64,000 nt of DNA from Candidatus Omnitrophota bacterium (GTDB lineage Bacteria > Omnitrophota > Gorgyraeia > 2-02-FULL-51-18), in assembly GCA_945877765.1 (NCBI GenBank), contig CAMDWQ010000004.1, forward strand, positions 44,558-108,557. The letters are read 5' to 3'. The notes below the pieces were generated by a model. It had not been told where the DNA came from and did not search any database. It was given only the letters and a program-made list of their open reading frames with translations. The first letter of the stretch is position 1, and each line of letters begins with the position of its first letter. Both the position numbers and the translations under genes were made by a program. This document shows positions 1-64,000 of this stretch, piece after piece.

Positions 1-843
1 ATCCACCATTTTCACTCCAATGACATCTGGGAAATAGGACAGCGCGGCGGTAAGCGCGACAAAGTGGCCGTCGCCGCTCTTTGCCTGGGGCTTTTTTCTC
101 TCTGTGGCATATTCCCCTTTGCTGGCTTTTTCTCCAAAGACCTCATCCTCGAAGTCTTGCGCGAACATAATCTTTTTTTCTATATTGCCGCCATCCTGGT
201 TAGCTTTCTGACGGTTTATTATTCTTTCCGAATGCTCTTTGTCATTCTTTTTTCTAAAGAGAAAAAAGATATGCACGCCCATGAGACCGCGCTGGCTCAC
301 CCTCATCATTCCTCTACCGGAGCCATTGAGCTTTGCCGCGTGATCCCTCTAGCGTCGCTGGCGATTATTTCAGTGGTCATGGGGTTTCTGGGTACTGGTT
401 GGTTGGATAGCCGTCTTCTTTTGTGGCTGGGCGGCGAAGAAACTCACGTGAATAGTGAGCTTCTCATCACGACACTTATTCTCATCGTGTCGGGAGCCTT
501 GCTAGCCTATATCTTCTTCAAAAATCCCGAGACTGCCGAAACAAGGCTCACCCAAAGCCGTGGACCTATCAAGACTATCCTGGAGAGAAAATTTTTTATC
601 GACGATGTGTACGAATTTTTGACTAAAAAAGTGGGGATGGGCATCGCTGGTGCCTTCGCGTGGTTTGACCGTAAAATCGCCAAGGAGCTCATGGTCAACG
701 GCACCGCCTACCGTATCTTGGATCTGGGAAAAATAAGCTCTAAAATTCAGGATGGCCTTTTACAGGATTATTTGTCTTGGGCGGTCGGGGTTGGAATTTT
801 AGTGGCCTTTTGGCTTGTGAAATCAAATTCAGGGATATTCTAA
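1..843 (+). CDS. nuoL: NADH-quinone oxidoreductase subunit L, C-terminal part (5'-truncated by window edge)
   Basis: Frame 1 is open from base 1. Polytopic membrane protein with GFFSKD(L)IL and KFFIDDVYE motifs typical of NuoL/ND5. Immediately followed by nuoM and nuoN. Confidence 0.75.
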   Translation: MHHFHSNDIWEIGQRGGKRDKVAVAALCLGLFSLCGIFPFAGFFSKDLILEVLREHNLFFYIAAILVSFLTVYYSFRMLFVILFSKEKKDMHAHETALAHPHHSSTGAIELCRVIPLASLAIISVVMGFLGTGWLDSRLLLWLGGEETHVNSELLITTLILIVSGALLAYIFFKNPETAETRLTQSRGPIKTILERKFFIDDVYEFLTKKVGMGIAGAFAWFDRKIAKELMVNGTAYRILDLGKISSKIQDGLLQDYLSWAVGVGILVAFWLVKSNSGIF

Positions 844-844
844 A

Positions 845-2302
845 ATGACTTTTCCGATTCTCTCCTCCATTCTTCTGTGTCCGGTGATTGGCCTCATTCT
901 CGTACTCTTTATGCCGCCCAAGCAGGAAAATGCAATTCGTGTGATATCCCTTCTATCGGCTGCCGCAAGTCTTGTGCTTTCGCTGTGGCTGTGCTTTCAT
1001 TTTAATAGCAGTAATCCCGCCTTCCAATTTGTGGAACACGTGGAATGGGTTAAAAGCTACGGCATCAACTACGCCATGGGCGTTGATGGCTTAAATATCT
1101 CGATGATTCTATTGACCGCGATCGTGATCTTTTGCGGTGTCCTGGTTTCGTGGACAGTGACTTACCGCGTCAAAGATTTTTTTGCCAATCTGCTGTTTCT
1201 GGTTGCCGGCGTATTTGGTGTCTTTATGACGACAAATCTTTTCTTTTTCTTTCTTTTTTATGAAATCGCGGTTATCCCCATGTATCTTTTAATTGTTGTC
1301 TGGGGGTCTACAGACAAGGAATATGCCGCCATGAAGCTGACCTTGTACCTACTTTTGGGCAGCGCGTTAATGTTTGCCGGCTTTCTTTATATGTACTCTT
1401 TGCCGGGAGGGCACACGTTTGACCTGGTGGCTCTCAAGCAAAACGTCCTCTTCACACCCGAGCAACAAAACATTCTTTTTCTGGGGCTCTTCCTTGGTTT
1501 TGGCGTCTTAGCCGCCTGTTTTCCGTTCCACGTCTGGTCGCCTGCCGGTCACGTCGCAGCGCCCACAGCGGCAAGCATGCTGCACGCGGGCGTCTTGATG
1601 AAACTAGGGGCTTATGGCATCTTACGCGTGGCGGTATTCTTGCTTCCTGAGGGAGCTCGTCATTGGGCAGATTTGATCGCGGTGCTGGCGCTTTGCAATA
1701 TTGTTTACGGTGCCTTTGTGGCAACCCAGCAAAAAGACTTAAAATATATCATCGGCTATTCCAGTGTCAGCCATATGGGTATCGTGCTGCTAGGGATTGC
1801 CACCATGACGCCCACCGGCTTCAACGGTGCTATCTTTCAGATGTTTTCGCATGGCATCATGACCGCCCTTTTCTTTGCCTGTGTTGGTCCTATCTATGAC
1901 CAATGCCACACGCGCATGCTGGGTGATCTGGGCGGACTAGCGAAGAAAGCACCAATCATCTCTACCTTTTTCATCATCGCCGGTCTGTGCGGCCTTGGAT
2001 TGCCAGGCATGGGAAGTTTTGTTGCCGAACTCTTAGTCACCATCGCCGCCGTTAGCGCCTACCCATTAATCGGTGTTATTTCTATTATTGCGCTTCTAAT
2101 AACGGCTTATTACGTCTTGAGCGCCGTGCAAAAAGTATTTTATGGACCTTTGAGCCCTGCCGGCGAACACCTGCATGATATCGGCGCGTTTCAGTTTGTT
2201 CCTCGCGCTGTCCTGGTAGGCTGCCTGCTATTTTTTGGAATCTTTCCTGGGATTTTCATCGAGTGGATTTCAGTTTACACCAAAACTCTTTTAGGCGGCT
2301 AA
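845..2302 (+). CDS. nuoM: NADH-quinone oxidoreductase subunit M
   Basis: 485 aa polytopic protein of the ND4 family. Start lies 2 nt after the nuoL stop. Conserved GYSSVSHMG-like segment. Confidence 0.9.
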   Translation: MTFPILSSILLCPVIGLILVLFMPPKQENAIRVISLLSAAASLVLSLWLCFHFNSSNPAFQFVEHVEWVKSYGINYAMGVDGLNISMILLTAIVIFCGVLVSWTVTYRVKDFFANLLFLVAGVFGVFMTTNLFFFFLFYEIAVIPMYLLIVVWGSTDKEYAAMKLTLYLLLGSALMFAGFLYMYSLPGGHTFDLVALKQNVLFTPEQQNILFLGLFLGFGVLAACFPFHVWSPAGHVAAPTAASMLHAGVLMKLGAYGILRVAVFLLPEGARHWADLIAVLALCNIVYGAFVATQQKDLKYIIGYSSVSHMGIVLLGIATMTPTGFNGAIFQMFSHGIMTALFFACVGPIYDQCHTRMLGDLGGLAKKAPIISTFFIIAGLCGLGLPGMGSFVAELLVTIAAVSAYPLIGVISIIALLITAYYVLSAVQKVFYGPLSPAGEHLHDIGAFQFVPRAVLVGCLLFFGIFPGIFIEWISVYTKTLLGG

Positions 2303-2303
2303 C

Positions 2304-3725
2304 ATGACCCTTCTTTTCTTACCTGAAATGATGCTTTCTTTTCTATCGGTGGCCCTTCTATGCTTAACGCTGCTTAAAAATCAGAAAAGCGAGAAATTCC
2401 TTTCCAATTTCATGCTGCTAAGCGGCTTACTTCTGATGGCGGGCTGTCTTCTGAGCTTAAATCTTACCGGCAGTCTTTTTTCTAACACGTATCGCGTCGA
2501 TCTTTTTTCTCAAGGATTTAAAACCATTACCGCGCTGGCGTTTCTTCTGACCGTTCTTTTGGCTGCCGAATGGAACCAAATCCCAAAGAACCGCCTTGTT
2601 GAATTTTATCTATTCCTGACCACCGGAGCCCTTGGCATGATGATGATGGCAAGCGCTGTGGACGTGCTTTCGCTTTTTGTCGCCATTGAGCTTTCAGCCT
2701 ATTCTCTCTACCTTTTAGCCGCTTTAAAAGTGGGCTCTCGTAATGCCGAATCTAGCGTCAAATACCTGATTTTTGGCGCTACCACAAGCGGCGTGGCGCT
2801 TTGGGGACTAAGCCTGGTGGTGGGCCTTACCGGCTCCACATCGATCGCTGAAATTCTTGCAAGCCCCGCAGCGCTTTCAGGGCAGCCTGCTTTTGTGATA
2901 GGCTTGGCACTATTCTCTCTTTCCCTTCTTTTTAAACTCTCAGGATTCCCCCTGCAATTCTGGGCGCCGGATGTCTATGAAAGCGCCTCGACACCCGCGG
3001 TCAGCTTTATTGCAACCGCTTCTAAAGCAGCGGCTGTGACGGTACTTATACGGCTTTTTTTCATCTCCGGGATGCCGGCGGCATTTTCGATGGCTCTGGG
3101 GGTTTTAGCATTCATTTCAATGACTCTGGGGAACACCGCAGCGCTTCTACAGACAGACGTCAAACGCCTTTTGGCTTACTCCAGCATTGCCCAAGCCGGC
3201 TATATTCTTGTCGGTCTCTTATCAGGCAGCGCTAACGGCATGTCTACCGCTTTTTTTTACGCCTTCGCCTACGTTCTGATGAACTCGGCGGCTTTTTTAG
3301 TTCTGACCCTCGTGGCGAAATCTGCCGGGCACGACAATCCTCAGATTTCGCATTTTGACGGTCTAGCCGAGCGCTCCCCATTTTTGGCTCTCATGCTGCT
3401 CTTAAGTCTCTTGTCTCTGGCAGGCATACCGCCACTTATAGGCTTCACAGGAAAATGGATTTTATTTTCTTCGGCAATGGAAAAAGGGCACTGGTTTTTA
3501 GTTTTATGGGCGGTACTAAACAGCGTGGTGTCGCTTTTCTACTACCTGACGATCGTTAAGCATGCTTATATCACTAAACCTAAAGATACGTCCCCGCTCG
3601 AGGTGCCTATCCGTCTACGCGTCGCAGCCATAGGCCTTTGCGCTGCCTTAGTTTTGATGGGAATTTTCCCCGGCTATTTCATTTCTTTTGCTGAGCACGC
3701 AGTGGCTCTGGGCTTGATTCGATAA
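2304..3725 (+). CDS. nuoN: NADH-quinone oxidoreductase subunit N
   Basis: 473 aa polytopic protein of the ND2 family. Start lies 2 nt after the nuoM stop. Last gene of the nuo operon. Confidence 0.9.
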   Translation: MTLLFLPEMMLSFLSVALLCLTLLKNQKSEKFLSNFMLLSGLLLMAGCLLSLNLTGSLFSNTYRVDLFSQGFKTITALAFLLTVLLAAEWNQIPKNRLVEFYLFLTTGALGMMMMASAVDVLSLFVAIELSAYSLYLLAALKVGSRNAESSVKYLIFGATTSGVALWGLSLVVGLTGSTSIAEILASPAALSGQPAFVIGLALFSLSLLFKLSGFPLQFWAPDVYESASTPAVSFIATASKAAAVTVLIRLFFISGMPAAFSMALGVLAFISMTLGNTAALLQTDVKRLLAYSSIAQAGYILVGLLSGSANGMSTAFFYAFAYVLMNSAAFLVLTLVAKSAGHDNPQISHFDGLAERSPFLALMLLLSLLSLAGIPPLIGFTGKWILFSSAMEKGHWFLVLWAVLNSVVSLFYYLTIVKHAYITKPKDTSPLEVPIRLRVAAIGLCAALVLMGIFPGYFISFAEHAVALGLIR

Positions 3726-3732
3726 TCGCGTT

Positions 3733-4626
3733 TTAACCGCTGCCTGAATTTTTTTCCTGCATTGCTTTTTCAAAAAAATAGACCGTCATCACGGTATTTC
3801 CTTTAAAAGAAGGGACAAGCAGATCGTTTCTTTTGCGGTCACAGGAAATATCTGCAGGCGTTGTCAGATTTTTTTGAAAAATACCTAGCTCACCGCGACC
3901 GTAGGACGGTATTTTATAAATCTCCCCTTTGTCAAAGCTTGAGACATAAAGATTTCCTTGGGAATCATAATCAATGCCGTCCAAGCTGGACAGGCCTTTC
4001 TGTAAAACAATCCTTGTCCCAGCCGCATCAATTTCAAAAATTTCTCCCGACTTAAACGTGACCACCATCAGATTCTTGTTTTCCGGGTTAAACACTAAGC
4101 CATTGGGGTTCCCGAGTTCACTCCCCTTTTTAAAGATAGTTAGCTTGTTGTCGGAGCGAATATCCATTTTTAAGATCTGATCCCCCAGCATATCACTGAC
4201 ATAGACTCCGCGTTCACCGTCGTAAGCAATATCATTTAAAAATTTTGCTCCCAGCGGACTGGCGTCAATCACCCTAATCAGACTTCCTGTTCGCTTATTA
4301 AAAACTCTTACCACATCAATATCCGTCGTCCAGAGCTCGCTACCCATCACCAGAAGGCCTTTGGGGGCATTTAAAACCACTCCATCCGCCTTACCGCCAA
4401 TAAATTTTTGAACTGCGATGTTTCCGTTGGCGCTTATCTTGGAAATGTACCCGTTTCCATCCTTATCTAGCGGGCCGCCTTTAATGTTGGAAACGTAATA
4501 AATCCCCGTCTCGGGGTCCGAAACAAAACTCTCAGGAACTTCAAAATTGGAACGTGTAAAACACTGGGCGGATGGTAAAAACAATAGCGACAGAAACAGA
4601 AAGCTGAAGTTTATTTTTTTGATCAT
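3733..4626 (-). CDS. Secreted beta-propeller protein (SMP-30/gluconolactonase/LRE-like or NHL-repeat-like)
   Basis: N-terminal signal peptide MIKKINFSFLFLSLLFLPSAQC. Repeated blade-like segments (YVSD.., LYVSS..). Fold call is by pattern only. Confidence 0.45.
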   Translation of the reverse strand: MIKKINFSFLFLSLLFLPSAQCFTRSNFEVPESFVSDPETGIYYVSNIKGGPLDKDGNGYISKISANGNIAVQKFIGGKADGVVLNAPKGLLVMGSELWTTDIDVVRVFNKRTGSLIRVIDASPLGAKFLNDIAYDGERGVYVSDMLGDQILKMDIRSDNKLTIFKKGSELGNPNGLVFNPENKNLMVVTFKSGEIFEIDAAGTRIVLQKGLSSLDGIDYDSQGNLYVSSFDKGEIYKIPSYGRGELGIFQKNLTTPADISCDRKRNDLLVPSFKGNTVMTVYFFEKAMQEKNSGSG

Positions 4627-4627
4627 T

Positions 4628-5809
4628 TTAATTGGCGCTCACCTGGAAAAGAAAACCTTTTAGATAATAGGTTTCCGGAATAGCCGGATCTATCGGATGA
4701 TCCATCCCTTGGGACATAAAACGCACTACTTTTAAATTTTTCTTTGTGTCTTGGGCCGCGCTTAACGCCACTTGCATCAGACGATTTTCATCCACGTGGT
4801 AAGAGCATGAAAACAAAGCCAACAATCCCCCTTCTTCAAGAATCTTCATCGCGCGCAGCGAGATTTCTTTAAAACCAGCCATGGCACCATCCAACTCATC
4901 CTTTTTTTTAACAAAAGACGGCGGGTCCAAAATAACCAAATCAAATTTTTCTTTCTTGGCATCAAGCTCTCTTAATTCCTCGAAAACATCCGCCTCCTTA
5001 AATCGTAGTTTTTCCTCCGGAATCCCATTGCGTTGGCGGTGAAGCGTGCCGCGAGCGAGATTGGCGGCTTTTATATCTATACCGGTTACATTTGCCCCGC
5101 CCTTGGCCAAATGAAGCCCAAAACCACCCTCATAACAAAAGGCATCGAGCACACGTCCTTGGATGCCCAGGTTTCGCAGCACCGTTCGGTTTTCCCTTTG
5201 ATCCAAATAAAAACCAGTCTTATGCCCCTCCCCAAATTCAACCAAATACTCAATATCCAATTCACGGACGATCACTTCATCACCGCAATTTTTTTCGATC
5301 CATCCCTTTTTTTCGGCAAGCCCCTCCAGGCGCCTGACTCCCGAATCGCTGCGTTCGTAAATTCCGCGCGAAGGAATAGCGGTTGAAAGGGCTTCTAATA
5401 CTATTGGTTTTAAATTTTCCATGCCAGCCGTCAAAAATTGGACAACCAGCACCTCCGAGTATAAATCCACGATCAATCCTGGCAAACCATCCGCCTCGCT
5501 TGAAATTACCCGAAAAGCATTGGTGTCGTGTATAAAACGGCGACGATAGGCGTAGGCCCTTTCAATCCTCCGGCGGAAATAATCCGAATCGATGGGGTCG
5601 GGGGCTGCGCTAAGTAAGCGCACGGCGATTTGCGAATTCGTGTTGCAATATCCTCGCCCCACATAACGCCCGCGCTCGGTCAATACATCCACCAGTGACC
5701 CGGGCGCGACTTGGACTCCGTTTAGCATCAGCTGGCTGGCGTAAATCCAGGGGTGGCCCGGGCGTAAAGTGCCTTTGGGTGCTCTTTGAAGAAATAATTG
5801 CGGGATCAC
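4628..5809 (-). CDS. rlmI: Class I SAM-dependent 23S rRNA (m5C) methyltransferase, RlmI-like (PUA domain + MTase)
   Basis: 393 aa. N-terminal PUA-like region followed by a Rossmann MTase. VLDAFCYEGGFG and DPPSF motifs. Confidence 0.75.
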   Translation of the reverse strand: MIPQLFLQRAPKGTLRPGHPWIYASQLMLNGVQVAPGSLVDVLTERGRYVGRGYCNTNSQIAVRLLSAAPDPIDSDYFRRRIERAYAYRRRFIHDTNAFRVISSEADGLPGLIVDLYSEVLVVQFLTAGMENLKPIVLEALSTAIPSRGIYERSDSGVRRLEGLAEKKGWIEKNCGDEVIVRELDIEYLVEFGEGHKTGFYLDQRENRTVLRNLGIQGRVLDAFCYEGGFGLHLAKGGANVTGIDIKAANLARGTLHRQRNGIPEEKLRFKEADVFEELRELDAKKEKFDLVILDPPSFVKKKDELDGAMAGFKEISLRAMKILEEGGLLALFSCSYHVDENRLMQVALSAAQDTKKNLKVVRFMSQGMDHPIDPAIPETYYLKGFLFQVSAN

Positions 5810-5815
5810 TTTAAA

Positions 5816-6331
5816 TTATAAACCTTTGGCTTTAAATTTGTGCTCAAAAGGGCGGTTAAAACCATGTGAGCGCGCGTCTTCCTTGTGAAGCGCCGCCTTA
5901 CTCTCTACTCCAGTTTCTTTTAGCATCTCAAGAAACTGTGAATTTTTCAAGACCCTGGCACCACCGCCCCGTGCCATCTCGGTAATCGTGCGATCATTAG
6001 TTACAACAACAAATGCTGTGATGGCCTTATTGTCATAGATAAATTTTTCAATATAGTGGTCGGCAGATACTTTTTGGGAGTAAACGGCTTGGAAATAAAT
6101 CGTGGTATGGACTTGGAGTTCCTCAGGATTACCCACCCCATCGAGGACCATACGGACTTTCGTTTTCTTAAAAGCAGCAAACCCAGCCAATACCGAACAC
6201 AGCACCTCTCGGCTAGGAGCCCCGCCAGAGACTAGCGACGGCGGGAGAAAGGGATACGAAACACCCCGCGATGACTTAATATCATGAATCAAATTATAAC
6301 CGTCAATTAGCCACTCTTCGCTCATCATCAT
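5816..6331 (-). CDS. NYN-domain protein, YacP/Rae1-like predicted RNase
   Basis: N-terminal LIDGYNLIH hallmark of the YacP-like NYN domain. 171 aa. Confidence 0.6.
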   Translation of the reverse strand: MMMSEEWLIDGYNLIHDIKSSRGVSYPFLPPSLVSGGAPSREVLCSVLAGFAAFKKTKVRMVLDGVGNPEELQVHTTIYFQAVYSQKVSADHYIEKFIYDNKAITAFVVVTNDRTITEMARGGGARVLKNSQFLEMLKETGVESKAALHKEDARSHGFNRPFEHKFKAKGL

Positions 6332-6359
6332 TAACGGCTATTATAACCTTCTACGGACT

Positions 6360-6584
6360 CTATCTCTCTTCCATTTGGCGAACTAAGTACGCGTCAAGAA
6401 GATCCTTCTTAGAGCGCCATCTTCCGCCGATCTTGAAACCTGGCAAGACACCCTTTTTAAGCCAGCGATAGACTGTCATTTCATGGACGCCCAAATACTT
6501 AGCTACTTCCTTGGTCGTCATGATCTGCGTTCTCTCAGGCCTTTTAAATTCCGGCTGCTTTGACTCCGATCCATTCATGTCCAT
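6360..6584 (-). CDS. Small helix-turn-helix DNA-binding protein (excisionase/MerR-like HTH_17 family)
   Basis: 74 aa. Carries TKEVAKYLGVHEMTVYRWLKKGVLPGFKIGGRWR. A close paralog sits at 7230..7445. Confidence 0.6.
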   Translation of the reverse strand: MDMNGSESKQPEFKRPERTQIMTTKEVAKYLGVHEMTVYRWLKKGVLPGFKIGGRWRSKKDLLDAYLVRQMEER

Positions 6585-6823
6585 ATTCCCACCTCTCCAG
6601 TTAACTCCTATTCACTATATTGGGAGTATAATGTAATAGTTAGTATTTGTCAACTTATTTAAGTAAAAATAATCAATACTATCAAATGAAGGGGTTAAAT
6701 ATTTCATAACTCATTGGAATTGATTGGGTTGCAGCTTCCTGGTACGTGTCGAAATTGTCGTAGAGTGTTTAGGGCTGCATGTATTTATTTGGAAAGAGGC
6801 TCTTGGGCGCCTCAAAAATCTAA

Positions 6824-7192
6824 CTAGTGCGTAAAGGCTTCTTCTACTTTTTGCCTTAAGCTCTCAAGAGATAGAGCGCCTTTTTCAAAAAAATGAAAGT
6901 AGCCCAAGCCGCGAAATTTTTCTTCCACCTCTTCTTCAAGGCAGCCAGACACCACAATCGCTCTGACGGCTGGGTCCATGCCTTGGAGAATAGGCAAAAA
7001 GCTATCGCCTGTCAAAATCGGCATATCAAAATCGAGAATTACCACGCGGTGAGAGTATTTTCTAAAAAGATTAACCGCATCTTCGACATTATTCGCGCAA
7101 TGTACATCATATCCCATCGCTTTGAAATACTCTGCAATCAGCTGGGAAAACCCCGGCTCATCATCGACGACAAGAATTTTCTTTGATGCCAT
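6824..7192 (-). CDS. Stand-alone response-regulator receiver (CheY-like REC only)
   Basis: KKILVVDDEP...VILDFDMP...AIVVSG receiver motifs. Start trimmed to MASKKIL; the ORF-track start at 7261 is an upstream TTG. No output domain. Confidence 0.75.
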   Translation of the reverse strand: MASKKILVVDDEPGFSQLIAEYFKAMGYDVHCANNVEDAVNLFRKYSHRVVILDFDMPILTGDSFLPILQGMDPAVRAIVVSGCLEEEVEEKFRGLGYFHFFEKGALSLESLRQKVEEAFTH

Positions 7193-7229
7193 GTAATTTT
7201 TTGAGCTCGCGCTTAGGCAATCAAACGTC

Positions 7230-7445
7230 TTACTTCTTTTTCGGCTCTGGGGCTCTATCAATCTCTTTCAGAAGGTAGTTATCCAAAACTTCTTTCTTTG
7301 TGCGCCACTGCCCCCCAACCTTAAAACCAGGAAGCTTCTTTTCCTTAAGCAGGCGATACACCGTCATCGAATGAACACCCAAATACTTTGCCACTTCTTT
7401 CAACGTCATGATCTGCGTCCGCTGCGGTCTCTTTTCTTCGGCCAT
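7230..7445 (-). CDS. Small HTH_17-family DNA-binding protein, paralog of 6360..6584
   Basis: 71 aa. RTQIMTLKEVAKYLGVHSMTVYRLLKEKKLPGFKVGGQWR is roughly 70% identical to the HTH core of the 6360..6584 protein. Confidence 0.6.
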   Translation of the reverse strand: MAEEKRPQRTQIMTLKEVAKYLGVHSMTVYRLLKEKKLPGFKVGGQWRTKKEVLDNYLLKEIDRAPEPKKK

Positions 7446-7565
7446 TTCTTTGCCCTTCTCTTTTTGTTAGACTGCCAATTTTTAAAACTCTTGATTTACA
7501 ATAATGGTATAGTACCACAATGTTTATACTATTTGCAATAATTTTTATCATCTATTAACAAAAAC

Positions 7566-8909
7566 TTACTGGGCTTCTTTTGGTGCCTCAGGAGGGGGTT
7601 CGGGGGCAGGTTTATCCAGTTTCTGGACAAATTCAAGAGCTTCGGTTCGACTAGAAATCCTTCTTTCCAGCTGAGCCTCTTCCAGCAACGTCAAAATTTT
7701 TCCAATCAATGGCCCTTGGGCGAAACCAAGCGCCATCACGTCTCGGCCGCTTAAAAATGGCACGGGTTTGATCTCTTCTTTAGAAAGAGTGCTTATCTTT
7801 TTCTTAAGGAAGCGCCAGTTGGCCAAATCCCCATGACTGGCCAGACAATCAATGCGATGCTGTTGAAGCTCCGTCTCAAATGTCGGGCGCTGCATAAATT
7901 TTTTAAGGGTGCTCTCCCGCATGACTCTCACATCCTTAAACCGCATATGCCCCTCGACGCAGGCAACCACTTTTTCTTTAAACTCATTAGAAAAACGAAG
8001 ACGCGTCAGGATGGCCTCGGTCATACGTGCCCCGACCGTATCATGTCCGTTAAAACGAATCCTATCCGCACGCTTGAATGTGGGGGGTTTCCCCACATCA
8101 TGCAAAAGGCATCCAAACGCCAGCACCGGCTCAGGTTTTTTAAGTTGTGCCAGCAAAAGCTTGGTGTGGCGAAAAACATCTCCCTCGGGGTGGTACTTCC
8201 GGGGCTGCTGCACGCCCTTCATACGATCCACTTCAGGCAGCACCTCTTTCAATAGTCCGCTTTTATCTAGCAAGGTCAAAGCCAGCGCAGGGTCAGGACC
8301 TGTAAACATTTTTACCAGCTCATCACGCACGCGTTCCTGGCTTACTTCATGAATTTTTTTGGCAAGCTGGCGTACCGCAGAAAATGTTTTCGCTTCGATT
8401 TTAAATCCCAGCACACTGGCAAAGCGCACAGCACGTAACATTCGAAGCTTGTCCTCGGTAAATCTTTTTTTGGGGTCTCCAATAGCGCGGATTATTTTTT
8501 TCTTAAGATCCTTTTGTCCTCCCACCCAATCAAGTACTTTTTTTGTGACGGGGTCATAAAAAAGACCATTAACGGTAAAATCACGGCGTATTGCATCCTC
8601 CTTAGCGTTGGTAAACTCCACGCTGGAAGGACGCCGGCCATCTTGATAGCCGTGGTCCGCGCGAAACGTCGCGATTTCAAAATTTTCCCCACCCTCGACA
8701 ACAATCATCACGCCAAACTGAGCTCCCACCGGAATCGTGCGCGGAAAGAGGGCTTTCACACGATCGGGCACCGCATCGGTAGCGATATCAAAATCTTTGG
8801 GGTTTTTCTTCAACAATAGATCGCGCACCGAACCGCCAACGAAATAAGCTTCGTGGCCATTCTGGCGCAGGGTTTGGATAATTTGAAGAGCTATGTTTTT
8901 TTTAGTCAT
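7566..8909 (-). CDS. cca: CCA-adding tRNA nucleotidyltransferase with HD domain
   Basis: N-terminal YFVGGSVRDLLL...DFDIAT PolyA_pol head. C-terminal HD region (LLHDVGK). Confidence 0.85.
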   Translation of the reverse strand: MTKKNIALQIIQTLRQNGHEAYFVGGSVRDLLLKKNPKDFDIATDAVPDRVKALFPRTIPVGAQFGVMIVVEGGENFEIATFRADHGYQDGRRPSSVEFTNAKEDAIRRDFTVNGLFYDPVTKKVLDWVGGQKDLKKKIIRAIGDPKKRFTEDKLRMLRAVRFASVLGFKIEAKTFSAVRQLAKKIHEVSQERVRDELVKMFTGPDPALALTLLDKSGLLKEVLPEVDRMKGVQQPRKYHPEGDVFRHTKLLLAQLKKPEPVLAFGCLLHDVGKPPTFKRADRIRFNGHDTVGARMTEAILTRLRFSNEFKEKVVACVEGHMRFKDVRVMRESTLKKFMQRPTFETELQQHRIDCLASHGDLANWRFLKKKISTLSKEEIKPVPFLSGRDVMALGFAQGPLIGKILTLLEEAQLERRISSRTEALEFVQKLDKPAPEPPPEAPKEAQ

Positions 8910-8923
8910 CGTTTAAATAAATT

Positions 8924-8952
8924 AGGGGCGGCCCAGATCGTGGACCGCCCCT
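8924..8952 (-). terminator. Hairpin downstream of the peroxiredoxin gene (candidate intrinsic terminator)
   Basis: AGGGGCGGCC / GACCGCCCCT stem. On the minus strand it is followed by the U-rich stretch AAUUUAUUU. Confidence 0.4.
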
Positions 8953-8973
8953 AAAAATCAGGAACTCAAGCGA

Positions 8974-9513
8974 TTAAAGCGTCTTTTCGCCCGGTTTCCA
9001 TTCGCAGCCCGTATTTTTCCCGGTCTGAAAAGCTTGGATCGTGCGAAGCGTTTCATCGACACTTCTTCCGGCTGAGAGGTCATTCACAACCGCCGACTTC
9101 AAGATGCCGTCCGGATTGATGATAAACGTTCCGCGAAGCGAAATGCCCTTGTCCTCGATCAAAACATTGAAAGAACGCGCCACGCGGTGATTGGTATCCG
9201 CAAGGATCGGAAATTGGATCTTCCCCAGACTTGATTCCGTCCAGGCTTTGTGTGAATAAACGCTGTCCGTGCTGGCCGCGATGACTTCGACACCGAGTTT
9301 GTTGAATTGGTCCAAATGCTTGTTAAAACCCTGAATCTCTGTTGGGCACACAAATGTGAAATCAAGCGGGTAGAAAAATAAAACCACCCATTTGCCTTTG
9401 TAATCAGCAAGCTTTACTTCCTTAAAACTTCCGTCGCCCATGAGCGCCTGGCATGAAAAATCAGGGGCCTTTTTACCAACTTGCAATGCACTGCATTCCG
9501 CTGTTGCTGACAT
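8974..9513 (-). CDS. Peroxiredoxin (2-Cys Prx/AhpC family)
   Basis: FTFVCPTEI peroxidatic-cysteine motif. 179 aa. Confidence 0.85.
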   Translation of the reverse strand: MSATAECSALQVGKKAPDFSCQALMGDGSFKEVKLADYKGKWVVLFFYPLDFTFVCPTEIQGFNKHLDQFNKLGVEVIAASTDSVYSHKAWTESSLGKIQFPILADTNHRVARSFNVLIEDKGISLRGTFIINPDGILKSAVVNDLSAGRSVDETLRTIQAFQTGKNTGCEWKPGEKTL

Positions 9514-9625
9514 AAATCACTTCCTCCTTGTTGTGAAAAATTGAAGCCCTTCAACCAAGCGTTCTGAGGGCGAATAGGACATGATTTTACAACTCCCTCT
9601 TAAGCGAGTCAATTTCAATGTCATT

Positions 9626-9681
9626 CTCGAACGATCCTCGAACGATCCTCGAACGTGCTCGAATGTCCTCGAATGTCATCT
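9626..9681. repeat. Degenerate tandem repeat, period 10-11 bp, about 5 units (TCGAACGATCC-like)
   Basis: tcgaacgatcc tcgaacgatcc tcgaacgtgc tcgaatgtcc tcgaatgtcatc, read directly from the sequence. Confidence 0.6.
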
Positions 9682-9711
9682 CTAATACCATCTCTTCATA
9701 TCACCCCCAGT

Positions 9712-9781
9712 GTCATCCCCGAAATTATTTATCGGGGATCATACCTAAGTTTGATTCCCGATAAAAACTTTCGGGAATGAC
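9712..9781 (-). repeat. MITE-like double-hairpin intergenic element, family 1, copy A (reverse orientation)
   Basis: GTCATCCCCGA-N9-TCGGGGAT ... ATTCCCGA-N9-TCGGGAATGAC. Its reverse complement aligns with copies at 18375, 40424 and 22734. Confidence 0.65.
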
Positions 9782-9803
9782 GTGGGGTGGATGACACTGA
9801 CCA

Positions 9804-10733
9804 CTAAAACCTTCTAATTTTGACCCTCTTTAAGAGTGCGGGGATGTCCGACCGCAGACACAGACGCGGAGCCTCTCTCATCACCGTCGAAGTACTGGCC
9901 GCGACTCCTAGGGCCGCCGCTTTTTCCAGGCTCATTTTTCGATAAAGCCCCAAAGCGAGCCCTCCCAAAAGCGAGTCTCCTGCTCCCACCTTACTTTTAA
10001 CCGGCACAGAGATTCCAAGGATCTGAAAAGCCTCATTTTTAGATACAAATAGCGCTCCTTCTGCCCCCAAAGAGACGACAACGATGCGGATGCCGCTACT
10101 CACAAGGCTTACCGCCGCGCGACGATAATCCGCGACCTTGGTCAGTTTTTGACCAACAAGCCTTTGCACCTCAAATTCGTTGGGCTTGATGATACAGGGG
10201 CCGGCCTTAACGGCATGACGTAAATACTCATTATCCGCATCAAGAATACAGGGTGTGCCCGCTGTTTGAAGAGCCGCAACGTATCGCTGGTAGATAGTTG
10301 GGTCCATGCCACGCGATGGATTCCCGCCGATGACCCAAAACGAGGGCCTGGGGCGGACATGAAGAAGCTTTTGCAAAAAAAGACGCTGGTCTTTTTCCGA
10401 AATTACCGGCCCCGGTGCACTCACGCGTGTCTGCGTGCTATCCTGGATATCCGTGAAGACCGTATTAATGCGTGTCTCGCCCGCCACCCGATACGCCGTG
10501 AAAGCAACGTCCAGCTTGGCAAGCTCACTGGCCCAAAATTTTCCCATCAATCCCGCCTGCAATGCATAGGCGCGCGTCGGCCCTCCCAATTCGCGAACTA
10601 CTCGTGAAACATTGGCTCCCTTTCCACCAGCATGGATACTCACCGAAATAGCCCTGTTGGTGTCATCCTTCAATAAATGCGGTACTACCAAGTGTTGATC
10701 AATCGACGGGTTTAATGTGATCGTTGCAATCAT
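9804..10733 (-). CDS. PfkB-family carbohydrate kinase (1-phosphofructokinase/tagatose-6-P kinase-like)
   Basis: 309 aa. N-terminal TLNPSIDQ, GGKGANV, and a C-terminal GAGDS-like motif. Confidence 0.75.
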   Translation of the reverse strand: MIATITLNPSIDQHLVVPHLLKDDTNRAISVSIHAGGKGANVSRVVRELGGPTRAYALQAGLMGKFWASELAKLDVAFTAYRVAGETRINTVFTDIQDSTQTRVSAPGPVISEKDQRLFLQKLLHVRPRPSFWVIGGNPSRGMDPTIYQRYVAALQTAGTPCILDADNEYLRHAVKAGPCIIKPNEFEVQRLVGQKLTKVADYRRAAVSLVSSGIRIVVVSLGAEGALFVSKNEAFQILGISVPVKSKVGAGDSLLGGLALGLYRKMSLEKAAALGVAASTSTVMREAPRLCLRSDIPALLKRVKIRRF

Positions 10734-12202
10734 GGGGCGCCTGCTTCAAAAAGAATCTTTCTTATATCCTGATGTAAAATTTTTAACTTCGGTTGAATGG
10801 CGGCGGGGATATCGTGCCAATCCGAGCGACGCATAAGGCAATAAAAATGATCCCCTCTGGCCAAAAGACCCTGAAAATCCGATTTCGAGAGAGCTATTTT
10901 TTGAGCATCGCTATTCCCGCGCGTGACCTCCAGCTCCCCTTCTAGCCCAATCGGCCGCACGGGATGCTTGCAGTAAAAAATAAAATCATAGAATGGCCCG
11001 GGATGGTCATAAATAAAAAATGGGTCCGAGCTTTTAATTTTTTCCTTCGCGTAAATGGCAAATGGCTTCGATGAGTATTCCCAATTGACCGTTTCCATCA
11101 AAAATATAACGGCATAGGCGGATAACACAAGCAACGAAAAAAAAGTGTAAAAGATTTTAAGTCTTGAAGGGGTTTTCTCAACGAGCTTAGCCCACGCCGC
11201 GCCAAGCGCGATACAAAAAAAAGGCAGAAGAGGTAAAACATAGGTTGCGAGTTTTGACTTTGAGAGTGACAGAAAAAAAATTCCCGAAAAGCCACTTATC
11301 AAAAGAAATAGAATAGGGCTCGCCGGCGCACTGACACGTATCCGTTCACGCGCAAAACGAAAAACACTGGGGAAAAAAATCCAGGGCGATAAAAAAGCAG
11401 TCATCAGCGCCGGATAGAAATACCAAGCCTCCTGGTGCTCAAAATTTTCGGCTGAAAATCGCGCCAGATGCTCCCGCACAAAAAATAATTGCCAGAAATC
11501 GGGCTTATTCAGACTCATCCACGCAAACCACGGCCCCGCAATTAATAGAAAAACAAGACCGCCCAAAAACAAATGACACTCCGTAAGCGTGCGGACCGTC
11601 TGACGGGTCCAGAGAAGATAGATAAGGATCGCGATCCCCGGAAACGCCAGCGCCAATACACCCTTAGTCAAAAATGCAAGCGCAACACAAACATAGAAAC
11701 CCATATAAAAAACAAAGGCTCTTGGCTTCTCGGTCATTGCCAGATAAAACAGATAGAAGCTGGCCGTGACAAAAAAAGAAAAGACAGCGTCTATCACCAA
11801 GAAACGCGAAACGTGCAAATACCAAGGATTCACAATCAAAAAAATGGCCGTAAATGCCGCCGCAAGCGATCCAAAAAATTTGCGGGAGAAAAAATAGGCC
11901 GTGAAGACCCCGGCAAGACCAAAGACCGCAGGCACTGCCCGCGCCGCCCATTCATTGGTGCCAAAAATTTTGAAAGAGAGGGCTAGAAGCCAATAGAATA
12001 ATGGGGGCTTTCTTAAATAATCAATCCCAAATAGCTTAGGCTCCAACCAATTTCCGCTATCTGCCATCTGCGAGGTAATGTGCGCGTACCGCCCCTCATC
12101 GGGATTGCGTAGAGGGCGATCCCCCAGCTGAAAAAAAAATAAAAATAATGCGAACCCCAATAAAATATAGAGTGATTTTCGCCTGTCTTGAGTCCATTCC
12201 AT
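10730..12202 (-). CDS. GT39/GT83 family glycosyltransferase (ArnT / dolichyl-phosphate-mannose-protein mannosyltransferase-like)
   Basis: 490 aa polytopic. N-terminal RNPDEGRYAHI ... KPPLFYWL signature. Confidence 0.8.
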   Translation of the reverse strand: MEWTQDRRKSLYILLGFALFLFFFQLGDRPLRNPDEGRYAHITSQMADSGNWLEPKLFGIDYLRKPPLFYWLLALSFKIFGTNEWAARAVPAVFGLAGVFTAYFFSRKFFGSLAAAFTAIFLIVNPWYLHVSRFLVIDAVFSFFVTASFYLFYLAMTEKPRAFVFYMGFYVCVALAFLTKGVLALAFPGIAILIYLLWTRQTVRTLTECHLFLGGLVFLLIAGPWFAWMSLNKPDFWQLFFVREHLARFSAENFEHQEAWYFYPALMTAFLSPWIFFPSVFRFARERIRVSAPASPILFLLISGFSGIFFLSLSKSKLATYVLPLLPFFCIALGAAWAKLVEKTPSRLKIFYTFFSLLVLSAYAVIFLMETVNWEYSSKPFAIYAKEKIKSSDPFFIYDHPGPFYDFIFYCKHPVRPIGLEGELEVTRGNSDAQKIALSKSDFQGLLARGDHFYCLMRRSDWHDIPAAIQPKLKILHQDIRKILFEAGAP

Positions 12203-12211
12203 TGGTTTAGC

Positions 12212-12925
12212 CTATTTCTTTTTAATTAATAAATCTTCCGCGCGCGCATCTTTTCTTTTGTAGCAGCTGCGCGCCCACGACTCCCATGGCGCATAATCCC
12301 CAAAGGGCATGCGAACCAACTCAACCGGCAGTTTCCCTTTGCTATTGGGAATAAAATATTTAAAGCCTTCCGTGACGGTCTTGAAATCAGCTTTCCTATC
12401 AGGGAAAATAGGCCGCCTGATCTTTACGTTCTCGGCGAAGACTTGCACTAAAATGCCAGCATTTAACAAACTCACCGAACAACCGCCCTGCAAAAAAGAA
12501 ATTGTCACGTTTTTGGTAAAAATTTGAAATAGGCCCGATTCTTTTACGTCAGCCGCAAAAACACCGCTGTCCGGCTCGCGAAGAATTGATAGGGTTCCCC
12601 GGCGAAGATCCAGACGAGTAAAATCATCCCCCATTATCTTTGCCTCTGAACTGTTATTAAGCCTTAGAAGAGTTGAAAAATCAGGATTGGTTGAAAACTC
12701 AACATGGCTTTCGACGGAAGTGCGAATGATGTCTCCGCCTTTTATAAAATTTTCTTGTGCGAGAGGAAGCCACTGTGTTCCGTCCACCCGAAGGATTTCG
12801 GCTTTACCCTCCACCTCAAGCACTTGGCAATAATCTTCGGCGACACATATCCGCGGACACAACCAGCTTGCCGCAAAAAAAAGAACTGCCAATAAAATAG
12901 CGTCCCTAAAAGGCTTATTGCTCAT
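12212..12925 (-). CDS. Secreted FecR-domain protein
   Basis: Signal peptide. GKAEILRVDGTQWLP...GGDIIRT...LLRLNNSSEAKI matches the FecR pattern. Confidence 0.5.
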   Translation of the reverse strand: MSNKPFRDAILLAVLFFAASWLCPRICVAEDYCQVLEVEGKAEILRVDGTQWLPLAQENFIKGGDIIRTSVESHVEFSTNPDFSTLLRLNNSSEAKIMGDDFTRLDLRRGTLSILREPDSGVFAADVKESGLFQIFTKNVTISFLQGGCSVSLLNAGILVQVFAENVKIRRPIFPDRKADFKTVTEGFKYFIPNSKGKLPVELVRMPFGDYAPWESWARSCYKRKDARAEDLLIKKK

Positions 12926-13427
12926 CCGACTTGCCGCCAGACAGCTTCGAGCGGCGAAATGATGTCGGGATCCTTTTCGCGGCCATAAGAGCCTCTTTGC
13001 AATAAAAGTAAATAGACTTGGTTAGCCTGTATTCAGGGTTTTTTAATTCTTTAAGCGATACCCACCGAAATTCCCGGTGCTCGCGCTCATGCAGATGGAC
13101 GTCATCGGAAGTGGAAACACCAAAATAAACAAAAGCCACATGCCGATGAGATTTTGAAATTTTGTGCGAATCCATAAAAGACGGCGTGGGCAGCGGCTTG
13201 ACGCCCGCGTGCTTGATTTTTGGCGTGGGAGCTAAAATCGTAACCTTTAGCCCGCATTCTTCCTGAATTTCACGGTAAAGCGCCTCTTCGGGGTCTTCGT
13301 CCAACTCCACATGACCGCCAATCGGAAGCCATTCCCGGTATTTTTTATGGTAAATCAAAAGAACTCTCGCCTCAAATACAATAAATACCGAGACAACAAA
13401 GTCATAGATTTCATGAATATGAGGCAA
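12915..13427 (-). CDS. NUDIX hydrolase
   Basis: Nudix box GGHVELDEDPEEALYREIQEECGL. Confidence 0.8.
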   Translation of the reverse strand: MPHIHEIYDFVVSVFIVFEARVLLIYHKKYREWLPIGGHVELDEDPEEALYREIQEECGLKVTILAPTPKIKHAGVKPLPTPSFMDSHKISKSHRHVAFVYFGVSTSDDVHLHEREHREFRWVSLKELKNPEYRLTKSIYFYCKEALMAAKRIPTSFRRSKLSGGKSDEQ

Positions 13428-13436
13428 GAGGCGGAC

Positions 13437-13715
13437 CTAAATCGCTTTAAAGTTGTAATACCCCAAGACCTGGACAGGGCACTTGGAGAGCGAAACCAGC
13501 CGGTCATGATGTTTTTTCATAAACCGGCTGTGGTGAATTTCGGTGTTCCAAATATAATGCGAGGCGTATTGATCTTTTTCGTTGGTGCGGGAAAGCGTAT
13601 GGTAACCAATAAAACCGGCATGTTTAGCCGCTTCTTTCGCCCATAGCTTGCAATCACGCGTGTAGACCGGAACGTCCTTTTTTTTTATTTTAAAAAGGAC
13701 TTGATGAATGAACAT
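13437..13715 (-). CDS. ABM-domain (antibiotic-biosynthesis-monooxygenase-like) small protein
   Basis: 92 aa. HAGFIGYHTLSR..DQYASHYIWNTEIHHSRFMKKHH fits the ferredoxin-like ABM pattern. Confidence 0.45.
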   Translation of the reverse strand: MFIHQVLFKIKKKDVPVYTRDCKLWAKEAAKHAGFIGYHTLSRTNEKDQYASHYIWNTEIHHSRFMKKHHDRLVSLSKCPVQVLGYYNFKAI

Positions 13716-13718
13716 TCC

Positions 13719-14156
13719 TTAATTCTGGAGCAATTTCCAGGTTTTTTCGCCGACCACACCGTCTGGAGTAAGATTATGCGCTCTCTGAAAAGCCTTAATC
13801 GCCGCCTTGGTCTTCTTGCCCATCTTTCCGTCGGCAGGCCCCGGATCAAAACCCGCCCGGTTCAAAGCGGTTTGGACATCGCTGACAGAGACTCCGCTAA
13901 CACGAATCTTAGAAGATTTTCCCCGGCTCGACGACGTGAAATTGGCGCCCGAATTATCACGGCTACGCTCAATCTGGTATTGCAAATCTTGAATCTGCTG
14001 ATCCTTGGCTTGAATTTCATTTTGCAGGCTTACCACCTGCGGATCGACAGGAGCCAATTTGGCGTCTTTAGAACGCGGTCTTGCGGTCGCGCAACCGGTA
14101 ACGAAAAAAACAGTGAGAACTAAAAAAATAAAAAAATTGACCTTGCTGTTTCTCAT
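13719..14156 (-). CDS. Lipoprotein with C-terminal peptidoglycan-binding (PG_binding_1-like) domain
   Basis: Lipobox VTGCA. Low-complexity linker. C-terminal ...ALNRAGFDPGPADGKMGKKTKAAIKAFQRAHNLTPDGVVGEKTWKLL. Paralog at 30962..31477. Confidence 0.7.
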   Translation of the reverse strand: MRNSKVNFFIFLVLTVFFVTGCATARPRSKDAKLAPVDPQVVSLQNEIQAKDQQIQDLQYQIERSRDNSGANFTSSSRGKSSKIRVSGVSVSDVQTALNRAGFDPGPADGKMGKKTKAAIKAFQRAHNLTPDGVVGEKTWKLLQN

Positions 14157-14242
14157 GAAATTCTCCTTTTGCTTGAACGATTATACCTGCCTATCAATTT
14201 AGTGCAACAAAATTCCTCGTCGCGAGGTAAAATAAGGGTTCC

Positions 14243-14995
14243 ATGGAATCGCTAATCGTAACCCAAAACCTTTCTAAAAATTATGGCGGCGTACGAGCGC
14301 TTGAAGACCTGTCCCTGGAAGTCCGCCGCGGAGAAATCGTGGGGCTTTTGGGGCCCAATGGCGCGGGAAAAACCACGGCGATTCATATTCTTCTTGGTCT
14401 TTTGACACCAAGCTCAGGCTCTGCCTCTGTTTTCGGCCTCTCTCCCCTCACCCACCGCCACAAAATAGCACCGCGGCTTAATTTTTCGTCCGCTTACGTG
14501 CAACTGCCCTCCAATTTAAAGGTTCTAGAAAATCTTAAAATATTCTCTAAGCTTTATAACATTCCCGATGCGCCAAAAAAAATTGCTTCTCTTTTGGAAC
14601 TCATGGACATGACTTCCTTGGCCTCAAGAATTACCGGCGCTCTTTCCGCGGGTGAGAAAACACGTCTTAATCTCTGCAAATGTCTGCTCAATGACCCTGA
14701 GCTTTTACTGTTGGATGAACCGACCGCCAGCCTCGACCCAGAAATGGCGGACAACGTGAGAAAACTTTTGAAAAAAATTCAAAAGGAAAGAAATATAGGG
14801 ATTCTCTATACCTCGCACAATATGCCCGAAATCGAAGAGCTTTGCAGCCGTATTTATTTTATCCATGAGGGCCGCATGATCGCCCAAGGCTCGCCTGAAG
14901 AAATCATGAAAGCCTTTCAAAGCAAAACGCTCGAGCAGGTCTTTATCAAAATTGTGCGCTCGGGTGATTTTGTCGTCAAGGAGCCCGGATTATGA
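14243..14995 (+). CDS. ABC transporter ATP-binding protein (ABC-2 exporter type)
   Basis: Walker A GPNGAGKTT, ABC signature LSAGEK, Walker B LLLLDEPT. Confidence 0.9.
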   Translation: MESLIVTQNLSKNYGGVRALEDLSLEVRRGEIVGLLGPNGAGKTTAIHILLGLLTPSSGSASVFGLSPLTHRHKIAPRLNFSSAYVQLPSNLKVLENLKIFSKLYNIPDAPKKIASLLELMDMTSLASRITGALSAGEKTRLNLCKCLLNDPELLLLDEPTASLDPEMADNVRKLLKKIQKERNIGILYTSHNMPEIEELCSRIYFIHEGRMIAQGSPEEIMKAFQSKTLEQVFIKIVRSGDFVVKEPGL

Positions 14996-15798
14996 GGCAA
15001 TCACTCGTTCGCATCGGCGGCATCTTGACGCGCTATCTCTACCTTCATATGCGCAGTATGCCAAGACTCTTTGAGATTTTCTTCTGGCCGGTGATGGAGC
15101 TTTTGGTTTGGGGATTTGTGTCTGTTTATTTCCAGTCTCTCCTGGCGGACCCAGCCACCCGCATCGCCGCTATTCTTATCAGCGCCATGATTTTCTGGGA
15201 CATCCTCTACCGCAGTCAACAAGCCGTGAGCATCGCCGTGGTAGAAGATATCTGGACGCAAAACATCGTCAATATCCTCGTCTCGCCTTTGCGCTTATGG
15301 GAATGGCTAGCCGCCACGTTTATTTACGGATTTTTTAAAATTTCGCTCATCACGGCACTTTTGTCCGCCATTGCGCTGACGCTTTATCACTTCAACCTTT
15401 TTAGCCACCTGGGATTATTCATGATTCCTCTTCTAGTGAACCTACTTTTTTTCGGCTGGGCCCTTGGCGTCTTCACGTCAGCCCTCGTGATCCGCTGGGG
15501 CCACTCGGCGGAAGCGCTTATCTGGGGAATTCCGTATCTGGTACAGCCAGTCTCAGCCATTTACTATCCGGTCTCCGTTTTGCCGGTTCCGCTTCAGTGG
15601 GTCGCAAAAGGATTGCCTAGCACTTACGTGTTTGAAGGCATACGCGAAGTCACCAAAACCCACACCCTCCCCTGGAATTATTTCTGGGCAGCGCTGGCAT
15701 TAAACTTTATTTATTTTCTTCTAGCCGCACTCTTTTTTGGAAAAATGTTTAAAAGCGCGCGGAATTTGGGAAGACTTGGTCGGCTAGGGATGGATTAG
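14992..15798 (+). CDS. ABC-2 type transporter permease
   Basis: Overlaps the ATPase stop by 4 nt. Six predicted TM helices. Confidence 0.75.
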   Translation: MRQSLVRIGGILTRYLYLHMRSMPRLFEIFFWPVMELLVWGFVSVYFQSLLADPATRIAAILISAMIFWDILYRSQQAVSIAVVEDIWTQNIVNILVSPLRLWEWLAATFIYGFFKISLITALLSAIALTLYHFNLFSHLGLFMIPLLVNLLFFGWALGVFTSALVIRWGHSAEALIWGIPYLVQPVSAIYYPVSVLPVPLQWVAKGLPSTYVFEGIREVTKTHTLPWNYFWAALALNFIYFLLAALFFGKMFKSARNLGRLGRLGMD

Positions 15799-15928
15799 AA
15801 GGCGCCCCGATCGAAGACCCCACACGTACTTTTATGAGATGAGTCCTCAATTTAGCCTAAAAAATCCGACCACAGCCTTAATCCCGCTCTTCTGTCCCGG
15901 CGATGGTTTCTCGGTCACGAACGCCTTG

Positions 15929-15955
15929 TTGATTTCTTAACGTTTAAGAAATCAA
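15929..15955. repeat. Perfect 12-bp-arm palindrome TTGATTTCTTAA-cgt-TTAAGAAATCAA
   Basis: Read directly from the sequence. Lies between convergent genes. No flanking U-run. Confidence 0.7.
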
Positions 15956-16177
15956 CGTGATCATACCAAAAAAGAACAGTAATCCGAAAAGAATAAAAAC
16001 GACACCGACCACAACGGCCGCTTTTCCGGTGAGAATGTCATCCCCCATACTGCTCGGCGAATATAGTTTTTTGGAACGAATCGCTGAAACACCCACTTTG
16101 ATACAAAGAACTGCTGAAAGAGCGAAAATTACGCCTTTGGCCGAAGAATTAAGAAAGTTGAAATCAGGTCCGTACAT
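15944..16177 (-). CDS. Small hydrophobic ORF (possible membrane peptide)
   Basis: 77 aa with two hydrophobic stretches. No homolog recognised. Its 3' end runs into the palindrome. Confidence 0.2.
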   Translation of the reverse strand: MYGPDFNFLNSSAKGVIFALSAVLCIKVGVSAIRSKKLYSPSSMGDDILTGKAAVVVGVVFILFGLLFFFGMITLIS

Positions 16178-16283
16178 GTTTCCGTCCTCTTAGTCCAAAA
16201 ATGGATCGATCCACTTCCTAAATAGTTTCAACCTGGGACTACTTGATAACTTTGTATAACTATGAAGCAGCCAACACATACAA

Positions 16284-16526
16284 CTATTTTATCTGCAGAT
16301 TATCATGCAAAAATTCAGGCGCCAAATCAGCGCCATTTTGCCAGACTATGGTTTGCAGATCAGGGTCTACCCGAAAAGATTTGAAAAGAGAGACGTCTTT
16401 CAGGGGTCCAAAAACCTCCCCCTCCAACTCACCCGCCAGATTTATCTCTCCTGCAACGCCGTCATTAAAACAGGCCCAAATAGCGTAATCATTTACGTAC
16501 TTAGCTTCGGTCACATGCAGTATCAT
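16284..16526 (-). CDS. DUF2442-family small protein
   Basis: I..V....Y.L.V.F.DG....DL.......F..L.D...F..V.V......L.W.NG.DL pattern typical of DUF2442. Confidence 0.6.
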   Translation of the reverse strand: MILHVTEAKYVNDYAIWACFNDGVAGEINLAGELEGEVFGPLKDVSLFKSFRVDPDLQTIVWQNGADLAPEFLHDNLQIK

Positions 16527-16587
16527 TCCTTACTCCAATGGTTTTTATAGGAAACAAAGATTTCGATTCAGACTGCTGACTTAATCC

Positions 16588-17934
16588 TTACTTTCCCACG
16601 TTGTAGTACCCGCCGGTCTTACGACTTCCTCTGCGCTCGATGTGGCGTCTATCAATGAGCGTTTTAATTTGCCGGTCTATTGTTTTTATAGGTCTTCCAC
16701 TAAGCTGCGCACTTAAATCTTTTGCTTTGATGCCGGGGTGGTCTTTTACGATTATCAGAAGTGATTTTAATCCCTCATTTAATCCCTCATTTAATCCCTC
16801 ACTCACTTCTTTAACCGGCTTGACCTCCTGCCTATAAAAAGTCACCTGAGATCCAGTTTTGATATTCTCAAAATTCACCCGTATTCCTGCCGCTTTGCAT
16901 TCATCCACGATACGCTTAAAACCCGATCCCCAGCGCTCGATATCTTTTGCATAATAAAAAGCATCGGCGATTAGTGGGTTTCTAGCGATGCTTTTCTCTC
17001 TGCCCTTAATAAATTCCTCAGGTGAATGATCATAAGGAAACTGCCCCGGGTTATAAATTTCAATCCTATTGCGATAAATAGCCAGCTCATTGCCGGATGG
17101 ATTATTAAAATCGCGGTGGCATAGAGAATTGACAATAGCTTCTCGAACAGCTTCGATGGGTATCTCCAGCGTTTCGACGCGTTTAAAATCAACGATCTTG
17201 GCCCGCCAGTCAAGATGCGCTTTGACATAGGCTTCGCATTGATCAATCAGATCAAAAAGCGTCCCCTTGAAGGATTGAATATCCAAGAATGTTGTTTTTT
17301 CATCGGTGGCAAAAACAGCTGCGCGTACCTCGATGCAGTTGTCCTTACAAAAGAGCGCGCGGCCAGCATTAAGTAGTTTTTTACCCTTGGTTAAACTAAG
17401 TTTATACAGGACATTACGCGCAGAATCATACGCATATTTAATACGGCCTGCTGTGCGGCCTTTTTCAACAAAGCTTTTGATGGTACGAGTATCGGCTTTG
17501 GAAATGGGCATTTCGGATATTTCTGATCCCCAGGAATAGATGTAGTTATTTTTCTTTTCGACAAGCCGCCTTAGCTCATTCACCGAAAGCTTTTTGTTTT
17601 CCTCTCCCGCGCGCAAATAATACCGGCCAAACGCCGAATACAAAGTATCCGGCCCCGAAAAGTTCACAATGATGCAATCCTTGCCGGACAGCTTTTGGAT
17701 CTTGATGTCCGGATAAATCTTAGGCTCCAAATGATCGCTGATGGATTTTGAAACATCCTTGATCGTCGACTTGCCGACCTGCTGACCGACGACTCGGCCG
17801 TCGTCCTCTATGCCAAAATAGACCGTGCCCTTGCCGTGCTTATTCAAGATAGAACAAATCGAAATAATAGCCTCTTTAAGCTCGGATGTTGATTTCTTGA
17901 GTTCTACGGTTTCGGATTCTTTGAATTTTGTCAT
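16588..17934 (-). CDS. AlbA_2 (divergent AAA/Schlafen-like) + HATPase_c_4 + C-terminal HTH protein, often annotated 'RecG-like' transcriptional regulator
   Basis: N-terminal ESETVELKKS...GTVYFGIEDDGRVVG AlbA_2 core. Contains the in-frame tandem NEGLNEGLNEGL. Confidence 0.65.
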   Translation of the reverse strand: MTKFKESETVELKKSTSELKEAIISICSILNKHGKGTVYFGIEDDGRVVGQQVGKSTIKDVSKSISDHLEPKIYPDIKIQKLSGKDCIIVNFSGPDTLYSAFGRYYLRAGEENKKLSVNELRRLVEKKNNYIYSWGSEISEMPISKADTRTIKSFVEKGRTAGRIKYAYDSARNVLYKLSLTKGKKLLNAGRALFCKDNCIEVRAAVFATDEKTTFLDIQSFKGTLFDLIDQCEAYVKAHLDWRAKIVDFKRVETLEIPIEAVREAIVNSLCHRDFNNPSGNELAIYRNRIEIYNPGQFPYDHSPEEFIKGREKSIARNPLIADAFYYAKDIERWGSGFKRIVDECKAAGIRVNFENIKTGSQVTFYRQEVKPVKEVSEGLNEGLNEGLKSLLIIVKDHPGIKAKDLSAQLSGRPIKTIDRQIKTLIDRRHIERRGSRKTGGYYNVGK

Positions 17935-17993
17935 ATGAATCCATACTTTAGACCTATCGGGAATGTGGGGTCAATATAAATGATCGGTAGCCC

Positions 17994-18111
17994 AACTCCT
18001 CCTAGCCTCCTCTTTTAAGTAAAGAGGGGGGATCACGTTCATTCCCCCTCTTTATTACTCCGCCGAATGGCGGATCCGCCTCAGGCGGAAAAGAGGGGGC
18101 TAGGGGGCGTT
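17994..18111. repeat. MITE-like element, family 2 (degenerate copy) with AACKCCYCCTARCCYCCTCTT terminal inverted repeats
   Basis: Right TIR AAGAGGGGGCTAGGGGGCGTT matches the 26242..26361 copy perfectly. Left TIR has about 4 mismatches. Internal CCCCCTCTTT/AAAGAGGGGG hairpins. Confidence 0.5.
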
Positions 18112-18112
18112 C

Positions 18113-18358
18113 TTACAAAGTCTTCCCGGATTGATAAAATGCAACGAGATCATCATAGCCACCGATGAGTTTTCCGTCGGCGAAGATTTGGGGGACGGTT
18201 TCACGGCCGCCGGTCATTTGGGTGAGTTTTTTGCGCAGATCGGCGTCGTCGGAGACGTCGATTTCTTGGAAGGTAACTTTTTTAGACTTCAATAAATTTT
18301 TTGCCGCGTGGCAATAGGGGCAATAGGCTGTCGTGTAGACTTCAACTTTTTTGGCCAT
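18113..18358 (-). CDS. Glutaredoxin
   Basis: CPYC active site at the N-terminus. TVPQIF..G..IGG motif. Start trimmed to MAKKVEVY so the CDS does not run into the MITE copy. Confidence 0.8.
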   Translation of the reverse strand: MAKKVEVYTTAYCPYCHAAKNLLKSKKVTFQEIDVSDDADLRKKLTQMTGGRETVPQIFADGKLIGGYDDLVAFYQSGKTL

Positions 18359-18374
18359 GGCACTCAGCTCTCCT

Positions 18375-18444
18375 GTCATTCCCGAAAGTTTTAATCGGGA
18401 ATCAAACCTATACATGATCCCCGATAAAAAATTTCGGGGATGAC
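18375..18444 (+). repeat. MITE-like double-hairpin element, family 1, copy B
   Basis: GTCATTCCCGAAAGTTTTAATCGGGAAT...GATCCCCGATAAAAAATTTCGGGGATGAC. Confidence 0.65.
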
Positions 18445-18459
18445 ATTGGGTTAATGTTC

Positions 18460-19245
18460 TTATTTGTCCTTTAACCCTGCCGCTTCTTTTAACTTCCGAA
18501 CTTCATCGGGCTTGAGTTCTCTTTTTTCTCCGGGCTTCATCGTCCCCAGAGACAGTGTCCCATAATCCGTGCGCTCAAGGTCGATGACGCGGTGGCCGAT
18601 GCTTTCAAAGAGACGGCGGATTTGGCGTTTTTTGCCTTCATGAAGGACGACGCGAAGCCAGGTTTCTTTGGGGCCGATTTTTTCGATGTCGATTTTGCAG
18701 GGAGCGGTCATATCCTCTTGGAGCACGACGCCTTTTTCAAGACGTTTGATGCTTTGTTCGGCGACAACGCCGCGAACCCGAACATGGTATCTTTTTTTGA
18801 CGCCAAATTTGGGATGCGTCAGGCGAAATGACAACTCCCCATCGTTGGTCATGAGAATCAAACCAGTCGTATCGCGGTCCAGGCGGCCTACGGGAAATAA
18901 GCGTTCGGGTACACCCTCAAAAAATTCAGCCACCGTATGCTCGGCGTGCGGATCTTGCATGGTCGTCATCACATTTTTGGGTTTATAAAATACGAAATAT
19001 CTTTTTTGCTGGAAGGCGTCGCGGGTGACTTCCTGCTCACTGACCTTGATTTGATCTTTTTTGGCGTCTACGCGGAAACCTTTTTCGCGCACCACTTCTC
19101 CATTGACGGTGACTTTTCCCTCTTCAATTAGAGACACCACACCGCGGCGGCTGGCAATGCCAAAACGAGCCAACACGACTTGCAGGCGCTCGGTGCCGGG
19201 CTTGGGAGGTTGTTTTTTATACTCTTCTTGATTATTCTCGGGCAT
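18460..19245 (-). CDS. rluB: rRNA pseudouridine synthase, RsuA/RluB family with S4 domain
   Basis: S4 segment LQVVLARFGIASRR. Catalytic RLDRDTTGLILMTNDG. Confidence 0.8.
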   Translation of the reverse strand: MPENNQEEYKKQPPKPGTERLQVVLARFGIASRRGVVSLIEEGKVTVNGEVVREKGFRVDAKKDQIKVSEQEVTRDAFQQKRYFVFYKPKNVMTTMQDPHAEHTVAEFFEGVPERLFPVGRLDRDTTGLILMTNDGELSFRLTHPKFGVKKRYHVRVRGVVAEQSIKRLEKGVVLQEDMTAPCKIDIEKIGPKETWLRVVLHEGKKRQIRRLFESIGHRVIDLERTDYGTLSLGTMKPGEKRELKPDEVRKLKEAAGLKDK

Positions 19246-21080
19246 CAGTCTGCCTGGCGTTTGACGCGCTTTCTTTGATTGGGATCTAAAAGACGTTTGC
19301 GTAGACGAATATTCTTGGGAGTTGCTTCCACCAATTCATCAGGACCGATGTATTCAATCGCCAATTCCAGATTTAATTCACGGGGAGGTGTCAGCACCAA
19401 GGCGTCGTCCGACCCGGAAGAGCGCATGTTGCTTAACTTTTTGGTTTTGCAAGGGCTAATATCCATATCCTCATCACGGGCATTTTCCCCGATAATCATA
19501 CCGACATAGACTTCCACGCCAGCAGGAATGTAGAGGTCTCCCCGCTCCTGGGCATTACAAAGACCATACGCATTGGACTCACCGGCTTCACTGGCAATGA
19601 GAGATCCGTGTGGTAATACGCTAAAACCACCTTCCTGCATTTCGCGATACTCATCAAACACGTGGTGCAAGATAGCGGTGCCGCGAGTTTTGGTCATCAA
19701 AGCACCCTTAAGACCAATGACACCGCGTGTTGAAATTTGATATTCCAAATGCAATTCGCCGGTGGGTGTCTGACTCATATTTTTTAAAACCGCCTTGCGG
19801 CGCCCTACTTCTTCGATGATAGCGCCTTGGTAGCTGACAGGCACATCGATGACTAAAAATTCAAAAGGCTCCTGCTTGACCCCGTCCTTTTCATGCATGA
19901 TCACCTGGGGCTGGGATACCTGAAGCTCAAAACCCTCACGGCGCATCGTTTCAATCAAGATAGCCAAATGAAGCTCTCCTCGTCCCGAAACCAGAAAAGT
20001 GTCAGCCGCCTCCGTCTCAGCCACGCGCAAAGACACGTTGGTTTCCAACTCGCGAAAAAGGCGGTCGCGAATCATTCGAGAGGTCACGTACTTGCCTTCG
20101 CGTCCGGCAAATGGACTGGTATTCACACCAAATGTCATCTGAACCGTCGGCTCATCGATCTGAAGCGGCGGTAATGGGGCTGGATTAATGGGATCGGTGA
20201 TTGTCTCTCCGATGCCGATACGCTCAAAGCCAGCCACCGCCACAATATCTCCCGCTTCGACCCGCTCTACTTCCACGCGGTCCAAACCGGAGTACACCAG
20301 AAGATTGGTCACTTTTGAAACCGTCTGCGTGCCATCACGGCGAACAAGAAGGGCGCTGTCTCCTTTTTGGATGACACCACCGGTAATCTTGCCTATTCCC
20401 ATCTTCCCCTTGTAAGCGTCCTGAAATAGAGCCAACACTAAAAGCTGGAAAGGATCTTCGACCTTGGCTGTCGGCGCCGGCACTTTTTCAATAATAACAT
20501 CCAAAAGCGCGTTAATGTTTTTAGAGGGATTTTTCATATCGGTTGTCGCGGTCCCTTGAAGCGCAGACGCATAGACAATGGGGAAATCTAGCTGTTCGGG
20601 AGTGGCATTTAATTCGCAAAAAAGATCAAATGTGCGATTTTCTACATCCTCAATCTGTGAATCGGGGCGATCCACTTTATTGATGACGACAATGGCGCGA
20701 TGCCCCAACTCTAAAGCTTTTCTCAAAACAAAACGCGTCTGCGGCATGGGCCCATCTTTGGCGTCAATCACCAGAAGCACGCCGTCCACCATGCGCAACG
20801 TGCGTTCAACCTCGCCTCCAAAATCCGCGTGTCCCGGCGTGTCCACAATGTTAATTTTGACATCCTTGTAAATGACGCTGGCATTTTTGGCGCGAATCGT
20901 AATCCCGCGCTCGCGCTCTAAATCCATCGAGTCCATGACGCGCTCGCCCATTTCCTGAATATTGCGATGCACATGCGTCTGGCGCAAAATCGCGTCCACC
21001 AGCGTAGTCTTGCCGTGATCAACGTGAGCGATAATGGCTATATTTCTAAGTTTTTGCTGACCCATAAATGTGGTTTTCAT
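19245..21080 (-). CDS. typA: Translational GTPase TypA/BipA
   Basis: [25 protein letters not shown]-motifs. 611 aa. Overlaps the rluB start by 1 nt. Confidence 0.9.
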
Positions 21081-21236
21081 TTCCCTTTAAGATGATTAAA
21101 AATAAAAAGACCGCGGAGAAGCCCAAATCCGCAGTCTAAAAGTTTACTTCCTAATTGGCAAGCATGAATGACAAGGATTTTCTGCAGTAATCATACCAGA
21201 CGACCTGGTTAAGTCAAGAAAAATTAAGCTCCTTGG

Positions 21237-22235
21237 ATGGGTTTATCTGCTATCATAACCGCGATGCTAAAACTCAAATCTCTCGAACTTAAATCCAATG
21301 TCATCTCATCGCCTATGGCGGCGTGCACCGATTTAGCCTACCGCTTAATTTCCCGTGAGTATGGGCTGGAATTCTGCTTCTTAGAGATGGTAGCCGCCGA
21401 ATCTTTGATTCGCGACAACCGAGCCACCCAAGAACTAATGAAAACGATTCCCCAAGACAAGCCTCTAGGCGCTCAGCTAGTAGGATGCCGCGCCGAGGCC
21501 ATGGGAGAAGCCGCGGGAATCGTCGAAAGCCTTGGTTACGACCTTCTAGATTTGAACCTAGGCTGCCCCGTCCCTAAAGTTGCAGGCAAAGGCGCCGGCT
21601 CCGCTCTCTTGGCCCGCCCCGATGAATGCCGCGCCATCTTTACTGCTGTTACCAAAAATGTTAAAAAAATCCCCGTCACGGTCAAAATGCGTCTAGGTGT
21701 CTCCGATGCCTCCGGAAACGAAGCGGCGCGCGTGGCTAAAATTGCAGAGGAATGCGGGATTACTGCTGTCTCCGTTCACGGCCGCACCCGTGTGCAAGGT
21801 TATTCGGGGAGTGCTGATTACCACGCCATCCGCCGCGTCAAAGAAGCGGTCAATATCCCCGTCATTGGCAATGGAGATGTCCTAAACGGCCACGATGCGC
21901 AAAGAATGCTTGATATCACCGGCTGTGATGGTGTCATGATCGGCCGCGGAGGCCTCGGAAACCCGTGGATATTTAAGAGTGTTGAAAACGTCATCGCCGG
22001 CAAAGGCGCTTTACCGGAGCCTTCCAGCGATGATAAAAAGAAAGCGCTCCTGCGCCATATGGAGCTTGAGCTTCTATACCGGGAAGAACGTACGGTTCTG
22101 GTTTATATGCGGCGTATTGCCGCTTGGTACTTTAAGGGCCTTGCCGGGGCGGTAGAATTTCGAGGGAAGCTCAACGTCACACAGACAATTCCGCAGATAC
22201 GTGAATTGATCCTGAATTTTTCGTCTACCGGCTAA
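21237..22235 (+). CDS. dus: tRNA-dihydrouridine synthase
   Basis: PMAACTDLAYR...DLNLGCP...VKMRLG Dus TIM-barrel motifs. The true start may be the internal Met at 21267. Confidence 0.8.
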   Translation: MGLSAIITAMLKLKSLELKSNVISSPMAACTDLAYRLISREYGLEFCFLEMVAAESLIRDNRATQELMKTIPQDKPLGAQLVGCRAEAMGEAAGIVESLGYDLLDLNLGCPVPKVAGKGAGSALLARPDECRAIFTAVTKNVKKIPVTVKMRLGVSDASGNEAARVAKIAEECGITAVSVHGRTRVQGYSGSADYHAIRRVKEAVNIPVIGNGDVLNGHDAQRMLDITGCDGVMIGRGGLGNPWIFKSVENVIAGKGALPEPSSDDKKKALLRHMELELLYREERTVLVYMRRIAAWYFKGLAGAVEFRGKLNVTQTIPQIRELILNFSSTG

Positions 22236-22698
22236 TTTTTAGGACCTTGTACTTCAGCACTCCGGCAGGAATTTTTATTTCGGTCATATCCCCCACCTTT
22301 AATCCCAAAAGGCCTTTGGCGATCGGCGAGGTCACTGAAATCTTGCCAGAATCAAAATCCGCTTCGTCTTGAGGAACGATGGAATAAGTAAATTCGTCCT
22401 GGTTTTTTAAATCCTTAAGCAGAACCTTGGCCCCAATAAATACCTGATCCTTGGGAATCTTGGATTCATCGATAATCTGTACACGCGCCAGTTTATCGCT
22501 AGTCGTCGCGATACGGCTCTCGTTTAGGGCTTGACTGTTTTTGGCGGCATCATATTCGGCATTTTCCTTCAAGTCGCCAAAAGCACGTGCTTTGGCGATG
22601 TCGTCGGCAATCTCGCGACGCTTCGTCGTCTTTAGATACTCGAGTTCTTTGACTAGCTTGTCAAAACCCTCACGGGACATCGGTACTCTGTCGTCCAT
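22225..22698 (-). CDS. greA: Transcription elongation factor GreA
   Basis: 157 aa. N-terminal coiled-coil region and FKBP-like C-terminal domain. Convergent 11-nt overlap with dus. Confidence 0.85.
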   Translation of the reverse strand: MDDRVPMSREGFDKLVKELEYLKTTKRREIADDIAKARAFGDLKENAEYDAAKNSQALNESRIATTSDKLARVQIIDESKIPKDQVFIGAKVLLKDLKNQDEFTYSIVPQDEADFDSGKISVTSPIAKGLLGLKVGDMTEIKIPAGVLKYKVLKISR

Positions 22699-22733
22699 TA
22701 TTTCTCCTAAGAATTGGTCACTCCGAGCCTATT

Positions 22734-22794
22734 GTCATTCCCGCGAAGGCGGGAATCTGTATTAAACGCAGATCCTCACTTTCGTGAGGATGAC
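22734..22794 (+). repeat. MITE-like double-hairpin element, family 1, divergent copy D with compensatory stem changes
   Basis: GTCATTCCCGCGAAGGCGGGAAT...GATCCTCACTTTCGTGAGGATGAC. Same terminal GTCAT/ATGAC ends and two-hairpin layout. Both stems are re-paired with different bases. Confidence 0.55.
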
Positions 22795-22821
22795 AACTTA
22801 GAACAGAATAAAAGATTTTGA

Positions 22822-23388
22822 CTATTTTATCAACCGATTAATCTTTTTGAGCCTTTCAACAGGCAGACCGACGGCATTGGAAAAAGAACCACTCACTTCT
22901 CGCACAATCCCGCCCTTTTTAACCTGGATCGCATAGGCCCCCGCTTTATCCAGGGGATTTACTTTTTTAAAATAAAGATTAATCTCTTTGCGGCTCATGG
23001 GGAGCAGAAGGACCTTTGTTTTTTCAACCATCACCACACGCCTCTTGATCTTGCCCGCAAGCATCTCCAGCAGAACCATCCCCGTATAAACTTCATGCCA
23101 TTGCCCCTGGAGTGACATAAGGATGTCAAAAGCGTTTTTCATATTCTTGGGTTTACCGATGATCTTTTTCTTAAAATAAACCACAGTGTCAGCGGACAAT
23201 ATCTTTCCATCAGCAATTAAACGGGACGCGGAAAGCGCTTTTCCCAAAGCATGAATCCTCACCAACTTTACTGGGCCTGCACCCGAAATATTTTTTTCAA
23301 CATAGGCCGGTTTTAGAATTTTAAAACACACTCCCAGATCTTTTAAAATTTTCTTTCGCCGTGGCGATGTGGAGGCTAGATAAATCAT
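22822..23388 (-). CDS. maf: Maf-like nucleoside-triphosphate pyrophosphatase
   Basis: N-terminal IYLASTSPRR. 188 aa. Confidence 0.8.
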   Translation of the reverse strand: MIYLASTSPRRKKILKDLGVCFKILKPAYVEKNISGAGPVKLVRIHALGKALSASRLIADGKILSADTVVYFKKKIIGKPKNMKNAFDILMSLQGQWHEVYTGMVLLEMLAGKIKRRVVMVEKTKVLLLPMSRKEINLYFKKVNPLDKAGAYAIQVKKGGIVREVSGSFSNAVGLPVERLKKINRLIK

Positions 23389-24639
23389 TTATGAGAGACT
23401 TCGCACCGCGCTGCGCCCGGCCAGCGTTCCTGAAGACCAAGCCCACTGGAAATTAAACCCCCCGATGCGGCCGTCAACATCCAGAATCTCTCCCGAAAAA
23501 TAAAGCCCCGGCACCAACTTTGACTGCATCGTGGAAAATCGGACCTCTTCCAAACTCACACCGCCGGCAGTCACCTCCGCTTTTTTGTATCCGGTGACCC
23601 CTGTCACATTCAAAGGTGACTCGCGTAAAAGTCGAAGCAACTTTCTTTTATTTACCAATGAAAGTTTTGAAAATGCCGAAAGCTGTCCCAAATTATTTCT
23701 TTGGAGAAACACATCCAAAAAACTATCCGGCAGTAGGAATTCATCGGATAAAAAATGTTTCAAGGATTGTCCTGAGCCGTTTCTAGACAAGATTAAATTT
23801 TGCAAGGACTCCTCGGTGCTACCGGGAATAAAATTGGCAAAAATTTCTGGTTTCTCTTGGGCCGGGCACGCGGCAAAGTGGCGCGAAATATCCAAAGCCG
23901 CCGGGCCACTAAATCCAAAATGAGTAAATAAGAATGAGCCCCGGGCCGAGGCCTGTTTCTTCCCATTTCTAAAAAATGAAAGCTCTGCCTCCAAAGTCAC
24001 CCCCGAAAGAGACTGCCAATCCTTATCTTCTGATAAGAGAGGGGTTAGCGCGGGATAAGTGGGGATAATCGTATGCCCAAAGTGCTCAGCGAATCTAAAG
24101 CCGGCGCCGTCACTCCCTGTCTCGGGAAGAGAAAGGCCTCCCGTCGCCAAGATCACGCGCCGCGCCCAAAGAAGATTTTCGGAATTTTCCTTCAGAGAAA
24201 ACAGAGCATCCTTTTTTCGTACCCCTTCAATCCGGTGGCCCGTTTTTAGGACGACCCCCAGACGATCTGACTCCTTCATTAGCGCTTCTAAAACCGTTTT
24301 ACCGGAGTGTGTCACGGGAAAATATTTCCCGGTAGGCTCAAGAATTAGCTCCACACCAATCTCTCTAAAAAAATTGATCGTTTGCGTGGGGGTAAACGCT
24401 TCTAGGACGTGCTTTACAAAATGGCGCGGTCCCCCTTGATAATCGGAAGGCAGAACACGCTCATTGGTCACATTGCAACGTGTCCCGCCGGAAACTAGGA
24501 TCTTCGCGCCAATCTTCTGGCGTGAATCCAAAAGAAGAATAGTGGCGGAAGGATTGTTTTGTTTGGCTGTGATCGCTGCCAAAAGACCGGCCGCTCCAGC
24601 ACCGACGACAACGACATCGGCTATAGGTCCTGTCTTCAT
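23389..24639 (-). CDS. HI0933/BaiN-family NAD(P)/FAD-dependent flavoprotein
   Basis: VVVGAGAAGLLAA dinucleotide-binding motif. 416 aa. Confidence 0.7.
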   Translation of the reverse strand: MKTGPIADVVVVGAGAAGLLAAITAKQNNPSATILLLDSRQKIGAKILVSGGTRCNVTNERVLPSDYQGGPRHFVKHVLEAFTPTQTINFFREIGVELILEPTGKYFPVTHSGKTVLEALMKESDRLGVVLKTGHRIEGVRKKDALFSLKENSENLLWARRVILATGGLSLPETGSDGAGFRFAEHFGHTIIPTYPALTPLLSEDKDWQSLSGVTLEAELSFFRNGKKQASARGSFLFTHFGFSGPAALDISRHFAACPAQEKPEIFANFIPGSTEESLQNLILSRNGSGQSLKHFLSDEFLLPDSFLDVFLQRNNLGQLSAFSKLSLVNKRKLLRLLRESPLNVTGVTGYKKAEVTAGGVSLEEVRFSTMQSKLVPGLYFSGEILDVDGRIGGFNFQWAWSSGTLAGRSAVRSLS

Positions 24640-24646
24640 TTAAAGA

Positions 24647-25510
24647 TTAAGAGGAGATACGGTTTTGTGTCGCGCGCACTGAGCCTAGATTTGCTAGGTG
24701 CTTGATGTCAATCCAGGGATCCGTGGAACTGAGCATAGCGAAAGTGAACGCTTTGGGCGATGTGTAGTTGGTTCCCATGAAGGTATGGCGGGAAGCCAGC
24801 GTCCATCCGGTTTTCCCTTTCACAAGCCCTGGCGCCTTCCATAGCATTTTATTGTGGCATCTTAACGGAATTTCACGGCCATTGCTTCCGCAAATCACGG
24901 TGCCTGTGAGGGCCATCATCTCATCAATGCGACGGTCACGTGAGGCATACCACATTAAACGTGAAAGATCGTAAGCTGTCGAGTATTGCCGCTTGTCAGA
25001 CTTTGAATTTTTAACAGGCAAACCGGTGGCGTTGATAAAATGAGTGTTCTTCATTCCCAGCTTAGCTGCTTTTTCATTCATCAATTTTGCAAAAGCCGAT
25101 TCTCCGCCTGCCACCGCCTCCGCCAAAGCAACAGCCGCGTCATTGGAGGAGGAAACAAGCGTTGCCGTGATCAGATCACGCACACGATAACGAGTTCCAG
25201 GAACAAGCCCTGCCCTGCTGGGAGCCGCCGCAGCCGCATTCCTGCCAATACGAATTTGCGAGTCCAGCCGCAGCTTTTCCAGCGCTATCATCGCCGTCAT
25301 CACCTTCGTGGTAGAGGCTGGCGGAAGACGTAAATGGGGGTTTTTGGAGAAAAGGATTTCGCCGCTATTCGCATCAATGATCACCGCTGATCGTGCGCTT
25401 AAAGAGATTGAACGGTAGGAACGAGCGAAAACATCTGAAGAAGCTAAAAAAAACGTGGTAAATACCAGGACAAGAGATAGTGCCCGCAAAAGTCTAGTTT
25501 TGATAATCAC
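24647..25510 (-). CDS. D-alanyl-D-alanine carboxypeptidase (S11 / PBP5-DacA-like)
   Basis: Signal peptide. SxxK motif PPASTTK. SxN-like SSN. Confidence 0.75.
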   Translation of the reverse strand: MIIKTRLLRALSLVLVFTTFFLASSDVFARSYRSISLSARSAVIIDANSGEILFSKNPHLRLPPASTTKVMTAMIALEKLRLDSQIRIGRNAAAAAPSRAGLVPGTRYRVRDLITATLVSSSNDAAVALAEAVAGGESAFAKLMNEKAAKLGMKNTHFINATGLPVKNSKSDKRQYSTAYDLSRLMWYASRDRRIDEMMALTGTVICGSNGREIPLRCHNKMLWKAPGLVKGKTGWTLASRHTFMGTNYTSPKAFTFAMLSSTDPWIDIKHLANLGSVRATQNRISS

Positions 25511-25512
25511 GT

Positions 25513-25944
25513 TTAAAAGCGCGTGCTTACATTCGGATCGCCGCTCTCGCTGAAGTTGAGGGCACTTGAGCCTGTCTGATAAAGCTCGGGCTTGGTATCA
25601 TTGTCATTCATCCAACTGCTGACAGAGCGGATTTCCACATCTGAGCTTGAAACCTGGACATTGGGACCTTTTTTTCTGACGAGTTCATCCTTGGAGTAAA
25701 TACCTTCCGCACCGGCAGGCGCGGCCCACAAAAAAATAAAAGACAACGCCGCAGCCGCTGTCTTTTTTCTCAAATTACCGATACGCGAGGCACCGCTCTC
25801 ATCCACCAGAAGATGTTTCTTTCCCAAACGATCGCGGGTAAACGCCTTAGCTTCGTGAACTTCGCCTTCAGGCACTTCAACAAAATTGTGAATGCTCATA
25901 TGCGCCTTAAATTCAAGCTTGTTGAGGGAGCGATGGGTTGACAT
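25513..25944 (-). CDS. Hypothetical protein
   Basis: 143 aa ORF lying 2 nt upstream of the dacA-like gene. One hydrophobic segment. No family recognised. Confidence 0.3.
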   Translation of the reverse strand: MSTHRSLNKLEFKAHMSIHNFVEVPEGEVHEAKAFTRDRLGKKHLLVDESGASRIGNLRKKTAAAALSFIFLWAAPAGAEGIYSKDELVRKKGPNVQVSSSDVEIRSVSSWMNDNDTKPELYQTGSSALNFSESGDPNVSTRF

Positions 25945-26004
25945 GCCCTGTATTTTATCACAAAATTTTTTTTCATAAAAGATTTTATGCTAATATAATA
26001 ATTA

Positions 26005-26226
26005 ATGATGAATAACGAGCCCAATCTCAACAAAGTATGCTCTGTTTGCGGCGCACACGATTCGGTGGATATTGAGACCGTGACGAATGTCATGCCTCAA
26101 CCCGAAGATATGTTCCCGGTGTTATTGTGCAAAAAACACAAGAAAAGCCTGCAAGACAAAACACTCGATATCACGATCGACCCCAGCGGGAAGCTAGTTT
26201 TTGTCCTGAAGAAAAAAACCCTATAA
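26005..26226 (+). CDS. Small Cys/His-containing hypothetical protein (possible zinc ribbon)
   Basis: 73 aa. CSVCG ... CKKHKK. Preceded by an AT-rich region with TATAAT-like boxes. Confidence 0.3.
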   Translation: MMNNEPNLNKVCSVCGAHDSVDIETVTNVMPQPEDMFPVLLCKKHKKSLQDKTLDITIDPSGKLVFVLKKKTL

Positions 26227-26241
26227 CCAACTCTTCCAACC

Positions 26242-26361
26242 AACGCCCCCTAACCCCCTCTTTGCAATAAAGAGGGGGGAGCGTGTTCCCTCCTCTTTAA
26301 ATAAAGCGGGGGAAGATAGTGTGTTCCCCCCTCTTTGCTAAAGAGGGGGCTAGGGGGCGTT
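26242..26361. repeat. MITE-like element, family 2, well-preserved copy with perfect 22-bp TIRs and three internal CCCCTCTTT/AAAGAGGGG hairpins
   Basis: Left TIR AACGCCCCCTAACCCCCTCTTT; right TIR AAAGAGGGGGCTAGGGGGCGTT. Read directly from the sequence. Confidence 0.6.
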
Positions 26362-26368
26362 GGGGTTT

Positions 26369-27079
26369 TTAACTCCCGCCCAAGTAGGCGTTTTTAACAC
26401 TAGGTTCATTCACAAGATCTGAAGCCTTCCCCTCCAAAGCAATTCGCCCTGTTTCAAGCACATAGGCGCGATGAGCAATTTTAAGCGCCATATGAGCATT
26501 TTGCTCCACCAAAAGAATCGTTTTTCCCAGCTTATTTATTTTTTGAATCATCTGAAAAATAGCGGACACATAAATGGGTGCCAATCCCAGCGAAGGCTCA
26601 TCCAGCAAGAGCAGGCTTGGCTGTGACATGAGAGCCCGTCCAATGGCCAGCATCTGCTGCTCGCCTCCCGATAAAGTACCGGCTTTTTGTTTCATTCTTT
26701 TTTTTAAAATGGGGAACAGCTGATAAATTTCTTCAATATCTCTTTGGATTTCAGACTTGTCTAGGCGTATAAAAGCGCCCAACTCAAGATTCTCCAGCAC
26801 ATCCAGTTTTTGGAAAATCTTGCGGCCCTCGGGCGCGTGCGCAATTCCCAATCTTACGATTTCTTCAGGCAAAAGCGCATCGATCGGCTTTTCCTTAAAG
26901 AAAATTTTTCCAGCGGCGGGATGAATAAGCCCGGAAATTGTTTTAAGCGTCGTCGTTTTACCGGCACCATTAGCTCCTAGAAGCGCCACAATCTCCCCCT
27001 CTTTGACCGAGAGAGAGACACCTTCCAAACAACCTACTTTGCCATACCGCGTGTGAATATGCCGCACTTCAAGAAGCAC
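26369..27079 (-). CDS. livF: Branched-chain amino acid ABC transporter ATP-binding protein LivF
   Basis: GANGAGKTT, LSGGEQQ, LLLLDEP motifs. 236 aa. Confidence 0.85.
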   Translation of the reverse strand: MLLEVRHIHTRYGKVGCLEGVSLSVKEGEIVALLGANGAGKTTTLKTISGLIHPAAGKIFFKEKPIDALLPEEIVRLGIAHAPEGRKIFQKLDVLENLELGAFIRLDKSEIQRDIEEIYQLFPILKKRMKQKAGTLSGGEQQMLAIGRALMSQPSLLLLDEPSLGLAPIYVSAIFQMIQKINKLGKTILLVEQNAHMALKIAHRAYVLETGRIALEGKASDLVNEPSVKNAYLGGS

Positions 27080-27843
27080 TATGCCTCCCCCAAATAAGCC
27101 TGAATCACGCGCGGATTTTTCCGGATTTCCTCAGGAGGGCCTTCCGCAATTTTTTTTCCATCATCCATCACCACCACGCGATTTGAAAGCGGCATCACCA
27201 CCTTCATGTCATGCTCAATCAAAAGGACAGCAATGCCCCTTTTTTGAATTTTACGGATAAGATTGGAAATCTCTTCCTTCTCACTGGGATTCATACCCGC
27301 CACCGGCTCGTCCAAGAGAAGCAGCTTGGGCTCTGTTGCCAGAGCGCGGGCAATCTCAAGCCTTTTTTGATTCCCATAGGAAAGATTAGCGGCGATTTCG
27401 TTGCCTTGATTCGCCAGTCCCATCAGGTCTAGAAGACCCATGCCCCGCTTGAACACTTTTTTTTCTTCCACATGAAAACGGCGCGTCCTAAAAAAAGCGG
27501 ACCATAGACTCGATTGGGTCCGCGAATACATCCCGACGGCGATATTTTCAAGAAGTGTCATATTTTTAAAAATTCTCAAATTTTGAAACGTCCGCGCCAG
27601 ACCTTTTTTAAGAATTTTGTCGCTAGAAAGACCTCGAAGGCTCTGCTGGCCACCCTGAAAAAAAATCTCGCCCTCATCGGCTGGCAGGATACCCGTGATG
27701 ACATTAAAAAAAGAAGTTTTTCCCGCTCCGTTGGGGCCAATAAGCCCCACAATCTCACCCTCGTCAACCGACAAACTCATTCCGTCAAGCGCCCGGACAC
27801 CGCCGAAGCGTTTAGAGATTGAGCGCACTTCAAGGAGGGGCAT
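27079..27843 (-). CDS. livG: Branched-chain amino acid ABC transporter ATP-binding protein LivG
   Basis: GPNGAGKTS, LSYGNQKRLEIARAL, LLLLDEP motifs. Start overlaps the livF start region. Confidence 0.85.
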   Translation of the reverse strand: MPLLEVRSISKRFGGVRALDGMSLSVDEGEIVGLIGPNGAGKTSFFNVITGILPADEGEIFFQGGQQSLRGLSSDKILKKGLARTFQNLRIFKNMTLLENIAVGMYSRTQSSLWSAFFRTRRFHVEEKKVFKRGMGLLDLMGLANQGNEIAANLSYGNQKRLEIARALATEPKLLLLDEPVAGMNPSEKEEISNLIRKIQKRGIAVLLIEHDMKVVMPLSNRVVVMDDGKKIAEGPPEEIRKNPRVIQAYLGEA

Positions 27844-27845
27844 TT

Positions 27846-28820
27846 TTAAGATCCCTCTTTGATGGGGCGCGTCAGCTCACGGCGGATGAGCTGCCCCCCA
27901 AGAATCCCCTGGGGACGGAATATCATCACTAGAATCATGAGGACACCGAAAATCAGCATGCGGTAAGCGGCAAACTCACGTAAAATCTCCGGCAAGAAAC
28001 CAAGAACCACAGCCCCTAAGGCCGCGCCCCAGATATTTCCCATCCCGCCGAGGACCACCATGGCTAGAATCAATACCGACAAAATAAAATCAAAACTATC
28101 CGGCGTCACAATTGTCTGCTTGGCGGCAAAAACACAACCCGCTAGACCCGCGATAAATGAGCTTATTCCGAAAGCGCACAGCTTGATCTGCACCACCGGA
28201 ATTCCCATGCAAGAGGCGGCAAGCTCATCCTCCCGGATTGCCACCAGCGCCCGACCAAATTTAGAATCCATCAGGCGAAATAGAAAAAAGGCTATCACTG
28301 CGATGAGGACAAGAACTAAATAAAAATAAGGCAGCGCAGACACGCCGAAACTAATTAGCTCAAAACCAAAATGGCCTTTCCAAGTAGGAGCCCAGATCTT
28401 AGGTCGCTCGATTCCCAAAAGGCCGTTGGGCCCGCCCGTCCAAGCGCTTAAATTATTAAATGCGATTCGCACAATCTCGCCAAAACCCAGCGTGGTAATC
28501 GCTAAGTAATCACCCCGGACACGAATGGCCGGAAGACCGATCACAAAACCAAACCCCATCGCTACAACACCCGAAATAGGAAGCCCTATCCAAAAGGGGG
28601 TATGCGCGTGTAAGGACAACAACGCATACACGTAGGCGCCAATAGCAAAAAAAGCGGCGTAACCCAAATTGAGGAGCCCCGCAAATCCCACGACAACATT
28701 CAGCCCCATTGCCAGAATCACGTAAATTCCGACACCCGTCGCAAGATCCAGATGGTACGCATTTCTATCCAGTAGAGGAAATAGCGCGAGCATCAAAAAA
28801 ATAAAAAAAGGTTTTTTCAT
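27846..28820 (-). CDS. livM: Branched-chain amino acid ABC permease LivM
   Basis: 324 aa polytopic permease. Position in the operon. Confidence 0.8.
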   Translation of the reverse strand: MKKPFFIFLMLALFPLLDRNAYHLDLATGVGIYVILAMGLNVVVGFAGLLNLGYAAFFAIGAYVYALLSLHAHTPFWIGLPISGVVAMGFGFVIGLPAIRVRGDYLAITTLGFGEIVRIAFNNLSAWTGGPNGLLGIERPKIWAPTWKGHFGFELISFGVSALPYFYLVLVLIAVIAFFLFRLMDSKFGRALVAIREDELAASCMGIPVVQIKLCAFGISSFIAGLAGCVFAAKQTIVTPDSFDFILSVLILAMVVLGGMGNIWGAALGAVVLGFLPEILREFAAYRMLIFGVLMILVMIFRPQGILGGQLIRRELTRPIKEGS

Positions 28821-29738
28821 TTAGACTTTTTCAGAGACGTTGTTGCCCATAATCCCCGAGGGCTTGAAAAGCAGAACCGCGCCCAAAAGTAAAAAGGCAA
28901 ATACATCTTTCCATTCCGATGAAATATAGCCAGCTCCCAGACCTTCAAAGACCCCCAAAAGAATCCCGCCAACCATCGCCCCCGGAATCGAACCAATTCC
29001 GCCGAACACAGCCGCCGTAAACGCCTTAAGCCCCGCCAGATACCCGTCATGAAAATTGATACTGCCATAATTTAAAGCGAATAAAGACCCTCCCACCGCT
29101 GCCAGCGCCGATCCCAAAATAAAGGTAGCGGCAATAATCCGGTTAGGCGAAATTCCCACCAACTGCGCTGCCTCTGGATTTTCGGACACCGCACGCATCG
29201 CTTTTCCGGTCTTGGTATTTTTTACAAACCAGGTCAAAAAGAACATCAGCCCAATAGACACACTAAAAATTAAAATTTGAATCAGGGAAACTGAAATTGC
29301 TCCGATTTTTAATCGCGTCATAGGAACAATATCGGGAATACTCTGCTCTTTGGAGCCATAAATTAACATCACGGCATTCTGCAGAAAAAAAGAAACTCCA
29401 ATAGAAGTAATCAAGGCGGTTAATTTTGGCGATCGCCTCAAAGGTCGGTAAGCAATTTTTTCAATCAGAGCACCTAGAATCGAAGCGCCCGCCATGGAAA
29501 ATAGAATCAAAAATAGAAGGGTTAATCCAAAAGGAATGCCAGGAAAAAAAGAAGCGGCGAGCCAAATCGCGGTGAGCGCAAGATATGCCCCCACCATAAA
29601 CACTTCTCCATGCGCAAAATTAATCAGCCCAATGACACCGTAAACCATCGTGTATCCCAGCGCAATCAGCGCATAGACCATCCCGATGGTCAGGCCGTTT
29701 AGAAGCTGGTTTAGGAATAAATTAAGCGCGGCGCTCAT
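28821..29738 (-). CDS. livH: Branched-chain amino acid ABC permease LivH
   Basis: 305 aa polytopic permease. Confidence 0.8.
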   Translation of the reverse strand: MSAALNLFLNQLLNGLTIGMVYALIALGYTMVYGVIGLINFAHGEVFMVGAYLALTAIWLAASFFPGIPFGLTLLFLILFSMAGASILGALIEKIAYRPLRRSPKLTALITSIGVSFFLQNAVMLIYGSKEQSIPDIVPMTRLKIGAISVSLIQILIFSVSIGLMFFLTWFVKNTKTGKAMRAVSENPEAAQLVGISPNRIIAATFILGSALAAVGGSLFALNYGSINFHDGYLAGLKAFTAAVFGGIGSIPGAMVGGILLGVFEGLGAGYISSEWKDVFAFLLLGAVLLFKPSGIMGNNVSEKV

Positions 29739-29744
29739 GCACAG

Positions 29745-30878
29745 CTAGGCTTTAGCTTCCTGGAGAAAAACAAATTTTCCGTCCTCAACTTTATAAACGC
29801 CCACGCTTTTTCCAATCGCGTCCCCGTTTTTGTCAAAATTAATGACACCTAAAATCCCGGGATAATCTTTCATCGCTTTGATTTGAGCCAACACCGCTTG
29901 GCGGTCATTTTTTCCGGCACGACGGATAGCCTCTATCAACACATTCATCGCCTCATAGCCATAGGCGGAAAAAGAACCTATTTCTCCGTAACGCGCCTCG
30001 TACCGCGTCACAAAATCCCGAGCCTCGGGAATCGAATGAGGATCTACCCCCAGCATCGTGGCATAAATACCGGTGGCCAGCGGCGGCGTAATCAGCTTGA
30101 TCAGAGTCACGTCAAAAATGCCATCCCCGCCCATCCAGAGGGCCTCAAGCCCCATCTTTTTCGCCTGCCGCACCAGAAGGGCCATCTCAGGATACACTCC
30201 GCCAAAATAAACAAGCTCTGGCCCCAGCGACTGGACCTTTGCCAAAAGCGGCGCAAAATCTTTCTCTCCCTGCGTAATTCCGTCATGACTAAGCACCGTG
30301 CCGCCAAGTGCTTTGAATTCCTTTTCAAAAACGGTCGCCAGTCCCACACCGTACGTCGTTTTATCATCAATGATCGCTATTTTTTTTACACCCAGCTCTT
30401 TGGCGGCGAATCTGGCGGCGGCGGGCGCTTGAACATCATCTGTTGCGCAAATCCTGAAAAAAGTATCAAAACCCTGACGTGAAATTTCAGGGTTCGTGGA
30501 TGCAGGTGTAATTTGAGCCATGCGGCCTTCATGATAAATCGTCGAGGCTGGCTTGGTGCAACTGGAATTAAAATGTCCAATGACTCCAACCACCTGGGGA
30601 TCAGCGATTAATTTGTTGGCCATCAAAACCGCCTGAGTGGGGTTACTTTGGTCGTCCACCGCCACTAGGCTTAGCTTCGTATTTCCAAATACAGGTCCTT
30701 TGACGTTGGCGTCTTCTACCGCCATTTGAGCTCCCTGCATCATGCCGATGCCAATATAAGCCTGAGGACCCGTCAGAGGCGCCGCAGCACCCACCGAAAT
30801 AGTTTCTTTTTTATCCTCAAAACCGCAGAAAAAAAAGACACTAGAAAATAGTAAGAAAAAAACCGCTTTTTTTGACAT
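29745..30878 (-). CDS. livK: Branched-chain amino acid ABC substrate-binding protein (LivK/LivJ-like)
   Basis: Type I periplasmic binding-protein fold pattern. Start trimmed to MSKKAVFFLL, a signal peptide. Confidence 0.8.
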   Translation of the reverse strand: MSKKAVFFLLFSSVFFFCGFEDKKETISVGAAAPLTGPQAYIGIGMMQGAQMAVEDANVKGPVFGNTKLSLVAVDDQSNPTQAVLMANKLIADPQVVGVIGHFNSSCTKPASTIYHEGRMAQITPASTNPEISRQGFDTFFRICATDDVQAPAAARFAAKELGVKKIAIIDDKTTYGVGLATVFEKEFKALGGTVLSHDGITQGEKDFAPLLAKVQSLGPELVYFGGVYPEMALLVRQAKKMGLEALWMGGDGIFDVTLIKLITPPLATGIYATMLGVDPHSIPEARDFVTRYEARYGEIGSFSAYGYEAMNVLIEAIRRAGKNDRQAVLAQIKAMKDYPGILGVINFDKNGDAIGKSVGVYKVEDGKFVFLQEAKA

Positions 30879-30892
30879 TGACTGTCTCCTGT

Positions 30893-30927
30893 GAAAAAAA
30901 ACCCCCGCCAACGATCTTTGGCGGGGG
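30893..30927 (-). terminator. Intrinsic terminator downstream of the lipoprotein gene and upstream of livK
   Basis: Minus-strand RNA forms CCCCCGCCAA-agaucg-UUGGCGGGGG followed by a U9 run. Confidence 0.65.
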
Positions 30928-30961
30928 CTAAAAGAATAGACTCTTGATGAACGACTGACGA

Positions 30962-31477
30962 TTACTGATTGCCTGCAGTAGTCTCAACTGTAGAAACAGC
31001 TTCTGACGTGGCACCGCTAAGATTTGCGGACAAAGCGGCCCAAGTTTTGGGACCTACTTTTCCGTCAGCCTTCAAACCATTCTGCGTCTGGAATTCCTCG
31101 ATGGCTTTTTTGGAAGCGGGACCAAGCTTTCCATCGATTTTACCGTTGTAAAGCCCTGCATTTTTAAGAGCGGTCTGAATCTCCTGATCACGAGTGCGAT
31201 CTTTAGCGATAGCAACAATCTCATTCCCTATCGCCGTAACGTTCGCTACCGACTGTGTCACAGGAGATGTCTCAATGGGAAGCGCTTCCACCGAGGAAGA
31301 AGTAGACATGGCCTGCGGAAGTTGGGCGAGCTCTTCGCTAGTGGTGGCCGGGGTCGCCGTTGCAGAATCAAAACCTGTCGAGGAGATATTCATCTGTTCA
31401 CTGGATTTCTTCGCACAACCTGCCACAAAAAAACAGCTTGTCAACAAAAGCAGCCACACCAATTTCCTATCGCTCAT
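30962..31477 (-). CDS. Lipoprotein with C-terminal peptidoglycan-binding domain (paralog of 13719..14156)
   Basis: Lipobox VAGCA. S/T-rich linker. C-terminal IQTALKNAGLYNGKIDGKLGPASKKAIEEFQTQNGLKADGKVGPKTWAAL. Confidence 0.65.
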   Translation of the reverse strand: MSDRKLVWLLLLTSCFFVAGCAKKSSEQMNISSTGFDSATATPATTSEELAQLPQAMSTSSSVEALPIETSPVTQSVANVTAIGNEIVAIAKDRTRDQEIQTALKNAGLYNGKIDGKLGPASKKAIEEFQTQNGLKADGKVGPKTWAALSANLSGATSEAVSTVETTAGNQ

Positions 31478-31670
31478 GTCCTTTGTCCCTTTTTCAAATT
31501 AGGTAGATTAAAATTAATATTTTGCAGCGGTAGAATTCCGTCAAACAGACTGAACTCAAGCATGGAAAGTTACTATACACGCCGCCCTGAAACTTGTCAA
31601 CAATGAGAGACGCAAGCGGGAATATGATTGACAAATAAAGGATTTAGCTCAAAATAGTGACCTTGATCTT

Positions 31671-31743
31671 GGCCCCATCGTCTAGTGGCCTAGGACACTA
31701 CCCTCTCACGGTAGGGACACGGGTTCGACTCCCGTTGGGGCTA
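31671..31743 (+). tRNA. tRNA-Glu (anticodon CUC)
   Basis: Cloverleaf folded by hand. Acceptor GGCCCCA/TGGGGCT, anticodon loop CUCUCAC, T-arm ACGGG-TTCGACT-CCCGT. Close to the E. coli tRNA-Glu backbone. CCA is not encoded. Confidence 0.85.
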
Positions 31744-32024
31744 TGGTTCGACGCGGCCTCCGGCCTTGCTCACCATTCTGGTTTTTTGAAGCGTAGGTCG
31801 CTGATGACATTTCTGGTAGCAGCCCACCTCTAATTACCAAGTAGCCCTAACTCCCTACAAGCTCGGAGCGTGTTTTAGACTTATCACATACTGTGATAAG
31901 TTCCGGTCGTGCTCTTAATTAACACTAGGCTTGAATAATTAGCATCAAACATGGTATGCTTTGGCTACTACTTCCCTCTAGTTGCTTGCGATTAGGGGGC
32001 CCGAGCCAGGCCTAAAAACCTGGC

Positions 32025-32657
32025 TCAACCTGTTTCTAGGATGCAGTTATTAATGTTCGCTCTGGTAATCTGAATAAACCCCGCCTCTTCACATTGATTC
32101 CGCAGAGCCATTGCATTTCTAAATGAGTTATTCACGTAGGAAATACTGACTTTCTTGCCAGGACAACTCAAGGCTATTCGGATAGCCGGAGCAAAGTCTT
32201 GATCCTCTGTCACAAGGATGGCGTGATCAAAGTTGCCTTGAAACGCATCCCTGACTAATCGAACAGCTAAACCAACATCTCCGCCTTTTTCGACGGGCCT
32301 AGTCCAGACGAGACTGGCGACTAATTTCTGAACACTGGGATTCAAGCCTGAAAGAATATACTGAGGCACCCTCATTTTGTCGATGCGATAGTGGCCTCTT
32401 ATGTGGACAATCTGCTTGCTCTGAGTGTATTTGTGCAAATAACCGAAGAAGCTTTGCTGTCTGCGAAAAGTTTCCAATTGAAAGGAGGTTTCTGGATAAG
32501 GGGTTTCTGCGTAATAAATCTTTTCGATCCTTTGAATACGGTCATCTATCAAAAAACCGGCCAATTTGAATGGATCAAGCCAAATTCTTTTTCTAAGAGT
32601 TTCGCCAACTGCTCCCAGGAGATTTGGGCCATCAATGTATACATTTACTTTTTCCAT
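32025..32657 (-). CDS. NYN-domain (LabA-like) protein, predicted RNase
   Basis: N-terminal VNVYIDGPNL. Later VTEDQDF acidic motif. Confidence 0.6.
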   Translation of the reverse strand: MEKVNVYIDGPNLLGAVGETLRKRIWLDPFKLAGFLIDDRIQRIEKIYYAETPYPETSFQLETFRRQQSFFGYLHKYTQSKQIVHIRGHYRIDKMRVPQYILSGLNPSVQKLVASLVWTRPVEKGGDVGLAVRLVRDAFQGNFDHAILVTEDQDFAPAIRIALSCPGKKVSISYVNNSFRNAMALRNQCEEAGFIQITRANINNCILETG

Positions 32658-32895
32658 GATTCTGTCATTTTATGCCTCACCTGACTTAGCGTCAATTTCT
32701 AAAAACATGAAAACCTCCGAGATCTCTCAAACCTACCCCTAATCTTTCATTATCTTTCATTCATTACCCATAAACCGTGTTCTAAGTCCATAGGGGAGTT
32801 AAAAAGCCCTTTTTGATTTTGTTGACATCCGGGCAATATATGCTATTTTAGATATATATTAATGTTAGTCGTATATAATTTTGAGGGTACTATTG

Positions 32896-33693
32896 ATGAC
32901 TAAAAATACATTGAGTTCTCTGAGTAAGACGGAAGTGGGGCTTATAGCCCGCCTATCGTACGAGGAGAAGGAAATCGTAACAGCACGGGAGATGGACACC
33001 TATTTGCCGTCCGGCTTTCCCTATCGGAACCAGCTGGTTTATAGCTTAAAAAAGAAGAGAGTGCTGATTCCCATAAAAAGCGGCGTTTACATATTCGTGC
33101 CTTTCGATGCCATCTCAACTGGTCGCCGGGTCAATGAATTCCTGATTCCAAAGGTCTTTTTCCCGAAAAACGACTATTACATCGGCTATTCGACGATGTT
33201 TAATTATTACAACTTCACGGATCAGCAGTTTCAAACGGTGTATGTGCTGAACCCCAGAATCTCCCGCGAGAGGACGATCGCCGGGGTTAATTTTAAATTC
33301 ATGAAAATTCCTTCTGAGAGAATGTACGGATTGGAAAAAATAACCATCAAGGGCAAGGAAGCCGTCGTCAGCTCAAAAGAAAGAACCCTGATCGACCTGA
33401 TTTATTACAACCAGCCGGTTGGGGGCATCGACGCGGCGTCCGAGATATTGGAACAATTCGTCAAAGAGAAAAAATGCGACATTAAAAAACTGATCGATCT
33501 TGCCGTCCGGTTTCCGAAGATCAAAACCCGCAAGCGGATCGGGATCGCCCTCGAAGAAGCAGGCATTCCAAACGCCGCCTTAAAAGCGCTTGAAAAGAGT
33601 GTCAAAGGCACGGCGCTCATTTCTTTTTCCAAGTCGAGGAAAGGCACGATGAACGAAAGATGGGGCGCGATTGTCCAAAATTCACGAGGATAA
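32896..33693 (+). CDS. AbiEi-like antitoxin / transcriptional regulator (type IV TA, abortive infection)
   Basis: Sits directly upstream of, and overlapping, an AbiEii-family gene. N-terminal winged-helix-like region. Start taken at ATG 32896; the ORF track uses TTG 32881. Confidence 0.55.
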   Translation: MTKNTLSSLSKTEVGLIARLSYEEKEIVTAREMDTYLPSGFPYRNQLVYSLKKKRVLIPIKSGVYIFVPFDAISTGRRVNEFLIPKVFFPKNDYYIGYSTMFNYYNFTDQQFQTVYVLNPRISRERTIAGVNFKFMKIPSERMYGLEKITIKGKEAVVSSKERTLIDLIYYNQPVGGIDAASEILEQFVKEKKCDIKKLIDLAVRFPKIKTRKRIGIALEEAGIPNAALKALEKSVKGTALISFSKSRKGTMNERWGAIVQNSRG

Positions 33694-34552
33694 AGAAAGA
33701 TTTATGAGGCTGGTTGATCAGATCGCATCCCAGACCGGCTTTTATACGCCGCTCATGGAAAAGGATTATTATCTGACCCTCATCCTTTCCCGCGTTCACG
33801 AGCTGTCGGAGAACCTCATATTCAAGGGCGGCACCTGTCTCAACAAAATTTATTACGCCTACTACCGCTTGAGTGAAGATTTGGATTTCAGCATGCGTTT
33901 GCCGGAACCCGTGACTCGCGGCAATCGGCGTAAATCCATGGAACATATCAAAGACAAGATTGAAGGATTCGCCGCGCAATTCGGTATGCAAGTCGACAAC
34001 AAAGAAAAGGCAGGTCGCAACGAGAACAAGCAGTATGTCTATTATTTTTCGTATGACTCGGTCGTTCAACCGACCCGGCAGACCATCAAGTTTGAAATAG
34101 GCCTCAGGTTCAACCCGATTGCTCCCACCGAGAACAAGCCCATTCAGCACAAATTTATCCATCCTTTTACCAAAGAGCCGCTATTTGAAGGCGGACAGAT
34201 CGTATGTCTTTCTTTAAAAGAAGCCGTCAGCGAGAAGATGCGTGCGGCGGCGCTGAGAAAGGTCATCGCGCCGAGAGACTTCTACGATCTCAATTTCATC
34301 TTAAAAAAGGGCTTCAACTTGGCAGACAAAGAGGTCGCAGAGCTTTTTAAGCAGAAACTCACCGAAGACGAAGGCGACACGAATCTCAATAAATATCATG
34401 TAAATATGGGCCGAACGGAAGCAGAGATTAAAGATATGATCTCGCGTATTGAGACAGAGTTGTTCGAGGTGTTGACGCTTGACGAACGCAAGAATTTCGA
34501 GCTGGACGCGGCTCTTTCGAGGATCAACAAGGCCATGGGTGGGGTCCTATAG
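33671..34552 (+). CDS. AbiEii/AbiGii-family nucleotidyltransferase toxin (DUF1814)
   Basis: FKGGTCLNKIYYAYYRLSEDLDFS matches the AbiEii GG..L......RFSEDIDF core. An alternative start is ATG 33704. Confidence 0.75.
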   Translation: MSKIHEDKERFMRLVDQIASQTGFYTPLMEKDYYLTLILSRVHELSENLIFKGGTCLNKIYYAYYRLSEDLDFSMRLPEPVTRGNRRKSMEHIKDKIEGFAAQFGMQVDNKEKAGRNENKQYVYYFSYDSVVQPTRQTIKFEIGLRFNPIAPTENKPIQHKFIHPFTKEPLFEGGQIVCLSLKEAVSEKMRAAALRKVIAPRDFYDLNFILKKGFNLADKEVAELFKQKLTEDEGDTNLNKYHVNMGRTEAEIKDMISRIETELFEVLTLDERKNFELDAALSRINKAMGGVL

Positions 34553-34757
34553 ATCATGCGTGGTTAGCAAATATGCCAACAAACATAAACGGGTCAGCTC
34601 ACTTAATTCACCTCCACAAACTTTTTTTTCTTCGTCCTAGCTTCCCTTTCTTCAAGGGTCTTGAGGATGGCTGGTCAATAATTAAGTATAGTGTCCCCGG
34701 AATCGTTGATTAGCGGCGGGAATGGGATCGATTAATTTACGGGTGACAAGACGATTG

Positions 34758-35192
34758 TTAAGCGGCGGCACCGATGGCGGTAAGGGCTCTCTGGGTGAAG
34801 GCCAGGATCTGATTGAGAGTCATCAGCTCGTAAGCGATCGTGTAGGGGTCATATTTAACCTTGGGGTCAAAGTTTTGCAGTCTTCTGGTAACAATGGCAA
34901 CCTGTTCAGAATTTAATAATTCCGCGCGAGCTCCGGGTAGCATCGTCCTGAAAAAGCTGACCACCATATCTGAGCGGTTAATATCTTTAATCTTGTCGGC
35001 AATGATCCTGGCTTTAATGCGCCCGAATGAGAACACACCGCCGTTGGTAAATTCAACCTCCTTACCTGCTCCGGTAAACACTGGTTGGGGTGCCACGGTG
35101 ATACCCAGATTTTCCAAGATCCTGAGAATAACATTATTATCATCATCACCGGCTTGATCAAAGAGAACTCGGAGTTGTTTTTCAAAGTCCAT
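34758..35192 (-). CDS. Hypothetical protein (unknown family) inside the TA/Abi islet
   Basis: 144 aa from MDFEKQL. The ORF track extends to an upstream TTG at 35225. No recognisable motif. Shares a 210-bp divergent intergenic region with dinJ. Confidence 0.35.
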   Translation of the reverse strand: MDFEKQLRVLFDQAGDDDNNVILRILENLGITVAPQPVFTGAGKEVEFTNGGVFSFGRIKARIIADKIKDINRSDMVVSFFRTMLPGARAELLNSEQVAIVTRRLQNFDPKVKYDPYTIAYELMTLNQILAFTQRALTAIGAAA

Positions 35193-35346
35193 TTTCGCGG
35201 CTGTGTAGTCAGTTCCCTTTTTCAAAATCAGATTTACTTTGATTGGCTCACCGCTTAATACACGCGTTCTTATTTCATCGATCTGGTTGTTGATTTTGGC
35301 AGATTCAAGTCTTTTGTATAAATTATTTGCTCACCATTTTGAACCC

Positions 35347-35375
35347 TTGCATTAGTACCCTAAATGGGGTACACT
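35347..35375 (+). promoter_or_regulatory. Candidate sigma70 promoter (TTGCAT-17-TACACT) with the palindrome GTACCC-N6-GGGTAC embedded in the spacer, upstream of dinJ-yafQ
   Basis: Read directly. The palindrome spans 35355..35372. RBS AAGGAGAT lies 8 nt before the ATG at 35403. Confidence 0.4.
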
Positions 35376-35402
35376 TTTATCAAAGACAAGGAGATAAACA
35401 TT

Positions 35403-35663
35403 ATGGCTAAATCAGCAATGATTCGCGCAAGGACTGAGCCTGGCCTGAAGGCCGAGGTAGATAAGATTTTTCATAAATTGGGGCTTTCGTGTTCTGAGGC
35501 GATCAATTTATTTTTTGCTCAAGTTACGTTACGAAAAGGAATTCCTTTTGATGTGGAAATTCCTAATAAAACCACTATGAAGGTGATAAAAGACATGCGC
35601 GCCAAGCGTGGTCTTAAAAAAGCAAAAAATGTCGCTGATCTTTTCAAAGAACTCGGGATTTAG
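35403..35663 (+). CDS. dinJ: Type II antitoxin, RelB/DinJ family
   Basis: MAKSAMIRARTEPGLKAEVDKIF...SEAINLFFAQV resembles DinJ. Confidence 0.75.
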   Translation: MAKSAMIRARTEPGLKAEVDKIFHKLGLSCSEAINLFFAQVTLRKGIPFDVEIPNKTTMKVIKDMRAKRGLKKAKNVADLFKELGI

Positions 35664-35666
35664 TGG

Positions 35667-35936
35667 GTGAGAGAGGCTTATTATTTCAAACAGTTTCAAA
35701 GGGATGTTAAGCTCCAGAAAAAGCGTGGCAAGAATCTTGAAAAATTAAAAATAATTATCGAGCATCTTATTGAGGAAAAACCTCTACCAGAAAAGACCCG
35801 AGATCATATCCTTGTTGGAAATTTTGCAGGATGCCGAGAATGTCACATTGAGCCTGATTGGTTGCTCATTTACCAGCTAGAAGAAATGAGGGTCTATTTT
35901 ATGCGCACCGGCACTCATTCGGATCTTTTCGGTTAA
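35667..35936 (+). CDS. yafQ: Type II toxin, YafQ family (RelE/ParE superfamily mRNA interferase)
   Basis: KQFQRDVKLQKKRGKNLEKL ... GNFAGCRECHIEPDWLLIYQ closely matches the YafQ core. GTG start 3 nt after the dinJ stop. Confidence 0.75.
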   Translation: MREAYYFKQFQRDVKLQKKRGKNLEKLKIIIEHLIEEKPLPEKTRDHILVGNFAGCRECHIEPDWLLIYQLEEMRVYFMRTGTHSDLFG

Positions 35937-35949
35937 CAAAAAAGGATTT

Positions 35950-38736
35950 GTGATGGGCTCTACGAAAGCTTCCGCTTCAAAAAACAAGCTATGGCAATTT
36001 ATTGACGATCAGGGATCCTTTCGCGTTGAGTCTCCTGAGGCAACCAGTCGGCTTTATTTTCCGCTGGCTAACGAAGCGGGCATCCTCTCGGGAATCACAC
36101 CCGACCTCCACGGCGATATCAAAACAAGCCACAATTCGTTTCTGACCCAGCCGGTGACTATTGAAAGCCTTCACAATTCTAAAACCACACGAAATTTCTG
36201 GGCCTACATTGAAAATAACGGCACCAGCAATCAACGCGCTGCCGGGCAAGTCTGGTCGTTAACAGGCGTCTCCGCGGTCCAGCAGGCTAAAAAGTTTCTT
36301 CATCAAGATAAGGAAAAAGTCACCCTAGAGGCTGGCATGCTTTGGCATACGGTCCGACGGGAAAATCGAACTCTGGGCCTGTGTTCTGAAATTACCAATT
36401 TCGCGCCCGCCGATTCCCAAGATACGCTTGAAATCATGATGGTGAGTCTCACGAATACCGGTTCATCCAAACTAAAAATTACCCCCACCTCCGCCGTTCC
36501 TATTTTTGCCCGTTCGGCGGATAATCTTCGCGATCACTCTCACGTCACTTCCCTGCTTCACCGGATTGTACGCCATCCCGCGGGAGTGCTGGTAAAGCCG
36601 ACGATGTCCTTTGACGAACGAGGACATAAACTCAATGAGACGATTTACTGCGCCCTTGGTTTTGGAAAAAATGGCGAACTGCCCGTCGGTGCCTTCTCAA
36701 CGGTACCCGATTTTGTTGGCGAAGGCGGTAACTTTGAAGCCCCGCAAGCCGTCATCGAAAATCTAGAACCACCTCAAAAAGACTCCGACAGCTTCCAAGG
36801 AAAATCCGCCATGAGCGCTTTGCGCTTTAAAACCGCCACCCTCGCTCCGGGACAGAAAATGCAGTTTGTTTTGTTTTTGGGCATCGCCAAAAAAGAATCT
36901 GAGATCGAAGACTGGATTAAAAAATATGGCGATTGGCAAAAAGCTGAAACTGCTCTAAAAAACAATAAAGTATTCTGGGCTAGAAAAGTAGATGTCTTAA
37001 AATTTAATACGCACAACCCCTCCTATGACGGCTGGCTTCGTTGGGTTTCGCTTCAACCAACCCTTCGCAAAATCTTCGGCTGTTCTTTCTTGCCGGATTT
37101 CGACTATGGCCGAGGCGGGCGCGGCTGGCGGGATCTCTGGCAGGATTGTCTAGCGCTCCTTTTGACCGCCCCTTTAGAAACAAAAAAAATGCTTGTTTAT
37201 AATTTTGGCGGTGTCCGTATCGATGGCTCCAATGCCACCATCATTGGGCGCGGTGAGTTTATCGCCGACCGTAACAAAATCACCCGCATTTGGATGGACC
37301 ACGGAGTCTGGCCCTTTCTCACCATCGAACTCTACATCCATCAGACCGGTGATTTAAATATCCTGTTTGAGCAAGCGCCCTACTTCCGTGACATGCAACT
37401 GTCGCGCACTCAAAAAAAGGACCTTTCTTGGAGCGAGGCTAACGGCAATCAGCTTCAAACGAAATCTGGAAAAAAAGCCTCCGGCTCTCTGCTGGAGCAT
37501 ATTCTGATTCAAAACCTCGTTCAGTTTTTTAACGTCGGCGAACACAATCACATCCGCCTGGAAGGTGCCGACTGGAATGACGGCTTGGACATGGCTTATG
37601 AGCGAGGCGAAAGTGTGGCTTTTACAACTCTTTACAGCGCCAATCTCAAGAAATTGGCAGGCCTTCTTGAGATTCTAGAGAAAACGAAAGGCATTAAGAC
37701 AGTGTCGCTGGCTAAAGAAATTCTTCTTCTTTTGGACAGGGTCGGCAACACCAGAGTCAATTACAGTTCCGTCGTTGCCAAACAAAAACGACTGCATCTT
37801 TATTTTGAGTCTGTCGAGCCTAGGGTTTCGGGTAAAAAAATAGACGTACCGATCGCCCAAATCTTAAAAGACTTAAGAGAAAAAAGTAGCTTCATTGCTG
37901 GGCATGTCCGGCAAACAGAATGGCTTCAGATTTCACCAAAGGTCGGATTTTTTAACGGCTACTACGATAACCATGGCCGTCGCGTCGAAGGCGTTTTTCC
38001 TAAAGGCGTGCGCATGACTTTGGCCGGCCAAACCTTCCCCGTAATGAGCGGCGTAGCCACTTCCGAACAAGTGCGTGAAATATTTTTTAGCGTAAAAAAA
38101 TATTTACAAGATCCCGGTCTTGGCGGATTTCGCCTCAACACCAACTTTCATGAGATCCGGCTCGATCTTGGCAGAGCGTTTTCGTTTGCCTACGGTGAAA
38201 AAGAAAATGGCGCCTTCTTTAGCCACATGATCGTTATGTTTGCCAACGCACTCTACCAAAGAGGTTTTGTTTGCGAAGGTCACGAAGTGCTTAACTCCAT
38301 CTTTCGTATGTGTCTGCGTACGGATAAAAGTAAAATCTATCCCGGAGTGCCAGAGTACTTTAATTCGGACGGCCGCGGTTTTTACCACTATCTGACGGGT
38401 TCGGCTAGTTGGCTCATCTTGACCGTAGTAACCCAAGTTTTTGGTGTGCGCGGGCATTTAGGAGACCTACTTCTAGCGCCAAAGCTGACCCAGGGAGAAT
38501 TTCACCAGAAGAATGAAGTGTCGATTGAGACTTACTACCAAGGGCGGCGAATCAAAGTCATCTATCGCAATCCTAAGAGAATTGCTTACGAGCATTATTG
38601 TGTTACACGGGTCACTCTTAACGGAAAAGATTTGAAAGGGCTTCTACTAAATCAGAAAGAAGTTCTCATTCCTAAAACTGTGTTTATTAAAAATTCGAGA
38701 AACTCCGAGAACACAATTATTGTCTGGCTGGATTAA
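35950..38736 (+). CDS. Large GH94-like (alpha/alpha)6-barrel glycoside phosphorylase/hydrolase family protein
   Basis: 928 aa. GRGGRGWRDLWQD aligns with the CBP-type GRGMGFRDSNQD motif. EGADWNDGLDMA aligns with the catalytic (H)ADWND(C)LN segment. No signal peptide. Confidence 0.55.
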   Translation: MMGSTKASASKNKLWQFIDDQGSFRVESPEATSRLYFPLANEAGILSGITPDLHGDIKTSHNSFLTQPVTIESLHNSKTTRNFWAYIENNGTSNQRAAGQVWSLTGVSAVQQAKKFLHQDKEKVTLEAGMLWHTVRRENRTLGLCSEITNFAPADSQDTLEIMMVSLTNTGSSKLKITPTSAVPIFARSADNLRDHSHVTSLLHRIVRHPAGVLVKPTMSFDERGHKLNETIYCALGFGKNGELPVGAFSTVPDFVGEGGNFEAPQAVIENLEPPQKDSDSFQGKSAMSALRFKTATLAPGQKMQFVLFLGIAKKESEIEDWIKKYGDWQKAETALKNNKVFWARKVDVLKFNTHNPSYDGWLRWVSLQPTLRKIFGCSFLPDFDYGRGGRGWRDLWQDCLALLLTAPLETKKMLVYNFGGVRIDGSNATIIGRGEFIADRNKITRIWMDHGVWPFLTIELYIHQTGDLNILFEQAPYFRDMQLSRTQKKDLSWSEANGNQLQTKSGKKASGSLLEHILIQNLVQFFNVGEHNHIRLEGADWNDGLDMAYERGESVAFTTLYSANLKKLAGLLEILEKTKGIKTVSLAKEILLLLDRVGNTRVNYSSVVAKQKRLHLYFESVEPRVSGKKIDVPIAQILKDLREKSSFIAGHVRQTEWLQISPKVGFFNGYYDNHGRRVEGVFPKGVRMTLAGQTFPVMSGVATSEQVREIFFSVKKYLQDPGLGGFRLNTNFHEIRLDLGRAFSFAYGEKENGAFFSHMIVMFANALYQRGFVCEGHEVLNSIFRMCLRTDKSKIYPGVPEYFNSDGRGFYHYLTGSASWLILTVVTQVFGVRGHLGDLLLAPKLTQGEFHQKNEVSIETYYQGRRIKVIYRNPKRIAYEHYCVTRVTLNGKDLKGLLLNQKEVLIPKTVFIKNSRNSENTIIVWLD

Positions 38737-48106: not shown

Positions 48107-48935
48107 AAGTTAAGATTGCCTGATAATCTCCCGGAGCTAGACGCCCAACCCATTCTGTTTTTCCGGTTTCGGTCTGTCCTGGGAAAGTGTATATCTTATT
48201 TAAATCTCCGCGAGCGCGAACCCTACCATCCTTATCCATAATCAAAAAATTTCCGCCGAGTGTGACATCTACATTGCCGCTATTGAAAAAAGTGGACGAT
48301 ATCTGAAGCGGTTGATTGCCTTCGGAGGGCTTGATTTCAACTAACTTGATTTGCCCATTTTTTTCAGAAAATCCCTTGGTTTCGACGTAAAACAAACTGC
48401 CAATGCGCCCCGCGACTAGGACGTTGACCCCCTCCTCATCTTGGGCAGTACCAAGAATGGTTTCAAAGAAAAGGACAGCATAATGACCGCCCTTTGCATC
48501 ACTGGGGACTGCGATGGTATAGCGGACTACTGTCTTACCAAAAGGACCAATGGTTTCTTCAGCGGGTGAAAAAGTGATCCATTTCCCAGCCGAAAAAGGC
48601 GTGGATGCGATCGGTGAAAATATTTTTTCTCCCGTACCGCCTGGGGCATAGACCCAATCTTCCAAATACACTCTTACCTTGATGCTTTCTTCTGTTGGGT
48701 TTTCTGCTGTAATCTCGCCTGTATAAGTCTCACCCGGAGCAACCTCTACCTCCACCTTGGGGGCACTGATTCTGATAGTAGCAGCCTGCGAATCTACCGT
48801 GAAGGAAAACAAAACCAGTAGGGCAACAAAACCTGTCACCATCAATCTCTTAATCAAGTCGCAGCTCCTTAAGGAAACCAATAAAGAAAATAAAATAAAC
48901 AAAATCATCGTAGCAGACGAAAATAGATGTGTCAA
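48051..48935 (-). CDS. Periplasmic PapD-like pilus chaperone candidate (two Ig-like domains)
   Basis: Signal peptide. IRISAPKVEVEV...IKVRVYLEDW...ITFSPAEETIGPFGKTVVRY...HYAVLFFETI parallels the PapD N-domain strand pattern. Pattern-level only. Confidence 0.4.
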   Translation of the reverse strand: MTHLFSSATMILFILFSLLVSLRSCDLIKRLMVTGFVALLVLFSFTVDSQAATIRISAPKVEVEVAPGETYTGEITAENPTEESIKVRVYLEDWVYAPGGTGEKIFSPIASTPFSAGKWITFSPAEETIGPFGKTVVRYTIAVPSDAKGGHYAVLFFETILGTAQDEEGVNVLVAGRIGSLFYVETKGFSEKNGQIKLVEIKPSEGNQPLQISSTFFNSGNVDVTLGGNFLIMDKDGRVRARGDLNKIYTFPGQTETGKTEWVGRLAPGDYQAILTYDLGKGKTIVEEKSLTAL

Positions 48936-48994
48936 TTGACAACTTCCTATTTAGGATAAACAGAACCCGGGGTGGGCGTGATTAGAGAAAAAAA

Positions 48995-49029
48995 CTCCCC
49001 AAAAAAACCGTGTAGGTTTTTTTGGGGAG
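48995..49029 (-). terminator. Perfect 15-bp-stem hairpin with a U-rich stem just after the stop of the 242-aa SCPU-like gene
   Basis: CTCCCCAAAAAAACC-gtgta-GGTTTTTTTGGGGAG. Confidence 0.5.
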
Positions 49030-49043
49030 CTTGCAAAACTTAA

Positions 49044-49688
49044 TTACGCTGTTAGCGTGAGAGTATAGGTGCTGGTATAAACATTTGCTTTCTGATCGGG
49101 CGGGGTTGGTTGCCAACCGGTGAATGGAGCAGATCCATTGGCATTTCCACCACTGTAACCATACACGATTTCTATGGAGTGCGCGTCATCTTCCCCTTGT
49201 CCTGCGGCATTGCTCGTGTAGAGGAGACGGTTTGCAGTGCTAACCGCATCGCGCCCGGCAGTTGAAGCAAAGGTTCCCTTCATTGCTCCGCCTTGTGTTT
49301 TAACCACAGCAAATTCACCAACCGAGCGAGGAAGAGCAGTGCCATCGGCGGCTTTCAATACATCCATTTTAGCCATCAGAGTAAACCGAGCTCCTCCATT
49401 GTATCTAATCTCAGGGAAAAGATGAAAAGCCTTTCCTCTAAGAGCGTTAGTCGTAGGATTACCGCTAGCGTCCACATTGGTCAGCGTGCCGTGATTCATC
49501 TCCGTTAACGCGGGACCCAAAGTAATAGGATTTTGGCCCGTTTCTTCCTTAATCACCATCCCTAAAGAAAATGACGCGACAACCGTCGCGCTAACTGGGG
49601 CTGATGCGCTTGTGGAAGCCGCTTGGCTATTACCAGCCATCGACAGCATAAATCCAAACAACGCTAAAGCTGAGATTATTTTTTTCAT
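49044..49688 (-). CDS. Secreted SCPU-like protein (candidate major fibre subunit)
   Basis: Start trimmed to the signal peptide MKKIISALALFGFMLSMAGNSQA, with GAGGAG RBS. C-terminal ...ANVYTSTYTLTLTA SCPU-type ending. Hairpins on both sides of the gene. Confidence 0.5.
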   Translation of the reverse strand: MKKIISALALFGFMLSMAGNSQAASTSASAPVSATVVASFSLGMVIKEETGQNPITLGPALTEMNHGTLTNVDASGNPTTNALRGKAFHLFPEIRYNGGARFTLMAKMDVLKAADGTALPRSVGEFAVVKTQGGAMKGTFASTAGRDAVSTANRLLYTSNAAGQGEDDAHSIEIVYGYSGGNANGSAPFTGWQPTPPDQKANVYTSTYTLTLTA

Positions 49689-49770
49689 GGTCTTCTCCTC
49701 TGTTGTTTTATTTTTTTTGCTTAACTCTGTTTTAATTTTTTTCCTTTGGGTAGGAGCGGTCTTTTTCATC

Positions 49771-49817
49771 AAAAAAAGCCGAGCTACCTAATGACTATCT
49801 CTATTAGGTAACTCGGC
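49771..49817 (-). terminator. 15-bp-stem hairpin plus U7 in the leader of the 242-aa gene (terminator/attenuator after the upstream 232-aa gene)
   Basis: The minus-strand RNA stem is fully paired (one G-U). The plus-strand version would contain a C-A mismatch. It is followed by UUUUUUU. Confidence 0.45.
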
Positions 49818-50071
49818 TTTCCGCCAATCAAGCTCGGCGGATCCGTGGCTTTGCGTCCCGCCCTTGCGAGCGGTTTGCGTTTTTCTAAAAAAGTCTAAAA
49901 CAAAGAACAACCATTTATTAACTTTTCCCTTACTCGTGTTACGAGTGTACATCAACTTTATCGAGTTGTCAAGTATATGAGTGATTTAAAATTATATGTA
50001 ACTCTATTAAAATAAATGAGTTACAGATATAAAATTATTTATTTAAAGTAATTAAAAAAGGTGTGATTGAA

Positions 50072-50770
50072 CTATTCGGTAATCGTAAATGTCACCGTCG
50101 CGTTATAAGTGCCCCTCATTTGATCGATAGGCACATAACTCGAGGCTCCCGTCGCAGGATCGTCAGTAATTGAAAAATGCGTTTGAATCGCACGATAGTC
50201 TCCGATTGAATTACTCTGATAAATCTGCCTCCCCGGAGACGCTCCAACCCAGCTGCCCTTCTCACCGAGAGTTCCGACCAGAGGCTGCGGGCCATCTCCA
50301 AAATCATTATCAAAGGCAGAGTAGACTGGAACCACCACGCAAGCACCGCTGGGAATCGTTTTTCCAGATACTTCTGTCAAGGCGTTACTATAACAATTAA
50401 TATAATAAGGCTTCCCTGTGGGTTGCGGATAAATCATGGCGACAACACTGCCGGTACCCGTACTGCCTGACGTGGATGAACGAAGGGTGATGCCTCCCGT
50501 ATTGGGGTTGGTAAAAGGCACAAGCACTCCAAAATCCATCGAGGATATGATGGATCCCGTAGAGCTGTTTTTATGCAAAACAATCGTGATCCCTAAAGTG
50601 GGGTCAAAATTACCTTCAAATACTCCTCCTCCACCGCCGCCTTCCGTGCATAAAGCGGAGGGCGCACAAACAAACAGAAGAAAAATAAAACTAATGTTTG
50701 TCTTAAGTAAACGAATCCGTCCGCAGAAATTGTTTATCATTGACGCCTCGCACCATCTGTTTTTATCCAA
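50072..50770 (-). CDS. Secreted SCPU-domain protein
   Basis: Hydrophobic N-terminus. Gly-rich linker. C-terminal ...MRGTYNATVTFTITE is a textbook SCPU ending. Confidence 0.55.
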   Translation of the reverse strand: MDKNRWCEASMINNFCGRIRLLKTNISFIFLLFVCAPSALCTEGGGGGGVFEGNFDPTLGITIVLHKNSSTGSIISSMDFGVLVPFTNPNTGGITLRSSTSGSTGTGSVVAMIYPQPTGKPYYINCYSNALTEVSGKTIPSGACVVVPVYSAFDNDFGDGPQPLVGTLGEKGSWVGASPGRQIYQSNSIGDYRAIQTHFSITDDPATGASSYVPIDQMRGTYNATVTFTITE

Positions 50771-50777
50771 ATAAAAT

Positions 50778-52205
50778 CTATACAGTCGTAAGGGAATATT
50801 TAACGATCGTACTAAATGGCCCCGCTTTAGGTGATTCAGAAGTTTTTAAAGCATAGGTCAAAATAAATTTTTCCGGAGCGCCTCGCGGATTAGAGGTATA
50901 TACAACCTCCGAGCCCTCCCTCACGGCTACTGGGGATAAGTTGGCTAATGTCCCCGTCTGGGCCTCGGACCCGAAATAAGTAAAATTTTGCGGCGGAAGA
51001 GCATGTCCTTGGGGACTTGTGATCTTATTAGAAACGATCTGAACCACCTGGTAAGGTTCATTCAAGTTGCTGTGCACCTTCACAGTCACCGTCTTTTCAC
51101 GCACTTCGTTGGCGTTCTTGAAGACGCCAAAACTCACCTTAGTCACTTCTGGCAGCTCTATATCCAAATAAAAAATAGGCTCCACTTCTAGCTGGATCGG
51201 AATAATCACGGGCTGTAAGGGTGTGTTTTGTGCGGCGGAGTCAACTTTTAACTTAACGGTTCCGCTATAAATACCGGCTTTTTGAGTGGAGTCCGGTGAG
51301 GCTATATATTTTAAAGCGAAACTATCGCTAAGACCTGAATCACTAACATAAACTCGTTCTGAATTGCTCGGTACGGAAACGGGAGAATTCTTCGCCGTCA
51401 AAACACCCTTATCGCCTCCCAAAGCGACTAATTTTAAATCAGCTTCATTGATGATTTGACCGTCTTGAGAAGTCAGGGGTTCTGCCATCTCCTGAAAAAT
51501 TGTATAGGCGGCGCTATTACTTTCTACAACAACGGACAATGTGTCGTCAGCCACCAGGCGATCCCTGGAAATACGACCCAAATCTATTTGACGAAGGCCT
51601 CTGGAGTTTTGGATATTCAAACTGAATGTGGGGCGGACATTGACCACCACATTTAAAATAACGGTACTTTGCGAAACTCCCGGCTGTGAGCTGACTGGTT
51701 GAGCGATCAATTTCAACATCGTCCGGTACAAGCCTCCCGGTTGACCTTCAGGAATCATGATGTTAAACACCAAAACAAACGTGTCTGTATCTCCAGCACC
51801 ATTGGAGGTGTAAATGGGTGTCCGGCCCATCAGAACAGGGGTCTCCTGCTGAGTTTTGAGCGTACCCAACGAAGAGGAGGGGGAAAAAACAATCAAAGAC
51901 CTCTGAGGAATCATAGCACCCGTTTCATTGGTCAGAGGTTGATTCATCTCTTGATAAATGGTGTATTGGGTGGTGACCGTACTCGTCATCGTAATCGTGA
52001 CTTCTTCATTTCTTGCATAAGAGCCGGGCTTGACATCATCAAAACGGATACCGTGAGTTTCTCTCGTCGGTGTTGCATTTAATAGAAATACCGCGTGCGC
52101 CTCGCAGGGAACCCCTAAAAACAACCCCACAAGAATGACCCGCACAAAGAAATCTCTGCTAAATAACTTCACCGAAATCTCCATTCTTTGAGTGTTAGAA
52201 CTCAC
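50778..52205 (-). CDS. Secreted protein with three tandem SCPU-like domains
   Basis: Three roughly 120-aa repeats. Each starts (Y)TI(Y/F)QEM..PLT... and ends ..PGGLYRTMLKLI / ..KAGIYSGTVKLKV / ..KAGPFSTIVKYSLTTV. Confidence 0.55.
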   Translation of the reverse strand: MSSNTQRMEISVKLFSRDFFVRVILVGLFLGVPCEAHAVFLLNATPTRETHGIRFDDVKPGSYARNEEVTITMTSTVTTQYTIYQEMNQPLTNETGAMIPQRSLIVFSPSSSLGTLKTQQETPVLMGRTPIYTSNGAGDTDTFVLVFNIMIPEGQPGGLYRTMLKLIAQPVSSQPGVSQSTVILNVVVNVRPTFSLNIQNSRGLRQIDLGRISRDRLVADDTLSVVVESNSAAYTIFQEMAEPLTSQDGQIINEADLKLVALGGDKGVLTAKNSPVSVPSNSERVYVSDSGLSDSFALKYIASPDSTQKAGIYSGTVKLKVDSAAQNTPLQPVIIPIQLEVEPIFYLDIELPEVTKVSFGVFKNANEVREKTVTVKVHSNLNEPYQVVQIVSNKITSPQGHALPPQNFTYFGSEAQTGTLANLSPVAVREGSEVVYTSNPRGAPEKFILTYALKTSESPKAGPFSTIVKYSLTTV

Positions 52206-54885
52206 CAGTCAAGGATACACGGAAAAGATGCTCAGTGTCAATGGTGGGCAGTGAAAAAACACCTGCATTATAAGGGTTTCCCGCAAGATAGGGTGAGAAA
52301 CCAAAAACACCATATTCTCCCCTCAAAACAGAAGTGGCGTTGAGCTTGTAATCAAGGCTCGCATAGAAATTTTCATGCCCATCATAACTGACCTCCGTCT
52401 CGTTAGAAGCTGCGTAGCGGGGAATATCAATCTGACGAGAATAGGTAAAATCACAAAACCAGCTTAATTTTTTGGTCTGCACAAATTCCATACCCAGCCC
52501 CACATGGTTGACATTGTCATCAATGCCGCCAGCCGCGCGATAGCCGTTTTGAGCGGCATGCAGTGTGCAAGTAATCCGGCTTTCCGGCTTAAAAATTAGT
52601 CTCTCCTTAAAAATGTTGTAATATTGATAAGGTACCGACCCGCCCAAAACACCCCCTTGAAAATACATAAAATTTTGCATGCGATCAATCAGAATACCAT
52701 CGACGCGCTCCACGGGATCCCGAAAGAAATCATTGAGGAGGCCGCGCGGAAAATCAGGGATGGCATTTGTCCGCTCGTAGATCCCCTCAACCGTTAACCG
52801 CGAGTTGACCACGTACTGCAAAGCACCGCTTAACGTAAATTGATCGGCGTTCTGATCGGCTCTGACAGCGGTGTTCCGAACGACAAAATCAGTCAGATCA
52901 ATATCGTCTTTGGGAAAATAAAATCCTGTAAATACAGGATCAACATCAGCGGTGGTCCTGGGTAAAGCACGCCAGCGGAATAGTCCCTTGGCGGTGACGC
53001 TCGGATTAATTTTTAGAGTAATCTCATCACGAGTCACTGTTTCCACGTAAGCGGTATTAATCGCTTTATGCACATTGCGCACGTCAAATTCATTGTAAAA
53101 ACGATCTTTGAATAATTTTTCTTTCCAATGAAAACGAACCACCATGCGGTTCACATCCAAGCCGTCGCCGAGTTTGAATGACTCCAAATCCGGACGATTG
53201 TCAAAACGGATATGGGTCCCCCAAAAACGGTCATCGCGCGTACTCAGATAGGAGGAGTTCAGCGGGTCAAAAGTGGCGTCCATCTGCGCATAACTTAAAA
53301 GCCACTGGCTGTGGCCGTCATTATCCTTGTGGTCATAATCCCCCACCAATTCTGCCTTATAAGCAAATCCATCCCGACTGGTTCGCGTTCCCTGGGTCGT
53401 GAGTAAGTCCAGTTCACGATGGGATACAGCAACTTCTCCTAAAAAATTCACATTCTCCGTCACCGCATACTTCGTATCAATGCCTAATACATGGTCTGAG
53501 TCGGCAACACTGTTATCCACAAGACCTTCACGAAAAGTAAATGTAGCGGCGTTGGTCATCTTTTCGTTGGCGCGGTTCTTGAAACGGATAGCCCCTACAA
53601 CATTGTCAGCGGCATCAAACTTTTCATCCCAGGGTGTATAAGGCGCGGCGACAGTTGCGACAAAGTAGTTATCATCGGTGGCGGCTTCCATCGATGCCCC
53701 GCGAAGAAGCACCAAGCGATTACCCTCGCTGTCGCGCGCATAGTAAGAGAGCGCGTCAGAGTAATAGCCGCGCTTAATTGAGTGGTCTGCAAAATACTGG
53801 ACGGGCCGGTATTGGTACAACCAAGGGCTTGCCTGCCAATAATCCTTATTATTTGATAATCTTAGAGGATCATCTGTCGTCAATGCCTGATTTTCATCGG
53901 CTAACGCAAAGACACGCGCATGCCAATTATCTTCCTTGTAGTCGATCCACATTTTACGAAAAGGCCTGAGTTCAGTATCGATGTTGTGTTCGGGAATGTT
54001 GTACGACAAACCTGCGTCGTTACCGGGGATTCCGTCATTATCATCCAAACCCTGCACCACCGTCCCGCTAGTCAAATGACCCTGATGTGCTTTAATGTAG
54101 GGGAACGCAACGCGATCCGCAGTTGAATTGCGATACACCTCCCGAATGGTTGAGTTGAAAGCGCCAAAGTATTTCAAATTGTAATCGAGTGTGGTACTTG
54201 GATTTTGGTTGTTACGTGTCGTCTGATCGCCGGTCGTACCCACCCAGGACCAGGGGTCAATGACGATTTGCGTATAAAAATCCCATTTTTTTTCGGGGGA
54301 AAATTCGACGTTTAGTTGATACTGGTTATAGATCCCCGGGTCATACGTATTTTCGCGCCTCTCTCCAAAAATATAGTCGGATTGCGGGCCTTGCAGAGTC
54401 TGGATAGCCAACGCAGAGTTGGCGTCATTGAAAATAAAATCTTCTCCATTGCTTCCGGCGGCCAGGCGATACCGCCCCCACGTTCGAACCATTCCCATCG
54501 AGGCGCCTTTTTTCTCTTTAGCGGGATCCTTGGGAGCTGACTCAGGCTCAGAACTATATTCTTCCCCGGTTTCACTTAAGGGTTTTACAACCAACGTTTT
54601 TTGATTCAGGGGAGCTTCGGGAGCCCCTTCGTTGCGGGATTCCATAGCCGGCACTTTTGAACTTTCAATTATTTTTTGAACGTACTGGTTAAAGGCTTCA
54701 ATCTCATCCTCTGAATATTCCGGAAAATCTTTGAAATCAGTGGTGGGCCCTACAACTTTTTTGGCCGAAAAATCTCCTTGGGCGGCTGGGGAACTAGAAG
54801 CGGTTTCAGCAAAAGAAAAAGGTATAAAAAGAAATATAAAAAGGGTGCTGTAAATTAAGTATAAAAAAAATCCCTTTGGTTTCAT
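52195..54885 (-). CDS. Large (about 897 aa) outer-membrane beta-barrel protein of unknown family, ending ...LTGEF
   Basis: Signal peptide MKPKGFFLYLIYSTLFIFLFIPFSFA. Acidic low-complexity N-terminal region. Amphipathic alternating strands rich in Y/G/D/N. C-terminal Phe. No TonB box or plug. Confidence 0.5.
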   Translation of the reverse strand: MKPKGFFLYLIYSTLFIFLFIPFSFAETASSSPAAQGDFSAKKVVGPTTDFKDFPEYSEDEIEAFNQYVQKIIESSKVPAMESRNEGAPEAPLNQKTLVVKPLSETGEEYSSEPESAPKDPAKEKKGASMGMVRTWGRYRLAAGSNGEDFIFNDANSALAIQTLQGPQSDYIFGERRENTYDPGIYNQYQLNVEFSPEKKWDFYTQIVIDPWSWVGTTGDQTTRNNQNPSTTLDYNLKYFGAFNSTIREVYRNSTADRVAFPYIKAHQGHLTSGTVVQGLDDNDGIPGNDAGLSYNIPEHNIDTELRPFRKMWIDYKEDNWHARVFALADENQALTTDDPLRLSNNKDYWQASPWLYQYRPVQYFADHSIKRGYYSDALSYYARDSEGNRLVLLRGASMEAATDDNYFVATVAAPYTPWDEKFDAADNVVGAIRFKNRANEKMTNAATFTFREGLVDNSVADSDHVLGIDTKYAVTENVNFLGEVAVSHRELDLLTTQGTRTSRDGFAYKAELVGDYDHKDNDGHSQWLLSYAQMDATFDPLNSSYLSTRDDRFWGTHIRFDNRPDLESFKLGDGLDVNRMVVRFHWKEKLFKDRFYNEFDVRNVHKAINTAYVETVTRDEITLKINPSVTAKGLFRWRALPRTTADVDPVFTGFYFPKDDIDLTDFVVRNTAVRADQNADQFTLSGALQYVVNSRLTVEGIYERTNAIPDFPRGLLNDFFRDPVERVDGILIDRMQNFMYFQGGVLGGSVPYQYYNIFKERLIFKPESRITCTLHAAQNGYRAAGGIDDNVNHVGLGMEFVQTKKLSWFCDFTYSRQIDIPRYAASNETEVSYDGHENFYASLDYKLNATSVLRGEYGVFGFSPYLAGNPYNAGVFSLPTIDTEHLFRVSLTGEF

Positions 54886-54935
54886 TGGGGTATTATTCCA
54901 TACCGGGTGAGTCGCTTTCAACAAATTAGTACGCT

Positions 54936-56882
54936 TTAAGAACCTTGCTTGCTTTCAACTTCCACACGACTCTTAAGATCAAACGGATTGAATCCGGTCC
55001 AAGCAAAGATTCCGTAAGCGGTGCCTGAAACAGAACCTGTCCTCAACCCCTTAGGAGTCCGCCATCCATGCCCAGTCTCAGCATTGTCCGCCGATGCATA
55101 AGGAAGACAACCGCGGCCCTTTCCAATCTTAGAAGGGCTGGTAATAATTAGCTTTTGAAGCTCTGAAAGATAATAATTGGCCTTATCCCGGTAAAACCCC
55201 GCTTTCTCCGAATTTCCCATGGATTCAAAATAACGGCTTAGTATCTGATAAGACACGACCACTTGCGCTGTCCACTCGCTAGAGATGATTCCCCCTCTAC
55301 CGACATTCTGCGCCTTGGCAAAATCAAAACCAGTGGCTTTTGCTACTTTTCCTCCGGGCTGCTGGTACGAAACGGTGACCTTGCAGTGCTCTTCCGCAAA
55401 TTCCATGATCGCCTCCGGGTCAAAATCAGAAGCGCTAAGTTTTTCAGGGCCCAGAGCAGCAACCGCCCAGCTAAATGTGTCGGTGGCAATCGTGGCATCC
55501 CCTTTTCCACGGTTCATCCGCCTCTCTGTCATGCTGTAGGCGTATTTCCGAATCCAGTTAAAAACCTTCTCCTGCGCCTCTTTATATTTTGGATCCTTGG
55601 TTATTTCATAGAGCATGCCAAAAAAAGCATAGGCGTCAAGATTGTGCTCGGTGCTGTACCAGCTAAATTGCGGCCCGCCTTTGAGGCCACCCTCCGCATC
55701 TTGCCCAGAAATAAGCCAATCCCCAATACTTTTTGCAAGATCAACGAATTTCCCGTCTTTGATCCGGTGCTCATACTGCAACGCCGCAATCCCAATCCAG
55801 ACGTTGGGACCCACATGCACTAGGCTTTCGATAGGCTGCCCACCCAGTGTGTCGTAGGCATTTAGAAAAGCGCCGTCCTGTTTCTGCGCGCTATGGTCAA
55901 AAAACGAAAGAATCGCTGCCGCTTCCTCAACATCACCAAACAAAAGAAACGTCTGACAAACTAGCGAAAGATCATAAGTAAAAGCAACATTTTCTAGCGA
56001 CGAATCTCCTTCAAAACTAGCCACAAGGCCGGTCTTTAGATTGCGATGCGACTGTAGCCACTCAACCATCTGATGAAGCGCTGCCGTTGCGGTAAGCCTT
56101 TCCGACTTTTGAATATCCTGATAGGTTGTGTTGAGTGCCGCCTGCCCGGACTCAATGCTTTTTAGGCGCTCAGAAATATCTCTCTGTTTTTCGAGATTGA
56201 CGGCCAGTTCTTGACGGTAAGCCTCTTGCACCGACGCGCTCTCATTTTGCAGGGCATCCAACTTCGATTCGAGGCCTTTGATTTTACCGTGAGCCTGTTT
56301 CAAATCTCCCGACAACTTAAGCTTTGCGTTTTGTATTTCAACCAACTTGGAGGAGACGTCTGATTTTTTTTCGGCGTTTTGGATTAATTGCTGGACAAGC
56401 TTTTTGTTTTGTTGGAGAAGTCTTTGTTCACCAAGATAAAAATTAGCGGTTAGGAGGAATAAAAAAATCCCCAGCACAACCGCTGCACGGGGAATCCAAA
56501 TTAACCTCTGGGCATAACGGACAATGCGCCGGCGTGCGGATTCATTAATCTTGGTGTAGTGAACGCCAATGTAATAACGGGGGGGTGAGAGCTTGTCTTC
56601 TTTTCTCAGCCAGGTAACCGACGCCTCCGCCTGAATCGGTTTTCGCGTAAACGGCGGATTGATGGATAGCTCTAGTTTCGCATTAGGACGAGTAAGGTCT
56701 CTCTCCGTTTCTTTTCCGAAGCTTTTAAGTTCAATGCAAATACCTCCAAGACTGACATCCCGGGTAAAACCCTGCAAAAGATATCTGGACGCATTTTCTC
56801 CCAGTTCATTCAACACCATGAACTCAACGGGAAAAACGGTCTCCATGCGGACGTATTTTCGTTTTTCCATCATTGGTTTCAA
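54936..56882 (-). CDS. PilZ-domain (c-di-GMP receptor) - TM helix - coiled coil - periplasmic (alpha/alpha)6-barrel-like domain fusion protein
   Basis: PilZ motifs RKYVR ... DVSLGG at the N-terminus. TM IWIPRAAVVLGIFLFLLTANFYLG. About 110-aa heptad-rich segment. Roughly 370-aa C-terminal domain rich in W/Y/A (SWAVAALG, TAYGIFAWTGFNPFD). Confidence 0.6.
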   Translation of the reverse strand: MKPMMEKRKYVRMETVFPVEFMVLNELGENASRYLLQGFTRDVSLGGICIELKSFGKETERDLTRPNAKLELSINPPFTRKPIQAEASVTWLRKEDKLSPPRYYIGVHYTKINESARRRIVRYAQRLIWIPRAAVVLGIFLFLLTANFYLGEQRLLQQNKKLVQQLIQNAEKKSDVSSKLVEIQNAKLKLSGDLKQAHGKIKGLESKLDALQNESASVQEAYRQELAVNLEKQRDISERLKSIESGQAALNTTYQDIQKSERLTATAALHQMVEWLQSHRNLKTGLVASFEGDSSLENVAFTYDLSLVCQTFLLFGDVEEAAAILSFFDHSAQKQDGAFLNAYDTLGGQPIESLVHVGPNVWIGIAALQYEHRIKDGKFVDLAKSIGDWLISGQDAEGGLKGGPQFSWYSTEHNLDAYAFFGMLYEITKDPKYKEAQEKVFNWIRKYAYSMTERRMNRGKGDATIATDTFSWAVAALGPEKLSASDFDPEAIMEFAEEHCKVTVSYQQPGGKVAKATGFDFAKAQNVGRGGIISSEWTAQVVVSYQILSRYFESMGNSEKAGFYRDKANYYLSELQKLIITSPSKIGKGRGCLPYASADNAETGHGWRTPKGLRTGSVSGTAYGIFAWTGFNPFDLKSRVEVESKQGS

Positions 56883-56887
56883 CCGCC

Positions 56888-58195
56888 CTATTTTCTAGGC
56901 TCCCTTTTCTTAGACGGCGCTGGCTCCTGCTTGCGCGTCCAGAGATCTTTCAGAACCCAATAAGCTTCTTTGGGAATTCGCTCATTGATGCCGCTTTTTT
57001 TATTTTTTGGACCTTGGCCTACCACGCCCCACCACTCCTCATTCATATTCATGGAGTCGACACCCTTGGCGTCGGAATAATACGAAGCGTTGTGCCAGTG
57101 GCCCGCGGTGTCGTGAACAGACCATGTATGAGGAAGATTTTCATTCCCTTTCCACCATTCGTCCATCCATTCAAAAATCACCCCTCCCAAGCAGTTGCCC
57201 ACCCCTTTTTTGCCGCTGGTGTTTCTTTCGATGTCCTGCCACTGATACTTCAAAAAATCCGCCTGACTGGCTTCATCGGGTTCTTGGGTAGAGGCGTTGA
57301 AGCTATCCGCGCCCCACTCCGTCATCATCACGGGAATATCAAATTTTTGCTTGATCTGACGAAAAAGGTTGCCAAAACCAGACCCCCGGTAAGCAATCAT
57401 CGCCAGGACGTCGATATCCGGGCAAACCGGCTTTGCCAGATCCAGACTGGACACTTCGCCCACACCCATGGACACCGGATGTTTTGGGTCAATTTTTTTG
57501 ATCTCCTTGGCCAGATCATTCACAAAAGAATAATAGATTTTTGCTTTTTGACGCCGCTGTTCTTGGGGGTCCTCAATTTTATCAATCTCGTCGCTGGTCC
57601 AGCGCTGAACGTTTAAATCAAAGCTGTAGTTATTTTCATTCCCCAAAACCCACATCAACACGCCCGGATGATCCTTGTAGACACGCACCATTTCCAATAC
57701 CTCGTCACGAATCTTTTGTCGAAATTCCTCATCCGTATAATTAGGGGCGGGCCAATTCCAAAAACCAAGATAATGCCCCACTAAAAAATAGATCCCATGC
57801 CGGTAGTGAAGGTCATCAAAAACCTCTTTGACTTCACGCGGATTTTTACCCAAGCGGTAAAAACGAACCGTATTCACGCCCATTTCTTTCATCAACTTTC
57901 CATCGGTAAGCCAGGGCTTGGCTGGATCTCCCCAAAAATTGTACTCGTAATCTTTGCCAATGGGCACAGGGGAATAACAAACACCGCGAATCATAAACGG
58001 TTTGCCATTCACTAAAAGTTTATCGCCGTCCGCCGGGCTTCGCTGGATCTTGATATCCGGAACTTGTTTGGATCGGAAATATTGACTACCGTAATAGAAA
58101 ATAAAAAGGGCGGCGCAAACCGCTATCGTCAAAACTAAAATCGAGGTTGTTTTTTTCAAAAAAAATCCCTTAAGTAAAAAAGACAGCGATAGCAA
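56888..58195 (-). CDS. Membrane-anchored clan GH-A (GH2/GH5-like TIM barrel) glycoside hydrolase
   Basis: N-terminal TM anchor. LLVNGKPFMIRGVCY (GH2-type barrel entry). VLGNENNY candidate acid/base. MTEWGADS candidate nucleophile. Confidence 0.6.
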   Translation of the reverse strand: MLSLSFLLKGFFLKKTTSILVLTIAVCAALFIFYYGSQYFRSKQVPDIKIQRSPADGDKLLVNGKPFMIRGVCYSPVPIGKDYEYNFWGDPAKPWLTDGKLMKEMGVNTVRFYRLGKNPREVKEVFDDLHYRHGIYFLVGHYLGFWNWPAPNYTDEEFRQKIRDEVLEMVRVYKDHPGVLMWVLGNENNYSFDLNVQRWTSDEIDKIEDPQEQRRQKAKIYYSFVNDLAKEIKKIDPKHPVSMGVGEVSSLDLAKPVCPDIDVLAMIAYRGSGFGNLFRQIKQKFDIPVMMTEWGADSFNASTQEPDEASQADFLKYQWQDIERNTSGKKGVGNCLGGVIFEWMDEWWKGNENLPHTWSVHDTAGHWHNASYYSDAKGVDSMNMNEEWWGVVGQGPKNKKSGINERIPKEAYWVLKDLWTRKQEPAPSKKREPRK

Positions 58196-58242
58196 AACAA
58201 AGAAAAATCTCTTTAATTTGCTATCGCTGTCTTATGATTCAA

Positions 58243-58836
58243 TTATTCGAACTTAATATCGTCAATGTAAAACGTAGCGCCTTCCGGATTCACATCCAGA
58301 TTGGTCGCCCAGCAAAATCCGCCGCTGATTGAGGAAAGATCTTTTCCGCTCAAATCAATGGTGAACTGCTGCCATTCGGTCGTCAGGACCACGGGTCCAA
58401 TGCCGGCCACATCCGAATCGGCGTACTCGCCGGTGATGCCGCCAATCTTGAACTCCTCAATCCTCTCACCGCCCTTTTCACCGCGAACCCAAAAAGTCAG
58501 CTTCGTAGCGCCGGTAAGATCATAACCGCCGGGCCTGGTTCCCCAATTGTTTGGGGGATTCTGCCAATAGATACCCGCCCAACGCGCACCTTGAGTCGCC
58601 TTATTGGTATAGATAAACTGCACCGACGTACTGCCGCCGTGTGGATTGGTCAGATACTTATCGTTCATCTTGATATCACCATAATCCCCCATCCAGCCCG
58701 AGGGAATGTAATGATTGTCTGGAGATTTGGCATCCGTATATACAGGGAAAGTTTTAAAAACACCTTCCGCTGCATAAGCAACCGCGCCAAAGCTGACAAA
58801 CGCCGCTAACACTAGCACGAGCAACTTTGCTTTCAT
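58243..58836 (-). CDS. Secreted carbohydrate-binding-module-like (galactose-binding-like beta-sandwich) protein
   Basis: Signal peptide. Aromatic-rich beta-sandwich pattern. C-terminal FYIDDIKFE typical of CBM ends. Confidence 0.45.
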   Translation of the reverse strand: MKAKLLVLVLAAFVSFGAVAYAAEGVFKTFPVYTDAKSPDNHYIPSGWMGDYGDIKMNDKYLTNPHGGSTSVQFIYTNKATQGARWAGIYWQNPPNNWGTRPGGYDLTGATKLTFWVRGEKGGERIEEFKIGGITGEYADSDVAGIGPVVLTTEWQQFTIDLSGKDLSSISGGFCWATNLDVNPEGATFYIDDIKFE

Positions 58837-58929
58837 ATTTCCTCCTTATTCGTGATTGTAATCCTAAAATAAACCAGACCTCAGTAGCAACCTGATTTCT
58901 AGATTTATTCAACCGTTCCCTAAATTACT

Positions 58930-60930
58930 TTATTTCTCGTTCCAAACTTTCTTAAAATAATGATATGACTTTCGCAGCTGTCTTAAGTACGGAGATTGAC
59001 TGCCGTCCCCTTGGCTAGCCACGCCAAGCCACTCTTCGTGCATCCATCCATCCGGAAAAGCGGCGGCAAAATCACCGATGGTTTCATGATCCGAAGGACT
59101 AAACTTTGGCGGAAGGCCTGATTTCCACCATTCATCGACATATTCAAAAAGAACGCCGCCAATCGCATTGCCTAGGCCAGAACCGGCGGAATTGTAAACC
59201 ATATCCTCCCAATTGCCGCGATGATACTCCATCTGCTTTTCTTCAGCGTAGTCCTGATCCTTGCCGCTAACATACGCAGGACAGCCAAATTCGGTAAAAA
59301 GGGCCGGCTTGTCCATCCAGTGACGCACATCAGACCAAAACGAGCGCCCAAATCCAAAAGACCCGCGATAAACATTGGAGCCAAAAATATCGATATTACT
59401 GCTGTTTTGGCTCAAAATATCGATGGTTACGACTTCTCCGTTGGAGAAACCCACCGGCCTCGTAGGGTCCAGCGATTTTATCATGCCGGCAACTTGATTG
59501 ACAAACTCATAATGCGCTTGGGGCTGTTTTTTGGCATTGCTTCCCAAACCGGCTTTATTGGACTTAGGATCCGGATCTCCCACCTCCCCATAATTGGACT
59601 CGTTGCCGAGCATCCACATCAGGACATAAGGCTCGTCTTTGTATTCTTCTATCATTTTTTTGACGCTGTTAATCATGTTTTCTTTATGTTTTGGATTTGT
59701 ATAATCCGTACCTTCATACCAACCGGCGCCGCTTCCCGCCGCATACATCCCTAACATATCGCCCATGATGACGTTGATTCCATAGTCTTTGTAGAGTTCT
59801 CTCATGAGCTCTTTGTTTCCGGCGTGATGATAAAGGCGGATCGTGTTGACACCCATTTCTTTCATCAGCTGGAAATCACCCACCACCGGCTCATCGGCAT
59901 CCTGTTGGTTATTTTTATTTTTATCGACCCAAGCGTCGTAGGGTCCGTCAGCTTTTCCGTTTTTGTTAAGATCCGCGCTCATCCAATCGTTGTTGGGATC
60001 AAAATTACCCTCGTTGGGAGAGCGGCCGATCGGTGACGGGGCATACGCAATCGCCTTGACCATAAACGGCTTGCCGTCGACACGCAGCTGCCAGTGTTGA
60101 TTTTCAAATTTGACCAACTGGGCACGTCCTGTGCCTACGGTTTTGATAATTTTAAGCTTTGTAATGTCCACGCGTTTTGACTTTAGCTCAGAGGGATTGA
60201 CCTTGACGAGCTTGCCGGGATTGACAAAATAGAGGTCATCGTTGGTATCAAAATTGAAGCCATTTTCAATCCTGATTTCCGCGCCGCTCAGTTGGATGCC
60301 AAGCTCCGGATGTTTGCGTGTCAAATAATCAACACGGTCATGCGCCAACCGTGACATGTAAAGCGGTGTATGCCAAAAACTCCATCCCACCTGGCGGGGA
60401 AAATGCACAAGAATCGCGTGATAGGCCTTGATGGCCTGCGCTGTCTGTCCCAACTTCTCAAGCGAGAGTGCTGTATAAAATTGCTGTACCGCTGGTGTGT
60501 CGCTGGTCGTTGCCCATTTATAAAATGCCAGCTGCTGGTCATCCCGATTGACATAATCCCAGGCGCTTCCCCTTAACTTGCCCCGAGTAACCAGTAGGCG
60601 AAAAACCGGATCTTTGAAAACGGAGACATTAGGGTAAACACCTTCTCCCACCGCCGCCGCAAGACTTTTACGTTGCGTCATCTTGTAAGCGTACTTATCC
60701 GTACCCAGGCCTTCAAAAGTTCCGTATTTTTCATAATCAATAAAAGTTTCACTGCCGGGATCAAAAAGTTTAAACTCTACTTCCATTTGCTCGCCGTGAG
60801 AATTCATCACTTGGGTGCCGGATTCAGCGGCTACAACGGATGGTTTTTTTGAGACTTCGGAGGCAAAAGCAGGGACTTGTAAAAGAATAAATAAAGCCAG
60901 CACAAACGTTCCAAATTTGATGCGAATCAT
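58930..60930 (-). CDS. Secreted clan GH-A TIM-barrel glycoside hydrolase paralog with about 290-aa N-terminal extension
   Basis: LRVDGKPFMVKAIAY, WMLGNESNY and LFTEFGCPA parallel the 435-aa paralog. Confidence 0.6.
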   Translation of the reverse strand: MIRIKFGTFVLALFILLQVPAFASEVSKKPSVVAAESGTQVMNSHGEQMEVEFKLFDPGSETFIDYEKYGTFEGLGTDKYAYKMTQRKSLAAAVGEGVYPNVSVFKDPVFRLLVTRGKLRGSAWDYVNRDDQQLAFYKWATTSDTPAVQQFYTALSLEKLGQTAQAIKAYHAILVHFPRQVGWSFWHTPLYMSRLAHDRVDYLTRKHPELGIQLSGAEIRIENGFNFDTNDDLYFVNPGKLVKVNPSELKSKRVDITKLKIIKTVGTGRAQLVKFENQHWQLRVDGKPFMVKAIAYAPSPIGRSPNEGNFDPNNDWMSADLNKNGKADGPYDAWVDKNKNNQQDADEPVVGDFQLMKEMGVNTIRLYHHAGNKELMRELYKDYGINVIMGDMLGMYAAGSGAGWYEGTDYTNPKHKENMINSVKKMIEEYKDEPYVLMWMLGNESNYGEVGDPDPKSNKAGLGSNAKKQPQAHYEFVNQVAGMIKSLDPTRPVGFSNGEVVTIDILSQNSSNIDIFGSNVYRGSFGFGRSFWSDVRHWMDKPALFTEFGCPAYVSGKDQDYAEEKQMEYHRGNWEDMVYNSAGSGLGNAIGGVLFEYVDEWWKSGLPPKFSPSDHETIGDFAAAFPDGWMHEEWLGVASQGDGSQSPYLRQLRKSYHYFKKVWNEK

Positions 60931-60934
60931 GGAT

Positions 60935-61795
60935 TTAACCTTTGACTGCTCCAGCGGTGATACCCTTAATTATATGCTTTTGTAGCAAAAGGTAAACAAC
61001 TAAAACGGGAAGCACGGTAATCACAATCCCGGCCATGAGCAGCGGATACTGTGTGATATGAGCCCCTTGAAATACCATAAGGCCTCTTTGAAGCGGCATA
61101 AGTTGTTTGGATGAAAGGACTAACATCGCAAGGAGGTATTCATTCCACACCGCCAAAATATTAAAAATGGCTAGCACTGCCAGCGCCGGTCGTGCCAGGG
61201 GAAGAGCAATGTGCCAGTAAATACGAAAGCGGCCGCACCCATCAATCGCAGCGGAATCCTCAAGTTCTTTTGGAAGATCATCAAAAAAAGTTTTTAATAA
61301 AAAAATGCCTAACGCCAGGCCGCCGTTTATTTGGGGCAAAATATAGCCCAACTGGTGGTCGACTAAGTGCAATTTATTTAGCAGAACGTAGAGCGCGATA
61401 AACGATCCGGGAATCGGAATCATCATCGTCGAAATAAGAATCAAGAATAAAACATTTTTTCCATAAAATTGAAGTCTTGAAAAAGCATAGGCCGCCATGG
61501 AGGCAACGAAGAGCACTCCTACCACAACCACCACGGTATAAAAAAGGCTGTTTAAAAAATAAATGCTAAAATCCGCTTTTGCCCAAGCGTAATAGTAATT
61601 TTCCCACTGAGGGTTTTTAGGAAATAAGCTTAAATCGTTGAAAACAGTTTGTTGGGTTTTGAGGCTGGAGGCAAACGCCCACCAAAGAGGAAAAAGACAG
61701 CTAAGGGATACAATCGCAAGGAAGCAGTGGATAAAAAAACTAATGGTGCCTTTTTTTACTTTTTCATAATTGACTTCCATCATTCCTGCCCTCAT
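60935..61795 (-). CDS. Carbohydrate ABC transporter permease (MalG/UgpE-like)
   Basis: EAA-like loop. Six TM helices. 286 aa. Confidence 0.85.
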   Translation of the reverse strand: MRAGMMEVNYEKVKKGTISFFIHCFLAIVSLSCLFPLWWAFASSLKTQQTVFNDLSLFPKNPQWENYYYAWAKADFSIYFLNSLFYTVVVVVGVLFVASMAAYAFSRLQFYGKNVLFLILISTMMIPIPGSFIALYVLLNKLHLVDHQLGYILPQINGGLALGIFLLKTFFDDLPKELEDSAAIDGCGRFRIYWHIALPLARPALAVLAIFNILAVWNEYLLAMLVLSSKQLMPLQRGLMVFQGAHITQYPLLMAGIVITVLPVLVVYLLLQKHIIKGITAGAVKG

Positions 61796-62682
61796 CAGAC
61801 CTGCCTCATCATTTTAGAAACACGAATCTGAATCATGGAAATAGCCAGTAGAATCAAGCCAAAAACCACACCCATCGCGCACGCATAACCAAATTTGGAC
61901 GATCCGATCATCATGGCGACGATGCGCGTGATAGGAACCTCCGTGTGATAACCGGGACCGCCTCCCGTCGTTGAAATGATAATATCGAAAATTTGCATCG
62001 TCCCGAGAATGGTCAAAATAGAAACAAGAATAAACACGGGGATCATGAGCGGCGCTGTGATTCGCTTGAAAACAATCCACGAGTTGGCACCGTCCACACG
62101 CGCCGCCTCATAAAGTTCACGCGGAATACTCTGAAGCCCCGCCAGAAGAATTACAAATCCCCAGCCAAAACCTTTCCACATATGGATTACGGACACAGAA
62201 ATAAGTGCTGTCTGGGGGTCAGAAAGCCAGGCGCGCGTGAGATTGCCAAGCCCAATAAAAGTCAGAAAATGATTTAACAGGCCGTAATTTCCGTCGTAAA
62301 TCCAGTTCCATATAAGACCCACTACAATTCCCGAAAGCACTGGGGGTAGATAAAAAATGACACGGTAAACATTTCCTCCCCGTATATCACGGTCACACAA
62401 AAAAGCCAGAAGCAGTGCCAAGGAATTTTGAACCACCAATGCCAAGAAAGTCACATAAAACGCATTTTTCATTGAATGCCAAAAAACAGGGTTGTCCATC
62501 AAGAGATCTTTAAAGTTGTCCAACCCAACAAAAGGCGCTACCGGGGAGATACCATCCCACGAAGTGGTCGAAAGCTGAAAAACCTTGAAAAAAGGATACG
62601 CTGAAAAAATAATAAAAAAAAGAAACGCGGGAAGGATAAATAGATAGCCGCCCAGGAGCGTTCGAATTTTTTGAAAATTCAT
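61795..62682 (-). CDS. Carbohydrate ABC transporter permease (MalF/UgpA-like)
   Basis: 295 aa. Overlaps the downstream permease by 1 nt. Confidence 0.85.
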   Translation of the reverse strand: MNFQKIRTLLGGYLFILPAFLFFIIFSAYPFFKVFQLSTTSWDGISPVAPFVGLDNFKDLLMDNPVFWHSMKNAFYVTFLALVVQNSLALLLAFLCDRDIRGGNVYRVIFYLPPVLSGIVVGLIWNWIYDGNYGLLNHFLTFIGLGNLTRAWLSDPQTALISVSVIHMWKGFGWGFVILLAGLQSIPRELYEAARVDGANSWIVFKRITAPLMIPVFILVSILTILGTMQIFDIIISTTGGGPGYHTEVPITRIVAMMIGSSKFGYACAMGVVFGLILLAISMIQIRVSKMMRQV

Positions 62683-62726
62683 GAAAAAGTCCTAATGGCG
62701 CACCCTTTTGTTTTGGGTCTTAAAGC

Positions 62727-63962
62727 TTATTTAGCGTTTTTAGCCAGTTCTTTTTCTTTGGTCTTTTGAACGTTCTGAGCCACTTCATCGGGAGTCTTTT
62801 CCCCGATCAGGATGGACTGAATACCTTTATTAAAGGCCTCGGTGACTTCCGGATACTCGTGCACAGGATACACATTGGGATGTGTTGCATTATCCATGTC
62901 GTCGGCAAACCCGGACAAAATCGGCGATATATGCTGCAAGCTAGCTTTGACGGAGGGTAGATTTTCCGTCGCTTGAGACAAATAGGACTGCTGTTTTTCA
63001 GCGGTAAGCCAGCGTAAAAATGTGACTGCCCCGTCGCGTCGCGGAGATCCGTTGTTCACCACCAATGAGCCGCCTGCTCCGCCCCACACTCTGATAGGGT
63101 AAGCGCTTGAAACGGCTGGCGGCGGAATCGGCGCATATTCCAAACCAGGATTCATCCCTTTGTAAACATTCACGCACCAGGAACCGTTGAACGCATAAGT
63201 CGCGCGCTCATTGGCAAACGTCTGCTCGGCCGTTTTGTTAACCATGGTGACTGCGCCTTCTACCAAAATCTTCTCATCAGCCATCTGCTTAAATAAGGAC
63301 AATACCTTAATCCAATCCGGATCGTTATAGGAAACCTTGCCTTCGTAGGTAGCAAAAACTTTTTTCTCACCCATGATGTTCATCGCCCAGTTAGAAGCAA
63401 GCGCATCAATCATCCAGATTTCGCCGAAACCCGAAACAAAACCAGGAAGACCGCTTTTTTTGAGCGCGCGATTATGCTCGATAAACTCATCCCAGGTACG
63501 AGGAGGATTGTTGGGATCCAATCCCGCTTTCGCATAAAGTTTTTTATTGTAAACCATCTGAATCGTGCTGGCATCCAGCGGGATTCCATAAATACCCGGC
63601 TCAATACCAAATTCATTACCCTGAGCAAATTCGTTAACCGCCAAAGCCTTTGCAAAAAAAGAATTTTTCCATACATCAGTCTCGTTTCCGAGCTTGGCGC
63701 TAAGCTCCTCGTTTAAATTTTTGACATAGCCGGAGCGGATAAAGCTGGCAAAATCTCTTTTTTCTCCGAGAATTCCATAAATATCAGGAAGCGTGCCGGT
63801 CTGCGCGGAAGCCTTCACCCTTTGGGCATAAGCTTCGGAGGGAGCGAAAAGCTCAAGCTTCACCTTCACTTGAGTCTCATTTTCAAAACGATTGACTAGT
63901 TCATTCAAGGCATCCTCACGGTCGGACATCCAATGCCACACCGTGATGCTCTTCGAATTCAA
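62727..63962 (-). CDS. Extracellular solute-binding protein, family 1 (sugar ABC importer)
   Basis: 411 aa SBP_bac_1-like. Aromatic-rich. Confidence 0.8.
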   Translation of the reverse strand: MNSKSITVWHWMSDREDALNELVNRFENETQVKVKLELFAPSEAYAQRVKASAQTGTLPDIYGILGEKRDFASFIRSGYVKNLNEELSAKLGNETDVWKNSFFAKALAVNEFAQGNEFGIEPGIYGIPLDASTIQMVYNKKLYAKAGLDPNNPPRTWDEFIEHNRALKKSGLPGFVSGFGEIWMIDALASNWAMNIMGEKKVFATYEGKVSYNDPDWIKVLSLFKQMADEKILVEGAVTMVNKTAEQTFANERATYAFNGSWCVNVYKGMNPGLEYAPIPPPAVSSAYPIRVWGGAGGSLVVNNGSPRRDGAVTFLRWLTAEKQQSYLSQATENLPSVKASLQHISPILSGFADDMDNATHPNVYPVHEYPEVTEAFNKGIQSILIGEKTPDEVAQNVQKTKEKELAKNAK

Positions 63963-64000
63963 ATTTTTTTGCTTATGGCTTTCACCGGAGCAGCCGGTAA

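Follow-up and report, generated by a model that had tools for sequence, protein, structure and literature searches.

Inverted hairpin doublets in Omnitrophota DNA are members of the dRS3/NTS/SRM repeat family and probable single-stranded DNA sites for an Ssn-type nuclease

Analysis of the 64-kb window (the whole stretch of DNA studied here) revealed four short intergenic doublets that are members of an already described and widespread repeat family, known as dRS3, the Neisseria Transformation Sequence (NTS) or the Ssn-related motif (SRM), and also read as a REPIN. Our preferred reading, to which we assign a probability of about 0.7, is that the doublets are inverted pairs of an oriented DNA hairpin repeat of the SRM family and act, in single-stranded DNA (ssDNA), as sites for an Ssn-type nuclease. 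What is new in the window is the host lineage, a long-loop form of the hairpin that the published pattern misses, the arrangement in tight heterotypic doublets and the conservation of a 9-nt loop.

The window contains exactly four inverted doublets, that is, eight oriented hairpins, and inspection of the sequence confirmed the four copies of the original prediction, their positions and the inversion of copy A. Units are 24 or 29 nt long: a GTC head leads into an 8-bp stem whose two arms enclose a loop of 4 or 9 nt, and a trailing C follows the second arm. Every doublet carries one unit per strand with the GTC heads pointing outward. Copies A–C combine a T-type stem (ATTCCCGA/TCGGGAAT) with a C-type stem (ATCCCCGA/TCGGGGAT), both with 9-nt loops, while copy D combines the stems ATTCCCGC/GCGGGAAT and ATCCTCAC/GTGAGGAT with 4-nt loops; all four are tight doublets, with spacers of 11–13 nt and two different stems each. 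The stems were as previously described for A–C and for D, except that the C's which had been added to the first stem of D are unpaired. The features are as follows, with bit scores from a covariance model of the unit.

Doublet A, 9712..9781, inverted relative to B and C: long-loop doublet, with the stop of a pfkB-family kinase gene 22 nt to one side and the ahpC start 198 nt to the other
Hairpin A1, 9712..9740, plus strand: GTC head, stem ATCCCCGA/TCGGGGAT, 9-nt loop, trailing C; 42.4 bits
Hairpin A2, 9753..9781, minus strand: stem ATTCCCGA/TCGGGAAT, 9-nt loop; 47.6 bits
Doublet B, 18375..18444: long-loop doublet, 15 nt past the stop of an RluB-like pseudouridine synthase gene and abutting the AGGAG ribosome-binding site of a glutaredoxin gene (grx, ATG at 18358)
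Hairpin B1, 18375..18403, plus strand: stem ATTCCCGA/TCGGGAAT, 9-nt loop; 46.8 bits
Hairpin B2, 18416..18444, minus strand: stem ATCCCCGA/TCGGGGAT, 9-nt loop; 46.0 bits
Doublet D, 22734..22794: short-loop doublet of canonical NTS type, between the maf stop, at 27 nt, and the greA start, at 35 nt
Hairpin D1, 22734..22757, plus strand: GTCATTCCCGCGAAGGCGGGAATC, exact dRS3 and exact 24-nt NTS core; 28.2 bits, outside the training set
Hairpin D2, 22771..22794, minus strand: GTCATCCTCACGAAAGTGAGGATC, stem ATCCTCAC/GTGAGGAT, 4-nt loop; 20.7 bits, outside the training set
Doublet C, 40424..40494: long-loop doublet, 6 nt past the stop of a 1118-aa gene (family unknown) and abutting the AAGGAG ribosome-binding site of gltX
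Hairpin C1, 40424..40452, plus strand: stem ATTCCCGA/TCGGGAAT, 9-nt loop; 45.2 bits
Hairpin C2, 40466..40494, minus strand: stem ATCCCCGA/TCGGGGAT, 9-nt loop; 45.4 bits

These hairpins stand well clear of chance. A 30-nt unit pattern matched 12 times in the window (six hairpins, each read on both strands) against an expectation of 0.13 from 100 shuffles, none of which (0/100) reached 12 matches. The covariance model, run over the whole window with filters off, picked out just the eight hairpins, of which the six with long loops scored 42–48 bits; the next matches scored no more than 12 bits and were mostly the same hairpins on the opposite strand. The unit is thus oriented, with 42–48 bits in the forward direction and about 11 bits on the other strand.

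Hairpin D1 fits the definition of the Neisseria repeat dRS3 (ATTCCC-N8-GGGAAT) exactly, as ATTCCC GCGAAGGC GGGAAT, and is identical to the NTS core at 24/24 nt. The NTS itself is a 28-nt sequence (CGTCATTCCCGCGMAVGCGGGAATCYRG) that contains dRS3 (PMC11893778; Nat Commun 2025), and the same paper generalised it to the degenerate SRM, present in many bacteria. Against the 28-mer, for which the paper allows 1 mismatch, D1 shows 2 mismatches, which are confined to the outermost positions, and the other seven hairpins gave no match. Likewise, the SRM pattern HGTCWYN(0-2)YYVSBRHN(0-5)WNVSBRGN(0-2)RNCYNB was matched by D1 alone (22733–22760; 1/8 units); when the loop was allowed up to 9 nt and the last three positions were dropped, 3/6 long-loop units matched as well. 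The T-type units of A–C have 13 nt (N13) between ATTCCC and GGGAAT, and the C-type units (ATCCCC stem) and D2 differ in the stem. The original prediction had left room for a match to a repeat family already catalogued, and there is one: D1 is the dRS3/NTS hairpin, and the same 21-mer is a Neisseria REPIN (PMC11893778; bioRxiv 10.1101/2021.07.10.451892). Its suggestion of a cruciform or REP-like site comes closest to the favoured reading, a protein-recognised ssDNA hairpin, whereas its classical MITE and RNA options were not supported.

The protein that recognises the Neisseria hairpin has been characterised in some detail. SsnA of Neisseria meningitidis, a 94-aa single-domain GIY-YIG protein, binds the hairpin solely as ssDNA and not in its RNA form, and cuts a few nucleotides upstream of it; cleavage needs the 3 nt 5' of the palindrome and binding needs the C just 3' of it, while the identity of the loop is dispensable for cleavage (PMC11893778). 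The same study reports that ssn genes are typically flanked by the motif and that, in Neisseria, nicking by Ssn lowers the recombination of incoming NTS-bearing DNA (PMC11893778). The positions critical for SsnA (GTC 5' of the palindrome and C directly 3') are kept in 8/8 hairpins of the window. The window elements share with the NTS and SRM an oriented hairpin with a YGTCAT head, a ATTCCCGC-type stem and a trailing C, an intergenic position, multiple copies and, in related loci, ssn genes flanked by inverted hairpins. They differ from them in that A–C have a moderately conserved 9-nt loop and ATCA rather than ATCY, and are missed by the published patterns; the doublets are also tight and heterotypic, the window is without ssn and the host lineage is uncultured. 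In relation to the dRS3 and NIME arrangements of Neisseria, D2 resembles a ATTCCCAC...GTGGGAAT variant that is paired with dRS3 in Neisseria-like contigs, whereas there are no RS blocks between the units and A–C have N13 or the ATCCCC stem. The source organism is unrelated to Neisseria (GC 47%, distant BipA homologues). The family also extends to phages: when viral contigs were scanned for GTCATTCCCG-N(2-12)-CGGGAATC, the matches listed came from contigs of 32–72% GC, with GTCATTCCCGCG[C/A]AGGCGGGAATCCAG as the dominant form.

The long-loop form proved to be distributed across phyla. When one genome of each species was searched for GTCATTCCCGA-N9-TCGGGAATC, at least 118 loci were found, almost all from metagenome-assembled genomes (MAGs), and those listed came from Nitrospirota, Elusimicrobiota, Omnitrophota, Ignavibacteria/Bacteroidota, Zetaproteobacteria, Methylococcales, Colwellia, Spirochaetes, Planctomycetia, Thermodesulfobacteriota and others. 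Among cultured organisms, the Colwellia isolate TT2012 has the hairpins at locus L225. In a Planctomycetia MAG (locus L213), a doublet aligns with copy B from end to end at 93% identity, while the DNA around it is unalignable. Among the matches listed, which comprise 228 distinct long-loop hairpins, 94% have a Y in front of GTC and 98% a C following the palindrome, and the 9-nt loop has the consensus A-N-G/T-Y-T-T-T-W-A; copies A–C fit these features except that A, not Y, follows the trailing C, as in 2% of the family among the matches listed. Mixed doublets of one long-loop and one short-loop unit occur in at least nine loci, and both forms also coexist in the window, which argues that the two loop forms belong to one system; the dispensability of the loop for cleavage by SsnA (PMC11893778) fits the 4-nt and 9-nt forms as one family. 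A literature search for the long-loop sequences returned unrelated primer matches alone. Surveys of Ssn-hairpin systems in uncultured phyla that used the published pattern are probably undercounts.

All four doublets lie within the 8% of the window that is outside ORFs (p ~4e-5), and the expectation that every copy would be intergenic and at a gene junction was fully borne out, each being placed between co-directional minus-strand genes. The neighbours are housekeeping genes (a pfkB-family kinase gene and ahpC for A, an rluB-like gene and grx for B, maf and greA for D, and the 1118-aa gene of unknown family and gltX for C), and B and C reach right up to the Shine-Dalgarno sequences of grx and gltX, their respective downstream genes. 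A 100-aa ORF at 18113–18415 starts inside copy B and is spurious. The placement between co-directional genes and at the grx and gltX Shine-Dalgarno sequences, together with strongly stable stems, would suit an RNA-level element co-transcribed with its operon, such as an FtrB-like sRNA, an mRNA-stabilising hairpin, a processing site or a translation modulator. Copy D moreover aligns end to end with Rfam FtrB (RF02748; 22709–22819, plus strand; 27.3 bits, E ~0.006). This match arises because the FtrB consensus of Francisella tularensis itself contains such a doublet, namely GUCAUUCCCGCGUAGGCGGGAAUC, a spacer and a second hairpin, corresponding to the core of copy D; FtrB differs in that its sequence extends further at both ends and is served by a promoter and terminator of its own. 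FtrB is a Northern-verified Francisella RNA of ~115 nt, the deletion of which gave no phenotype (PMC3091763), and the 27.3 bits of copy D compare with a gathering score of 66. That an sRNA is built on such a doublet is a possible lead in its own right. No Rfam family reached threshold over the elements; other bacterial families (isrJ, Chlorobi-1) were far below their gathering scores at 13–16 bits, and most sub-threshold matches were to eukaryotic miRNA precursors, which we regard as generic long-hairpin matches far below threshold.

The pattern of stem changes bears more directly on whether RNA or DNA is the level of selection. Partner units of the doublets were taken by position and the terminal RTGAC anchor alone, in order to limit circularity, which gave 70 candidates; 46/70 had at least 7/8 Watson-Crick pairs in the 9-nt-loop register, and about a dozen others were short-loop NTS units. 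In an alignment of 41 partners (at least 6/8 pairs) with the six window units, giving 46 distinct sequences and 368 cells, 98.1% of cells were paired across these hairpins from many genomes, compared with at most 55% in slid-register controls. Changes to both bases of a pair were seen in seven of the eight stem pairs, amounting to 58 cells, and 0/500 shuffles reached the observed values. Compensatory change in the stems, which had earlier been inferred from copy D alone, is therefore borne out by the covariation of 7/8 pairs among 46 hairpins, and the same changes contradict a palindromic operator for a dimeric regulator. G-U pairs occupied 5/368 cells and mismatches 7/368, so that G-U was no commoner than a mismatch, an indication that the constraint bears on the two DNA strands and not on a single RNA. 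The local hairpin is under selection, and at the DNA level.

Further features also speak against an RNA: the units are spread over both strands, copy A lies inverted with respect to transcription, hairpins of this kind are found in any orientation in many genomes and phages, and the RNA form is not bound by SsnA (PMC11893778). The hairpins are without a U-tract and so are not intrinsic terminators; no T-run follows any unit, and a scan of 18000–23500 made no terminator-like call on B or D and no promoter call inside the elements. The proposal that the elements are primarily RNA is not supported, given the rarity of G-U pairs, the presence of units on both strands and the lack of an Rfam family at threshold, and we consider such an identity distinctly improbable, although an RNA-level side effect on the operons, alongside a role in DNA, is possible.

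Folding as ssDNA is strong for each doublet (−18 to −28 kcal/mol, z = −5.4 to −7.1), and 0/200 shuffles fold as well. The minimum-energy ssDNA fold of A–C is one long REPIN-like hairpin of ~30 bp (−20 to −28 kcal/mol), while D folds into two local hairpins on a short closing stem, as a three-way junction. The long hairpin of A–C in ssDNA is a recognised property of REPINs, as is the architecture of two inverted REP-like units a few nucleotides apart, and the absence of a target-site duplication is in keeping with IS200/IS605-type chemistry. The doublets could accordingly be REPINs mobilised in trans by a RAYT, an HUH/Y1 transposase, as has been proposed for the identical Neisseria 21-mer: the Neisseria REPIN is ATTCCCGCGCAGGCGGGAATC, with a Group 2 RAYT, and Bertels and Rainey assign this same repeat to the RAYT transposase (bioRxiv 10.1101/2021.07.10.451892).

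Several observations make this assignment unlikely for the window copies. The head is GTCA in 8/8 units, whereas RAYT-linked REPs reportedly carry a 5' tetranucleotide head of GTAG type. A tblastn search with an E. coli RayT seed found no RAYT-like ORF in the window or in ~2.2 Mb of hairpin loci, a result that carries little weight; among 28 hairpin-flanked ORFs, Y1_Tnp was absent and GIY-YIG present. The arrangement of the stems is also at odds with selection for the long hairpin. Pairing within units averages 15.8/16 in 47 long-loop doublets, none of which has two identical stems, and across both loop classes homotypic doublets account for 0/44 tight pairs (spacer of at most 40 nt) against 11/38 at 41–100 nt; the four window doublets follow this rule of heterotypy. 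Since the two stems of a tight doublet always differ, the long REPIN hairpin inevitably contains imperfections, in contrast to the perfect local hairpins. In E. coli BIMEs, the Y and Z types of REP differ within a doublet, and two unit types are likewise present here. The window elements therefore resemble REPINs and E. coli BIMEs as inverted doublets of imperfect palindromes with a short spacer, long-hairpin potential and no target-site duplication, and differ from them in the GTCA head, the lack of a detected RAYT and the linkage to a gene for a GIY-YIG nuclease rather than an HUH/Y1 enzyme. Direct biochemistry, finally, ties the hairpin to Ssn (PMC11893778). Separately, the fact that tight doublets never have identical stems is a possible lead.

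The classical MITE of the original prediction did not hold up. The 10-nt flanks of the four copies (CACCCCCAGT/GTGGGGTGGA, CAGCTCTCCT/ATTGGGTTAA, TAAGCTCCTT/ATTAAATTAA and CGAGCCTATT/AACTTAGAAC) share no direct repeat, so that all four lack a target-site duplication, and no TIR-family transposase is linked to them. MITEs such as the Correia elements are similarly short, non-coding, multi-copy and intergenic with terminal inverted symmetry, whereas here the whole element is two hairpins, not terminal inverted repeats around a core, and there is no DDE transposase partner. REP-like palindromes are common targets of the IS110 family, and on a further model the doublets would serve mainly in site-specific insertion, with IS110/Piv-type elements or filamentous phages using them for attachment or as targets, as reported for dRS3 in Neisseria. 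Although dRS3 is cited as the target of a phage recombinase (PMC11893778, introduction), no IS, integrase or prophage end lies beside any of the four copies, and such a role leaves the tight doublet form, the copy number and the linkage to ssn unexplained; the repeat would already have existed and been put to this use secondarily, and as an explanation of the elements we regard it as very improbable indeed. Integron attC sites, which carry a GTTRRRY core, were also rejected, that core being absent by inspection and no integrase being present among the ten flanking genes scanned.

In the source lineage, the elements behave as a multi-copy repeat. The window is ~99% identical to a MAG lineage (GCA_947444795.1 and ENA ERZ2728xxxx assemblies), and the element is present in every conspecific contig that extends across a site. 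Nine of 21 conspecific contigs end inside or beside an element, and one 13-kb contig is bounded by elements, starting in a fifth, short-loop element that lies 3.45 kb before the window and ending in copy A. The contig breaks, the density of four doublets in 64 kb and the fifth element together are the behaviour of a multi-copy repeat. A metagenome scan for empty sites by means of the neighbouring BipA gene (19245–21080) found no relative with conserved synteny: BipA relatives outside the conspecific contigs were mostly 45–66% identical, with full-length matches at no more than 66% and one partial fragment at 82%.

SRM hairpins would be expected to share a genome with ssn, a single-domain GIY-YIG gene of cd10448 type; a search of the 64-kb window for a homologue (tblastn with three Ssn seeds) found none, the best match having E = 0.2, and none was present in the 3.5 kb beyond one end of the window, the other side being the contig end. 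Two Ssn clusters with source and contig profiles like those of the window's proteins belonged to other organisms. Linkage to ssn was apparent in related loci. In ~2 Mb of DNA chosen solely for containing the hairpin, at least five loci have ssn-like genes, one with an internal stop, and the four intact genes (88–96 aa) match the GIY-YIG family PF01541. At three loci (L058, L003 and L185) ssn lies between a plus-strand and a minus-strand hairpin, that is, inside a convergent pair, and a fourth is laid out in the same way:

Locus L315: short-loop NTS hairpin at 955–977 (plus strand), ssn at 1001–1291 and hairpin at 1298–1320 (minus strand), the whole unit spanning 366 bp

At L185, from a Mariprofundaceae MAG, long-loop hairpins with several covarying stems lie on both sides of ssn, making it the one locus among those examined in which ssn is directly flanked by 9-nt-loop hairpins. 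Homologues 63–75% identical to the L185 Ssn, that of L315 among them, are flanked by 4-nt-loop NTS, which indicates that one Ssn clade goes with both loop lengths. Viral contigs gave a similar picture: of 32 ssn loci, at least 14 have a plus-strand hairpin upstream and a minus-strand hairpin downstream, and ~22 have a GTCAT hairpin within 200 bp. GIY-YIG was the sole Pfam family found more than once among the 28 hairpin-flanked ORFs; PDB and NCBIfam searches with the Ssn-like proteins gave nothing informative. By analogy with these loci, the 70-bp doublets look like a cargo-less form of the hairpin-ssn-hairpin unit.

The mechanism that we favour for the window copies, as ssDNA sites of an Ssn-type nuclease, may be outlined as follows. 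The unit would be read as Y, the GTC head, an 8-bp stem of A-Y-Y-C-C-N-G-N type, a loop of 4 or 9 nt, the stem complement and C. Whenever the DNA becomes single-stranded, whether as lagging-strand template, in the course of repair, or as imported or phage DNA, each unit would fold into its local hairpin. A small single-domain GIY-YIG endonuclease (Ssn) would recognise this hairpin along with the GTC head and the trailing C; the enzyme would bind only ssDNA and nick it, on the forward strand alone, a few nucleotides 5' of the head. The doublets would be cargo-less hairpin-ssn-hairpin units that have spread into short intergenic spacers, as multi-copy elements that may be selfish or domesticated. 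The likely effect would be a chromosome marked for site-specific ssDNA nicking and a modulation of ssDNA recombination, as in Neisseria transformation. We infer that Ssn acts on the window copies in the source organism and that the long-loop units are cleavable by Ssn; the spread of the doublets as derivatives of the ssn unit is likewise presumed. Against the Ssn reading, the window has no ssn homologue, L185 alone joins ssn to 9-nt-loop hairpins, 7/8 hairpins fall outside the published SRM pattern, and A follows the trailing C in A–C. A loop-independent nuclease does not explain a 9-nt loop that is moderately conserved across phyla, and convergent units do not lead to simple IS200-like excision of a single strand, because their predicted nicks would fall at the outer edges, one on each strand.

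A bolder version of the Ssn reading is that the tight heterotypic doublets are non-autonomous copies of the hairpin-ssn-hairpin unit which move via ssDNA and the GIY-YIG nuclease, constituting a class of mobile element distinct from the DDE, HUH and serine/tyrosine classes, and that the long-loop form (loop ANGYTTTWA) is a separate, unrecognised lineage that crosses phyla; we put this forward as a speculative and minority possibility.

Current understanding of the family is not overturned by these elements. The hairpins create annotation problems in the form of broken metagenome assemblies and spurious ORFs, and identity as an Ssn-type repeat explains both. If the doublets do represent a GIY-YIG mobile class with a long-loop lineage of its own, Ssn-hairpin systems would be much commoner than the published motif counts suggest.

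The glutaredoxin gene next to doublet B (18375-18444), one of the inverted hairpin pairs of the dRS3/NTS/SRM type in the window, was called mechanically as a 100-aa ORF (18113-18415, minus strand) whose start ATG falls within the doublet, which indicates that the repeats are able to generate over-extended gene calls. The plausible start for glutaredoxin is instead at 18358, where an ATG follows AGGAG at a distance of 11 nt.

Our analysis further revealed a second hairpin-repeat family, unrelated to doublets A-D, at 17992-18111 and 26240-26363, one copy of which lies directly downstream of grx, ~260 bp from doublet B. Its unit is CCCCCTCTTT-loop-AAAGAGGGGG, its arrays are framed by CCAACGCCCCCTAA...CTAGGGGGCGTTGG, and TRF reported 2.7 copies with a period of 38 at 26254-26349. 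Between ahpC and doublet A, an 11-nt tandem repeat, CTCGAACGATC, is present in ~4.5 copies (9626-9677), and the sequences that bound it, GATGACATT and AATGACATTG, are similar to GGATGACATTGGG / GGATGACATTAAA, the terminus together with the flank in doublets B and C. An 89-nt direct repeat (6457-6545 versus 7345-7433; 76% identity) lies inside two small paralogous HTH_17-type genes, one on each side of a response-regulator gene.

A fifth element, the short-loop hairpin GTCATCCCCGCGAAAGCGGGGATC (L334:15-37, minus strand), lies ~3.45 kb outside the window, on the side of position 1, and upstream of the nuo operon on a conspecific contig; this contig has one end in the fifth element and the other in doublet A, and the elements are the break points of many conspecific contigs. 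In a Planctomycetia MAG (CAZBIH010000007.1, L213:1080-1152), a doublet was 93% identical to copy B over the whole 72 nt, loops and spacer included, while no nucleotide similarity between that genome and the window was found apart from this copy-B-like doublet. This suggests recent horizontal spread or else a related source lineage.

Four IMG/VR contigs (L018, L072, L081 and L099) carry phage structural genes (capsid, cement, tail tube and Mu Gp37-like) with hairpins of the NTS (Neisseria Transformation Sequence) type between them, showing that the repeat is present in phage genomes too. One homologue of ssn, the gene for a small single-domain GIY-YIG endonuclease linked to such hairpins, was located in a type I restriction-modification operon, with hsdS on one side and hsdR on the other, on eight contigs from several samples (L322-L329), and another contig (L316/L317) bears recurring ssn genes and doublets, about one per kb along its length.

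RNA features of the window were as follows.
31671-31743, plus strand, tRNA
38747-38817, minus strand, tRNA
38970-39051, minus strand, tRNA
49804-49889, minus strand, c-di-GMP-I riboswitch (62.7 bits), upstream of a minus-strand gene

Copy D, with the aligned region extending over 22709-22819 (plus strand), scored 27.3 bits against the full model (gathering threshold 66) of FtrB, a Francisella tularensis small RNA (Rfam RF02748), the consensus of which includes a doublet of NTS-like hairpins. For FtrB, the probe of the published Northern blot (PMC3091763) corresponds to this hairpin. FtrB could belong to the NTS-like hairpin-doublet repeat family as a member that is transcribed.

Follow-up and report, generated by a model that had tools for sequence, protein, structure and literature searches.

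A 64,000-nucleotide stretch of the genome of a Candidatus Omnitrophota bacterium (the window) contains a minus-strand gene, here called T, whose product holds three homologous domains in tandem. We put a probability of about 0.6 on the reading that T is an acceptor-only subunit (tip or initiator) from a strongly diverged pilus of the chaperone-usher type in uncultured Omnitrophota bacteria, and that it arose from three copies of the pilus's own pilin fused head to tail. Chaperone-usher pili are textbook assembly machines, described for the most part in Proteobacteria. In the present cluster the principle of donor-strand exchange would be readable from the sequences themselves, in the form of free pilins with donor extensions, a subunit that can only accept, and an usher-like barrel. 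The positions of all features are collected in Table 1.

The open reading frame at 50778-52205 that had been proposed for T in the sequence-only reading is real, lies on the minus strand and gives 475 amino acids (aa) when read from its farthest GTG. The gene itself most likely begins further in, at GTG 52172, because GGAG is found 6 nt upstream of this codon, nearly all homologues are 455-502 aa long (two are shorter and probably partial), and both an identical database protein (P0001) and the gene call of the source assembly have 464 aa. With this start there is a 22-nt gap after the upstream stop codon, instead of the 11-nt overlap with an outer-membrane protein gene that had been claimed. 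Downstream of T, the following gene most likely starts at ATG 50740, where GAGG is found 5 nt upstream and where the gene call has 222 aa; the gap between the two is therefore 37 nt and not 7 nt. Both earlier details of translational coupling came from the use of maximal open reading frames. The signal peptide of T is modelled by AF2 as a helix over residues 6-20, and in the 45 homologues A25 and A27 are nearly invariant. T was also considered as a lipoprotein, which was rejected, as the Cys before AHA is neither conserved nor in a lipobox.

Table 1. Features of the T gene and its surroundings (positions in the window; residues in the T protein)
Feature	Position	Strand	Remarks
T, triple-domain gene	50778..52172	(-)	464 aa from GTG 52172 (most likely start)
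T, predicted signal peptide, residues 1-27	52092..52172	(-)	A-x-A site CEAHA↓VF
T, domain 1, strands A to F, residues 28-160	51693..52091	(-)	AF2 DSSP, conservation
T, linker 1, predicted strand at residues 169-179 (STVILNVVVNV)	51630..51692	(-)	AF2, homology
T, domain 2, strands A to F, residues 182-313	51234..51629	(-)	
T, linker 2, predicted strand at residues 322-330 (PVIIPIQLE)	51177..51233	(-)	AF2, homology
T, domain 3, strands A to F, residues 333-464	50781..51176	(-)	AF2 DSSP
Free pilin-like subunit, 222 aa	50072..50740	(-)	signal peptide, Gly-rich stretch, donor-like strand
Free pilin-like subunit, 214 aa, candidate major subunit	49044..49688	(-)	hhalign, sequence
Terminator- or attenuator-like hairpin after the 214-aa pilin gene	48992..49032	(-)	18 bp, then U run
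Candidate periplasmic chaperone, 268 aa as called	48051..48857	(-)	signal peptide, without C-terminal membrane helix
Usher-like outer-membrane protein, 974 aa	45182..48106	(-)	Pfam, AF2, Foldseek
Free single-domain pilin, 174 aa	44644..45168	(+)	donor-like N-terminus TAAVSTSAKIN, then strand A
Small secreted protein	44197..44568	(+)	donor-like N-terminus SVSVRISCTI
Conserved putative outer-membrane protein, 873 aa, directly upstream of T	52195..54816	(-)	ends ...SLTGEF
PilZ-domain protein, head of the cluster	54936..56882	(-)	PF07238, E 6e-11

The three domains are each about 135 aa long. That they are internal repeats, as claimed earlier, is borne out by pairwise BLASTP (25-29% identity, E 9e-11 to 6e-15), by Smith-Waterman scores of 104-128 against 27-31 +/- 5 for 1000 shuffles (z 16-17), and by hhalign comparison of family profiles (Prob 99.7-99.9%, E about 5e-27 to 6e-32). 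A terminal beta-strand motif had also been noted for each repeat, and GGLYRTMLKLI, AGIYSGTVKLKV and AGPFSTIVKYSLTTV are indeed found in T, align with one another and form the last strand of their respective domains. At the other end of the domains, residue F29 in strand A aligns with F183 and F334. Conservation is highest in domain 1 (0.66), lowest in domain 2 (0.49) and 0.56 in domain 3. In all 45 homologues the mature N-terminus is strand A, directly after the AxA site and without a donor extension, and in all 45 the C-terminus (...YSITTL) is at the same position, directly after strand F. T belongs to a conserved, uncharacterised family that is most likely not SCPU. The family comprises 530 representative metagenomic clusters, defined at 50% identity, and the three-domain architecture is found repeatedly across hundreds of them; among the best 150 of the 530, exactly three domains are present in 134 and more than three in none. 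Related loci were sought with a 14-sequence subset of the family alignment, which yielded eight.

Three free pilin-like proteins are encoded near T, and all of them carry a donor-strand-like extension at the N-terminus and end at strand F. The 174-aa protein is the closest relative of each T domain: tblastn and blastp match it to all three, and hhalign gives Prob 99.3-99.9%. The 222-aa protein (donor-like strand VFEGNF-DP-TLGITIVL, strand-F terminus GTYNATVTFTITE) reaches Prob 93-96% against the T domains and 97.9% against the 174-aa family, and the 214-aa protein (donor-like N-terminus APVSATVVASFSL, terminus VYTSTYTLTLTA) reaches 92-97% against the T domains. When slices of T consisting of a linker plus the domain after it are compared with the 174-aa family, by hhalign and in the alignment, they align from the mature N-terminus of the free pilin onwards; the linkers of T are therefore the counterparts of the extension found there. 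Linker 1 has an alternating hydrophobic pattern V-L-V-V-I over five positions, and linker 2 has I-V-I-I over four, with polar residues or proline in between; both patterns are conserved over the 45 homologues.

In the AF2 model of T (pLDDT 91) both linkers form strands, of which that of linker 1 would take the strand-G position of domain 1 and that of linker 2 the one of domain 2. The DSSP patterns, the homology to the free pilins and the fold match described below all suggest that each linker strand pairs in cis with the domain before it. An A' strand is modelled in domains 1 and 2, while domain 3 has neither an A' strand nor a strand G and would present an open acceptor groove. A complete strand G in each domain had earlier been named as an argument against pilin-like donor-strand exchange; domains 1 and 2 do seem to have a strand in the G position, which would come in cis from the linker, whereas domain 3 has none. 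The best PDB fold match of the model (Foldseek) is 3f85, an engineered CfaB-CfaB-CfaB fusion, at E 2.8e-15. Further matches include the CfaE-CfaB fusion, CfaE, the CupB6 tip adhesin and SafDAA-dsc; numerous proteins with generic tandem Ig domains, antigen I/II and integrins among them, are also listed. When PDB sequences were searched with the profiles of the T family and of the single-domain pilins, no meaningful match was returned.

The mechanism that we propose from these data is as follows. In the free pilins, the N-terminal extension would supply the strand that is missing from the Ig-like fold of the subunit before it. Fusion would have turned the extensions of the second and third copies into the linkers of T, which would complete domains 1 and 2 in cis, while the extension of the first copy would have been lost, with the signal peptide now cut immediately ahead of strand A. 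The chain stops at strand F of domain 3, and nothing in T would fill the groove of this domain, so that T would accept one donor strand and donate none. In the periplasm domain 3 may be capped by the 268-aa chaperone-like protein, and at the 974-aa usher-like barrel it may then be completed by the extension of the 222-, 214- or 174-aa pilin. T would be located at the distal end of the fibre, because it would be unable to join an existing one, and would form there a genetically pre-assembled tip stalk of three domains; domain 1, being the most conserved, is likely the binding end. A mature N-terminus that lies at strand A and lacks a donor extension is the signature of a tip subunit. We also considered whether T could be a PapH-like terminator and rejected this, since it lacks the donor strand needed to enter a fibre. 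The sequence-only reading had suggested that T could complement itself, or serve as a pre-assembled tip or adhesin module. This guess agrees with the linker strands after domains 1 and 2, the missing N-terminal donor, the absence of strand G in domain 3 and the fold of the CfaB trimer; the SCPU family label attached to it does not hold.

Candidates for the remaining parts of the machinery are found downstream of T. The best PDB sequence match of the ortholog profile of the 268-aa protein is the fimbrial chaperone EcpB (5dfk), which is a weak match (E 0.0067, 67 residues) covering the region with VAGRIGSLFYV; by hhalign, the Prob against EcpB is only 30%. Synteny of this gene with T extends to L003, the most distant of the related loci. 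The 974-aa protein consists of an N-terminal beta domain (PF13629), a barrel of about 26 strands and three C-terminal beta-sandwich domains in its AF2 model (pLDDT 83). The top eight PDB matches of this model are all to the FimD usher (E 3.7e-19 to 1e-16), followed by PapC, at TM-scores of only 0.3-0.5, and the model has no plug-sized insertion. An usher has an N-domain, a 24-strand barrel with a plug and C-terminal domains, a general layout with which the 974-aa protein agrees apart from the number of strands, the plug and the type of N-domain. No sequence similarity to FimD or EcpC was found by hhalign, and when the family profiles were compared with E. coli EcpA-E and FimA/C/D/F/G/H/I, there was no significant match. 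We therefore reject, at the sequence level, a specific link to the Ecp and Fim systems as well as to the large tip adhesin EcpD. The Pfam models Usher, PapD and Fimbrial give no match at threshold anywhere in the cluster (T, its neighbours and the 45 family members). The gene order T, pilin, chaperone-like protein, usher-like protein is kept in the related loci as far as the contigs extend.

Several known systems are close to this arrangement in one respect or another. As in the CFA/I fusions CfaB3 (3f85), CfaE-CfaB (3f83) and CfaB2 (3f84), pilin-type Ig-like domains of T appear to be completed within the same chain, and in both cases the completing strand follows its domain. CfaB3, however, is a laboratory construct with a final donor strand, while T is natural and ends without one; at 12-14% identity, no relation between T and CFA/I is detected at the sequence level. 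Like CfaE, a tip subunit in which both domains are Ig-like, T also lacks a donor extension, but the two domains of CfaE are dissimilar and the three of T are clearly homologous. More generally, T shares the missing donor extension and a C-terminal pilin domain without strand G with the two-domain tip adhesins (FimH, PapG, CfaE, CsuE), and differs from them in having no distinct receptor-binding domain and three domains that are all homologous to pilins. A short multi-domain stalk headed by an acceptor-only subunit is also what the tip fibrillum FimH-FimG-FimF or PapG-PapF-PapE-PapK amounts to. These Fim (FimC/FimD) and Pap (PapD/PapC) stalks are built of several polypeptides held together by non-covalent donor-strand exchange, whereas T has its three domains in one polypeptide. 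Family profiles compared by hhalign show no sequence similarity to FimA, FimF, FimG, FimH, FimI, EcpA or EcpD. Compared with FimD and PapC, the 974-aa protein differs not only in the missing plug-sized insertion but also in its N-domain (PF13629).

The sole curated model with a consistent sequence signal in the T family is that of the Pam pili of CPR bacteria, with PamA, PamB and PamT (bioRxiv 10.64898/2026.03.03.709456). The model of the pilin C-domain, NF058581 (CPR_Pam_pilin_C), matches T with 30.4 bits (E 3.6e-7) against a curated cut-off of 55 bits, and sub-threshold matches with E<=0.01 are found in 36 of the 45 family members (best E 2.7e-11), which indicates remote homology to Pam pilins, not membership. 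In the Pam system a truncated Ig-like acceptor domain is completed by a donated strand, and PamT, a single-domain pilin that has no such strand, is the proposed tip, by the same reasoning as is applied here to T; the pilins have a nine-strand N-domain, a donated inter-domain linker and one C-domain, and the chaperones are membrane-anchored, with neither an outer membrane nor an usher (bioRxiv 10.64898/2026.03.03.709456). In the Omnitrophota cluster, by comparison, there are three acceptor-domain repeats, a chaperone candidate of the soluble type and an usher-like barrel. No Pam homologues outside CPR are reported in that work (bioRxiv 10.64898/2026.03.03.709456).

Four other readings of T were weighed. 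The domains had earlier been labelled SCPU-like, and the gene after T the next SCPU gene, which would make T a member of the SCPU family (spore coat protein U, archaic sigma-fimbrial, Csu-type) with three SCPU domains. SCPU/Csu archaic pili (CsuA/B, CsuE) have donor-strand-exchange pilins and a two-domain tip subunit, which is the general principle proposed here. In favour of the label are a general C-terminal G-x-Y...strand motif and one faint SCPU match (E 0.16, in 1 of the 23 sequences of the single-domain pilin alignment). However, PF05229 has no match up to E=1 in T, in the 45 family members or in the five open reading frames downstream of T (232, 242, 294, 974 and 184 aa), so that by Pfam the neighbours are not SCPU genes either. 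Other models score better, namely the Pam pilin C-domain model, Fimbrial (2/23, best 5.6e-5) and DUF4402 (PF14352). The last is itself an uncharacterised family and is the most frequent Pfam match of the 174-aa pilin family (17/23, best E 1.9e-4, all below the gathering threshold). No Csu entry is found among the top 50 PDB fold matches of T, in which CFA/I, Saf and CupB6 subunits are present (Foldseek), and membership in SCPU has very little probability left. Unlikely, to a lesser degree, is a stand-alone secreted or surface protein with three Ig domains (matrix, adhesin or carbohydrate-binding), tied to the glycoside-hydrolase, ABC-transporter and PilZ genes nearby and working with a stable domain 3 and no donor-strand exchange. 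The cluster is in fact surrounded by sugar-metabolism genes, faint matches to the N-terminal beta-sandwich model of GH123 occur in 26 of the 45 family members, and the generic tandem Ig proteins among the fold matches would fit. Domain 3 could also be a stable six-strand sandwich, because AF2 models it confidently without a donor strand or any other partner (pLDDT about 86-96). Against this stand the homology of the T domains to small neighbours that have donor-like N-termini and also end at strand F, the conservation of the usher-like barrel beside pilin genes, and the fact that only domain 3 lacks strand G and the A' strand.

The sub-threshold Pam matches give some grounds for seeing T as a self-polymerising shaft subunit, in which the inter-domain linker strand is donated in trans, as in the two-domain Pam pilins. 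We consider this quite improbable. A homopolymer of T would always leave one groove empty, because each chain has three acceptor domains and two linker strands. In addition, the linkers are short connections of hairpin length after strand F, and the cluster also encodes free pilins whose N-terminal extensions are genuine. One of these pilins has a promoter-like site and a terminator hairpin to itself, in line with what a major subunit should have. If anything a shade harder to credit is a tethered surface stalk without any pilus, in which the 873-aa outer-membrane protein encoded next to T contributes the strand that fills the open domain 3, and its barrel serves as the anchor. The two genes are adjacent, with 22 nt between them, the adjacency recurs in nine related loci, and the 873-aa protein, which has no match in Pfam, NCBIfam or PDB sequence searches, has a long and probably disordered N-terminal region. 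This region is poorly conserved, however, and in L003 the genes of the pilin and the chaperone-like protein are still found with T, while the 873-aa protein is absent beside it. An apparent fusion of the outer-membrane protein with T in another locus (L007) was rejected, as it is due to a run of N.

Going back to T as an acceptor-only tip subunit, its wider implication would be a deep-branching, unrecognised chaperone-usher-like pathway in Omnitrophota, with a pilin that is a remote homologue of the Pam C-domain and a tip that is a pre-polymerised chain of three pilins; this wider picture is held tentatively, at somewhat short of even odds. If true, the chaperone-usher pathway would reach Omnitrophota, a phylum known mainly from metagenomes, and Pam pilins, recently described and reported as exclusive to CPR, would have relatives outside it; systems with an outer-membrane usher and the Pam system, which does without one, would then belong to a single evolutionary series. 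The tip would be the natural counterpart of engineered fusions with in-cis donor-strand complementation, and would imply that a single gene product can make up a tip fibrillum. Natural pilin domains that are covalently pre-assembled would also inform on how tip fibrillae and two-domain adhesins evolve when domains are duplicated and the donor strand is lost. In practical terms, a working annotation becomes available for at least several hundred metagenomic clusters of 'hypothetical' proteins. Literature searches gave no mention of DUF4402 and nothing relevant on chaperone-usher systems in Omnitrophota or on three-domain tip adhesins.

Some further features of the cluster deserve mention. The gene of the 214-aa pilin is preceded by a promoter-like site and followed by a strong hairpin (-33 kcal/mol, z -7.65), and strong hairpins are found in the equivalent position, with different sequences, in four of the related loci (L001, L005, L006 and L008). 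The PilZ-domain protein encoded at the head of the cluster is a possible c-di-GMP input, and a PilZ gene also adjoins T in the distant locus L003. Finally, the small secreted protein listed in Table 1 has orthologues in L005 and L006, and its C-terminus, KLYSITAL, resembles the end of the T family.

The sequence-only reading saw here one 475-aa polypeptide with three tandem SCPU-like domains, and the repeat observation is correct, because three kinds of comparison find the domains (D1, D2 and D3) similar. The minus-strand open reading frame covers 50778-52205, giving 475 aa from the farthest GTG. Its three pieces match pairwise in BLASTP over nearly the full piece length (25–29% identity, E 9e-11 to 6e-15), Smith-Waterman scores between them are 104–128 against 27–31 ± 5 in 1000 shuffles (z 16–17), and family profiles of the domains align by hhalign with Prob 99.7–99.9% (E 5e-27 to 6e-32), so that the repeats are well within reach of sensitive profile methods. 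The three C-terminal motifs that had been pointed out are present too, and in the alignment each is its domain's final strand. The gene limits are a different matter. A GGAG lies 6 nt 5' of GTG 52172, homologues are nearly all 455–502 aa long, and 464 aa is the length both of an identical protein in the database and of the gene as called in the source assembly GCA_947444795.1; the gene is most likely 50778-52172. The supposed 11-nt overlap with the upstream gene then becomes a 22-nt gap after its stop codon, and the supposed 7-nt gap downstream is 37 nt, with the next gene most likely starting at ATG 50740 (called as 222 aa).

Genes and signals around the triple-domain gene (positions in the window), and strands of its protein in the AlphaFold2 model (residues counted from GTG 52172)
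Feature	Position	Strand	Remarks
1118-aa protein	40501-43857	-	
Small secreted protein	44197-44568	+	about 100 aa mature
174-aa protein	44644-45168	+	much closer relative of each of D1-D3 than NF058581
974-aa protein	45182-48106	-	PF13629 N-domain, SdrD_B / CarboxypepD_reg C-terminal domains (Pfam)
Hairpin	48992-49032	-	18 bp, U run, -33 kcal/mol, z -7.65; directly 3' of 214-aa pilin gene
873-aa putative outer-membrane protein	52195-54816	-	conserved, directly upstream of triple-domain gene, ends SLTGEF
PilZ-domain protein, 648 aa	54936-56882	-	heads cluster; PilZ, membrane segment, coiled coil
Hydrolase, 197-aa and ABC transporter genes	56888-63962	-	
D1	29-35, 41-47, 52-64, 70-76, 93-96, 116-122, 130-139, 147-159		linker strand 169-179
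D2	183-189, 196-201, 208-219, 223-235, 246-252, 272-277, 281-291, 300-312		linker strand 322-330
D3	334-339, 357-368, 374-380, 397-402, 420-426, 434-443, 457-463		no linker strand, stop codon

A domain-profile search of 1.84 billion representatives gives 530 clusters (50% identity, E<=1e-3). Among the best 150 of these, 134 have exactly three matched stretches (about 350–540 aa, mostly 440–500), 13 have one (mostly about 175 aa) and 3 have two. Two of these last, about 290 aa long, are probably fragmentary, and none of the 150 exceeds three stretches. Members with a name come from Candidatus Omnitrophica MAGs, apart from a few that carry the label Eisenbacteria or 'uncultured Planctomycetia'. 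The covalent chain of three pilin-type domains is a fixed, widely conserved architecture.

The AlphaFold2 model, built with 45 homologues, has a mean pLDDT of 91 and a pTM of 0.69. On the earlier question of whether the Ig folds are incomplete it gives a divided answer: D3 has no strand after F and so lacks strand G, whereas D1 and D2 are each followed by a linker strand. The D3 segment 343-351, which corresponds to the second strand in D1 and D2, is not modelled as one, and this would fit the absence of its pairing partner. By hhalign and MAFFT, linker plus domain aligns with the free 174-aa pilin from the pilin's mature N-terminus on, so the linkers are counterparts of the pilin's N-terminal extension; both strictly alternate hydrophobic and polar residues in the 45 homologues (V-L-V-V-I and I-V-I-I). 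The mature N-terminus of the triple-domain protein (VFLLNATP, after AHA) is strand A itself, and F29 is aligned with F183 and F334, the residues after the 'xP' hinge following each linker; a signal peptide thus stands in place of a donor extension. Start and stop are alike in 45/45 homologues, which leaves the molecule with three domains of the acceptor type and just two strands of the donor type, both inside the chain. The D3 groove is the one left for outside filling, and the protein has nothing to donate. Judged by mean major-residue frequency, D1 is the most conserved domain (0.66, against 0.49 for D2 and 0.56 for D3) and as such the natural candidate for a binding end.

The 174-aa protein matches each of D1-D3 (tblastn E 1e-7 to 1e-17; hhalign Prob 99.3–99.9%), and the 222- and 214-aa proteins, whose genes follow shortly after the triple-domain gene, fall in the same superfamily (hhalign Prob 92–98%). 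All three have a signal peptide, a short Ser/Thr/Ala-rich stretch, an alternating-hydrophobic strand, a two-residue turn and strand A, and end directly after the G-x-Y...strand-F motif; as read from sequence, this is the anatomy of a donor-strand-exchange pilin. A further small secreted protein has a donor-like N-terminus (SVSVRISCTI), its C-terminus KLYSITAL mimics the KYSITTL end of the triple-domain family, and orthologues occur in two related loci (L005, L006); it could be a truncated pilin serving as adaptor or terminator.

The SCPU label does not hold. Even at E=1, Pfam PF05229 matches neither the triple-domain protein nor its neighbours, nor any of the 45 family members searched, so that true SCPU membership, tested as a rival reading, is not supported. 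Among 23 small-pilin sequences the best Pfam matches, all sub-threshold, are DUF4402 (17/23) and Fimbrial (2/23), with one SCPU match at E 0.16. Of the curated models, NCBIfam NF058581 (Pam pilins of CPR bacteria, C-terminal domain) alone gives a consistent signal: the triple-domain protein scores E 3.6e-7 and 30 bits, under the 55-bit cut-off, and 36/45 family members have sub-threshold but significant matches (best E 2.7e-11). The preprint on these pilins describes the domain as a truncated Ig-like fold that a strand from the next subunit makes complete, and it reports no homologues outside CPR (bioRxiv 10.64898/2026.03.03.709456). Profile searches of the PDB found no solved structure related by sequence. 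By fold, the first Foldseek match of the model in the PDB is 3f85, a homo trimeric CfaB fusion (E 2.8e-15), followed by CfaE-CfaB and CfaB-CfaB fusions and, lower down, by CfaE, the CupB6 tip adhesin and SafDAA-dsc mixed with generic tandem-Ig proteins; no Csu (SCPU) structure is among the top 50. In the matched CFA/I entries, which are engineered, the subunits lie in one chain, and the donor strand of each complements the subunit before it in cis. They share their topology with the triple-domain protein, but the latter is natural and lacks the last strand. The protein is thus closest in structure to CFA/I subunits, whereas in sequence the Pam pilin C-domain and DUF4402 come nearest to it, and it falls below the threshold of every family compared (chaperone-usher/CFA/I, Pam and DUF4402).

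The reading with the best support makes the protein the acceptor-only tip (initiator) subunit of a chaperone-usher-type pilus that is very divergent; the subunit would have arisen by triplication of the system's pilin and loss of the first donor strand. It draws on the observed repeat, homologies, missing N-terminal extension and strand G, fold matches and synteny. From these we infer cis pairing of the linkers, donor-strand exchange, tip position and adhesion; the mechanism rests on prediction. D1 and D2 would be completed in cis, the chaperone-like 268-aa protein would cap D3, and the extension of a free pilin would then complete D3 at the usher-like barrel, so that in function the protein resembles the tip subunit, or the tip fibrillum, of chaperone-usher pili. 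A Pam-like self-polymer would fit the NF058581 signal but is disfavoured because there are three grooves and only two strands. The protein may also, with less probability, be a stand-alone three-Ig protein, a rival to be set beside the generic tandem-Ig fold matches on one side and the adjoining pilin genes on the other, or a stalk with its anchor in the 873-aa protein encoded next to it. The latter has a variable, probably disordered N-terminal region and no relative in Pfam, NCBIfam or PDB sequence searches; chaperone-usher clusters do not usually have a second barrel beside the usher-like one. What looked like a fusion of the two genes in frame (L007, 2879-2979) is a scaffold gap or masked run of N. 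The tip-subunit reading provides a coherent, testable annotation for a large uncharacterised family. A literature search found no paper linking Omnitrophota with chaperone-usher systems.

The gene order is kept in ten further contigs at 41–51% identity, some covering only part of the cluster: glycoside hydrolases, PilZ protein, (in some) GH116, 873-aa protein, triple-domain gene, one or two pilins, 268-aa, 974-aa, opposite-strand small pilin genes, 1118-aa and gltX. The most distant locus (L003, 28% identity) keeps the core of PilZ, triple-domain, pilin and 268-aa genes within its contig extent. The model of the 974-aa protein (pLDDT 83) starts with a beta domain at its N-terminus and also comprises a barrel of about 26 strands and three domains of beta-sandwich type. 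In the PDB, the FimD usher accounts for each of the eight best fold matches (E 3.7e-19 to 1e-16) and PapC comes next, but TM-scores are modest, the model has no plug-sized insertion, and the sequence shows no similarity to that of FimD or EcpC; we call the protein usher-like, on its predicted fold, and not an usher. Pam-related pilin modules thus apparently occur beside an usher-like barrel, outside CPR. PF13629 is the N-domain type of Tad-pilus secretins, and its combination with an usher-like barrel and three SdrD_B / CarboxypepD_reg-type domains was unseen among the PDB matches. For the 268-aa profile the best PDB sequence match is the fimbrial chaperone EcpB (E 0.0067), over VAGRIGSLFYV with its invariant Arg; hhalign gives a Prob of only 30%, so this likeness is a lead.

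In pap and fim operons a stem-loop typically stands 3' of the major-subunit gene. The very strong, terminator-like hairpin here has counterparts of equal strength but unrelated sequence at the same post-pilin position in four related loci, L001 (~10411), L005 (~12431), L006 (~12393) and L008 (~10260), and it may be an attenuator setting the stoichiometry of pilin to assembly factors. The PilZ genes near the triple-domain gene, including a small one adjoining it in L003 (9461-9808), suggest c-di-GMP control of the system; the 648-aa protein also has faint, sub-threshold glycosidase-like matches at its C-terminus.

Further upstream, likewise on the minus strand, come two GH2-type TIM-barrel hydrolase genes, a conserved gene for a 197-aa protein that some genomes have in duplicate, and the genes of a sugar ABC transporter, namely its binding protein and two permeases. 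Related genomes show synteny for the hydrolases and the 197-aa gene, the flanks compared ending short of the transporter, and several relatives have a GH116 gene inserted between the PilZ and outer-membrane protein genes. At the other end, the 1118-aa protein, which has no Pfam match, is conserved in every long related contig (56–71% identity), with its gene placed between gltX and the pilus cluster. In L003 (Omnitrophica contig JALOCE010000017.1) a 6692-residue gene call (1-9338) upstream of the PilZ and triple-domain genes carries GGDEF, phosphomannomutase, CBM48/alpha-amylase, PAP2 and other domains; it represents either one giant protein of many domains or an artefact of gene calling.
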